Assembly (NCBI GenBank): GCA_032718475.1 | Contig: JAUCBJ010004643.1 | Span: forward strand, 1,603-65,602 | Reading direction: 5' to 3' | Origin: Nemertoderma westbladi | Taxonomy: Eukaryota > Animalia > Xenacoelomorpha | Length of the DNA stretch: 64,000 nt | In this document: in pieces, positions 1 through 64,000 of the stretch | Position numbering within the stretch: position 1 is the first letter of the stretch | Layout of the letters: every line of letters starts with the position of its first letter | The notes under the pieces: generated by a model | Told to the model about the DNA's origin: nothing | What the model saw: only the letters and a program-made list of their open reading frames with translations | The model's database searches: none | Translations under genes and position numbers: made by a program

Positions 1-807
1 AACAGGGCAGTGATGACTCCACCTTTCAATAAGATCTTCGACCATCGCTAAACACCGTTCTTCTTCTTTCTTATTCTCAACAACGTGCTCATCAAGGGGG
101 TATTGTAGTTGCGGAAAATCCGCAATTGGCCAATCGAAAGCAGGTAAATCTAATTTATGGATTGGACTTGTGTGGGTGGTACTTAACACCGTAAAAAGTC
201 TCCCGTGGAATGCGTTTGCGAAGGATAGAATGGATCCTTGATGATCTGGCTTGTTTCTATCTGGTTCGGAATTTTCGTTACCAGCTACGCCTCTCATAAA
301 TATTTGTTTGACAGCACTTTCATTAGCTCCAGCTCCACACTCAGTTTGCGAAACTTCATTCAAGCCACATGGCGCCACTGACATCAACGTGTTTACCAGA
401 CGGTTCTGGAAATTACTTGGTGGGAACGTGGATAGATCTGGCCGGTTCACAAAGAAGCTCGCATTTTTCGGATCTGTGATGGCCTCGATAATAGCTGGAT
501 GATTATAACCCAGGGCAACTGAGCTGATCTGCATGAACATGTCGAGAAGACGGTTGCCGTCTGCGTCGACTATAAAGTTCCCATGACTCATCTCGTAATC
601 AACGAAGAAGTTTACCGCACCCGGGTTCTGTAATTTGGTAATTTCTTCGAGTAAGATGTTCGATTTGGGCCCTGGGCATTCTGATAACATGTATATTGAA
701 TCGTGGTCGTTAGGAAATAGTTTCCGCTCATTAGATTGGCATCGATACGACAGTTTCGACGATTTTCCCAGGCGATGTACATTTCGACTCAATAGATTCG
801 CTAACAT
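1..807 (-). CDS. ABAT: 4-aminobutyrate aminotransferase-like paralogue, N-terminal 269 codons; runs off the left window edge
   Basis: Manual translation from ATG at 807 is open to base 1: MLANLLSRNVHR...CPGPKS...GAVNFFVDYEMSHGNFIVDADGNRLLDMFMQISSVALGYNHP...SFANAFHGR...PIHKLDLPAFDWPIADFPQLQYPL. It is colinear with the ORF at 57866-59392 and has no introns in the visible part. Confidence 0.92.
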   Translation of the reverse strand, partial: MLANLLSRNVHRLGKSSKLSYRCQSNERKLFPNDHDSIYMLSECPGPKSNILLEEITKLQNPGAVNFFVDYEMSHGNFIVDADGNRLLDMFMQISSVALGYNHPAIIEAITDPKNASFFVNRPDLSTFPPSNFQNRLVNTLMSVAPCGLNEVSQTECGAGANESAVKQIFMRGVAGNENSEPDRNKPDHQGSILSFANAFHGRLFTVLSTTHTSPIHKLDLPAFDWPIADFPQLQYPLDEHVVENKKEEERCLAMVEDLIERWSHHCPV

Positions 808-1354
808 TTTGTCATTCGAAGAAACTGTATTATCCCTTGATGAATGATTTAATATTGATTGAATGAATGTTTATTTACCATAATCTAATTTGAAACAAAA
901 AGATAATATTATAATAATATACTAAAAAAATCACTGATCCCAAATGAAATGTAGTACACAAGTAACTTTTATATCAAACAGTCAGGGCCGCCGGACACAC
1001 TATCTCGGGGCCGACCTAGAGTACAAACAACTAGGCCCTATATTAAATTTAGTGCAATTTCAATATATAAGTTATGGTAAATATACAATCATTCCATAAT
1101 GTATTATCCCATGTTCTTCCTACAGTAATACCTACAAATAAACACATAGGTCTGAAGCTGTAGTTATTTAAGAACACCTAAAACGGGGAACCAAAACAAT
1201 AAACTAAAGCCAAATATAACAGGTTACAGTTTTATTTTTGAGAGTAATCAGCTGTTATTTGCGTCGAATTTCCCCTGGAGAGGGATGAATTTTTATTGCT
1301 TCCAGTTTCCACCTCTATTTGCCAGGTTGGTAATCCTACAGTATTACATGACCT

Positions 1355-1460
1355 CGGCGTAAAGGTGTATTCGCCATAAAGGGGATCTCGTGTATTATGC
1401 AATAAGAGCCCTACATTGATTGCCATATAACAGCACAGGCTGTACTGCAGCCGGGAATAA
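1355..1460 (-). pseudogene. Degenerate RTE retrotransposon fragment (post-RT region), continuous with the satellite monomer
   Basis: The - strand reads LFPAAVQPVLLYGNQCRALIA*YTRS/LYGEYT, versus LFRAAVVPVLLYGSPCWALTAEDTKSLDGTFT in the RTE ORF at 60558-62456. Confidence 0.8.
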
Positions 1461-4400
1461 ACTTACCTACAGATAATGTTTGATTCCATGTGATTTCCTT
1501 AACCTTGTAATTACTGCAGCCCGGAATAAACTTACCAACGGATAATGTTTGATTCCATGTGATTTCCTTAGCCTTGTAAGTACTGCAGCCCGGAATAAAC
1601 TTACCAGCAGATAATGTTTGATTCCATGTGATTGTAATTCTGCAGCCCGGAATAAACTTACCTACAGATAATGTTTGATTCCATGTGATTTCCTTAACCT
1701 TGTAAGTACTGCAGCCCGCAATAAACTTACCAACGGATAATGTTTGATTCCATGTGATTTCCTTAGCCTTGTAAGTACTGCAGCCCGGAATAAACTTACC
1801 AGCAGATAATGTTTGATTCCATGTGATTGTAATTCTGCAGCCCGGAATAAACTTACCAACAGATAATGTTTGATTCCATGTGATTTCCTTAACCTTGTAA
1901 TTACTGCAGCCCGGAATAAACTTACCAACAGATAATGTTTGATTCCATGTGATTTCCTTAACCTTGTAAGTACTGCAGCCCGGAATAAACTTATCAACGG
2001 ATAATGTTTGATTCCATGTGATTTCCTTAACCTTGAAAGTACTGCAGCCCGGAATAAACTTACCTACAGATAATGTTTGATTCCATGTGATTTCCTTAAC
2101 CTTGTAAGTACTGCAGCCCGGAATAAACTTACCTACAGATAATGTTTGATTCCATGTGATTTCCTTAACCTTGTAAGTACTGCAGCCCGGAATAAACTTA
2201 CCTACAGATAATGTTTGATTCCATGTGATTGTAATTCTGCGGTCCGGAATAAGCTTACCTACAGATAATGTTTGATTCCATGTGATTTCCTTAACCTTGT
2301 AAGTAATGCAGCCCGGAATAAACTTACCTACAGATAATGTTTGATTCCATGTGATTTCCTTAACCTTGTAAGTACTGCAGCCCGGAATAAACTTACCTAC
2401 AGATAATGTTTGATTCCATGAGATTTCCTTAACGTTGTAAGTACTACAGCCCGGAATAAACTTACCTACAGATAATGTTTGATTCCATGTGATTGTAATT
2501 CTGCAGCCCGGAATATACTTACCTACAGATAATGTTTGATTCCATGTGATTTCCTTAACCTTGTAAGTACTGCAGCCCGGAATAAACTTACCTACAGATA
2601 ATGTTTGATTCCATGTGATTTCCTTAACCTTGTAAGTACTGCAGCCCGGAATAAACTTACCTACAGATAATGTTTGATTCCATGTGATTTCCTTAACTTT
2701 GTAAGTACTGCAGCCCGGAATAAACTTACCTACAGATAATGTTTGATTCCATGTGATTTCGTTAACCTTGCAAGTACTGCAGCCCGGAATAAACTTACCT
2801 ACAGATAATGTTTGATTCCATGTGATTTCCTTAACCTTGTAAGTACTGCAGCCCGGAATAAACTTACCTACAGATAATGTTTGATTCCATGTGATTGTAA
2901 TTCTGCGGTCCGGAATAAGCTTACCTACAGATAATGTTTGATTCCATGTGATTTCCTTAACCTTGTAAGTAATGCAGCCCGGAATAAACTTACCTACAGA
3001 TAATGTTTGATTCCATGTGATTTCCTTAACCTTGTAAGTACTGCAGCCCGGAATAAACTTACCTACAGATAATGTTTGATTCCATGTGATTTCCTTAACG
3101 TTGTAAGTACTGCAGCCCGGAATAAACTTACCAACAGATAATGTTTGATTCCATGTGATTTCCTTAACCTTGTAAGTACTACAGCCCGGAATAAACTTAC
3201 CTACAGATAATGTTTGATTCCATGTGATTGTAATTCTGCAGCCCGGAATATACTTACCTACAGATAATGTTTGATTCCATGTGATTTCCTTAACCTTGTA
3301 AGTACTGCAGCCCGGAATAAACTTACCTACAGATAATGTTTGATTCCATGTGATTTCCTTAACCTTGTAAGTACTGCAGCCCGGAATAAACTTACCTACA
3401 GATAATGTTTGATTCCATGTGATTTCCTTAACTTTGTAAGTACTGCAGCCCGGAATAAACTTACCTACAGATAATGTTTGATTCCATGTGATTTCGTTAA
3501 CCTTGCAAGTACTGCAGCCCGGAATAAACTTACCAACAGATAATGTTTGATTCCATGTGATTTCCTTAACCTTGTAAGTACTATAGCCCGGAATAAACTT
3601 ACCAACAGATAATGTTTGATTCCATGTGATTTCCTTAACCTTGTAAGTACTGCAGCCCGGAATAAACTTACCTACAGATAATGTTTGATATCATATGATT
3701 TCCTTAACCTTGTAAGTACTGCAGCCCGGAATAAACTTACCTACAGATAATTTTTGATTCCATGTGATTTCCTTAACCTTGTAAGTATTGCAGCCCGGAA
3801 TAAACTTTCCTACAGATAATGTTTGATTCCATGTGATTCCCTTAGCCTTGTAAGTACTGCAGCCCTTTTAATAAACTTACCTACAGATAATGTTTGATTC
3901 TATGTGATTTCCTTAACCTTGTAAGTACTGCAGCCCGGAATAAACTTACCAACAGATAATGTTTGATTCCATGTGATTTCCTTAACCTTGTAAGTACTGC
4001 AGCCCGGAATAAACTTACCTACAGATAATGTTTGATTCCATGTGATTTCCTTAGCCTTGTAAGTACTGCAGCCCGGAATAAACTTACCTACAGATAATGT
4101 TTGATTCCATGTGATTTCCTTAACCTTGTAAGTACTGCAGCCCGGAATAAACTAGATACAGATAATGTTTGATTCCATGTGATTTCCTTAACCTTGTAAG
4201 TACTGCAGCCCGGAATAAACTTACCAACAGATAATGTTTGATTCCATGTGATTTCCTTAACCTTGTAAGTACTGCAGCCCGGAATAAACTTACCAACAGA
4301 TAATGTATGATTCCATGTGATTTCTTTGACCTTGTAAGTACTGCAGCCTGGAATAAACTTACCTACAGATAATGTTTGATTCCATGTGATTTCCTTAGCC

Positions 4401-7400
4401 TTGTAAGTCCTGCAGCCCGGAATAAACTTACCTACAGATAATGTTTGATTCCATGTGATTTCCTTAACCTTGTAAGTACTGCAGCCCGGAATAAACTTAC
4501 CTACAGATAATGTTTGATTCCATGTGATTTCCTTAGCCTTGTAAGTACTGCAGCCCGGAATAAACTTACCTACAGATAATGTTTGATTCCATGTGATTTC
4601 CTAAACCTTGTAAGTACTGCAGCCCGGAATAAACTTACCTACAGATAATGTTTGATTCCATGTGATTTCCTTAACCTTGTAAGTACTGCAGCCCGGAATA
4701 AACTTACCTACAGATAATGTTTGATTCCATGTGATTGTAATTCTGCAGCCCGGAATAAACTTACCTACAGATAATGTTTGATTCCATGTGATTTCCTTTA
4801 CCTTGTAAGTACTGCAGCCCGGAATAAACTTACCTACAGATAATGTTTGATTCCATGTGATTGTAATTCTGCAGCCCGGAATAAACTTACCTACAGATAA
4901 TGTTAGATTCCATGTGATTTCCTTAACCTTGTAAGTACTGCAGCCCGGAATAAACTTACCTACAGATAATGTTTGATTCCATGTGATTTCTTTAACCTTG
5001 TAAGTACTGCAGCCCGGAATAAACTTACCTACAGATAATGTTTGATTCCATGTGATTTCCTTAACCTTGTAAGTACTGCAGCCCGGAATAAACTTACCTA
5101 CAGATAATGTTTGATTCCATGTGATTGTAATTCTGCAGCCCGGAATAAACTTACCTACAGATAATGTTTGATTCCATGTGATTTCGTTAACCTTGCAAGT
5201 ACTGCAGCCCGGAATAAACTTACCTACAGATAATGTTTGATTCCATGTGATTTCCTTAACCTTGTAAGTACTACAGCCCGGAATAAACTTACCAACAGAT
5301 AATGTTTGATTCCATGTGATTTCCTTAACCTTGTAAGTACTATAGCCCGGAATAAACTTACCAACAGATAGTGTTTGATTCCATGTGATTTCCTTAACCT
5401 TGTAAGTACTGCAGCCCGGAATAAACTTACCTACAGATAATGTTTGATATCATATGATTTCCTTAACCTTGTAAGTACTGCAGCCCGGAAAAAACTTACC
5501 TACAGATAATTTTTGATTCCATGTGAATTCCTTAACCTTGTAAGTACTGCAGCCCGGAATAAACTTACCTACAGATAATGTTTGATATCATACAGTATGA
5601 TTTCCTTAACCTTGTAAGTACTGCAGCCCTTTTAATACACTTACCTACAGATAATGTTTGATTCCATGTGATTTCCTTAGCCTTGTAAGTACTGCAGCCC
5701 TTTTAATAAACTTACCTACAGATAATGTTTGATTCCATGTGATTTCCTTAACCTTGTAAGTACTGCAGCCCGGAATAAACTTACCAACAGATAATGTTTG
5801 ATTCCATGTGATTTCCTTAATCTTGTAAGTACTGCAGCTCGGAATAAACTTACCTACAGATAATGTTTGATTCAATGTGATTTCCTTAGCCTTGTAAGTA
5901 CTGCAGCCCGGAATAAACTTACCTACAGATAATGTTTGATTCCATGTGATTTCCTTAACCTTGTAAGTACTGCAACCCGGAATAAACTAGATACAGATAA
6001 TGTTTGATTCCATGTGATTTCCTTTACCTTGTAAGTACTGCAGCCCGGAATAAACTTACCAACAGATAATGTTTGATTCCATGTGATTTCCTTTACCTTG
6101 TAAGTACTGCAGCCCGGAATAAACTTACCTACAGATAATGTTTGATTCCATGTGATTTCCTTAGCCTTGTAAGTACTGCAGCCCGGAATAAACTTACCTA
6201 CAGATAATGTTTGATTCCATGTGATTTCCTTAACCTTGTAAGTACTGCAGCCCGGAATAAACTTACCTACAGATAATGTTTGATTCCATGTGATTTCCTT
6301 AGCCTTGTAAGTACTGCAGCCCGGAATAAACTTACCTACAGATAATGTTTGATTCCATGTGATTTCCTTAACCTTGTAAGTACTGCAGCCCGGAATAAAC
6401 TTACCTACAGATAATGTTTGATTCCATGTGATTTCCTTAACCTTGTAAGTACTGCAGCCCGGAATAAACTAGATACAGATAATGTTTGATTCCATGTGAT
6501 TTCCTTAACCTTGTAAGTGCTGCAGCCCGGAATAAACTTACCAACAGATAATGTATGATTCCATGTGATTTCTTTGACCTTGTAAGTACTGCAGCCCGGA
6601 ATAAACTTACCTACAGATAATGTTTGATTCCATGTGATTTCCTTAACCTTGTAAGTACTGCAGCCCGGAATAAACTTACCAACAGATAATGTTTGATTCC
6701 ATGTGATTTCCTTAACCTTGTAAGTACTGCAGCCCGGAATAAACTTACCTACAGATATTGTTTGATTCCATGTGATTTCCTTAGCCTTGTAAGTACTGCA
6801 GCCCTTTTAATAAACTTACCTACAGATAATGTTTGATTCCATGTGATTTCCTTAACCTTGTAAGTACTGCAGCCCGGAATAAACTTACCAACAGATAATG
6901 TTTGATTCCATGTGATTTCCTTAACCTTGTAAGTACTGCAGCCCGGAATAAACTTACCTACAGATAATGTTTGATTCCATGTGATTTCCTTAGCCTTGTA
7001 AGTACTGCAGCCCTTTTAATAAACTTACCTACAGATAATGTTTGATTCCATGTGATATCCTTAACCTTGTAAGTACTGCAGCCCGGAATAAACTTACCTA
7101 CAGATAATGTTTGATTCCATGTGATTTCCTTAGCCTTGTAAGTACTGCAGCCCGGAATAAACTTACCTACAGATAATGTTTGATTCCATGTGATTTCCTT
7201 AACCTTGTAAGTACTGCAGCCCGGAATAAACTTACCTACAGATAATGTTTGATTCCATGTGATGGTAATTATGCATTCCGGAATAAACTTACCTACAGAT
7301 AATGTTTGATTCCATGTGATTTACTTAACCTTGTAAGTACTGCAGCCCGGAATAAACTTACCTACAGATAATGTTTGATTCCATGTGATTTCCTTAACCT

Positions 7401-10400
7401 TGTAAGTACTGCAGCCCGGAATAAACTTACCAACAGATAATGTTTGATTCCATGTGATTTCCTTAACCTTGTAAGTACTGCAGCCCGGAATAAACTTACC
7501 TACAGATAATGTTTGATATCATATGATTTCCTTAACCTTGTAAGTACTGCAGCCCGGAATAAACTTACCTACAGATAATGTTTGATTCCATGTGATTTCC
7601 TTAACCTTGTAAGTACTGCAGCCCGGAATAAACTTACCTACAGATAATGTTTGATTCCATGTGATTTCCTTAACCTTGTAAGTACTGCAGCCCGGAATAA
7701 ACTTACCTACAGATAATGTTTGATTCCATGTGATTTCCTTAACCTTGTAAGTACTGCAGCCCGGAATAAACTTACCAACAGATAATGTTTGATTCCATGT
7801 GATTTCCTTAACCTTGTAAGTACTGCAGCCCGGAATAAACTTACCTACAGATAATGTTTGATATCATATGATTTCCTTAACCTTGTAAGTACTGCAGCCC
7901 GGAATAAACTTACCTTCAGATAACGTTTGATTCCATGTGATTTCCTTAACCTTGTAAGTACTGCAGCCCGGAATAAACTTACCTACAGATAATGTTTGAT
8001 ATCATATGATTTCCTTAACCTTGTAAGTACTGCAGCCCTTTTAATAAACTTACCTACAGATAATGTATGATTCCATGTGATTTCTTTGACCTTGTAAGTA
8101 CTGCAGCCCGGAATAAACTTACCTACAGATAATGTTTGATTCCATGTGATTGTAATTCTGCAGCCCGGAATAAACTTACCTACAGATAATGTTTGATTCC
8201 ATGTGATTTACTTAACCTTGTAAGTACTGCAGCCCGGAATAAACTTACCTACAGATAATGTTTGATTCCATGTGATTTCCTTAACCTTGTAAGTACTGCA
8301 GCCCGGAATAAACTTACCAACAGATAATGTTTGATTCCATGTGATTTCCTTAACCTTGTAAGTACTGCAGCCCGGAATAAACTTACCTACAGATAATGTT
8401 TGATATCATATGATTTCCTTAACCTTGTAAGTACTGCAGCCCGGAATAAACTTACCTACAGATAATGTTTGATTCCATGTGATTTCCTTAACCTTGTAAG
8501 TACTGCAGCCCGGAATAAACTTACCTACAGATAATGTTTGATTCCATGTGATTTCCTTAACCTTGTAAGTACTGCAGCCCGGAATAAACTTACCTACAGA
8601 TAATGTTTGATTCCTTGTGATTTCCTTAACCTTGTAAGTACTGCAGCCCGGAATAAACTTACCAACAGATAATGTTTGATTCCATGTGATTTCCTTAACC
8701 TTGTAAGTACTGCAGCCCGGAATAAACTTACCTACAGATAATGTTTGATATCATATGATTTCCTTAACCTTGTAAGTACTGCAGCCCGGAATAAACTTAC
8801 CTACAGATAATGTTTGATTCCATGTGATTTTCTTAACCTTGTAAGTACTGCAGCCCGGAATAAACTTACCAACAGATAATGTTTGATTCCATGTGATTTC
8901 CTTAACCTTGTAAGTACTGCAGCCCGGAATAAACTTACCTACAGATAATGTTTGATTCCATGTGATTTCCTTAGCCTTGTAAGTACTGCAGCCCGGAATA
9001 AACTTACCTACAGATAATGTTTGATTCCATGTGATTTCCTTAACCTTGTAAGTACTGCAGCCCGGAATAAACTTACCTACAGATAATGTTTGATTCCATG
9101 TGATTTCCTTAGCCTTGTAAGTACTGCAGCCCGGAATAAACTTACCTACAGATAATGTTTGATTCCATGTGATTTCCTTAACCTTGTAAGTACTGCAGCC
9201 CGGAATAAACTTACCTACAGATAATGTTTGATTCCATGTGATTTCCTTAACCTTGTAAGTACTGCAGCCCGGAATAAACTAGATACAGATAATGTTTGAT
9301 TCCATGTGATTTCCTTAACCTTGTAAGTGCTGCAGCCCGGAATAAACTTACCAACAGATAATGTATGATTCCATGTGATTTCTTTGACCTTGTAAGTACT
9401 GCAGCCCGGAATAAACTTACCTACAGATAATGTTTGATTCCATGTGATTTTCTTAGCCTTGTAAGTACTGCAGCCCGGAATAAACTTACCTACAGATAAT
9501 GTTTGATTCCATGTGATTTCCTTAACCTTGTAAGTACTGCAGCCCGGAATAAACTTACCTACAGATAATGTTTGATTCCATGTGATTTCCTTAGCCTTGT
9601 AAGTACTGCAGCCCGGAATAAACTTACCTACAGATAATGTTTGATTCCATGTGATTTCCTTAGCCTTGTAAGTACTGCAGCCCGGAATAAACTTACCTAC
9701 AGATAATGTTTGATTCCATGTGATTTCCTTAGCCTTGTAAGTACTGCAGCCCGGAATAAACTTACCTACAGATAATGTTTGATTCCATGTGATTTCCTTA
9801 GCCTTGTAAGTACTGCAGCCCGGAATAAACTTACCTACAGATAATGTTTGATTCCATGTGATTTCCTTAACCTTGTAAGTACTGCAGCCCGGAATAAACT
9901 TACCAACAGATAATGTTTGATTCCATGTGATTGATTTCCTTAACCTTGTAAGTACTGCAGCCCGGAATAAACTTACCTACAGATAATGTTTGATTCCATG
10001 TGATTGTAATTATGTATTCCGGAATAAACTTACCTACAGATAATGTTTGATTCCATGTGATTTACTTAACCTTGTAAGTACTGCAGCCCGGAATAAACTT
10101 ACCTACAGATAATGTTTGATTCCATGTGATTTCCTTAACCTTGTAAGTACTGCAGCCCGGAATAAACTTACCAACAGATAATGTTTGATTCCATGTGATT
10201 TCCTTAACCTTGTAAGTACTGCAGCCCGGAATAAACTTACCTACAGATAATGTTTGATATCATATGATTTCCTTAACCTTGTAAGTAATGCAGCCCGGAA
10301 TAAACTTACCTACAGATAATGTTTGATTCCATGTGATTTCCTTAACCTTGTAAGTACTGCAGCCCGGAATAAACTTACCTACAGATAATGTTTGATTCCA

Positions 10401-13400
10401 TGTGATTTCCTTAACCTTGTAAGTACTGCAGCCCGGAATAAACTTACCTACAGATAATGTTTGATTCCATGTGATTTCCTTAACCTTGTAAGTACTGCAG
10501 CCCGGAATAAACTTACCAACAGATAATGTTTGATTCCATGTGATTTCCTTAACCTTGTAAGTACTGCAGCACGGAATAAACTTACCTACAGATAATGTTT
10601 GATATCATATGATTTCCTTAACCTTGTAAGTACTGCAGCCCGGAATAAACTTACCTACAGATAATGTTTGATTCCATGTGATTTCCTTAACCTTGTAAGT
10701 ACTGCAGCCCGGAATAAACTTACCTACAGATAATGTTTGATATCATATGATTTCCTTAACCTTGTAAGTACTGCAGCCCTTTTAATAAACTTACCTACAG
10801 ATAATGTATGATTCCATGTGATTTCTTTGACCTTGTAAGTACTGCAGCCCGGAATAAACTTACCTACAGATAATGTTTGATTCCATGTGATTTCCTTAAC
10901 CTTGTAAGTAATGCAGCCCGGAATAAACTTACCAACAGATAATGTTTGATTCCATGTGATTTACTTAACCTTGTAAGTACTGCAGCCCGGAATAAACTTA
11001 CCTACAGATAATGTTTGATTCCATGTGATTTCCTTAACCTTGTAAGTAATGCAGCCCGGAATAAACTTACCAACAGATAATGTTTGATTCCATGTGATTT
11101 CCTCAACCTTGTAAGTACTGCAGCCCGTAATAAACTTACCTACAGATAATGTTTGATATCATATGATTTCCTTAACCTTGTAAGTACTACAGCCCGGAAT
11201 AAACTTACCTACAGATAATGTTTGATTCCATGTGATTTCCTTAACCTTGTAAGTACTGCAGCCCGGAATAAACTTACCTACAGATAATGTTTGATTCCAT
11301 GTGAGTTCCTTAACCTTGTAAGTACTGCAGCCCGGAATAAACTTACCTACAGATAATGTTTGGTTCCTTGTGATTTCCTTAACCTTGTAAGTACTGCAGC
11401 CCGGAATAAACTTACCAACAGATAATGTTTGATTCCATGTGATTTCCTTAACCTTGTAAGTACTGCAACCCGGAATAAACTTACCTACAGATAATGTTTG
11501 ATATCATATGATTTCCTTAACCTTGTAAGTACTGCAGCCCGGAATAAACTTACCTACAGATAATGTTTGATTCCATGTGATTTCCTTAACCTTGTAAGTA
11601 CTGCAGCCCGGAATAAACTTACCTACAGATAATGTTTGATATAATATGATTTCCTTAACCTTGTAAGTACTGCAGCCCGGAATAAACTTACCTACAGATA
11701 ATGTTGGATTCCATGTAATTTCCTTAACCTTGTAAGTACTGCAGCCCGGAATAAACTTACCTACAGATAATGTTTTATATCATATGATTTCCTTAACCTT
11801 GTAAGTACTGCAGCCCGGAATAAACTTACCTACAGATAATGTTTGATTCCATGTGATTTCCTTAACCTTGTAAGTACTGCAGCCCGGAATAAACTTACCT
11901 ACAGATAATGTTTGATATCATATGATTTCCTTAACCTTGTAAGTACTGCAGCCCGGAATAAACTTACCTACAGATAATGTTTGATTCCATGTGATTTCCT
12001 TAACCTTGTAAGTACTGCAGCCCGGAATAAACTTACCAACAGATAATGTTTGATTCCATGTGATTTCTTTGACCTTGTAAGTACTGCAGCCCGGAATAAA
12101 CTTACCTACAGATAATGTTTGATTCCATGTGATTTCCTTAACCTTGTAAGTACTGCAGCCCTTTTAATAAACTTACCTACAGATAATGTTTGATTCCATG
12201 TGATTTCCGTAACCTTGTAAGTACTGCAGCCCGGAATAAACTTACCTACAGATAATGTTTGATTCCATGTAATTTCCTTAACCTTGTAAGTACTGCAGCC
12301 CTTTTAATAAACTTACCTACAGATAATGTTTGATTCCATGTGATTTCCCTAACCTTGTAAGTACTGCAGCCCGGAATAAACTTACCTACAGATAATGTTT
12401 GATTCCATGTGATTTCCTTAACCTTGTAAGTACTGCAGCCCGGAATAAACTTACCTACAGATAATGTTTGATTCCATGTGATTTCCTTAACCTTGTAAGT
12501 ACTGCAGCCCGGAATAAACTTACCTACAGATAATGTTTGATTCCATGTGATTGTAATTCTGCAGCCCGGAATAAACTTACCTACAGATAATGTTTGATTC
12601 CATGTGATTTACTTAACCTTGTAAGTACTGCAGCCCGGAATAAACTTACCTACAGATAATGTTTGATATCATATGATTTCCTTAGCCTTGTAAGTACTGC
12701 AGCCCGGAATAAACTTACCTACAGATAATGTTTGATATCATATGATTTCCTTAGCCTTGTAAGTACTGCAGCCCGGAATAAACTTACCTACAGATAATGT
12801 TTGATTCCATGTGATTTCCTTAACCTTGTAAGTACTATAGCCCGGAATAAATTTACCAACAGATAATGTATGATTCCATGTGATTTCTTTGACCTTGTAA
12901 GTACTGCAGCCCTGAATAAACTTACCTACAGATAATGTTTGATTCCATGTGATTGTATTTCTGCAGCCCGGAATAAACTTACCTACAGATAATGTTTGAT
13001 TCCATGTGATTGTAATTCTGCAGCCCGGAATAAACTTACCTACAGATAATGTTTGATTCCATGTGATTTGCTTAACCTTGTAAGTACTGTAGCCCGGAAT
13101 AAACTTACCTACAGATAATGTTTGATTCCATGTGATTTCCTTAACCTTGTAAGTACTGCAGCCCGGAATAAACTTACCAACAGATAATGTTTGATTCCAT
13201 GTGATTTACTTAACCTTGTAAGTACTGCAGCCCGGAATAAACTTTCCTACAGATAATGTTTGATTCCATGTGATTTCCTTAACCTTGTAAGTACTGCAGC
13301 CCGGAATAAACTTACCTACAGATAATGTTTGATTCCATGTGATTTCCTTAACCTTGTAAGTACTGCAGCCCGGAATAAACTTACCAACAGATAATGTTTG

Positions 13401-16400
13401 ATTCCATGTGATTTCCTTAACCTTGTAAGTACTGCAGCCCGGAATAAACTTACCAACAGATAATGTTTGATTCCATTTGATTTCCTTAACCTTGTAAGTA
13501 CTGCAGCCCGGAATAAACTTACCAACAGATAATGTTTGATTCCATGTGATTTCCTTAACCTTGTAAGTACTGCAGCCCGGAATAAACTTACCAACAGATA
13601 ATGTTTGATTCCATGTGATTTCCTTAACCTTATAAGTACTGCAGCCCGGAATAAACTTACCTACAGATAATGTTTGATTCCATGTGATTTCCTTAACCTT
13701 GTAAGTACTGCAGCCCGGAATAAACTTACCAACAGATAATGTTTGATTCCATGTGATTTCCTTAACCTTGTAAGTACTGCAGCCCGGAATAAACTTACCT
13801 ACAGATAATGTTTGATTCCATGTGATTTCCTTAACCTTGTAAGTACTGCAGCCCGGAATAAACTTACCTACAGATAATGTTTGATTCCATGTGATTTCCT
13901 TAACCTTGTAAGTACTGCAGCCCGGAATAAACTTACCAACAGATAATGTTTGATTCCATGTGATTTCCTCAACCTTGTAAGTACTGCAGCCCGGAATAAA
14001 CTTACCTACAGATAATGTTTGATTCCATGTGATTTCCTTAACCTTGTAAGTACTGCAGCCCGGAATAAACTTACCAACAGATAATGTTTGATTCCATGTG
14101 ATTTCCTTAACCTTGTAAGTACTGCAGCCCGGAATAAACTTACCAACAGATAATGTTTGATTCCATTTGATTTCCTTAACCTTGTAAGTACTGCAGCCCG
14201 GAATAAACTTACCAACAGATAATGTTTGATTCCATGTGATTTCCTTAACCTTGTAAGTACTGCAGCCCGGAATAAACTTACCAACAGATAATGTTTGATT
14301 CCATGTGATTTCCTTAACCTTATAAGTACTGCAGCCCGGAATAAACTTACCTACAGATAATGTTTGATTCCATGTGATTTCCTTAACCTTGTAAGTACTG
14401 CAGCCCGGAATAAACTTACCAACAGATAATGTTTGATTCCATGTGATTTCCTTAACCTTGTAAGTACTGCAGCCCGGAATAAACTTACCTACAGATAATG
14501 TTTGATTCCATGTGATTTCCTTAACCTTGTAAGTACTGCAGCCCGGAATAAACTTACCTACAGATAATGTTTGATTCCATGTGATTTCCTTAACCTTGTA
14601 AGTACTGCAGCCCGGAATAAACTTACCAACAGATAATGTTTGATTCCATGTGATTTCCTCAACCTTGTAAGTACTGCAGCCCGGAATAAACTTACCTACA
14701 GATAATGTTTGATTCCATGTGATTTCCTTAACCTTGTCAGCCCTTTTAATAAACTGACCTACAAATAATGTTTGATTCCATGTTATTTCCTTAACCTTGT
14801 AAGTACTGCAGCCCGGAATAAACTTACCTACAGATAATGTTTGATTCCATGTGATTTCCTTAACCTTGTAAGTACTGCAGCCCGGAATAAACTTACCTAC
14901 AGATAATGTTTGATTCCATGTGATTTCCTTAACCTTGTAAGTACTGCAGCCCGGAATAAACTTACCAACAGATAATGTTTGATTCCATGTGATTTCCTTA
15001 ACCTTGTAAGTACTGCAGCCCGGAATAAACTTACCTACAGATAATGTTTGATTCCATGTGATTTCTTTAACCTTCTTAAGTACTGCAGCCCGGAATAAAC
15101 TAACCTACAGATAATGTTTGATTCCATGTGATTTCCTTAACCTTGTAAGTACTGCAGCCCGGAATAAACTTACCAACAGATAATGTTTGATTCCATGTGA
15201 TTTCCTTAACCTTGTAAGTACTGCAGCCCGGAATAAACTTACCTACAGATAATGTTTGATTCCATGTGATTTCCTTAACCTTGTCAGCCCTTTTAATAAA
15301 CATACCTACAGATAATGTTTGATTCCATGTGATTTCCTTAACCTTGTAAGTACTGCAGCCTGGAATAAACTTACCTACAGATAATGTTTGATTCCATGTG
15401 ATTTCCTTAACCTTGTAAGTACTGCAGCCCGGAATAAACTTACCTACAGATAATGTTTGATTCCATGTGATTTCCTTAAACTTGTCAGCCCTTTTAATAA
15501 ACATACCTACAGATAATGTTTGATTCCATGTGATTTCCTTAACCTTGTAAGTACTGCAGCCCGGAAAAAACTTACCTACAGATAATGTTTGATTCCATGT
15601 GATTTCCTTAACCTTGTAAGTACTGCAGCCCGGAATAAACTTACCTACAGATAATGTTTGATTCTATGTGATCTCCTTAACCTTGTCAGCCCTTTTAATA
15701 AACTTACCTACAGATAATGTTTGATTCCATGTGATTTCCTTAACCTTGTAAGTACTGCAGCCCGGAATAAACTTACCTACAGATAATGTTTGATTCCATG
15801 TGATTGTAATTCTGCAGCACGGAATAAACTTACCTAAAGATAATGTTTGATTCCATGTGATTGTAATTCTGCAGCCCGGAATAAACTTACCTACAGATAA
15901 TGTTTGATTCCATGTGATTTCTTTGACCTTGTAAGTACTGCAGCCCGGAATAAACTTACCAACAGATAATGTTTGATTCCATGTGATTTCCTTAACCTTG
16001 TAAGTACTGAAGCCCGGAATAAACTTACCTACAGATAATGTTTGATTCCATGTGATTGTAATTCTGCAGCCCGGAATAAACTTACCTACAGATAATGTTT
16101 GATTCCATGTGATTTACTTAACCTTGTAAGTACTGCAGCCCGGAATAAACTTACCTACAGATAATGCTAGATTCCATGTGATTTCCTTAACCTTGTAAGT
16201 ACTGCAGCCCGGAATAAACTTACCTACAGATAATGTTTGATTCCATGTGATTTCCTTAACCTTGTAAGTACTGCAGCCCGGAATAAACTTACCTACAGAT
16301 AATGTTCGATTCCATTTGATTTCCTTAACCTTGTAAGTACTGCAGCCCGGAATAAACTTACCTACAGATAATGTTTGATTCCATGTGATTTCCGTAACCT

Positions 16401-17498
16401 TGTAAGTACTGCAGCCCGGAATAAACTTACCTACAGATAATGTTTGATTCCATGTGATTTCCTTAACCTTGTAAGTACTGCAGCCCGGAATAAACTTACC
16501 TACAGATAATGTTTGATTCCATGTGATTTCCTTAACCTTGTAAGTACTGCAGCCCTTTTAATAAACTTACCTACAGATAATGTTTGATTCCATGTGATTT
16601 CCTTAACCTTGTAAGTACTGCAGCCCGGAATAAACTTACCTACAGATAATGTTTGATTCCATGTGATTTCCTTAACCTTGTAAGTACTGCAGCCCGGAAT
16701 AAACTTACCTACAGATAATGTTTGATTCCATGTGATTTCCTTAACCTTGTAAGTACTGCAGCCCGGAATAAACTTACCTACAGATAATGTTTGATTCCAT
16801 GTGATTTCCGTAACCTTGTAAGTACTGCAGCCCGGAATAAACTTACCTACAGATAATGTTTGATTCCATGTGATTTCCTTAACCTTGTAAGTACTGCAGC
16901 CCGGAATAAACTTACCTACAGATAATGTTCGATTCCATTTGATTTCCTTAACCTTGTAAGTACTGCAGCCCGGAATAAACTTACCTACAGATAATGTTTG
17001 ATTCCATGTGATTTCCTTAACCTTGTAAGTACTGCAGCCCGGAATAAACTTACCTACAGATAATGTTTGATTCCATGTGATTTCCTTAACCTTGTAAGTA
17101 CTGCAGCCCTTTTAATAAACTTACCTACAGATAATGTTTGATTCCATGTGATTTCCTTAACCTTGTAAGTACTGCAGCCCGGAATAAACTTACCTACAGA
17201 TAATGTTTGATTCCATGTGATTTCCTTAACCTTGTAAGTACTGCAGCCCGGAATAAACTTACCTACAGATAATGTTTGATTCCATGTGATTTCCTTAACC
17301 TTGTAAGTACTGCAGCCCGGAATAAACTTACCTACAGATAATGTTTGATTCCATGTGATTTCCGTAACCTTGTAAGTACTGCAGCCCGGAATAAACTTAC
17401 CTACAGATAATGTTTGATTCCATGTGATTTCCTTAACCTTGTAAGTACTGCAGCCCGGAATAAACTTACCAACAGATAATGTTTGATTCCATGTGATT
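1443..17498. repeat. Tandem satellite, 69-bp monomer, roughly 235 copies, with a 57-bp variant and other recurrent variants
   Basis: Monomer GTAAGTACTGCAGCCCGGAATAAACTTACCTACAGATAATGTTTGATTCCATGTGATTTCCTTAACCTT repeats head to tail. The short variant is GTAATTCTGCAG...ATGTGATT (57 bp). The 23-aa periodic ORFs in the track are by-products. Confidence 0.99.
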
Positions 17499-20400
17499 GA
17501 TATTACTAATACTACTACTAGGTCGAGCGAACTCGGACAGTGGAAATGAGATCCTTCCAGGCTTCCCGATTCTCCATAGTTGTCGCAATTTCGTTTCTCC
17601 CAAGTTCAGTATCCCTTTCAAGTTGATCTATATATGTTATGGCCGGTCGTCCACGACTAGGCTTTCCATGAGTTGGTTGCCAGAGAAGTAGATCTGGTAT
17701 GACCTCGTCTTTACTTCGCCAACAGTGCCCACTGAATCTTAATCTGCGTTCACGGTGGGTGGTTAATACAGGTGGTATTGTACCATAAAGCTCGGCGTTT
17801 GTCATGTGTTGTCTCCAGCTGATGTTTAGGGCTGCTCTTAGTAGTAGTCTTGTGTAACAACCATCAATTCGTTGTTCAAGTGATTTAGTCAGTGTCCAGG
17901 TCTCACACCGTATAAAAATACACTTTCCACTGTGGCTCGAAAGAACTTAGTCTTTAGGTGCCTGGAGAGATCTGATTTCCAGATGGTATCCATTTTTGAT
18001 AGACCTACACAAGCCTTTGCTTTCCTAACTTCTATGTCCTTTTTGCTACTCTCTATCCATGATCCAAGGTACTGGAAGACATCGACCTTCCTTAGTTGAT
18101 TATTATTAATGGTTGTCAAGTTTTCATCAACATTAAAGGTCATGAATTCGGTCTTGGTAGCATTTATATGCAATCCAACCTCCTTAGCAGCCCTCTCCAC
18201 TTTATTTAGTAGAAGCTGTGCATCTGCTAGCGTATTAGAGAGCAGGGCGATGTCATCCGCAAAGTCGGTGTCTGTGACTGTAGTTGCCGGATATCTACTA
18301 CTTCTGCGTTCTTGAAGTGTGAATCACAGATCTTCACCCTTTGTGGCCGTCCTCATTGCGTAATCCAGCACAATTACAAATAGTAATGGTGCTAATGTGT
18401 CACCTTGCAGTACGCCAGCCAGGATTGAGAAAAACTCAGTTTCACCATCTGGTGAGAATACCTGTGCTTCTGTGTCACAATATAACAATCCAATGCCAGC
18501 AACAATTACTTCTTGTATTCCATAAGCTCTTAGGATTTTAAGCATTTTACCTCTATGGATGGAGTCGAATGCCTTCTTGAAGTCCACAAAAGTCATGACT
18601 GCGGGGAGATTCTTTGACTTAATTCCTTCAATCAGTCTCCGTAGCGCAAGTATCCGAGCTATTGTTGATCTACTTGGTCGAAATCCGTTTTGGCTCTTAC
18701 GCAGTATTTTCTCTATGTGAGGCCTAATCCTATATAGAATCATTTTATTGTATATTTTGGCAGCTACCACAAGCAGACAGATCCCACTATGATTTGTTGG
18801 TATGCCGAGGTCTCCTTTCTTGGGGAGAGGCTTTAGTTGACCTTTAGTCCAAATTGGTGGTGGCTTTCCCCTTTTAACATCCGGTTGCAAACATTCAATA
18901 ATGGTCTGTTTAGCACTCCGGTTTTCCATACCTCCGCTGGGATTTCATCTAATCCACTCGCTTTATTATTGGACATGCTTTTAATGCTTCTTTGGAGTTC
19001 GACAGGTGTGAAGTCCCCTGTTTCTATAGGTAGTGTCTTGTCATATATTTTCCTTGTAGGGCTGACCTCGATGTTTGGTGGCTGCCCAAGCAAGTTGCTG
19101 AAGTGATTTTTCCACTTCCCAACACGTTCTTCAGGACTATCGGCTTTGAGGCGCCCATTGCATAACTTTTCCGACCAGATACCTCATTTACAGTTTGCCA
19201 GGTAAGTCTTGTTGTTGCTGTATATGAGCAGTTGTAATTGCTTCAGTTTTATCCTGTATGTACTTTTCCTGGCTGATGTTGTAGGCCAATTTAAGATCGT
19301 CCTTAGCGTTCTCAACCTTGTTAATGTTTTCAGTTGTTCGGTTTTAACTTTGTAGGCTATCTTAAGATCTTCTCTCTTACAAGTAACCTTAGAGTTTTGC
19401 CATGGCACATACTGTTTTCGTTTGGGTTTCTGGGGGATATGCCTCTTAGCTGATTCCTTGTGGGCTGTTATTATATTCTGGTATATTGAATAGGTGGATT
19501 GGTCTTCATCAATTGACTGAAGTGCTTCAAAGCGGTTTTGAACTTCTACTGTATAAGCATCCTTTACAGCATTGTCAGTTCTGAGTTTCTCCCAGTCATA
19601 GTTGATTTGCTTGCTTGTCCTGGGTTTGCTGGCTCTCAAACTGAGTCTGATCTCTGCAGTCACAATTCTGTGGTCCGAACCAATTAGGTTGAACGAGCTG
19701 TATGCCTCGCAAGTTGATCATGCTGTTTCTCCACTTTTTGTTTATAAGGATGTAATCCAGTTGTGCTTTGGTTCCATTAGGGTATTGAAAGGTCCATAGC
19801 TTCCCCTTACTCTTTTCGAATGTGTTGTTTGTTGGTATCAATTCACATTCGTTCCATTAGGTCTAAAAGTAAGTACCCATTTCTGTTAGAACTGGTGTTA
19901 TAGGTGTGACCCTTGATGTCTTCTGGGCCAATTTGCGCATTCAGGTCACCAGCAATGACTTTAACATTGTGTTTCGGAATGTCCTTTATAAGTCCAGTCA
20001 GTTCTTCATAAAACTTGACTGCTTGTTCTGGCTCTGAGGCATTGGTTGGACTGTAGCAACATATAACTGTTGCCTTGGGATTCCCATCAAATGTTGCGAT
20101 CATAACCCTGGAATTTATAGATTCGATGTTGTTTAGGGTCTTAAGTGCAAATGGGCTTAGCAGAATTCCTACTCCACAAATTGATACATTGGCCGAGTTT
20201 CTTACTGCTGAGCTTGTTACTAACGTCCATCCATTTCCAATGTCATTGTACTTCATGGCAGTGTCTTCATGACAAATCCGATGTTCTTGGATGCAGATGA
20301 TGTCGATGTTATATTCCATTGCCAGAGCGACCATGTCACCCTGTTTGGTATGTGCTTTCAGCGTGCGTGCGTTCATTGTAGCAATCTTTAGTGTCTTTTT

Positions 20401-20640
20401 ACATTTCAACAGGTTGGTTCTTCTTTCTTCTCTGTCTTCTGTATCTTGTATTTGGATATTATCCGCATCTTATTTGGTGTCCTCAGCATTTAGACCCCCG
20501 TATTGACTCTCATAGGAGCACTGGTTCTACAACTCTAGATTTGAGACATGGGGGGGGGGGGGGGGGGGGGACTCGACGCAAATCCAAATTGACCCTTTTT
20601 TGGCGACTAATGGTCTCACCCAGTCGGCAGGTCGCTGCCT
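17499..20640 (-). mobile_element. Near full-length, decayed RTE-clade non-LTR retrotransposon (APE endonuclease + RT), several frameshifts
   Basis: APE: IATMNARTL, ICIQEHR, CYSPTN, AGDLNAQIG (19843-20409); QLDYILI and SDHRIV nearby. RT: PLPKKGDL, QNGFRPSRS, FVDFKKAFDSIHR, GVLQGDTLAP (18324-18929); FADD near 18255. C-terminus RRLRFSGHCWR...RGRP. (TAG)n-like 3' tail at ~17500-17520. The 5' boundary is approximate. Confidence 0.95.
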
Positions 20641-20834
20641 ATCACAAGCCTAATTATCTAATTAACTATAACTCATCACGTTTTAAGCAATATGATTGGT
20701 GTAAAGCTCATTGTACGTCTAAATAATAATTTCGTAATAAAGTACTAAATGTAATATAAGTAATACTATTTATATGATAATTATATTATTCTTATATATG
20801 TTATATAGATATAATCATAGGCCTACCTATATAG

Positions 20835-21108
20835 AGACTATAGGTGGAGCCGACTTTGCCGACCAAATCGACTATTCCGACCACCCCTGTATATGATATA
20901 TGTAAGCCGACCAGCCGACCACTGTAACTTACTCTCAGTTCACTGGGTCGAAGAGTCGCTTATTGTAGACCTATGATGATATGTAAACCGACCAATTGCG
21001 ACTTACCCTCAGTTTACTGGGTCGAAAAGTCAGTCGCCTTTATTAACGGCCCAAGAGGTGGTCGGAAGAGTCGATTTGGTCGGTAAGGTCGGCCGCACCT
21101 ATAGTCTA
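20835..21108. mobile_element. MITE-like element with ~55-bp terminal inverted repeats; a further related partial copy at ~21318-21505
   Basis: AGACTATAGGTGGAGCCGACTTTGCCGACCAAATCGACTATTCCGACCACC at the left end pairs with GGTGGTCGGAAGAGTCGATTTGGTCGGTAAGGTCGGCCGCACCTATAGTCT at the right end. The left arm recurs at 21318. Confidence 0.8.
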
Positions 21109-22004
21109 CATCAATAAACGATGTTGTTACCAATTGAGGGAAATGAGCAGGTTACAGAGACGGGTTTTTCAAGTCAAGTCTCCCTCTCTCTATAAAACTA
21201 TTAGACACAGTGAACTGAGTGTAAGTCGCAAGAGTGATCGGCTGTTAAGCTTACATATAATCATATATACTATATAGACTATATGGAGGGTCGTTAAAAG
21301 TCGCAAAACTTTATATGTAGACTATAGGTGGAGCCGACCTTGCCGACCAATTCGACTATTCCGACCACCTCTGGGGCCGTGTATAAAGGCGACTATTCGA
21401 TCCAGTGAACTGAGGGTAACTCGCAAGTGGTCGGTAGTTCGCGGCTAACCTAAATACTCTCCATGTAAACAAGCCGACTTCTAGCGATCCCCCTGTGGTC
21501 GGCTGGTCGGCTTTCATGTACTGTATAATAGTTAACACATACACAATAATTCAAATAGACATTAAATATATAATTAATAGTAAATAGTAATAACTGGCCA
21601 ACTAATATATATAGTACGTAGTTATACCAATTAACCAATCAAATGCTGTACATGATAATGAGGGACAGCAATTAGGGTAGACGCATTGTTATTGGATTCA
21701 TATAGCCGACCATTGCGTCGATAAAATTTTTACTAAGAAGAATATTCTATATATTCTATATTGTATAATCTTTATTAAGAAAATAATACTGAATAGTTTA
21801 CATAATACATACATTAATGTTTCTGCTTTTCTTGCTAAGATGATCGGTTCTTAAACACACTTAGTAGGCCTACAATAATAATTATGGTGAATACTAATAT
21901 TAAGCAAATGGACCTTTGCCCATCAGGTTTGCCATATGGTAGATTGATTTAATATTAAATTGCCTAGGTAAATCTACTGAAATATAAAACTACAGAATAT
22001 TGGC

Positions 22005-23311
22005 ATGTGGGGCGAGCCACGAAGTTGGCGGAGCCTTAGCGAATTGACACTGTTAGGGGGTGGGTCAATTTATGCAAATAGTTGTCGTCGTCGTCGTTGT
22101 CGTCGTCGTCGTCGTCGTCGTTGTCGTCGTCGTCGTCGTTACGATTTTGACATGCTAATAACTTTGTCGGATTTAAAGCTGCCAAGTTGAAAATTTGTAG
22201 GTATCAATATGAGCAAAAGTTGAGATTTTTGAGAGACTTTCAGACACCATCAGTGCAATGGTCTCCCGCTAGAGGGCCACATGTCTAAACATTAAATGCC
22301 CTCCCATTTCTTTGCTTTTAATCCGTTTAAGCTGAAACTTGGCAGATATGTATTAGACCATTAGCTGTGACTTTCAAAGGAGGCGAATCCATCTGCAGTT
22401 CTCCAGTCTGCCGCTAGAGGGCCAAAGGTCTGAAAGTGAAATCGTTGTCGTCGTTACGATTTTGACATGCTAATAACTTTGTCGGATTTAAAGCTGCCAA
22501 GTTGAAAATTTGTAGGTATCAATATGAGCTAAAGTTGAGATTTTTGAGAGACTTTCAGACACCATCAGTGCAATGGTCTCCCGCTAGAGGGCCACATGCC
22601 TAAACATTAAATGCCCTCCCATTTCTTTGCTTTTAATCCGTTTAAGCTGAAACTTGGCAGATATGTATTAGACCATTAGCTGTGACTTTCAAAGGAGGCG
22701 AATCCATCTGCAGTTCTCCAGTCTGCCGCTAGAGGGCCAAATGTCTGAAAGTGAAATCGTTGTCGTCGTTATGATATTGACATGCTTATAACTTTGTCGA
22801 ATTTAAAGCTGCCAAGTTGAAAATTTGTTTTGTTGAAAATCAGTTCAACAGTCACCCGCTATAGGACTACTTTATGCCTGAAAGTGAATAGATTCTCCCG
22901 TCTCATTGATTTTAATCAGTTTAAGCTGAATCTTGCCATATATTCTGGACCACATGCTGCGTCTTTGTGGGGGGGGGGGAGGGGAGATTTAATCGGTCTG
23001 CCGCTATACGACGAAATTTCTGAAAGTGAGATCCGTCTCTCATTTCGTTATCCGTTATTCAAGATGAAACTTGGCCGATGTACGTATGTACTATTCATCC
23101 ATAGGTTGTGTCTTTGTGGGGCTGGAGACCCTAATCCATCTTCAGTTCTCACTATACCGCTAGAGTCAGAAATGTCTGAATGGAAATGAAAGAGGTAAAA
23201 AGTGATTAGGCGAAATCTGCTTAAAATTTGCTAATACAGTAATACTTTCGAATTAGTACTTAAATTAAATTTAAGTCACGTGCTGCGCGAAGGCCCCACT
23301 TCGTGTATGGT
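22005..23311 (+). mobile_element. Non-autonomous Helentron-associated (HINE/DINE-1-like) element with a (GTC)n microsatellite and central tandem repeats
   Basis: Short subterminal inverted repeat CACGAAGT (22018) / ACTTCGTG (~23298), (GTC)n at 22081-22140, then 315-bp tandem units. This is the typical HINE layout; the family assignment is inference. Confidence 0.65.
22141..23180. repeat. 315-bp tandem repeat: two near-identical units plus a degenerate third
   Basis: ACGATTTTGACATGCTAATAACTTTGTCG at 22141 and 22456, and a diverged copy at 22771. Confidence 0.92.
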
Positions 23312-23319
23312 AGTATGGA

Positions 23320-25055
23320 CAGTGCCGGATTAACCAAGGCATATAAGGCACGTGCCTTAGGGCCAGCCGAAAATACGGGCCATTTTTTCTCAGTGATTCA
23401 GCATTTCATTCAGCATTCCTTTGAAAAAAATTTTCTTATCTGAAAAGTCCACATTTTTTCCCATTACAATTTGTAGTGCATCTTTCGACTACTTCCTATC
23501 ATTAAATTTGTGGTAGAAAGTGCAATATTCCAGCTGTTATTATTTACTGGGTTCGAAACCAGACGGTAGGGAAATAAAAAAACATGGGCAGTAAAAGCTT
23601 TAAAGTGCTAATTATGAACAATGGAGAATCTAATTTTATTTACGGTATTTGTGGGAAATTATTTGTAGTCATGCACTTAAACTTTCTAGAACAACCAAAT
23701 AATGACGCGGTGACTTTGTCTGGATATACTGGAAATACATACCGTAGTATATGTATGGCGTAGGGTGTATGGACATACTGAGAAATAATATCGCACTACG
23801 AATTAAAGTTGGAAAATATGTCGCCCTGGAGAGTAGGCAGTGCGAAATTATTATTTTTTTTTTTACCGGAAACTAGTTATATAAATATAGACCCTAATAG
23901 ATAAAAAAGGATTAATTAGTTGTAGATAAAATAGTTGTCGATAGAAAAAACGCGTAAATAACTCCATGTCACTAATTTAATTTAACCGAAATTCAGATGT
24001 TCTGTCGCCGTGTATTGCATTTTGCACTCGATTGCATCACTAAATTCCCTACTACAGTACTTTAGTATTTTTTACTCAGTTGTCATCGTACGCAGCACGC
24101 AGTCACAGTACGCAGCTTTAGGACTACTATCGTTGGTTTTGTAAAACATGGCCATTAGGATCTCCTAGAACCGATTTTGTAACTGCTACCCTTCGTCTAT
24201 CACAAAATATTTGATTCCAAAAATATAGCTCGGACATACTAAACTCTAAGGGAAAAAGCAGTCGGGGAGAAGTTCTATTTTCAACTGAGTTGAAATTTCA
24301 ACTTTATTTTTTAAAATTCAACTTTTTATTAAAATTCAACTTTTGGAGTAGAGTTTAAAATTCATCTTTTTTTTAAAAATCAACTTTTGGAGTAGCTTTG
24401 GAAATACTGAAATATGGAATTGGAATCCATTACTGGTATTCCATTGTATAATAATTATGACATTCAGCGGTAATTAAATACATCGAATAAATTCCCGTAG
24501 TATCTCAGCTAATTTGAAAATGTAATCACTTAAAATGTTTTAAAAAAAAGTGTTCCCGATGGCGACGGTGAAGGTTGTTATTCCATCGGTAATGAGGGTT
24601 AATTTTTCGAGTTACATTCATAAAAACAATAAAAACACCCCTTCTGTCACGTCTTGGGGGCCTTCTGTGCCTCCTGCCATTTTAGAGTTGAATTTACAAC
24701 TTAAAAGTTGAATTTAAAAAAAAAGTTTTAAATTTCAAACTCAGTTGAAATTTGAACTTCTCCCGACTGAAAAGAGCAACTTTTTCTCCCGATTTTGGTC
24801 TAAATTCGAGCGAAAAAGTAACAATTTAGGAATAAAAACTATTTTTGCCAAGTACTTATTGAAAGTACTTAGTATTTATTTACACGCAGTCATCCAGCGA
24901 AAATACTTTATATTTCCTTCGCAACATTTTCACAATTTCTGTTGTTTTTAGCAGCTTTTTCATTTGAAAGATATGTGGAAAATATCAATTTTCGGGCCAT
25001 TTATGGAAATTACTAAAATGTGCCTTAGGGCCACCAGATGCTTAATCCGGGACTG
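23320..25055. mobile_element. Non-autonomous hAT-type DNA transposon
   Basis: TIR CAGTGCCGGATTAA / TTAATCCGGGACTG. Perfect 8-bp TSD AGTATGGA at 23312-23319 and 25056-25063. Subterminal GTGCCTTAGGGCCA at both ends. Confidence 0.9.
24259..24769. mobile_element. MITE nested inside the hAT element
   Basis: TIR CAGTCGGGGAGAAGTTC..TTTCAACTGAGTT / AACTCAGTTGAAA..GAACTTCTCCCGACTG, with internal (AAATTCAACTTT) subrepeats in inverted orientation. Possible AAAAG TSD. Confidence 0.75.
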
Positions 25056-25333
25056 AGTATGGAAGATAGTGATGGTTGTATTCTCAGAATTTAACTGCTA
25101 CCGGTACTGTAGAGAGCCAGTAAACAGGCTCTAAGAAGAAAGGAACCACAAAACTTAGTAGATCTTCCTTTGTAATTGATTTTAGTCTGAACTGGTAATA
25201 TTAATAATAATTAATTCATCACCAACAATTAATTACACCAGCTATTAAACCAATTATATAAACCAGCATGTCCGTCCATCTCGCTTTGCGCGCCGTCCTT
25301 TTTTGCTTTTTACACCGCATCTGAGTCTGGAGT

Positions 25334-26513
25334 ACAGTCCGTATCTCATTCTAGATACTGTTTCTCAAACTGGGTACCTTTTCTCTTACCTCACTCTTAC
25401 TAACTCAAACCTGTCTGGTTTACTCAAACCCAACTCAAACTCGCGTAACCCCCCATTGTGCACTGCGTAGCATTCATACAACAAGCTGTCTGTGCTTAAT
25501 GGTCCACTCGCTTCTGTTATACTCTGCCTACGGGTAATTGATGGTCTCCTGCTGTTATAACATTCCCTAAACTTGATTTGTTTGTGTGTAATTAACTCCG
25601 GTAGACAGCGAGAATTAACTTGCAGACTCAGTGACTCAATTTATTTTTAAATTTCAGAATAAAAAAAATTATATGCTAAATTATTAAACTGAAGATTTAT
25701 TAATTTTTTATTACATTTTCTGTTAGTATTACATCGTCAATGTTGTTGAATGTTTCTAATGTTTAACTTTAATGTTTTACTAATGATTTACTAATGTTTA
25801 ATTATCTATTACATCGTCAACACAATTATTCGCAATACATCCGGGTGTGGGTATCCCGGGCAAAGGGGTCAAAGGAAACCTCTGTAATTATAGACAGGGC
25901 CATATTTATGAGAGGGGGGGGGGGGGGGGGGGGGGGGGGTAGTGGGTTGGTGCGAGGTCCCCTATGTACTAATAATTCTTAATTAACCATTATATTTTTA
26001 AACTGATATGTCTTGTAAGGCACCAATTGACATCAAACAGACAGACAACAGAGCACCAATTTCCCCCAACAATATTCCCAGAATTAAAACTTTCTCTACA
26101 AACAGACCGAGCCAGTGTGGTTTAGTTAACAACATACATTTAGTAAAGCCCACAAAGGAACTGCGTGATTGACATGTCTTTTATGAGACACACGCAAGCC
26201 GGCCTGCCCAGCTTACCGGTCGGCCAAGCAGCAGACAGAGGCCCCTTCCCCATGTGGTGCCTCACTCAACCAGAGTAATTATCCATCCCGTACAGGAAGA
26301 GTAATGCTGAGTATGGCACAGTTGGAAGTCAACCTAACTCAAACCATGGCGCCAGACTCTAGTTTGAGTTAGATTGAGCTGGCTGCATCTTTCTGATTTC
26401 TCAACTCTTACCCCAGTCTTACCTACTGAAATTCTCCGTTGACTATCATTAGTAAAAGGTTTGAGAAATGATACCCAGTTTGAGAAATAATATTCAGAAT
26501 GAGATAGGGACTG
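25334..26513. mobile_element. Tc1/mariner-like MITE with imperfect TIRs and flanking TA
   Basis: TA|CAGTCCGTATCTCATTCTAGATACTGTTTCTCAAACTGGGTA pairs with TACCCAGTTTGAGAAATAATATTCAGAATGAGATAGGGACTG|TA. Confidence 0.7.
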
Positions 26514-26699
26514 TAGGCTACATAACCAACCGAGTGATTCCCCGAACTTATATATTTTATTCTAAGTTTATTAGGAGGTGGAGGAGGGGGTGGTAACCTA
26601 AACGGAATTTTAATTTACTATGAGAACAATGCCCCGTTTATAAGTGAGCATATAATTAATGCTGTGAACCCTCGGTAACTTCTTGATGTACAGTTCAGT

Positions 26700-28760
26700 A
26701 TAAAACATCAGGAATTAGGATTCCCCTGCTCTAAGAGCCCAAGGGACTGGCATATAACAGTACGGCTACTGGCTCTACTGCTGCCTGGTATAAACTTACT
26801 TTCACAGGTCTGATTTCAGGTTATTTCCACTCCCTTGATAGTTTATTTAAGGGGGGGGGTAGCGCATTTTCTGACCAAAAAGTCGAATTTTTGAAACATA
26901 TCCTATCTGATGCAGAATTTTATGCTGAATCCAAATATGGAAACCGTTTCCCTATATCTTGCTTACTTTTCGAGATATCTGGGATAGAAGAGACTGGCTC
27001 CGATATATCGCGATATCGGTAAGGCGATAAAGTTTGGGGTTTGCATTCAATTTCTGCAAATTTCTGTGCTCATTGGTGCTAATTGGATGTCTCCACGAGA
27101 AAGAGCACAAAATTTTAATTGAGAAGGTATTCTTTTATGATTATTGGACCTACTGATCAGTTTATAAGACAACTTCATGTCTACGGAATGAAGACGGGAC
27201 TCAAATAAGCGACTCTGTGGTCTTTGAGGGATGACACGGAATAGACTTATCGGTCATCAGAGATCTTCAAAATGTATAATCTCCAGTTCTAGTGGTCGTA
27301 CGGAGTTCGTTTAGGGCTCATTCGAAAGCTCTTTTCTCAGAGACCACTTCTCAGAGACCATTTCTCAGTTACCATTTGGTTTGGCAAACTCTTGAAAGCT
27401 GCCTGAGCAATCATAACTTGTACAAAATTTGCAAGGCATATTTTACCCAAATTCATGTTATGTTGCTTTAGAACCATTTTGTCTTAAATCAAATGGTAAC
27501 TTTGTTCTCTAAGAAAAGAGCTTTCGAATGAGCCTAAAACGAACTTCGTACGACCACTAGAACTGGAGATTATACATTTTGAAGATCTCCGATGACCGAT
27601 AAGTCTATTCCGTGTAATCCCGCAAAGACCGCAGAGTCGCTTATTCGAGTCCCGTCTTCATTCCGGAGACTTGAAGTTGTCTTATAAACTGATCAGTAGG
27701 TCCAATAATCATAAAAAAATACTTTCTCAATTAAAATTTTGTGCTCTTTCTCGTGGAGACATCCAATTGGCACCAATGGGCACAGAAATTTGCAGAAATT
27801 GAATGCAAACCCCAAACTTCATCGCCTTTACCGATATCGCGATATATCGGAGCCAGTATCTTCTATGCCAGATATCTCGAAAACTAAGCAAGATATGGGA
27901 AAACGGTTTCCATATTTGGATTCAGCATGAAATTCTGCATCAGATAGGATATGTTTCAAAAATTCGTCTTTTTGGTCAGAAAATGCGCTACCCCCCCCTT
28001 AATGTAGACCATACCTTGCCCATCTAAGATCCTGCAGTCTATGTAGCAGAAGTCAAGCATGACTAAACAGGCCATACAATGACTGACGGTGGACAGACTT
28101 ACTTTCTGGTGTCTGACTGGTGATAGACTTAGGTCTTTTCACAAATTGACCAACATCGGATGCTGTTTGATCTAGACTGCTGAGCAGTCTTTGTGAGTCA
28201 TCAAATGTTTCTTATAATAAATCCAAATCATCAGCAACGTGAAGGCCCATAAAGTGTATTGGTGGTTTTCCTCTATTTTTACTACCACCGGCTGGTTGTA
28301 TTTCCGTCTATACAGTATAATGTTCTTTAAGAGACATTCGCTGTATAATCCGGCCCAATAATGAAGAGAAAAGGAGCACGCGTGTCACCTTTATGGACAT
28401 CTCACGATACTTCAACTGGGTCGGTTTCTCCATCTGATGTAGAGATAAATGTTGTTAGTGATTGATTCCAGCATTTACATCATCAGAAACCCCACAAGCC
28501 GGAAGTATCTTAAACATGCGTGGACGGGAGGCACAATCATAGGCCTTAAGGAATTTTACAAAGTTGACGGCTAGATGCCTCGTAGACAATTCTTCAATGA
28601 TCCGACGAAAGTGAAAAAATGGGCTCCAGGGTATTTTTACCTATGAAACCCATATTGGTTGTCACGCAGGAACCTTTCAACAGAATCCTTATGCGGTTCT
28701 ACATTATTCTGTTGAAACCGCAACCTTAACTGCAACCGAAATCAGGCAACAATACATTTT
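26700..28760 (-). pseudogene. Old RTE RT fossil, split by the Kolobok-like MITE
   Basis: Joining the flanks at the TTAA gives GKVWSTLNKLSREWK*PEIRPVKVSLYQAAVEPV, versus GKAWAALNRLSRIWKSPRINRKLKVRLFRAAVVPV in the RTE at 60558. ADDL remnant near 28225 and GDT remnant near 28385. Confidence 0.75.
26851..27998. mobile_element. Kolobok-like non-autonomous element with ~490-bp inverted arms and TTAA TSD
   Basis: TTAA|GGGGGGGGGTAGCGCATTTTCTGACCAAAAAG ... CTTTTTGGTCAGAAAATGCGCTACCCCCCCC|TTAA. The arms stay complementary to ~27340/27506. Purine termini with TTAA fit Kolobok rather than piggyBac. Confidence 0.88.
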
Positions 28761-31700
28761 TAAATAATTAAAACGGATCAGTTTTATTAAGATTAACAGA
28801 AGGACCGATGAGCCATGAAACATCTGAAATGAACTCATTCATTTTATCCATGAACTACAGTACATATTTAACCAAAAATTAACTGAAGGAACTCCGGCAG
28901 AGCGGGCTTTGTGTTGTTATGGCAAACTCCCTAAGATAGCAGGTATTCTAACATTATGAAAATACCACCGATTTCGAATAGTGATAGTCGAATGAACACA
29001 GATTTGGTATAAAAATAAATAAAAATGATAAAACAGAACAGAACAGAACAGAACTTAACAATACTATATTTAAGAATATAACGTGTTTAAATTTTAACAA
29101 AAATAAAATAAAATAAACCACCATTGACAATCTTGACTTTCACAATCTTAACATTCACAATCTTAACATTCACAATAGCAACGTCCCAATATCATTTATT
29201 GCATAAATAGACATAATAGTAAAGAACATCGTAATAGGAACAGTTCCTTTAAAAATAGAAAGATTCACCCAATGAAAGAGGTTTGTTAATATTTTCCCCT
29301 CTACTAAGAATTAAGTAGTACCAATTATTGTACCTTCAAATTGAAAACGTGAACTAAATCCATTGGTTCAGCCCATTGTCACTTTAAAGCAGTTACCATC
29401 AAAAATCGCATAAAGAACTACAGTATATAAGGCTACTGTATTTCTATTAGTAGGCCCTACTACAGTATATAACATATTGCAAACGTTATCGTATAGTTTT
29501 ACTTCAGGCCAAATACGTATATTATCCAGTGTGAAACCTCGGGTAAACCTCTCTGTGTGAAATTGGCTGTAATTCTCAAAACTTCCTATTGCAACACGAA
29601 TAACAAATTTCACCGACCAGTTGAATACCGGTAATAGCTGAGATACTAAGCTTGATAAAATATTAAGACTGACTGACAATATAGATTTGTTGATGGCGAC
29701 GTTCATTACTAAACTGTATGAAGGGTAACTGTGTGTAAACTGTAGAAAACTGTACGTGGTTTGCCCTTCATTACATATCTTAAGAACATGCTAGTACACT
29801 ATTGTAGGCCTATTTATATTTTCTATTGCGCCTCTAAAGATACAGTATCATACGCTTGTCTTCAAATGCCATTGTACAATAATTAATATCGTAAATAAAT
29901 ACTCCAACTGGCACCTTAAACAAATTTTCTCTACGGCAATAATAGAACCTGGCAATAATATGAGCTTACCTGACACACAGCCTTCGAAACGTAATGACTG
30001 CTAAAATATTCACTAAACTAAGAGAACTCTACTGAAATAATACAACGCAAATAATCGAACGCAAATATAAAAAAGAATTACACAAAAAATACGACATATA
30101 AATAAAGTAACTCCCGTGATATTTCCCGACCTCTAACACTATCCCCCAGTCGCTGTTGTGAATAAATACCTCGCGTGTCCAGCCAGACAGAGTAATACAG
30201 TAGGACTTAAACTCTACCGATAACACCACTGACTAGTTTAGTAGTTAGTCAACGCGTTATCCAGAGGTAGGTAATCCGATTCTGGAACGTAAGCGAAAGA
30301 ATGTAGAGCGCACGCGTCGGCCAGGAGTCGAAGTCGGAGAAATATATACATAGTTCCGGTTCCCACGGTTACTGGTGTTGGGTAAGGCAGATGGGGTGGG
30401 GGGGGGGGGGGGGGATTGAGCAAATCCCTCCTCCACGAATAATATCTAGTTTAGTCTAATTAACTATGTTAATTATTAATTAATACAAAAAAGTTAATAG
30501 TAGCAACAGCAGAATTGTAGTTTAATTTTTGGAAGCAATCAGCTGATTTTAGCGTCGACTTTCCCCAGGAGAGGGATAAATTTTGATATTGAAATTTGAA
30601 TTTTGAAATAGCCCCACCCTACCTGGGTCGGAAGGGATAGTTGCAGGGACGGCAGAGTTTGATGTGGGGTTCCACGAGTGGTCAGTTGAGTTGCTCAGTT
30701 ACTGGTAATTATATATTAACATCATGGGACTAGTGCCCTGAACGTCGCGAGTGAGTTTTACTCTTTACACACTGGGTCTCGACTGCCAACCAACCACCCT
30801 GACGTCAGTTACGTAATAGACAAAGCGGCGCGGCTGCAATTCAATAGTTCAAGTAATTAAATATAAACTTCTGTTCGTTTATAGACAGCACATACATTAC
30901 AGTACCCATCGCACACTATATAAAGCAGTTACATTGTCACATCAGTGTACATCAGCGTCTGTAATACGCGACACATAAATAGGCCATACTTGTCCCGAAT
31001 CGAATTCTATACAGTAACGAAACTACAGTACAGTATAATGTACATATAAATTGGTAATGTGCGTTATCGATATGTTTGTGTCAATAAAAAACACAGACAC
31101 AGTGTATGTGTTATATTTCAATTAGCCTGAAAAGTAATGCACAAATACACAGTATATTTTTATTTCACTATTTTCTATAGTACAGTATTAGTGGTTATGC
31201 AGTTATGGTAAATGGCAAATGAAGAGAACAAGCAAAACAACTCAATCGTACATTCTGTACAGTAGAATTCTACATGTATAGTAACGTGCATAATACATAT
31301 TAAAAAGTACAAATTAAATATTTCACAAGTTGCTTTCAAAATTTAAAGTAAATTAAAAGGAATTAATAGTAATCAATTTATTAATTTCAGTAAAATGATA
31401 ATAAAATAATTGAAACACTTATGATTCGTTGATTCGTTATTTTTCTATTTCCTGTAACAGAATAATAATTATTTTTATATAATTAATGTAATGGGTTGCT
31501 AAAAAATTAAATATGGAAATCAAGATTAGGGAAGAAATGGATGGCCACGAATTTATAAAATAAATTCGTGCCAATCCATCAATATTGGTTAGCATTGCGT
31601 GTTATTGTTTAATTAATTGGAATGCGAATGTAATTATATTGCATATAAGTTATATAATATTGAATCATAATTGATATCTATCTCACACAAATATTTAACA

Positions 31701-32023
31701 TGATTACAATCAAATACATCTAGATATGAAATAATAACATTTTGTTATGATTTCACAATTATTGTTTTACTTTTCCATAGTGTAATAATCACTTACTGTT
31801 GTGTCGGGAATGCAGGGGGTGGGGGTATCAGTTCCAGATGTATGAAGGCCAGAGAGACAATACAATAGCCTGGAGGTGGGCGTTGTAGACTAAACTGACC
31901 TACTGTATGTTTACTTAGTAATTATAAATATACTGTACAATATCGTACGTAAAAAAAATACAGAAATACAGTATGTTCCTATTTCGCGGTAATTCTATCC
32001 ACTGTATAAAGAATGAAAATAGA

Positions 32024-33199
32024 CTAGGATGATGCAGAAGTGCCGGTAGTAGTAGCGGATGTGGTACTCGTATTAGTCGAAGTGGTAGTAGAAGTAGTAG
32101 AGGTGGTGGTAGCCGAAGTGGCCGCAGCAATAGCCCGGGCTCTGGCAGTGGCAGAATCTGCCGGGCTCACAATCACGGTTCGTGGTTGGACCGCAATAAC
32201 AGGAGTAAAGGAAGGCGCAGCTGGCAAATACTGCATCGACAAGTTTGTCTGCTGGAGGGCAACGGATGGTGATATAGCAGCTATGTGCATATCGTGCACA
32301 GATAATATAATATCATCTGTGGCAGCTTTGCCACACTTGTACCACCCCGAGATGGTGAAACCCCCCTTGCTCATTGATAGCCGTAGCCATTTTAGTTATG
32401 TTCTCACGCAGGTTATTGCTATCGAACCGTGAGCGGGGCAGTGACAAAGCCTGACTTGACAAAAACAAATTTGTCAAACCCAAGCTCTGCCACAAATCAC
32501 CATTCTCGAATGGTATCAGATGATCGCTGGTTAGAGCAACCACCACAGCAGCCAATGCCCATCCTTCTGTAGACACCTTGTCGATGCAGCAGCACTGCAT
32601 CGTTGCCTTTCTCCTATCACAGAGAAATCCGGAGCAGGTAGGTCCCACTATCTGGGGGATGTCAAACCGCAGTTTCTCCCCCACCAGGCGAAAATCGTGG
32701 TACGCCATTTCTTCCTTGGAGGACATATCTAGAGGCAAAGAGTATAGACACTGACTTTGAACAATAGCAGGAAGTAGTGGGGAATGTGTATTTATAATAG
32801 GATTATCCAAAGAGTGGTGGAGGTAATCTCCTGTAAATATAGGATCACAGATTTGGACCACCCCTCCAAGTTTTACCTCGCGATGGAGAAATAGATTGCG
32901 AGAATGGTTAGAATCGCGGGTAAAGATTGTAAAACATAGGTCTGAGTCTAGATCTCCAAGCACTACCTCCCGGTCAAAGGCTCCCTCTTTCTTGGCCTGC
33001 TTAGGTGGAGCAGACCCACCACCTCCGAACCCTGGCATTCGCCCCACACGTACAGTACGTAGGGGAGGAGGCGTTCTACCCGGGCAATCATAAGAATAAC
33101 TCCCATCAGTACCGTCTGATTAGGAACATACAGTTTCGATTGGTACCCTTGTACCACTTCTTGTATAGAAACCCGACGCCGATTGTTTATTCGATCCAT
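32024..33199 (-). pseudogene. Accessory gene of unknown function (~390 aa, two frameshifts), divergent from the RepHel gene
   Basis: Overlapping ORFs 32963-33205, 32313-33047 and 32024-32374 join into one reading: MDRINNRRRVSI...FDREVVLGDL...CSGFLCDRR..CCC...AINEQGGF/TISGWYKCG...S/T-rich tail. It is a GC-rich island in AT-rich flanks. Confidence 0.7.
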
Positions 33200-36100
33200 C
33201 CTCACTACTGAATGAATTATTTAATCTTTAATTACTGCAGTAATTAATGGTTATATTACATTAATACCAAAATATTTAGTCACTTTAGAAAATAATTAAA
33301 CGCATTAACTGCTTAAGTAATACATCATTTAATATACAGTATCTATCTAATTTAATATTTATTTGAATTATTTGAATGAACTGTTCATACTGTAGTCGTA
33401 AAATTTAATTACCGGTAGCTTACTATTTCTGATTTCAATCTAAAATCCATTACGCTTGTACTTACACTTGTTTATAACCATTCGGTTATTTAAAGAATAA
33501 ATATGAATATTATATGACGGTTGCCGTGGGATATTAAATTGAAACATATTTTCCACTACCGCAACAATAATATGTCAGTGGTATGTGTCACTACCAGCTA
33601 AGCCAAGGTGTACAGTATTGAATAACTAGTTCACTTTGAGATAGGAAAATACCTAACCGGTATTAGAAGACTACTACTCAAATAAATACCGGTAATTCAT
33701 TTTCTGGCTACTGTAGTTTTCATTATTTTCACTAAGAATTAACTTACCTCTAGCCAGTCAGGTATACTAAAGTTTAATTTAGTTCAGAAGCGTTTGCTGT
33801 TTGACTTAACTGGGTGTTTTAATAGGCCTACCCGCGGTATCGGAAACGCTTGACTAAACAGTTATGACTTAAAACTGAAAGTTTTATACCGGTACTAAAC
33901 ATGACTGGTGAATACAGCTATAGCGGTACAAACAGTACAGTTGACTTTTAATACTGAAAGTATTTCTGGCAATCTGGTAGCGCTACTTGAATACCAGTAC
34001 CAGTAACTGATATACTGAAACAGGGGCCTGAACATTGATTAGTGATTACAGTAACATTTGTCAGGCTGTACAAACAGTGGAAATTATAATACTGGAAGTA
34101 TTTATGGTTGGGATACTTAACCTCCATCTTACCAATGTCTGATAGTAGCATAACTGATATAAGTGGACTAACAGATGGTCAGATAGTTGATGACCGGTTC
34201 CTGGTAGGCCTATAGGACCAAGCCGGTGGCATTTACTACCGCAGTACTAAAAGTATTTTAGCCTGCCTGACAGTCTGGCCGTATGATTTTGGTAGCGCTT
34301 ACCGGTAACGGTACCGGTCTGCCGGTGTAGTTGCTGCAATCAGTAGTTACTGTATGTACAGTATCTTTTACTTTGGCGCCCAAAAGGGTTGGATACGTTT
34401 TGTTTCTTAAATTTTAAGTGTTTTTAACCTGAATTATTATTTAAGATAGGCAATTAATGAGTTTCGCTATCGGTAACATCTGTTGTCATTGTTTTACTTA
34501 GTACTACAGTCAGACAGTATCACTTGGCCAATTATACCTGATGACAAGGGTTAACAAACAGACAAATTAATCAAACAAATTGATTGGTCATTGGTAAGAA
34601 GTATAGCGGTCGCGGACGATTTAAACGAATTCAGTATGTCGTAATGTCGATTAGCGTACTACGTCTCATCGCTTACTCTTCGTCTCTCCGCCCATAACGA
34701 TTACAGATACAGAAACAGATGATTATAGAAACAGATGATAGATTATTGTAACAAAGTATAACAAACAGGTTTGTTAATCACGTTTAGTTTGTTATTGTAC
34801 CTTATGCCAACTGGTACTGTCTTTCAACAATATCGTAGGTCTCCCATACAGTATCTTAATAATAATTACACACATGTGGGTGGAATCACATTGAAAAGTT
34901 GTTTTACTAAATATAAACTCATACTAGGCCTATAACTAATACCGAACTCGAACTGTAATTTAGGCCTATGTTGTACTTTATGTAATAAATTACAAAATTT
35001 CAAGGGGTAAAAATATCGTGACAATAAATTATTAGATTTTATTAATTGATGTACGCAGTTCGCTATGATAAATGCTTGCGATACAGATAACATTAACCTG
35101 CATATTCGATGGTATAATACTGTATAAGCCTATGTATTATACTGTAGGTCGACATTTATTTCGTCACTTTCCATTTATTCTGTATACTGTATAAGTACTG
35201 TATTGTGCAATATTTTCCTTTCAGCCTTAATAATCACACAGTGTTTATAAGGAGGTTGGACCTAACGTTGAACCTAACAAGGAGGTTGAACCTAACCTAA
35301 AGATTCTTCGGATGATTCTTCAACGAAATAAAAGTTTACCACCAACGTTGTGTAAATGGCCTGCTGATTTATTCTGCATAATAAGCTGATACCGTTAGTA
35401 CAGTCTGACAGTAGTATATAAATAAATTATTATAACACGTAATATTATTATAGTTATCATCAACGCATAACAAACATTAGGTCTACCGGTAATTATCTTA
35501 TCAATTAAAACTCAGTATCTATTAGCGACGGGAACAACATTTTCGCTGCGAATTACGTCGACTCAATTAGACGGAAATCAATTTATTTGAATACGCCAAT
35601 AATAAATTACAGTACGTACCGTAGGCCTACCTACTGTACCGGTAAAATTACTTTCATTATACAGTTGGTATATACTGCCTTTTAATCCTTAACTAGTTAA
35701 TCTAATTAACCTTTTACTGTTCCACCATCGTTTAATCGTTTACATTAATTTTATTTACTTTTCAGATATATTCATATTTCCACGACGAACCTGTTATACA
35801 GTAAGTCTGTTAAAGATAAAGTTTAAATTCTGCTTGGATCCAGTTAAGTCTGCTGTGGGACAAGCGTGGAACTTTACTGAATATATCGAATATTCAACTG
35901 AATATAAATAAGTATACGAATTATTTAACTAAATATTGGAAATGTTTGTTTATTGTTAATGTTTATATGTTTATGTTTATTGTTACTGTTTAAAAGTTTG
36001 AATGTTTATGTTTATTGTTACTGTTTAAATGTTTATTTGTAAATGTAAATGTTTGTTTGTACTGTAGGATATTTACTTGGATCAATTGGGTTAATTTAGC

Positions 36101-36223
36101 CTTATTTGTTGTTAATTGCAATATAAAACATATATGTGTAGGCGTACTGTAAGTCTAATATTACATTAAACTATTAAATCTGAGTATCTGTGGTGAAGGG
36201 TCTAAATCCTTTCTAAAATCAAA

Positions 36224-39200
36224 ATGCCTTTCGTGTCCAAAAAACGTAAGCGACATATAAACAAATGTTCCAAATGCCAATGCATTATATCGAACGAACG
36301 GTCGGGTTTATCCGAAGTTTGCGACCGCTGTGAATTGTCTGCTGTTGGTACGTCATCCATCAACAGTGAGATTCCTCTATCAAACGCCAACGATCCCCAA
36401 ATTATCACTAGTAGCCAGATAGTACCACCTGAGGTACAGGTCATGTTACCAACAGACACTAACTCTGGTGAAAACGTAAGTACTAACCAGATTGAAACAC
36501 ACGACTCATATTGTAACTTGTACAATAATGGATTCGAGTCGGAATCCAGTTTAGAATACCCCGACAGTGACGAGGAGGAATCCATCCTCATGTCGTCCCA
36601 AAATGAGTCTCACACTTCAAGAACCCGTGTTAACCGACAAAGGTGCCAGGTATGCCGTCGAATTTGTAGAACAAATAGCTTATATTGCAATGCTCATCAA
36701 ATGAGTTGGAGTAGACGCAACCCTGAAAGTAATACCAGTCGTAGTGCAGCGTCAGCTAACATAGAAAGCAGTGATAGTGACGTGAGTGGAATAGAAAAAT
36801 CATCAGCTGGTGATTCATCGTCATCATTTGATTTATCAGATGATGATGATATTGACGACTTTGCGTCGGATGGAGAGGTAATTCCAGGTGAATCACAATT
36901 ATCCAACCAGCCTCTAGAAAGGCGTAAATATTGTATAATATGTAACAATACACTCGTTTCACATAATTCTATGTATTGCACGTCACATAGAGCCATCCAA
37001 ACAGTGCGCTCTATAACCACATTGAACACAAATGAGTCAGATATTGCGATGGTACAGCAACCATTAACATACAGCACAGAAATTTTAATGTGCCAGAATT
37101 GTTTTCGTTGGGCTCTACCTTCCAATGATATAGACCTCGGGTATATACTCAGAAGTTCCGTGGCATTTACTAAACATTTCCGCCATATTCATAAACATTC
37201 TGCGGACGCATATACAATATTATGTACATTATGCGCTGTATATTTGACCACAAAATATAATAAATCCTCCGCCCGCCAATGGCAGTTCATGTGGCCCTCT
37301 GTTCTCTGGCACCTCCTTTCCGTTAAAGGTATTGTTGATGATTTTCATCCGTGGAAATTCATCACAACATCCTTGCGGGAATCGTGGTTGCCTTCAGTGT
37401 CCCAAATGCACCACACATTAGTTGATGTCACCATAGAAACGCCGCCACCATATTTCAGAGATATTACCACTGATATCTCGGTGTTTCTAGATGACATCAA
37501 ATCGATGAAACTCGTGAGACTCATAGCCGCACTTAATCGACACCCAAGTTGTTCGGTTAGATGTGTTTATGGTTGTCACGAGTTTCTAGAATACTCCAAA
37601 CCAATATCATTGGCGGCGATATTAAATGAAGTCGTCCCCGACTTCACTGTGTACTGCTCTAAACATCTGAAATATATGCGTCCTGATTGGATGGAGACAG
37701 TAAGTTTCCTCGAAATTTTCCAAGTTGCGCCGTCAGTTACGATATCCAACGAAGAGGGATTGTGTATCCGTGTGTGTAAACTACATAAGGGTGGCAATAC
37801 CCTTCGCTACGTACACGTCCCACCAAACCCTGTTGTAGGGAGTTTCCCCTGCACAATTCCCGACCGCCTTGGCTCTGCAGTCTTTGTTCCGAGAACATTT
37901 CGGACAGCCAAAGCCGGATACGCTTCCCACACCTACCAGATGTGGGAGGAACAGGGAGCGTATTCCGGTATGACCAGCTTCACTCTCTCGACTGATCGAC
38001 GTTTTGATGTCACAGACGAGAGAGTGGGGCAGTTAGAATCATTATTGCTCCAAACTCGCCCAGATTGTCTGGCCCTACTTTACAATCTTGTAAATAACGG
38101 TCAGTTGTCTGAGCAGACAATGGAGCAATTTATTAATGTTCTTAAACCTTTGGATTTACAGGGACTGTTCTCCGCCCTATCCAAAGGTACTGCAGTACCT
38201 CTATCAAGTGCTTTAGCACTACGGGACCAGTTAGGGACTGTGACTGTTCCTAATCTGGAACATATTCAGGAAAATGATCCGGAACATATTGGATCACTTC
38301 CTGATGATCAGATTGACCAGGTTTTAGAGCAAGTTTCTCTGGGGAACGTAGTTTGCGACCGCGTTCAGTCACCAGTTTTGTTGGCTGACCAGGGTGATGC
38401 CGTTGTTGAACCACTTAACAACCATCCAAATATACCCGAACCTGTAATAGGTACTGTAGTTGGAAATCCGGTACAGTTCAACTCGTCCCAAATGAGATTG
38501 TGGCCGAAAATTATCCCAAACGTACAAAATTGCGACGGCTACGGCGCTATGCCCTTAGTACCTATCATAAAAGATACTAGCAACTTGGTACTGTATCTTT
38601 GTTCTTCCATTTCACTTAACGTGGATGCAGTGTGGAAGTCATTACAACTTTCAGTCAATGACGGAAACTTCAAATGGTGTGGCTATCTGCTACGCTATTT
38701 GTCTAAGTATATTACACCCTTCACTGCGTCAAAAAATAGTAATAGAAATATACCATTCATTAAACGACCAACTGATTTACAAATTAATGAAGTTTTACGT
38801 AACATCCCATCAACAGCAGCGCCAGTGCAGCAGCAAGTTGCTACTATCTTCTCCAACTTGAACAAAATAGAAAATATTCGGATTGAACATAGATCCATTA
38901 TTTCTAATGAAAATGTGTCTGAATTTGTTCAGAATCTCCCACCATCTTCAGAAGTGAATGTCGTATTTATATCGACAGTAGAAAGGCCATCACCGGCCTT
39001 TTCCACTCCATTTGTCCCGGCAAAAATTATTTCCGTAAACAATATCAATACCTGGCAATTGCGTTTTCTTGCCACTTCGTTCTCCACTGCCGCCATTATA
39101 TACCAGTCATATCCTTTCGGGGTTAATGGCTGGTATATAGAGTCTAACAAGACTCCAACAAAGTCGCCAGTGCTGCCGACTGACATACTGCGGAAATGGT

Positions 39201-40100
39201 CTCTCGCAGTCTATACAACTATATATACTGTAGACGGCTCCCTTTTGAGGGACCAAACCTTACAATCAATGGGTGGCCAATCTAAAGTCAAATGTGCCAC
39301 ACACCAGCTTCCCTTTATTAGGGAACTGCGCAATAATATATTCAAATGTGGAGAAACATTAGAAAATGGGTCGAGGTGCAAAAGGGTGGCTGCTTGGAGG
39401 TGTCCAGCATTTACTGCGCAACCCTGCAAGCAATGCCCAGCTGCACTTTGCAGGAAGCACTGGCAGTCATGTTCTTCAAATCGGGGTAGTTTCATTGTTC
39501 CTCCACCGGAAGATGAGGCCATCCTGACTGTAGAGCATGATGAGCCATTTAGTGACGATGACGTCATTGATGACGTATATTGTGACGTGGCCCCGGAAGT
39601 AGAGGTCATCTCTCAAGAACCTCTAGATTACACAGACGATCTAGATTTTGCAATGAACGCCGGTGTATTTTCTGATGACACTGGCCATGACCCGGCAGGT
39701 GCTGTTCCTCAGACTGACAGTGGTCTGTCGAGCCTTTCTTTTAATGTTGAAAGAAAGATGGTCCCTGGACATGTTATTCTTAACCACGGGATGGGACTCT
39801 TACAACGAAGGGGACATGTGGTAGACACGCCAGCATCGTTTAAGAGATGGCTGGAAAATCTCGTAGCCACTACACCAACAAAGTCCGTATCATTAATGTA
39901 CCCCGAGTCAATTCTTTTCCCTTCCATTTTTTGGCAATTAATGGAGGATGGTTCAATTCCGGGTGCCATACCTCATCCCCTTTGGGGAAATTCCAGCGCC
40001 CGGAAAATGTTGGGTTTTGAAACTCTTAGTAAACAATTGCAAGTGCGGGTTTTAAACCAAGACCTTTTAACCTCCACCGACCCTACTGCTGATAAACTGC
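36224..40100 (+). CDS. N-terminal part of the Helitron-like RepHel polyprotein: several Cys/His clusters, acidic linkers, pre-Rep region
   Basis: 1343-aa ORF with CQVC..YCNAH, CIIC..YCTSH, CQNC..CTLC and CATH..C..C..CKQC..C..H clusters. The YPESILFPSIFW motif lies shortly before a frameshift at ~40100 into the Rep frame. Confidence 0.8.
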
Positions 40101-41170
40101 TACTTGCAGTTTATTTTCGATGCTTTATTAAATATTTTATTAAGAAATACGGACACCAGATTTGTTTCCAACCGTGGTTGGGAAGACATACTAAATTTTG
40201 CTGGAACCCTGCCAAAAGGAAATCAGACAGGGTTATTAAACCTGGATGTTACTGACAGTAACACCCGGGTCATTGAATTGGCTAGTTGCCTAGCCGAGAG
40301 GGGTGAGCCTACATATTTTTATACTCACTCCTTCTCCATGGACAGCCACTACGGTGTGAAGCCTATATTTCACCAGGTAGAATGTATTGTCGAGAAACAC
40401 CGCCAACAATACATCTTAGATAACGGACTTCCCTGTGTTGGGGAAACTTACACTTGTAAGATGGCAGAATCGATCCGCCAGTCAGCCATGATCCAGCTCC
40501 TCCGGTCCGTCCAAAGAGCTGGATCTTATCATATGAATTACATTAGATTTTCAGCTGAGCAGCCTCTTGGTGAGGTTGACGATATGTGGTACACCTGGGA
40601 GTTCCAGGACACCAAAGGGAATGTACCACATATACATTCTCTAATCATAGTAAAGAATGCCGACAAAGAGTCTGATGAGGTATTTCTCCGCATCAGAGCC
40701 TCCGAACAGACATTCTTTACTAAGGATGAGATTGAGGAGTTCCTTGCTGAGGGTCTCATTCGAGACAGAGACCACCTGGATGAGATTTACCGCAATCTGG
40801 TACGTCTCATCCACGATTGTGAGAAATCGGGGTTTACCTGCCATAAGAAGGTAGACTCTTCTGGACAGCGTATTTGCCGCAAACACGTGAACCCGCCATC
40901 GCATGGACATTATTATGAAGAGTTACCAAACAATCATTCCAAGGAAGCGTTACAGGTCTACCAACGACGGTATGGCCACAATCAATGAATACGGCACCTT
41001 CCAATTGCATGCCCCAATCCGTGCTGGGAAACATTTCTACGCCTCAGAGTATACCTATCCAATATTCTCGCCCTGTAACAACAGATTATTTGCGGCCACA
41101 CAGTGCAACGACAACCTATTGGTGTGCGATGGTTGCACCAGTTCACGTTATTGCGTCAAATACGCTGCCG
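40100..41170 (+). CDS. HUH Y2 Rep (replication initiator/transposase) domain, with a frameshift at ~40965
   Basis: Motif 1 PTYFYTHS (~40307), motif 2 WEFQDTKGNVPHIHSLI (~40596-40646), motif 3 YCVKY (~41149-41163, in the next frame). Confidence 0.9.
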
Positions 41171-44100
41171 GTGCTGAGGAGAAACGGGACGTACGATTTA
41201 CCGCAGGCCAAGCATCGGCCAATGTAGTTCACGCACAGGAGGATGAGCTGAAGAACATTAAAATTTCAGGTCCCGCCATTCTGCGCAAGGAGGAATTGGA
41301 GAAACAAGCTAGTAAACAAAAGACCGTGTTTGCTCGGCTTGTTGGTGCTCCTGAGTTGGGGTGGCACATTTTGCACCTCCCCGTGACTGTCCCGTCGTCA
41401 GAATTTATCCATATTCCAACCACCTCCATAGAAAATAGGGCTGGGGTTGTTATGCCTTGGAAGAACCAAAATCCAAAGCATCCAGCCCATACAGAATGCG
41501 AACGTGTTCGCTCACAACTGCTGTATCTACCATCCCATCGTCATTTCACATCAAACCAAACTATGACGATGGTAGATCAACAGGATTCCATCATATCAGT
41601 TGATCTAATGACGGTGTTTTGTCTGCGGCCACCAGAACTCTTGTTTGTTTTACGACCAAAGTTATATTTAACTTGGTTTGCCCAAATTAAATTGCCATCC
41701 AAAAAATCTGAAATTAAATCTATACACGAAAGGAAATTAAGAACAAATATACGGGAGTCAATGTGGGTAGATGGTACCAACCATATAGTACAACTACGAC
41801 CATCTGCGGTAAATGAATTAAAATCATATTGTACAAATTATAATTGTAAACATGCCAACGATTCAGAACGCGTTACTGATAATATGCTCTCCATAATACA
41901 TCTAATAGAATTAAACGACAAGCAGGTTACTAATAATTACATATACCAAAATTGTATATTCAAAGACAAAATTCCAATTGCTTGCGACCGAACCATCACA
42001 CCAATGAACCCTGTTAAATTCTTAGTCCACTTATTGTTGAGTATGGGGGAGTTCATAACTGAAATAGACCTGTTCCTCGTTCCAACAATGAGGGACTCGT
42101 TTATTAGAGCGGGACTTTTACCCGCTGCTGGTCCTTACACGCAGGAGAATGTAGACCAAATCCTCACCAAATACCAGTGGGAGCAACTGCGACACGTTCC
42201 AGGTGGGGTGAGAATGTCCGATAAGTATAATATTGTGGCAGCGGATCATGTGCTGCAAAACCTCATACTCAACAATGAGGTGACTACTTATGACACACCT
42301 ACTGTACTCCTAAGTACACTGCAAGAGGAAAATACCATAAAAATTGCAGGAATGCTGCATGATCTCAAACTGGCCACAATAAGAGCATTAAAGTTCGACG
42401 TAGCCATCGTCAACATGCCGTCATTAGATGAACTGATGGCGGCCACTTTAGAACGGCCTCTTCCATGGAAACCCCAATTGGGAATGGCCCCCGGACAATC
42501 CCAGGAATCCATGGAGGAACAGAAATATGCCATAGAGTGCATAACTCGGGCAGTTGATAGACTTCTTTCGGGGCACCACAGTTATTCAAAATTCCCCGTG
42601 ATCCTTGGACCACCAGGCACTGGGAAAACTTTAGTGATGTGCTATGGTGCGGTTTATGCCATCGCAGGTGGCGCTAATATTATATTCACATCATTGGCCG
42701 CCGAGCGAGCAGTTAAATTTGGTGGAATACACATCCATCAATTACTGCCAATTCCTGTGATTGACCACGAGGGTGGCATCACTAATGTTACAGTTAACTC
42801 GGAACAAACGGTACGAAAATTACATAACCACAAGGAGAAGTTGGCCTATCTGCGAAATTTACATGTACTTTTCGTAGAAGAAATAGGTACAGTGAGCGCG
42901 GAGATGTTCGCTGTACTGGATCAGGTTCTCCGCCATGTTCGTGAGAATGACTCTCCATTGGGCGGTGTACTAATGATTGCCACTGGCGATACAAAACAGC
43001 TGCCCCCAGTAAAAGGTCATCCAATATGGGTGTCAACCCATATGTTTACTACCTTCAACATCATTTTATTGAACCATTTTGTCCGTTCCGCCCTTGACCC
43101 CGACCTTATTCGGGTGAACACACTTATCAGGAAATTGCACCTTTCCGAGGATGAGATTATAGAGTACACCTCTATTCTCTCTAGGAAGTGCAATTTCGTA
43201 CGAACTTGGGACGCGGTTGACTCCTCTACCTTGAGGGTTTTTGGTAAGCGAAAGGCCGAACGGCAGAGCGTTAAACATATGTTGCATGTCGTTGGAAGCA
43301 GTGGAAAGGAGTGCATGGCAGTCACTGCAGAAGATGAAGAGTCAGTAACTGGTCAATCTGCATGGAAGTCTGCTTCAGCTGCTACAAGGCTGCTACAGGT
43401 CCTCAATAATCGAACCGATGAGCAAGTACTTACACTATTCTGTGGTGCTGTCATGCGGGTCACACGAAATGACCTCTCCCGGAAAGGCTGCTTCCAAGGC
43501 CAACTATGTGTAGTAACCTCTCTGCCTACTCAACCACTCGGGCCATTTAAAGTAATGGTGGCTCCACCCGGTCAAAGGACGGTTCCAGACGACCTAGAAG
43601 GTAGTGGTTGGAAGGAATATACAATACGTAAATTCCAGTCATTGTCTTATTCCGTAGGTCGTGGAATTAGTGGCCGTCGAACACAATACCCGTTGCGACA
43701 TTTTATAGCGGCCACTATCCATCGTATCTTAGTAGATACAATATTAAAATTAGCCACCGCTATTAGTGAGGTTGAGAGCGAGTACCACCTCTGGCTCCGC
43801 TCTCAATTAATCGTCTTGATTAGTAGACTAGAACTTCTAATTAACCTGACCTTCGTAGGAAACAAGGACGACATTCTCCTTGCTACATCTACTTTACTAC
43901 GTCAGGTAAGTCAGTACGACGTGTACATTGAACATGTGTTGTCTGTTGTGGCAACCAATGCACAACGACTACCTTCCGACCTCTACCCCGTAGTCGACAT
44001 GAGTCTCCACCCCTTCCGGCCAGGTAATGTGACCCTCCCACAAACAACTTCCGGTTACGTATATTGCCTGATCTCTAGACCCTGTCCCAACGTCACTTAT

Positions 44101-44463
44101 ATAGGGGAGTCACAGAGTCTGGTATCTGCCCTAAAGAACCACAACCAAGGGGGTACATTTGGCACTAGTGATGATTTTACATCCAACATTTCACTAAGAC
44201 CATGGGCAGTGCTCGCCTTCTTCACTGGGTTCGACTATCAACTTGGAACCAGTTACCAACGGCAACAGGTCATAGCTGGTTGGAAACTTCGGATAAACGA
44301 GCTGTACGATTGGACCAATGCTCCCCCAAAGGAAGTATTGGTCGCAGCTCACGACACGTTGCAAATCCACAAACCCTTCCATCCAGACTTAAATCTCGTA
44401 GTTTGTGGAAGCCTTAAGGATCCTCCTGATTTTTTAAAGAGACCTACCGATAAACAAAACTAA
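40903..44463 (+). CDS. PIF1-family SF1B helicase with C-terminal GIY-YIG endonuclease-like domain (C-terminal part of RepHel)
   Basis: Walker A GPPGTGKT (42607), GGIHIHQLL, LFVEEIG, LGGVLMIATGDTKQLPPV, QYPL..AATIH. C-terminus GYVYCLIS..TYIGESQ..HNQG..RPWAVLAFFTGF. Confidence 0.9.
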   Translation: MDIIMKSYQTIIPRKRYRSTNDGMATINEYGTFQLHAPIRAGKHFYASEYTYPIFSPCNNRLFAATQCNDNLLVCDGCTSSRYCVKYAAGAEEKRDVRFTAGQASANVVHAQEDELKNIKISGPAILRKEELEKQASKQKTVFARLVGAPELGWHILHLPVTVPSSEFIHIPTTSIENRAGVVMPWKNQNPKHPAHTECERVRSQLLYLPSHRHFTSNQTMTMVDQQDSIISVDLMTVFCLRPPELLFVLRPKLYLTWFAQIKLPSKKSEIKSIHERKLRTNIRESMWVDGTNHIVQLRPSAVNELKSYCTNYNCKHANDSERVTDNMLSIIHLIELNDKQVTNNYIYQNCIFKDKIPIACDRTITPMNPVKFLVHLLLSMGEFITEIDLFLVPTMRDSFIRAGLLPAAGPYTQENVDQILTKYQWEQLRHVPGGVRMSDKYNIVAADHVLQNLILNNEVTTYDTPTVLLSTLQEENTIKIAGMLHDLKLATIRALKFDVAIVNMPSLDELMAATLERPLPWKPQLGMAPGQSQESMEEQKYAIECITRAVDRLLSGHHSYSKFPVILGPPGTGKTLVMCYGAVYAIAGGANIIFTSLAAERAVKFGGIHIHQLLPIPVIDHEGGITNVTVNSEQTVRKLHNHKEKLAYLRNLHVLFVEEIGTVSAEMFAVLDQVLRHVRENDSPLGGVLMIATGDTKQLPPVKGHPIWVSTHMFTTFNIILLNHFVRSALDPDLIRVNTLIRKLHLSEDEIIEYTSILSRKCNFVRTWDAVDSSTLRVFGKRKAERQSVKHMLHVVGSSGKECMAVTAEDEESVTGQSAWKSASAATRLLQVLNNRTDEQVLTLFCGAVMRVTRNDLSRKGCFQGQLCVVTSLPTQPLGPFKVMVAPPGQRTVPDDLEGSGWKEYTIRKFQSLSYSVGRGISGRRTQYPLRHFIAATIHRILVDTILKLATAISEVESEYHLWLRSQLIVLISRLELLINLTFVGNKDDILLATSTLLRQVSQYDVYIEHVLSVVATNAQRLPSDLYPVVDMSLHPFRPGNVTLPQTTSGYVYCLISRPCPNVTYIGESQSLVSALKNHNQGGTFGTSDDFTSNISLRPWAVLAFFTGFDYQLGTSYQRQQVIAGWKLRINELYDWTNAPPKEVLVAAHDTLQIHKPFHPDLNLVVCGSLKDPPDFLKRPTDKQN

Positions 44464-47400
44464 TACCCTTTTAATTAAATTATAATATTATACTATTTTT
44501 GAACTAGGCCTACTTCACGGCTATTATAACTTTTAAAAATTTTCAATTTATATTTCAATATTCAATATTATATTCAATATTTATAATATTATTTACAACA
44601 AAATTACGCATTGGGCGCATCACGACAGATACTCAGAGTATATTTCAATATATACTCAATATATATTGATATATAAATCAATTTCAATATTAATCATACT
44701 GTAGGTATGATAGTACTTATATGTGTACGTACAGTGTGTATGTATTTTTGTAAATATATGTACTATCATTTTTTGTATTTTTCGTAAGCATCGCATTATA
44801 GTATAGTGTCCTATACTTTTAATGTAAGAGCGCATAAACAACCTCAAATGGTTATAAACAAATACAGTAAACAATACTGCGGGGGATGTATATAGTAAAT
44901 ATATACTACTTAAAGAATTTGGTGTTTGTATTACTGTACATTTGTACATTAATTTATTGGATATGTTTTATTATATATTTTACATTGTACTGTACTGTTC
45001 GATCATTAATGAGCCACGCAATATCGAACATAATTTTTTCGAGTTATTTAATCTATTATAGCCAAGACTTGCTATATTATTATAATGATATGATTATACT
45101 GTAGCATACTGTATAATGCCGAACAATACTGTACGGAGCTTATACAAAAAGCTACTGTACGGTTGTACTGTACTGTATAATATTTTCAAATAAAAACAAA
45201 CTCGTTGAATTCGTAAGAAATTATTTTAGGCCCTATATTTTTCCTTCTTACAACTACTTACTGTACTGCATTATTAGAGGATTCTTCTTTAGAATATTAA
45301 AAAAGCTCCATATTTTGAGAAATTATTAACATTTGGGGTAACCAACACAAAAATATGATCTTTTGGGATTCAACTTTTGGGATCTCTGCCAATTTATAAA
45401 TATAGATTTTATATAAATATATTAATTCAATGTGGTATGTTTCTGCAGTAAATAATATAATATAATAATATAAAACAATGGTATTCGAGCATAAATCAAA
45501 CCCAATTGATCCACCACTTACTGTAAAATTAATTATTATATGTTATGATATTTAGTAGGTATATTTTATGATTATCAATAATAAAGCGATAACATTTCCA
45601 ACCTTATATTTTAATATATTATTTACAAAACTACCCTCCCCGGCACTCTCCCGAAATAAATAAATCCTCCTCAGAGTCAGTTTATCCAGGTGGCGGGTCT
45701 CTTACATCCTGGAAGCGACGGTATAAGAACAATAGAATGAAATTGAAATAAACAAGCAGTGTGATATGTGTGATATCGGTGGGTTCGGTTCCATTTGAAT
45801 GAATCCATTCCTTTATTTTGCCTCATAATTAAAATCAGACAAGGTATGAATTTCTACAGTATCATACAGGGGGGGGGGGGGGGGGGGGGGGGAATAAAAT
45901 CAATACTGCACAACGATGTTCCGAAAGATTTATTAACATACTGTAAATCATCAACATGGTAACAAACAACGAATGTACGTACAGTATATATATGATGTTT
46001 CTTTACATTACAGTAATAATAATATGTACTTTAGGATAATACAGCGGCACTATTATTGTTATAAAATCGTGTGCAAAAGGGGAATTGATTTTGCGAACGG
46101 GAATTACGGAATTTGATCACACCCGTCTTCAGTGTAAAATATATGTATCAGTATATAATTGCAATGACGTGTGCGACGCGAAAGACTAGAATAAATAAGA
46201 GGCAGATTTCTGAATGTTATCTAATAACAATTAATATTTGTGTTATCGTTACTAATGTAATAATCATTAATACGTATTTGTCATTCTATAAAGTGGGTGC
46301 GATATACAAAATACGTGATTAATCTACTGCAAAAAAATATTTCTACTGTAAAAAATAAAACTGCAACCTATTCTATTGTGTTTAGTTTATTGTTTTGGTT
46401 AAAATAACGTGCCGCTTCTTCGCGCTTTTAGACCTTAAACAGTTTAACCTGTTAATTTACGTGTCTCATGCTGTCTGACTGCCCGCACAAAATATGACCA
46501 CAGCAGAAGCCAGTCTAGCGCGGCGTATGACCCACCGTGTGTGGGAGACTGAATTCTATGGCCAGAGAGAGGGGTAGGCTACTTTGTATTATTCGACTGA
46601 TCTCTATAATCTCCAAAAACTATGTTTATTTTCAGGGAAATACCAGCAGTTCCTCTAGATACTGCGCTTTAAATACTGCACAGAGTTATGACTTATACTA
46701 ATTACAATGGATGGTCATGAGACTGCACAGTGTTTACATCCTTTAGGAATGTGTAATTATTCTCTCACACTCACGTCACTAACAATAGTACTGAAATGCG
46801 CTATTTTGCCGACTGTCACCAATTTTACTCACATAAAAGGAGAAATTTAGCTCACGTACGTTGTGGGCTATGAAACAGCATGAACTCATGCAAACCACTG
46901 TAATTAGAGCCAAGCAATTTTTACTAGTGTTCCCCTCTGCTTACCTCAATAATCAAGAAAACTAAGAGAGTTATCGGTTATTCATAGTATTCTCCAAATA
47001 TAAGCATCGATTAAATTAGTTACAAACCAAAATATATAATAACAGCATAAACAGTATAAATTATGCCATGCCGGTGGTACACAGTACAGCAATAGTGAAG
47101 TACAAGAGAGTACAAGAGATAATATACTGTGTTTTATAACACTCTGTTTATAACAGTCTGGCCACGGATGGTCTCGGGCAAGTTTAGAATATCAGAATTA
47201 ATGATTTTGTCATATTACCGTATACATATGTAAACAAAGAATTCGCAAAGTGAAAATCGCGCTGATTGGCTGAAATATAACATAGGCTCTACGCATAAAG
47301 AAACAGCTGGCTAATTTCATCATGGTAGCTCTGTACTAAAACAGAGGCTAGAGGACATAAGCTAATACTTTGAAATAATGCTGGCCTTTTTGGAGTAGTT

Positions 47401-47558
47401 CGCAAATTGCACCAAAACAACAAATTTTTGCCGCAAAAGCTTTAACACCGCTCCCAGAAAATGGGACTCAAGTCTATAATATATATATAGAGTCACAGTT
47501 TCTAATAAATTTACTACTCGAAACAATCAATCCTTTTTTCTAGAACAAGTTACTTTTT

Positions 47559-49639
47559 CTAGTTTTTTAAACTTTTGTATAGTCTTTTTCTCCACAGCAT
47601 GAGCCACTTTACTAGGAGGGCTGTAGGGCAGTAGGAGGGCAATACAATTGTATCAGAAGGGTTTGGGTTGTGGTCGGTGTATCCGCCGGTCGAGGTACCC
47701 GGTTGATCAATATCCATAGGAGGTCCACTTCTCTCCTGTGGTGGAATTGCGATATCGACATATTTATCGGAGGACCCAAGGGATCGAGGGTGCATAACCT
47801 TTAAGGCCCGTCTCAGGACAGCAGCTTGTACTGGTCCTGCTTTAGTCATTTGTGCGACTGCCATGGGTGGACCGTGAGTAGTGAGGAATTTTCGGGGTTT
47901 AACAGTTCTTTCTAATTCCCATTCCCTCTCCTTGTACTCATAAGGACATCTGTGGAATTTTTGCAATTCAGGGTGCTCATTTATAAATGTCTCACCATAT
48001 TCAAGGTCTCGGTTAAAAAACCGATCAAGTTAGAAGAATCAAGATTATTTGGATTAATATTTCTCAAATATTTTCTGACATATTTGGTGGAAATACACTC
48101 ACCAACGCGTTTTATTAATTCGTAGTTGGGAACACGAGTTTTCTGTTCGACTTGGGGAAAGAGATAGGGGTGAAATGCATACACTCCTTCATAAGCTAGT
48201 CCTGGATAATATCAATGGCGCAACTCACAGTGAAGATCTGCGGTAGCTTCCCAAGCTCGTATGTATCGAAGTACAATCTACTCGTCTATGCTTTCGATGT
48301 CTTGGCTAAAAGGGCAATCCCAACTAGTGTGTCCTTTTAGTTGGCAGTAATGACACTGTGTCATAAACTGGGGGCAGACAGCGAAGATATGCTTATTATT
48401 AACGCGACAATAAGCACAATAAATCTCCAAGGACAGTTCTCTTACAGCTTGTACCTGCTGAGGTAATTTACGTTTGTCTAAAACATCGTCAGTTTCCTTT
48501 CTGATCTTTTGACGGATCGCTTCAAGTGCATTCCGTACTACACTTTCTTCCACTTCAGTAACAAATTGGATTGGTGCCAAACCAGACCGATTATACAGGT
48601 TGAATGGGGTAAGCATATGTCCTCGTCCCAATCCGGCTGGCTATATAGGGCGAATATCCAAAGAACCAACATCTGAGACACCACCGATTAGTTGTTCTGG
48701 TAAAACCAGATCTTTGAACAAAGAATATAACTCAGGAGGGTCAGTTATACTTTTAGGAGCGAGAGTTTGTGGTCGCACCGAGGGGTGAGGGGGTCTGATG
48801 GAGTATTCTGGAACTCTGATCATAGGTTTACTCAAGGATCATTTGAGTTGAGCGATCATGGATTGCACGTCGAACAGATGTCGCTCAAAACTCCCGTAAG
48901 TATAGCGCGTGAAACTATGTTTAGTGCAATGTCTCCGCGGATGCTTATAGTGTTCCATTTTTTGATTGGGCATTTGTCACAATAATACCAAAGACGCACA
49001 TCTTGTAGGTGAAATGCTGGCAACCTTTCTCCCATTTTGCAGTATTCTTCCATCTGTTCAAAGCTGTCCAGTACAGCAGGTAGCGGTCGATTCGCTATAA
49101 GGTACATCATAGTAAATTATAATCATTTAAGTTCGAACATAGGGCATACCTTGAGGATATTGAGTTTCCAAGTTCTGTTGACTAGCAATATTGGGATAAG
49201 TTTCTCGCAGGAACTCCAAATATTCATAAAAGTTCTTGCATTTGTCGGGCTCTTCCACATCTTCTCTTTCGAGACGATTTCTAATAGAGGTTTCATGTTC
49301 GATCTACAGCTTGTCATTCCGACTCCATTGTGCATGAAATTTGAATAGAATCATCTCCGTTTCTGTATCCAAATCATCAGTATCATGTAAATCGATAGGA
49401 TGACCAGTAGTTAGGAAATCCATATACGTATCATTTTGATGCGTATAGCGCGAGGTGAATTTTCTATAATCGAATTCGGGCTTAAGCTGTTCCTCTGTCA
49501 TCGGTGGTTTGATGTAACATCCATCATCGGCTGTTATAGGTTGACTAGTGTCACCACTCAACAAACTATCGGGAAGCGCTTGTAGAGGTTGCATATATTT
49601 ATCCTTAATACTAAGGTCTTCCTCTATCAATTCAGTCAT
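47559..49639 (-). pseudogene. Fragmented Cys-rich / Zn-knuckle ORF of unknown function, downstream of the BEL/Pao pol and on the same strand
   Basis: Seven consecutive - strand ORF fragments tile the interval. They include CAYCRVNNKHIFAVC and CHYCQLKGHTSWDC (CX2CX4HX4C), plus CDKC/CSTC pairs. Confidence 0.6.
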
Positions 49640-51199
49640 AATATGTGTGGGAGTTTATCGATAATAATACAGGCTAGCGAGCGTCGCTGCCTATATCAGG
49701 CTTCCAACTGGCTCCCGGACAGCCTGAGATCCTCAGCGCTGATGTACTGTCGTCACTGTGCCTCTTGCCAATGTAGTAGCTATACAACGTCAACAATAAC
49801 CAGTGCGAGTCACTCCACTGTCCCTCCCAAGGGCTCCAAGATACCAGAGAGAGATAATTATCGCAGGTAAGGGATGACTTTCTCAATTGCGGCTCGCTAC
49901 TGTAAACACACTTTAGTAGTAACATTCACCTATAAATACCCAAATTCGACTTTCATGCCACAATTCGCACAATTTGGGGCCATTTGTCCATTAGTCAAAT
50001 GCCTTCCAGAATGTCACATTGTTGTTGTGTATCCTTAGATACTATACACTATGCATTCTATTCAATGAGGCAAGCTTTCTATTGTTCTCTGACCCTATTT
50101 AATTCTAGCGTTGTTGTTGCTAAGGTGACATTATGCAAGGCTAGCAGTAGAGATTAGGGTATTTCTCATGCACCCAGATTTGGGATGCTATTTAATAGCG
50201 ACTCTAGGGTTATTATTATTCCCTTTATATGTGATGTTTATGAATTTTGTCGGCTATTTAAATGCACACTAGGGGATTCTCTCACACTTGTTGCAATAAG
50301 GTGAATCTCCGCTCCCGTGATCTATTAATTGACTAATTTTGGGGAACATTTTAATAATTGTCTTAAATTGACAATTTTATTTAATTCATGAGAGGATATG
50401 AATTTAATTTATTCCCGTGAATTTTATTATTTTAAATTAGGATGGGCACCGATTTATTCCAGAACATGTCTGGGGACATTAACCATTGATTCTATAAATT
50501 TTGTCTTTTAAGTATATCAGTGGGTGCAATGATATATTAATAGACTAGAATTTCAGATAGTCAAAGGGTTTAACAGATTTGCTTAAGCAGATTTACTGTT
50601 AAATTGACATCTTCTACTATACGTATTACTTTAGGACTACGGTATGAGAGCAATATTGCAATAAGCAATGTCAGTGAGAAGAGGCAAGTCATTTCCAAGG
50701 TCTACCCAGAGCTTGGTTTAGCCGAGACACGAGGATCTGAACTTTGCATTCCTAATATACTCTACTTTTACCAATAATACCTAAAGTACAGTAGAACCAA
50801 GGTAGATTGTACTTTAATAAGTAATTCATCTTACTGTATTCACGTATTTATAATAATATACAGACAGTAAGGAAGGGAGAAAAAATGAAATTATTTCCTA
50901 TCGTTAACTAAAATATGTGTATTGTAACACTAATTAATATAAACTACGTAAGGCATTGCACTCATTTACTGAATAAATTATAGAATTATTCTACTAAATA
51001 AAATTAAATAAAATGATTATATTAATATAAAATTACATAGTAAGGCGTACATAAATATAAAAATAAAGACAAATAAAATAATTTAAAGGTTGTCACAAAC
51101 CCACTCCCATAAATAATGAATTATTTAGTACATAGATGTTTATTGGATCTGGGAGGTAGTCGTCGGTAGAGTGTCTTGTTTACCGTAGTTCCTGGATAA

Positions 51200-54100
51200 C
51201 TCTCGGTCTCACTCTAATAGACATAGACGACCAACTGGGCGATTGAGTTGTTGCATCTCAAAGACTATTCCTTTTTTCTTATAATTATGCCTCATCACTA
51301 TGAGTTCTACCGATTGCACTAAACCGTCATCGGATATATGGGTCTTGATGATACGACCTATCTGCCACCTCTTGCGGGGAAGATCTGACTCGACTATTTG
51401 ACCATGTCTCCGGAGCTGATATTTTCTTGCTGCTCAAACCATTTAGTTCTGAGTTGCAGCGTCGGAAGATAGTATTTCTTGAAGTGATCTGCGAAATGGT
51501 AGGATAACAACGGCATAAGTTGCCAAGTCTGTTTGCTGTATTCATCCCCATCATTAATATCTGAAGCGGAAAGCATGGCCACCGGCTTCTTGAGTAGAAA
51601 ATGCGCGGGTGTTAATGCTTCAAGGGAATCTGGACTCGAGGAGACTGGCATAAGCGGTCTCTCATTCACTTAGGCGGCGATTTCTTCCAACAGCATTTGC
51701 AGGAGTTCATCAGTGAGATACGCGCGGCAGGGCACTACAAAGTCAAATGCAGTCTTGACACTGCGTATAAGTCTCTCCCAACTTCCTACCCACCAAGGAG
51801 CATCTTTGGCGTTGAAGGCCCAGCTGGATGCTGTCACTTTCAGCTGATTGTCTGCCTGTCTTTGGTTCCAGTCGTTGACATAAGCTTTAATCTCGTTGTT
51901 GGCTCCGATGAAGTTTGTACCTTCCGATCGCATGGTGTTGCTAATCCCAAAACGAGCGATTTGTCGGCGCAAACTGAGTGTGAAACTATTGGTAAATAAA
52001 TCATTCACCATTGTCCAGATGAATCGCTCTACAAGTCATACAAACAAATATAATGCACCATTGCTTGACTATAGTTCTAGCGCGATACACTTCAATAGGG
52101 CCCAATAAATCCACACCGGTATTAGTAAAGGGTGGTTCATAACAGCTTACTCTTTCCCTAGGTAATTCTGCCTCTCGCTGGGTTAAAGGCCTACAAAATG
52201 CTTTCCTACAGGGTATACAGTTCCTAAGAACTTGATTTAGCGCTTTCGTGGATTATTAAAATAATAGCGGGCTTTAACTTTGCTAAGAACTCGTTCCCTA
52301 CCGGCATGATAAAGCCTACTGTGTACATCTACAATCATCTTGATTTGTATCTCAAGATTTCTAACTAGTATGGGAAAGAGAGGGGTGCATTGGTTAATCT
52401 CCCTCCAACACATATTAATCCATCAGATATCATGCTAGAAAATGAATCCTTTAAGCGCATCTGCGGATTTCTCAACAACAGGAAATACTTCTCAGGATCC
52501 TCATGATATTGTAGAAGTCTCAGTAGTTGCTTGTAGGTATCATCATGCTCCTGGTAAGTGATATTGTCAGCAAGAAACTTGTTAGATAGCCAATAAGTGG
52601 GAAGGTCTTTGATGGCATTGACCTCTTTGACTACTCCTGGGATGGCGTCACCGGTTGTCGTAGGCTTGGAATAGTGATGATGGAAACACAGTTTTAAATA
52701 GGTTATGGCTTTACAAAGCCTATTCCAAGAACTATAATATGCCATTGCTCTCTGAATAATAGGAGAGATTCCTTCAGAGACATCAGGTATACCAGTCTTC
52801 CAATCTCGCTCTCGAGTACTAACAACCGCCTTACCTGGGACTCGCTTAGGATCTTTAGATATTTCCTCGTTATGATCCTTATTGGAGTCATCGGCCGAAT
52901 GCAGTACCAACAGATCTATCGCCGGTTTGAACAGTTTGGATTTACCTGTCCGAGTTTTTGGTTTAACGGTCTCCGCTTCCTTGGCTTGTCTGATCTCAGC
53001 AGCAGTAAGATGGGGGGGGGGGGGGGCATTCCTCCTTTTTACTTAGGATGTCAGGGCCACCTAACCAATCTGGCTATCTGTCAGTTCCTTAGGTGTAGCT
53101 CCTATGGAGGCAATGTCATCAGCTGGATTAATAGTCCCAGGGCAATGTCTCCATTGGTCTATATTCGTGCAACTAAGTATAACATCTACTTGGTTAGTGA
53201 CAAAGGCGCTGAACTTGCAGACTTCGTTAGTAAGATATTCTAGAACGAGTAATGCATCTGTCCAATCTATCGTAAGAGCTAAGAGCTAAGAACTCTATCG
53301 TAAGAGTTAGGTTCCACAGCCTCTTGGGTAAAGAATCGCAGTGCGTGTTAATCGCTCAGTTTAGAATTATATCGCTCCACTACCTCGTTTAGCTCGTCAT
53401 CCTCATAGACCAACAACTCTTTGTTCTGTTGTATTAAATTACGCAGTTCGGTTTGTTTTGTCCAAGTTTCATTCTCGGTGAGGGGTTCGATCGTATTGTC
53501 CTCATCGTACAACACTTGAATTTTGTCGTTATCTGATTAGCATGGAGTTTCCTCAGCTGAAATAACCTCATTGTTCACAGTTTCCACACTCTCACATACC
53601 TGATTAATATGTTCGTTTTTCATCCTTTCTCGGAGAGTGCGTCCGGATGGTCCCGTGAAGTACCAACCCACCCTAGTTCGTCCCGCGTAGGTTTGTAGAG
53701 GCTGTGGTCGAGTAGGTCGCTTTTTCAGTGTCTCTAGCGCCTCATGCGCATTCTATCTGAGTAGCATCTGGACTCCAGGATAGTCAGTCTTGAATCTGGG
53801 GACTCTATACCGCTGGGCAAAGGTGTTCTCGTCCCAGTTATAAGGTTCTACCTGACTGGTGGCAAAGTTCTTAATAGCTACCATTTTAATAGACCTAAGA
53901 TTGTCGTTACCAGATTTATCCTGTGGCTAGATAGTGATCCCACATAGAAGTCCGTCAATACTGTAGATTTCCATACCTGCATGATCCTGGAAAGGTTAAG
54001 CTTAATTTGAAATTTCTCCTGGCCTGCAAATATGTCCTCGGCTAAAACTTTGTTGATAAAGGTGCCTGTACTACCTGAATCTAGGAGGGCTTTAATAATC

Positions 54101-56750
54101 AATCTCTTACCATGTCCATGTATCCTGAGCTGCACCACGGGAAATTCTCTTATGCCAATAGATGGTTGTGAGACCTTCCACGAGAAATGTTTATCTGGAA
54201 TGGATAGTTGGATTTCCTCTCCATCGGTTGCCACCTCATGGGTAAGGGCTCTATATACGGCTGTGTTGATCATGTAACATGATTCGTTTTCATCAGAAAA
54301 CTCGTCCATATAGAATCCTTCCTTCTCCGAACTCTGGTCAGTATCATTCACGTCACTGAACTGGAAGTGCAACTCTGCTTCACTCACCTTATCAAACTCG
54401 CTATGTAATAACGAGTGATGTTTAGCTCCACATTTAGCACACCTAGCGTCTGAATAGCAAGTTTTCCTCTGATCACCTCTACTCAAACAATTGTAACATA
54501 CCCTCTTATCCCAAGTTACACTATGCCTGTCCTTAAGGTCTTTTTTCAAGAATTCCTCTACTTACTTAAATGATGGGGCCCTTCGCATGACACAAACTTA
54601 CGCTTAAGATTGTTTACCTTTTGTTGGACTGTGTTCTGTACACGAGTTATTTCTTTGGGCTTCTTACTAGTAATCCTCTTGGGTGACATCGGACGAGTCT
54701 TAAGTTGTTCTCCCTTTTTGTTATTATGCCGAACTTTGGGTTTTCCTATGTCCTTACCTTTATTTATTTGTGTAATAGCTGTCGGCAGTGTCTTGTATAC
54801 TGTCCTCATCGTATGAGATATGACTCTCATACTCGGTGTAACATACAGGAGTTACTCTTTTCCTAGCAACTGGTTTCTTGCTTACCTTAGTTTCAGGAGT
54901 CTTCTCTCTAGACTGTTTAATTAGCTGTAATCTTACCTCTCCTGTTAGGAAAGACATAAGGTCTGCCATTGTAGGATTCCTGATTCCATTACTAGGGAAC
55001 CTCCTGGGCGCTACTAATTTCGCATACAAGTATCTAGCTATGTTAGTCCTATTACCATACCTGATATTGAGTGTATCCCAAACTTGTTATAATCTGTCAT
55101 GATATCCAATGAACTTTAATGCCATCAATTTGGGGGGACCTTCCAAGCACTCGATGAGGAATTGTAACTTTTCTCCGTTTGATAATACAGACGGCACATA
55201 GCAGGCACATATGGGATATCATTATAAGTTGGTTTATTAAAACAATTAGTATGGTTTGCTGTAGGGGTTTCCACTTCACTAGCAGTATAGATGCGTATAG
55301 GCTCTACACGATTCAGACCTAAGAGGTTGAAAAGCAGTTACAGGGGGTGGTTGTATACCCTTTTTTTTATGTTTACTAACTTATCGCTTTCTAGAGCGAT
55401 GCATTGCTGTTCTTCTTGCAACTCTAATTTATTATCTCGTACTGTTCCCTTCAGTGAGTTGACAGTACCTTCCAAATCCCTCAACTGCTCCACAGATTGG
55501 ACTGGTCCGGGAGCCGCCAATGGATTGGCTGGATGGCCCGTTGGGGCGACAGGGGACAACCCTTTCCCGAACGATTTTCATTCTCTGGGCTTACTGCCAA
55601 TCTGGGATACTGGCATTTGGCTACTGGTCAAGGGAGTATTTGTACTTTCTAAAGGGAATCCTAGAGTCAGGTTCAAACAGTATTGGAGTCTTCACTAATG
55701 GAGTAGACTTAATAATAGGTGTAATTACTTCAGGCTTATCTAGAATAGTGGGAAGCCTATCAGACTCCACTACCTGGGTTATTAACCCACCAGTGTTTAG
55801 ATCCGTGCTCACCAATTCTCTTCTCACTGGAGCAGCCTTTCTCTTTGCCTCAGCGGGTTCAACCTCTAATTTCGCCTTTGAGTCGATTAGTCTCTGCTTC
55901 ACTTCTCTAGCATTCTCTAATGCTATGAGAGCTCCTTCATTTTCTTTAGCCTGCTCGGTGGCTTGCCTTTCTAAGTACAGTACGTCTAGTATGTGTTGGG
56001 CTGCTTCACTACGTGGGTGTAGACCAGCTAGATGTCTCCTTAACTCCTGGTCTCCTATGAATCGTTGGTAATCCAACAAATAAATGTCAACAGCGTCTCT
56101 CTTTGGTTGCCCTTCGGGTGCTGCCTCGCCTTCTTCATAAGAAAGAATGGTGTCAGTGGATTCCCCGTAAACGAGTTGATCTGCTAACTGAGCTTTCCAT
56201 GTGGTTGTTCCTTGAACTTTGTTCTTCACTCGTTGAAACAAAGTCTTTACTGCCACCTGCAGTGATGTATCTTGACTCCTCTTTGAGGCTTCTTCGAATG
56301 CCGACAGAATTAATCTAATTCTTAATATCTGCTCCAGTCTTCCTAAGGTTTCCAGTCGCCCTAAGGAGTTAAAGAATCCCTGGACATGCCCTGCTGCTGA
56401 CCTCTTCCATACCGCCGGATCTCAGGTATCTCTAACCACGCTCAGCTGATATAGATCTTCCCAGGAAACTTCCAAAAAGTTGAAAGGTATTCTGGGTCCG
56501 GGAAAGTCCCATTGAGTTTCCACAATGGACTCTGATTCTCCGTGCGAGTACCCGGCATAACTCTCCTTGGTCAATCGCTTATTCTGTATCCAATCTGCCA
56601 AGTATTCTTCTATGGCTAGAAGAACTTGAGTGAGCATTCTTCCAGGAAGAGAGAATAGTTGCCTTAGGAGGGCATTAATCTGTGATTCGAGCTACCACAA
56701 GCTATCTAGCTACAGTATAAGGACAACGACACTATTGTATGGATGCCCAT
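51200..56750 (-). mobile_element. Decayed BEL/Pao LTR retrotransposon (gag, protease, partial RNase H, integrase); RT apparently deleted; LTRs not recognised
   Basis: Gag knuckles CYNCLSRGDQRKTC..CAKCGAKHHSLLH. Protease ALLDSGST. RNase H end WTD..QWRHCPGTINPAD (~53110-53270). GLICVGGRL. Integrase PFTNTGVD, GTNFIGA, PWWVGSWERLIRSVK, NERPL, LTPAHFL. Confidence 0.9.
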
Positions 56751-57046
56751 TACAGTCACTAAACATCTCATTACACTTGTTGCTTCCTTGTACTCATATA
56801 ATAATGCCAAATTAAAACTAAATTGGGAAAAACAACGGTTTTTTTGCTTCTTTTATTCTTTTGACATGTCCATTAGTGTGACTGTGATCTACTTTATAAG
56901 GTAAAATTCCAGATTCAAATGTTTTCTGCGTTCATTTGTTTTCTTACAAACAATAATCGATAAAATTGAGTCATTCCAATGAGTTTGGTACATATTGTCT
57001 ACTTGTCCAATGTTATTGCGCCAATAACAGATAAGTTATTTTCGGT

Positions 57047-57493
57047 ACTTATCATTCGAGGTTAAGACCCCTAGATCCCTTCCTATAATAAATGTATAAT
57101 AACAAACACCTCGAAAACACAGCTTGCCAACACATTGTCACTATCAATAGTAAAAATCAGGGGCTAATAAAATGGCAGCTGGCTTTGAAATTGGTACTCC
57201 ATATCTCAAGAACCTGTGTCCTCTAGTGGTTATTGTCTCAGCTTCCACCTCGAGGTCCCAGGTTCAAATCCGACACCACGCTGAATAGACCCAGTAATGT
57301 CGAAACGCGAATGTGGTTTGGAGAGATATGAGATATTAATTTCAATAAAAATTACGCGATTCCTAAATTTGTACACTACCCAGTTAAAAAGTACGCATGT
57401 GGTGGGATTAGTGCATTAATCCTACAATTGGGCCAATAACACTTATCATTCGAGGTTAAGACCCCTAGATCCCTTCCTATAATAAATGTATAA
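57047..57493. repeat. 53-bp perfect direct repeat (57047-57099 and 57441-57493) flanking a SINE-like sequence
   Basis: ACTTATCATTCGAGGTTAAGACCCCTAGATCCCTTCCTATAATAAATGTATAA occurs twice. Confidence 0.9.
57215..57320 (+). mobile_element. tRNA-derived SINE-like head with Pol III A and B boxes
   Basis: A-box-like CTAGTGGTTA (~57223) and B-box GGTTCAAATCC (57261) at tRNA-like spacing. No intact cloverleaf. Confidence 0.6.
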
Positions 57494-57865
57494 AAACTCG
57501 ATATGGTATCCATTTGATAATATCGTTTATGTAATGAAGTAGAAAAGACCAATGTGTAAAGACGCCACCCGGGGTCTACAGTACCGTACTGAAAATGACA
57601 CTATTCAGCTTTTATAACCCTTGTAATTATGTATAAGACCCTATTATGTAACCCTCGTTCGGTGCATAAATACACTCGGGCCATAACCCTGAAAAGTACC
57701 ACTTTTCGCACAATTATATAAAATGCAAAGTCATTACTATTAGCATTGTTTATTATGTATTTGAATACATATAGTATATACCGGTACTATAGGCCTATAT
57801 ATTCTACAGCAAAATTAATAATAATCAGAAGGAAATCAATATCTATGAAAAATATGTCCAGGATT

Positions 57866-59392
57866 TCAATTTTTTTTACCACTCAATTTTTCCTTTACAA
57901 TGGTTGAGAATCTGTCCAGAAACATGTTGATGTGGTACTCCTGCAAAGTCAGTGACGGTCGTGTTCTAATCGATCGCTCACCGCATCCACCAACCACCAC
58001 GCCTTCTGAACGCAATTTAGCTATCACTGAGTCTTTAATCCCAGGTGTTACCATATCCACCGCACATAAAGTTCCTGCTCCCCTTACATTAGATACGAAG
58101 TTGGGGTACGTCACTGAAAGTTCCAACAATCCCTTTTTGAGAAGGTCCCCAGCTTTTCGCGCATTATTCAACAAATCCTTGGACTTCATTTCTTTTAAGA
58201 ATGCTTCAAGAAGGACAACTTTCGATGGATCTCCAACCCAGGTGTTGTATATCCTAAACGGCAGATCAGGTCTGTAATCCTTTTTGTAATAATATCCTCC
58301 AGTCATCAATTTCTTGCTGAATGTCACCATGTCTGGCGATTCAGGAAGATCAAACAGTTCGTGCATCCACATCTCCCCACTGGCGCCACCACCTGTCTGA
58401 ACTTCATCCATAATCAATGCAACATTGTTTGATTTACATATACGTTGAAGAGAGCGAAAGAAATTACCAGAGGCGTGTTTATCACCCCCTTCGGCCTGCA
58501 TTGGTTCTACAATCACCCCGGCAACAGGACAGTGACAACTCCACCTTTCAATAAGATCTTCGACCATCGCTAAACATCGCTCTTCTTCTTTCTTATTCTC
58601 AACAATGTACTCATCAAGCGGGTATTGCAGTTGTGGAAAATCCGCAATTGGCCAATCAAATGCAGGCACATCTAGTTTGTGGATTGGCTTCGAATGAGTG
58701 CACGATAATGTACCTAGAAGTCTACCGTGGAATGCACCTGCAAATGATAGTATCGAGAGCTTTGGGCATCCAGGTGACTGATTAATCAGGGCAGAGTCCA
58801 GATCCTCCTTACTCGCAGGCTGATTGTCCCGTTTGTTAATCATATAGCTTATGAATGCTTGTTTCATAGCATTCTCATTAGAACATGTCCCACACGCCAT
58901 CTGTTGCACTTCATTTAGCCCATTTGGAGCTACAGACATCAAAGTATCTACCAAACGGCTCGGAAAACTATTTGGTGGGAACGATGATAGAGCTGGTCTG
59001 TTTGCAAATAAGGCTATGTTTTTGGGATCTATCACTGCTTCCAATAGGGCAGGATGGTTGTACCCCAACGGAATGGAGCTGATCTGCATGAACAGATCGA
59101 GAAGACGGTTACCATCGGCATCTACAATAAAATTTCCGTGGCTCTTCTCATAATCAACAAAAAAGGTCACGGCCCCAGCATTTTGTAATTTCCCGAGCTC
59201 TTTATGTAGTTGGTTTGTTTTCGGTCCTGGACATTCTGACACCATGTGAATGGAATCGTGGTCGTTTGGGAAGATTGTGTGATGAGTTGGATGATTGTTA
59301 GGGAATACGTTTCCTGTAGTTACTCGACGAGATGAGACAGTCAATGTCTTTCCAGGGCTACATATATTTCGGTACAATAGATTGCCAGACAT
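57866..59392 (-). CDS. ABAT: 4-aminobutyrate aminotransferase (GABA transaminase), mitochondrial type, intronless, 508 aa
   Basis: Class III PLP aminotransferase motifs: QISSIPLGYNHP, MACGTCSNENA, AFHGR, EPMQAEGGD, MDEVQTGGG, TFSKK (PLP lysine), NTWVGDPSK, RPSL. The N-terminus is rich in R/S/T, like a transit peptide. Confidence 0.97.
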   Translation of the reverse strand: MSGNLLYRNICSPGKTLTVSSRRVTTGNVFPNNHPTHHTIFPNDHDSIHMVSECPGPKTNQLHKELGKLQNAGAVTFFVDYEKSHGNFIVDADGNRLLDLFMQISSIPLGYNHPALLEAVIDPKNIALFANRPALSSFPPNSFPSRLVDTLMSVAPNGLNEVQQMACGTCSNENAMKQAFISYMINKRDNQPASKEDLDSALINQSPGCPKLSILSFAGAFHGRLLGTLSCTHSKPIHKLDVPAFDWPIADFPQLQYPLDEYIVENKKEEERCLAMVEDLIERWSCHCPVAGVIVEPMQAEGGDKHASGNFFRSLQRICKSNNVALIMDEVQTGGGASGEMWMHELFDLPESPDMVTFSKKLMTGGYYYKKDYRPDLPFRIYNTWVGDPSKVVLLEAFLKEMKSKDLLNNARKAGDLLKKGLLELSVTYPNFVSNVRGAGTLCAVDMVTPGIKDSVIAKLRSEGVVVGGCGERSIRTRPSLTLQEYHINMFLDRFSTIVKEKLSGKKN

Positions 59393-60557
59393 CCTAAGAG
59401 AAGCATAATAAAAACTATTAATTCAAAGTGAATCATTTATACAAATGAATAAAGATTAAAAAATCCTTATAGCAGTAGAAGTTCAACTGCTGCTCTAATA
59501 ATCGATTCCAATGTATTCTACAGTATGTGACATACAAATCCAGACCAGCCCATTCAACACCTACTGTAGGTCTACCCTGCCTTTGACTTATTACCTACGC
59601 ATGTATGTAATTGAAAGAAAAGCAACGTATTTTCATAAAATATTTAGACATTTTATGTTCAAAGACACATCCATGGTGGATGTTCTAGGACAGTGTGTTT
59701 ATACCCGCTGTCATATCGTCAGTCAGCATCGTAATTCGTTGATTTTCTGGTATTTAGGCTTACTGGTACTATCAGTCATTAGACATACCACTTCTCGATA
59801 GAGGCGGCACGGTAGGCCTACTAACTGGAAGCCAAGGTGGGATCATCTACCCAGTACCGGTACTATATGGTATAATGTACGGCGAGCAATGGGGTACCTA
59901 CTAAAATATAAAACGACCTGAAACGATCTGAAACGACCTGAAACGACCCGGAAGGACCTGAAACGGGCTGAAACGTCCACGAAACGACCGGAAACGACCA
60001 CAAAAACGACCTAAGAAACCTGAAACGACGATCACAAAAACTGCCTAGAATGTGCTAAACCATGGTAAACTTAGTTCACGACCATGAAATGACCTGAAAC
60101 GAGCTCAAACGAACACAAAAATGGCCTACACTGTGCTAAACCATGGTAAGCTTAGATTACAACCTGAAACGACCATGCAACGTCCTGAAACGAGCACCAA
60201 AAACGACCCAGCAGGTAGTTTTCAGGTAACGTCCCGGCAGGTGATATGCTTTAGTATACCAGTCGCTCTATTGTATTGAGTATGTTGTTAGCGTATCCAA
60301 TTCGCTGCACTTCCCAGCGGAAAGTGGGGAGAGTGGCTTTTTACCAATTATGGTTGATTAGGTGACATTACCAATATAATGTCACCTAACAATTGGCACC
60401 TAGCAATATATAGTGCGAGCCACAGGGAGAGATGCCAGCACACAGCTCATCTCAGGGTAGAAGCTAGCATAGGAACAGGGGATAGATCGACCAATGGTGG
60501 GACAGCATGTGTCCAATTACAGCGCGTCCACTGGTTGGCCACACCTAGGTAATTAAT

Positions 60558-62456
60558 GTGTCCCATGTAATATATAACCGTTACTCTGTCAATTGTACTT
60601 TAGTTGGTATATTGGGGGTATATAACAGGCAGTACTCTGTTAATCTACAGGAGCTAATAAACCAACAGGTTGATGCCATCAATGATGCTGACGACAGCAG
60701 GCAATCATCCCAGGCATGGAAATCGATCAATCTGCTTACTGGGCGGAAAAGCCAACCAACCACCAAGGTTAAGGCTGAATCACCAGCCGATCGCCTCAAT
60801 GGTTGGAAAGCCCACTTTGAAAAGCTCCTCAATAATGACAGGGTATTGCCTGATAACTTTATAGAAGTAAAGGTGTCTGAGTCTGTACTCCCAGATATTC
60901 CCATTGGCGATATCTCCTTTGCAGAAGTGAAGGCTGCTGCAAAGAGCATTAAGACCAATCGTGCCAGTGGAGTAGATGGTGTTCCCCCTGAGGTCTTTAA
61001 AATACCTGAGTGTTTAAAGCTCATCTATCCCATCATAGTAGACATGTACCGTACAACAAGAGTCCCACAAGAAATGAAAACAAATAAGTTGGTGCCAGTT
61101 CCCAAGAAGGGCAACCTAACACTCTATGGTTCTTTTCGGGGAATCTCATTGATCTCGATTGCTGCAAAGCTATACAATAGGATTCTATTAAATCGCATCA
61201 GGGATCCCATTGAGAGACTGCTCCGTGGAAATCAGAATGGGTTCCGTAAAGGTCGTGGGACCATGGAGCCCATTTTGGCACTTAGAAGGATAATTGAAGA
61301 ATTATCAAAAAAGAAAGACAGGCATCTGGCTGTTATCTTTGTTGACTTCTTCAAGGCCTTTGATTCAGTCTCTCGATCACGTATGTTCAGCATACTTTCA
61401 TTATATGGGATTCCTGATGAAATTATTGCAGCAATCAGATCAGTATACGATGGTTCGACAACATTTGTGTCTACTGTTGACGGTGACACAGAACCATTTG
61501 AAGTGTTATGGGGCGTCCTCCAAGGAGACACACTTGCACCATTCTTGTTCATTATTGTGGTTGACTATGTTCTACGCATGTCCTTAGATCATCATAATGA
61601 TGATGGGGTGATGATAACTCCACCTACTGGCTCCAGAAGTCGAGGAAATCCTGCCAAGTACCTAACTGATCTAGACTTTGCTGATGACTTAGGAGTACTC
61701 TCAGAATCATTAGAGGGAGCCCAACGGCTCCTCAGCTCATTAGAACATGCTGCTTCTAGTGTTGGTCTTTTTATTAACTCCAGAAAGACCAAAATTCTGA
61801 CAGTTAACTTTGAACGTCCTCAGCAAGTCTCTGATCGGATGAGCATAAGCTCAAAGGATGGTATGCTTGAGCATGTGGACGACTTCTGTTACCTGGGATC
61901 ATGGATCCGGAAGTCAGGTGAGGACCTTCGAATACGTAAGGGAAAGGCATGGGCAGCCTTGAATAGGCTTTCCAGGATTTGGAAGTCACCGAGAATTAAT
62001 CGGAAACTTAAGGTCCGATTATTTAGAGCAGCAGTAGTTCCAGTACTCCTCTATGGGAGTCCATGCTGGGCTCTAACTGCTGAGGACACCAAATCTCTGG
62101 ATGGCACATTCACAAGAATGCTACGCCGGGTTCATTGTGTCAAGTACAATGCACACATCTCCAACCAGACACTATATAACATTGGAGGTGTCTCATTGGT
62201 TCCCCCAAGCTTGACACTAGAACAAAATCGCCTCCGCTTTGCAGGACATTGCTTTCGCCGTGAGGACCAGCCAGTGCATAATCTTGTACTTTGGCAGCCT
62301 CATGGAGTGAATAAGCATGGTGGACAGCCCATGACTTTCTTGAGACGCATCTTAAAGGACACTGGCCTTAAAGATGCGGATGATCTAGCAAATGTCATGG
62401 GTGATAGGGAGTTGTGGCGGTGCAATTTTGTTGACAAGCCGGCACAGCATTCTTAA
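60558..62456 (+). mobile_element. 5'-truncated RTE-clade retrotransposon with an uninterrupted RT frame and no APE domain
   Basis: PVPKKGNL, QNGFRKGRG, FVDFFKAFDSV, GVLQGDTLAP, DLDFADD, FCYLGS, RLRFAGHCFR. (TAG)n tail at ~62487. Candidate 12-bp TSD TGGTATATTGGG at 60605 and 62496. RTE homology starts near 60650. Confidence 0.95.
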
Positions 62457-63219
62457 AAATGCAGCTGCAACACAGCATGCCGATCCTAGTAGTAGTGGTA
62501 TATTGGGTGAGCAGAAGTCGGACGGTTTTCAACCACCGTCGTTGTCTGCTGTCATTGTGCTACTGTTGTACTGATTACTACCGGTACTTGTATACTTATG
62601 AGAGATTAACAACATTAACACCAACCAAACTCATTTTCCTTTATTATAACCGGCCTTCGGCCTTCAGTCTTTCAGCCACAGCAAGCGGACGCAGCGACGC
62701 GTATTACAAACCAAGACAAAACCCGGTCGGGATTCACTGCCAATTCAAGGATCCCGTCACATATGTATATATGTTCCTAGCAATTTACTATCAGTAATGC
62801 CTTGGTGCCTTATTACAGTTCTACTGTAGTTCACCCTAGGATATTGCATTGCAATGGTAACGGAAACTGGTAGGCAAAAAGGTTGCTGTATTGAATTGAA
62901 GGAAATAATTTACTCTGTTTACGTTATTATTTTTATATATTATTAAATTGATATCATAATGATTTATTATTTTTTATTTTAACGAAACGATACGAAAAAT
63001 TAAAGGAATCGAAACACATTATTTCGTTTTTTTTCGATTCGTTTCATTATTTGCATGTATTTTTATTTAGTTTCGTTAAAGATTTTTTCGTTACGTTATT
63101 TTTTCGCTATTACCAAAATGGTTCGTTTCTTTTCGTTATGCCATCCCTGCATGGAAGTATGTAAATGGTTATTTTTGTATAGCTATCCACTACTCAGCAG
63201 TTCGGGTAATAAACCCAAC

Positions 63220-63415
63220 CACAGTTTAGAACACAATATTAGAACACAGTTTTAGAACTGCATTCTAGAACACAGTTTTAGAACTGCGTTCTAGAACACA
63301 GTTTTAGAACGCAGTTCTAAAACACAGTTCTAGAACACAGTTTAGAACACAACATTAGAGCACAGTTTTAGAACTGCGTTCTAGAACACAGTATTAGAAC
63401 ACAGTTTTAAAGTGG
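63220..63415. repeat. 13/26-bp minisatellite inside the foldback element
   Basis: AGAACACAGTTTT / AGAACTGCGTTCT units in tandem. Confidence 0.85.
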
Positions 63416-64000
63416 TTTAGCACATTCTAGGTAGTTTTGTGGTCGTTTCAGGTCGTTTCGTGGTCGTTTCAGCTCGTTTCAGGTCGTTTCGGGACGTTTC
63501 AGGTCGTTTTATATTTTAGTATGTACCGAGCAATGGGCCTTACAAAGGCCATTTTGTGGAATAAAATTACGTATTACTACTGTATTACATGAAAAACACA
63601 TTATTATTCCCTTGTAAATAGTTAACCTCGCTCGCTAACGGTTAGTTCGTTAAAGCTCGCTCAGCAAATACAGAAATAATACATATATAAATACCGGTAC
63701 AAAAATGAAACTGTTAGTACATATAGCGTTTATTTAGGTGAATAATAGTGCAGTGTAGTGTATAGTATAATAAGTGCTCGATTCTTCATTTGAATCAATA
63801 TAGTACTGCGTACAAAGCCCCTAAAGGGACATCGTGCGTGGCGTTGACCTATTTAATTATGAAATATACTTTTCATGCCCTATATTTTTTACTCATTTTC
63901 CTTATCTGCCTATATTTATGTAGGCCTAACTGTACACGGTACAATGTACAACCAAATACAGTACCGTGTCGTAGGCGATTCTGCCCCCCCCCCCCCCCCC

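Follow-up and report, generated by a model that had tools for sequence, protein, structure and literature searches.

A 64,000-nucleotide stretch of Nemertoderma westbladi DNA (contig JAUCBJ010004643.1, here called the window) carries what is probably a chromosomal copy, now decayed, of a multi-copy transposon with two genes. Its transposase joins a Helitron-type HUH-Y2 Rep and a Pif1 helicase to an SLX1-like GIY-YIG domain, an architecture that is a family trait. The family is likely to be its own branch of rolling-circle transposons, an old lineage branching apart from both known Helitron groups, HLE1 and HLE2, and apparently absent from the literature. In the literature searched, which lay outside Repbase, Dfam and most subscription journals, no description of it was found.

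The transposase gene and its domains

The transposase gene occupies 36224..44463 on the + strand, with ~2,745 codons and two frameshifts. Three overlapping + strand frames cover it, 36206-40255 (1349 aa), 40071-40988 (305 aa) and 40891-44463 (1190 aa), which the first-pass annotation had joined through two frameshifts into one protein of ~2,750 aa. Comparison with intact relatives of 2090-2891 aa (P0001 and P0030 being examples of intact family members) by tblastn bore this out: 29 of 29 span both breaks, switching frame at ~40085-40101 and ~40967-40981, and read-through of the repaired frames gives 2,745 aa. The three frames are therefore confirmed as one gene broken twice, with the first break placed by the relatives' alignments at 40085..40101 and the second at 40967..40981 (both + strand); at the second, two contigs of run X2 show a frame-keeping length difference. 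The motifs quoted on first pass were all found in these frames.

The encoded protein begins with a family-specific Cys/His region, followed by the Rep, the helicase and the GIY-YIG domain. The conserved N-terminal region, containing Cys/His residues (37091..38203, +), has no match in Pfam or among the sampled HLE1 and HLE2 proteins, and a conserved cluster at 39293..39460 (+), comprising seven Cys at 96-100% and two His, is likely to bind zinc. The Rep catalytic core (40308..41163, +) has motif 1 at 40308, the HUH histidines at 40629 and 40635, and the tyrosines at 41149 and 41161. Pfam scores Helitron_like_N below its cut-off on the window copy (E 0.0044); profile-profile alignment of the family Rep with HLE Reps (hhalign) extends over 288 columns at a probability of 99.2% and takes in further motifs besides HUH and Y2, and within the family the HUH histidines are conserved at 100% and the tyrosines at 97-98%. 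The Pif1-family (SF1B) helicase, at 42508..43875 (+) with the Walker A Lys at 42625, passes the Pfam cut-off for PIF1 (E 2e-10), and an AlphaFold prediction for the third frame, whose mean pLDDT is 84, matches Pif1 with Z 31 and rmsd 2.9 over 401 residues, so that the Rep and helicase named in the first-pass annotation both stand. In the window copy, Gly of helicase motif V is changed to Val (43732).

The same model aligns with the HLE1 transposase Helraiser (PDB 7lcc; Z 24.9, rmsd 10.2, 555 residues), which shares the Rep-linker-helicase layout and is the only row, among the matches listed, whose range reaches far ahead of the helicase. By sequence, 7lcc gives two matching stretches only, of which the stronger lies in the helicase, with an E of 2e-19 that falls short of bacterial Pif1; unlike the family, Helraiser has no second nuclease.

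The SLX1-like GIY-YIG domain lies at 44047..44460 (+). In the window copy it is below the Pfam cut-off (E 0.027) and has Slx1 as its sole PDB match up to E 10 (E 0.13); against a family profile built without that copy it scores E 1e-24. The profile built from this transposon family matches five Slx1 entries, the best at E 2e-9, with bacterial UPF0213 behind (E 3e-4), and 29 of the 37 family members scanned exceed the Pfam cut-off, results by which the profile check upholds the domain assigned on first pass. In the AlphaFold model, the domain has 10-residue pLDDT block means of 68-94 and the order strand-strand-helix-strand-helix. Fold searches with the 1,190-aa third-frame model returned no GIY-YIG entries among the matches listed, which is not evidence against the fold, because the helicase fills those lists. 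The likeness to SLX1 covers the catalytic domain sequence, the HN-G...T...RPW stretch and the Tyr, Arg and Glu positions, the conserved family Arg and Glu aligning to Slx1 Arg36 and Glu79; according to a passage of PMC4407285, Slx1 E79Q abolished branched-DNA cleavage. It is distinct from SLX1 in having no RING, in being fused to a transposase, and in the loss of key residues from the window copy and some relatives.

Among long relatives, 90 of 98 carry the domain; its region is missing in eight, most of which appear truncated, but P0049, with three cluster members of 2225-2227 aa, ends just past the helicase. Tyr, Gly, Arg and Glu are all kept in 71 of the 90 domains, at about 30-35% core identity, and at least one key nuclease residue is missing in the remaining 19, one of these cut short. 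The window copy has the catalytic Arg replaced by Ala (44128) and the Glu by Ile (44272), and its nuclease is predicted from these substitutions to be inactive; the second nuclease of the first-pass annotation thus holds as a domain of the family and fails as a probable activity of this copy. Dead catalytic sets such as this have arisen separately in about 8 family branches, whose Rep and helicase motifs have mostly been preserved and whose domain has lost little of its length (mean 135 vs 147 aa), with Ser, Asn and Pro still at 95-100%. Such a pattern would suit a domain whose main task is to bind branched DNA or to brace the helicase, with cutting incidental or falling outside insertion, for example in resolving circle concatemers. 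This reading is possible, if doubtful, as the retention of all four residues in 71/90 domains across very deep divergence suggests that selection has maintained catalysis in the majority of branches.

The partner gene and the extent of the element

Divergent from the transposase lies a partner gene (32027..33119, -), its start uncertain, which is broken once near 32361 and brings the breaks in the window copy to three in total. A partner is present at 20 of 41 loci; of the 21 at which the sequence continues for 2 kb or more past the nuclease, 18 have one. Four arrangements occur, the loci with a partner coming from one sub-clade of the family plus the window. It has two predicted OB folds and a four-Cys cluster, in common with RPA70, CST and POT1. 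For the partner of relative L039, the model has a pTM of 0.72 and Foldseek places RPA and CST in the top rows (E 9e-4), and for that of P0215, Atlas features give 0.93 POT1; the best structural match has Z 7.4 and rmsd 3.0 over 102 residues. The matches to OB-fold ssDNA-binding proteins therefore come from two methods, with modest fold scores and a structural identity of 7-15%, and the partner differs from RPA70, CST and POT1 in having neither a Pfam nor a PDB sequence match, a partner profile searched against PDB included. Modelling predicts an OB-fold protein at the fold level only, without a nameable family, that likely binds single-stranded DNA.

The minimal element spans 30520..44860 (+), at least 14 kb, as delimited by depth exceeding that of the left flank and by two copies, one diverged and the other deleted internally; it is larger than the 36224..44463 given in the first-pass annotation and takes in a second gene. 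The multi-copy region has its approximate left limit at 30519..30591, overlapping part of a short dispersed repeat with a weak hairpin; neither high depth nor the loose ends present at 30552-30588 define an end by themselves, because the site is a partial copy of that repeat. The right end was not found within the depth data, which covered 29200-45380. Runs X1 and X3 show low depth at 44860-45380, possibly a filter effect, and this drop was left out of account.

HLE1 elements are recognised by a 5' TC, a 3' hairpin plus CTRR and an AT target, and HLE2 elements by short terminal inverted repeats and a TT target. Searches at the window locus gave neither a terminal signature nor a target dinucleotide, and neither an empty site nor a circle junction; the 15 joints listed, of 20 in contigs, included none that was end-to-end, and 28000-48000 contained no Rfam match. 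A likeness between 30000-30420 and 45550-45900, seen by eye, was discarded as chance, being reached by 36 of 200 shuffles. A candidate terminal inverted repeat (~30470-30530 and ~46344-46400) did not rise above shuffles (37/300), and its arms are partial copies of the dispersed repeat, which also occurs at 1189-1300.

Signs of mobility include a second copy, ~88% identical, and the internally deleted copy, both in runs from the same organism; several full-length members per cluster, on separate long contigs, the multi-copy clusters including P0030 (6 members) and P0009 (28 member sequences); and a truncated copy adjoining eukaryotic host genes in L004. Many relatives sit on 9-20 kb contigs with little else, as would members of a virus or plasmid-like replicon integrated by accident, and an HUH protein, a helicase and an ssDNA-binding protein also make up a replicon kit. 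We give that origin hardly any credence, since family members lie on contigs up to 1.5 Mb, 24 neighbouring ORFs contain no capsid family (Pfam), plasmids and phages give short helicase matches only, and pattern scans, themselves insensitive, detected no relative in IMG/VR or GTDB genomes. An HLE1 motif pattern gave 0 viral matches; the 10 given by a looser version were small phage-type Reps.

Family range and placement beside HLE1 and HLE2

At E<=1e-30 the relatives fall into 342 clusters of 50% identity, with a tunicate and Perkinsus as named hosts; intact copies, which the first-pass annotation had proposed to seek, are represented by 29 relatives. The family separates from sampled HLE1 and HLE2 in both trees, Rep and helicase alike, as a clade on a long stem, and the branch that divides it from the other rows has an SH-aLRT of 100. 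Sampled HLE2 forms one clade without the family (support 95-98), and nesting of the family inside it is rejected (AU p=0.024, 39 rows). These are quick trees without bootstrap and with long stems, in which HLE1 is represented by 8 Rep rows and by one helicase row plus the unplaced L129, HLE2 mostly by animal Helentron-like elements with several subgroups left out, and the order among the family, HLE1 and HLE2 clades is not settled (support 78). With 90/98 long relatives carrying GIY-YIG, the family is a distinct clade that consistently has the domain, in agreement with the divergent rolling-circle lineage proposed on first pass.

The closest comparison is with HLE2, the Helentrons, which share an HUH-Y2 Rep fused to Pif1, an extra C-terminal nuclease, a nearby RPA-like gene and an occasional OTU domain (6 of 37 family members scanned), and which give the best profile scores of the sampled groups. 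The family might be a fast-evolving HLE2 subgroup with a member already published: HelenSM92, an HLE2 family of Sphagnum (moss), 16-18.6 kb in size, in which HELIANO reported a captured GIY-YIG (Li et al. 2024, PMC11417382). Compared by description only, HelenSM92 is likewise a RepHel element of similar size with GIY-YIG; it is described as a single capture within a single HLE2 family that has short inverted repeats and TT sites (PMC11417382), with copies listed on CM038908.1, CM038912.1, CM038916.1 and CM038922.1. Of 99 family rows, 13 are recognised in both Rep and helicase by the HLE2 profiles built here (E<=1e-5) and none by HLE1 Rep profiles (1e-5), and as HELIANO labels matches by the better of its HLE1 and HLE2 profiles, some members would be labelled HLE2. 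Membership of HLE2 is nonetheless unlikely. In addition to the rejected nesting, helicase identity to HLE2 is 19% for the family, below the 25% for HLE1 plus L129; four family regions have no HLE match; and the family motif strings do not occur in the HELIANO supplement text, which may hold no such sequences. DUF6570, which sampled HLE2 elements carry upstream of the Rep, is absent from the window and from 37 members (0/37 at E<=0.01), as is Exo_endo_phos (AP endonuclease), and GIY-YIG is absent from 120 HLE2 proteins. Spacing also differs: the HUH motif has 13 or more residues from E to the last H vs 11 in HLE2, with mostly GN before the histidines, and the median distance from HUH to Walker A is 702 vs 558 aa. 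Motif V of the family, too, departs from HLE2 in having mostly Met or Ile for Gln. As the clade lies outside sampled HLE1 and HLE2, the family is not a Helentron with its APE swapped out, and the first-pass description of a GIY-YIG 'in place of the usual APE' is corrected in so far as it suggests one.

A third Helitron clade, from Paramecium, inserts in telomeric repeats and resembles the family in lying outside HLE1 and HLE2 and in its very long ORFs, there of 3052-3592 aa (Arnaiz et al. 2026, PMC13085455). That the two are identical is very improbable. Four of four Paramecium elements read by eye (Hel01, 09, 15, 16) keep the canonical HxxQG of motif V, whereas the family has Gln in only 8/99 rows and mostly Met or Ile instead; their ORFs stop about 70-90 codons past motif VI, leaving no room for a C-terminal GIY-YIG, against a family median of 194 residues from motif VI to the C-terminus; and the string 'GIY' is absent from the main text of PMC13085455.

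The first-pass interpretation, corrected in three points, is thus supported. We lean, by a modest degree, towards a further major eukaryotic rolling-circle lineage, at least as old as the split of HLE1 and HLE2, spread over animals, alveolates and marine plankton, with an ancestral chain of Rep, Pif1 and SLX1-type junction nuclease plus its own RPA-like protein, and mostly missed by current Helitron profiles.

Proposed mechanism and significance

The two-gene element is likely to be a DNA transposon that moves by rolling circle (peel-and-paste), each catalytic step being proposed by analogy. As in Helraiser, the HUH-Y2 Rep would nick one strand at the left end and hold it on a tyrosine, the Pif1 helicase would peel the strand off, and the strand ends would be joined into a circle, from which one strand would be inserted by pasting at a further site. 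The partner protein would probably coat the long displaced single strand (at least 14 kb) in an RPA-like manner. The SLX1-like domain probably nicks branched DNA rather than a sequence; its most likely task, given about an even chance, would be to open or trim the target junction (a fork, flap or post-insertion loop), host synthesis then fixing the insert. Such nicking would be helpful rather than essential, because about 8 branches combine a dead nuclease with an intact Rep and helicase. The architecture, its conservation, the family range, the partner gene, the catalytic losses and the multi-copy state are observations, and the catalytic steps and the accessory roles of nuclease and partner are inferred from them and from known relatives in function.

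To our knowledge, how Helitrons open and repair the target site is still open, and we know of no test of the role of the Helentron AP endonuclease. Here, a separate lineage would have fixed, in the corresponding position, another nuclease that is structure-selective, and would have inactivated it about eight times, providing natural live/dead nuclease pairs with which to ask whether a second nuclease is what drives the capture of targets or the resolution of junctions. As HLE2-type profiles catch only 13/99 family rows, many genomes are likely under-annotated for a large repeat class, and the family would add to the Helitron tree a branch bearing on the origin of Helitrons.

A twice-broken transposase gene and its surroundings

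The three overlapping plus-strand ORFs of the transposase gene (36224–44463, +), and the motifs quoted for them in the first-pass annotation, were found in the window. The annotation's proposal of one intronless protein joined by two frameshifts also holds: since the 29 long relatives found by the initial search (2090–2891 aa, 26–34% identity, E≤4e-89) all align in order, collinear through the window and switching frame at ~40085–40101 and ~40967–40981, the ORFs are a single gene whose frame of 2,745 codons is interrupted twice. The reading frame is kept at the second break in two contigs of X2, one of the sequencing runs covering the locus; the first break is absent among the 12 indel rows listed of 158. 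Pfam on the window alone is weak (PIF1, 40.9 bits; Helitron_like_N, 17.7 bits, and GIY-YIG, 15.2 bits, both below cut-off), so the evidence from its relatives (the family) carries the case. The window element is a real, decayed copy of a Helitron-like transposon lineage.

With one microsatellite bin set aside, depth across 31360–42159 exceeds that of the left flank by a factor of about 1.1 to 4.5 (three runs, two samples), a ratio that is not a copy number. The runs hold further copies, including contigs ~88% identical and another with a 1,273-base internal deletion. The depth rise starts near 30560–30800, the point at which a diverged copy parts from the window sequence, which may be an element end or a target, because a dispersed repeat overlaps there. 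Three partial copies of this repeat lie at 1189–1300, 30519–30591 (+) and 46344–46400 (-); they are 84–86% identical and have a weak hairpin, and loose ends in the run data reveal further ones. The repeat could be a non-autonomous rolling-circle element, or else a site targeted by the RepHel/GIY-YIG element. In the window sequence and run data, the element's right end was not located, nor did any inverted repeat or target site emerge.

Elsewhere, a 69 bp satellite (1442–17498) comprises ~236 copies with 92% matches, and Pfam matches in its long repetitive minus-strand frames were rejected as artefacts. An intronless 518-aa frame (57866–59422, -), possibly a retrocopy, encodes a 4-aminobutyrate aminotransferase of mitochondrial type that matches mammalian structures at E 1e-169; a partial copy, 71% identical, lies at 1–717. 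A fold-back element (26838–28012) has inverted arms of ~510 bases, 93–95% complementary, with 156 bases between them. LINE remnants with AP endonuclease and reverse transcriptase, together with a decayed LTR-retrotransposon-like element with an aspartyl-protease-like frame, occupy 18324–20469 (-), 60549–62456 (+) and 47559–56421 (-). The satellite, the aminotransferase gene and the LINE remnants mark the window as eukaryotic, most probably animal.

Family range and the SLX1-like domain

Used as query in an exhaustive search, the third frame (40891–44463) hit 342 clusters (50% identity) with E≤1e-30, rising to 949 with E≤1e-10; sequences were taken from the best 150 matches. Named hosts among 30 clusters checked were Perkinsus chesapeaki and the tunicate Styela clava; contigs of the other checked clusters span 5 kb to 1.4 Mb. 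Across 98 relatives of at least 1800 aa plus the window (99 rows), the HUH histidines, both tyrosines, Walker A and the remaining helicase motifs are 94–100% conserved. The C-terminal domain region is present in 90 of the 98; most of the other eight look cut off, and one, P0049, ends directly after the helicase, its three cluster members sharing the same length.

Several members carry additional domains: OTU protease at one or other end (P0001, P0012, P0031, P0038, P0057, P0078), or Ulp1 protease C-terminal to the nuclease (P0053). SET-domain frames lie 3' of two transposases (L015, 1354–2109; L017, 9648–10529), SET also being found in proto-Helentron, according to the accessible literature. 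In one sub-clade, two extra, mutually related frames (≤1,465 aa; ~290 aa) stand immediately upstream of the transposase (L005, 204–5543; L007, 1–2286; L024, 41–4075), with no Pfam match in those scanned.

The C-terminal SLX1-like GIY-YIG domain claimed from the sequence was borne out by the family profile, which matched five Slx1 entries at E-values from 2e-9 to 4e-7 and, more weakly, two bacterial UPF0213 proteins; of 37 members scanned, 29 score above the Pfam GIY-YIG threshold. Two conserved family residues, an Arg and a Glu, correspond in alignment to Slx1 Arg36 and Glu79, the former an active-site residue and the latter the site of E79Q, which abolishes branched-DNA cleavage, as described in the accessible text of PMC4407285. 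Tyr, Gly, Arg and Glu are all retained in 71 of 90 relatives. The window copy has Ala and Ile at the catalytic Arg and Glu positions and, since a contig of run X3 over 43903–44788 differs from it by only 4 letters, the loss is probably common to this organism's main copies. With state defined by presence of the key residues and 9 of 99 rows uncounted, a FastTree family tree gives 8 changes between live (71) and dead (19, including the window) nucleases. Dead-nuclease branches largely retain the Rep and helicase motifs, and also most of the GIY-YIG domain; a mainly binding role for the domain is a possible, if rather doubtful, explanation.

Placement among Helitrons

Reference Reps were drawn from GTDB contigs scanned with an HUH pattern. 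Besides numerous small prokaryotic Reps, the scan yielded several RepHel proteins that are probably eukaryotic contamination in those assemblies; by Pfam content some of these are Helentron/HLE2-like, with DUF6570 and in some cases APE, and others HLE1-like. Near-complete eukaryote-type Helitron/Helentron transposases occur in the bacterial assemblies at L060, L067, L071, L075, L088, L102, L105, L129, L131 and other loci; L129 has a UCH domain and branches beside HLE1. No GIY-YIG was found in the best 120 of 858 matches to the reference RepHels, all 120 being HLE2-like.

The family Rep is homologous to the HLE Reps across 288 columns of a profile alignment. A 77-row Rep tree (30 of the 99 family rows, HLE2 as 20 representatives of the 120 plus six loci, eight HLE1, L129 and 12 prokaryotic Reps; L072 omitted for ambiguous letters) gave three clades, family, HLE1 and HLE2 (SH-aLRT 100, 96 and 95), with a family stem of 1.5 and no settled branching order. 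The helicase tree (32 rows; stem 2.5) recovers the same groups, and helicase identity of the family to either HLE1 or HLE2 is 19%, versus 25% between those two. The divergent rolling-circle lineage proposed earlier is thus its own clade in both trees relative to the sampled HLE1 and HLE2. Nesting inside HLE2 was rejected (p=0.024, 39 rows), the free tree placing the family outside HLE1+HLE2 at a support of only 78. Counting against a separate lineage are the quick method behind these trees, their long stems and sparse HLE1 sampling, and also profile scores that lean toward HLE2.

The sampled HLE2/Helentron-like proteins have DUF6570, and some also APE; neither domain occurs in the 37 family members scanned. 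The suggestion that GIY-YIG replaces the usual APE therefore stands as to the domain's presence and APE's absence, but not as a substitution within APE-bearing HLE2. The family also differs from HLE2 in HUH spacing (13 or more versus 11) and in the distance from HUH to Walker A (702 versus 558 aa), and is set apart from HLE by Gln before the motif V Gly in just 8 of 99 rows and by four conserved regions with no HLE match. The third-frame model (pLDDT 84, pTM 0.77) matches Pif1 structurally (Z 31) and aligns with Helraiser, an HLE1 element, over 555 residues.

In the accessible portions of the literature (including PMC11417382, PMC13085455, PMC8788227, PMC6431247, PMC3627910 and PMC13565253), the sole Helitron with GIY-YIG is HelenSM92 of Sphagnum, there classed as a single capture within HLE2 (PMC11417382). 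Because HELIANO, in the available text of that paper, labels by best profile, and the HLE2 profiles built here would accept 13 of 99 family rows, HelenSM92 may instead be a family member. The Paramecium third clade, as far as its accessible description goes (PMC13085455), appears distinct from the family.

Partner gene and proposed transposition cycle

The RPA-like partner gene comprises a main frame (32316–33119, -) and an end in the next frame (32027–32395, -), a single gene because all three covering runs are without one letter at 32361. P0215 is its one database relative; others lie near family transposases in marine metagenome loci, either upstream of the transposase or downstream in one or the other orientation. 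The partner gene occurs in 20 of 41 loci, in 18 of the 21 that extend 2 kb or more past the nuclease and in 14 of 17 of these once near-identical loci are merged, all from one sub-clade and detected with a profile built from the same loci. Structural matches to a model of the L039 relative (pTM 0.72) include RPA, CST and telomere-end proteins, with a best Foldseek E of 9e-4 and a best Z of 7.4. For P0215, Atlas features suggest POT1, MEIOB and CTC1 (0.92–0.93). Four cysteines are invariant. RPA-like genes are described as Helitron cargo in the accessible literature, whereas the partner here had no match in Pfam and PDB sequence searches.

Helraiser moves one strand via a circle without target duplication (PMC5876387), and it has been proposed that Rep nicks the target, leaving a heteroduplex (PMC8788227), as given in the available parts of both papers. 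By analogy, intact family members would follow the same cycle, with the partner protein protecting the peeled strand. As the closest solved relatives of the SLX1-like domain are structure-selective, there is perhaps an even chance that it would act as a nickase on branched DNA, either at the target or at the insertion junction. Together, the SLX1-type domain and the RPA-like partner are likely hallmarks of a widespread, deeply separate Helitron-like lineage.
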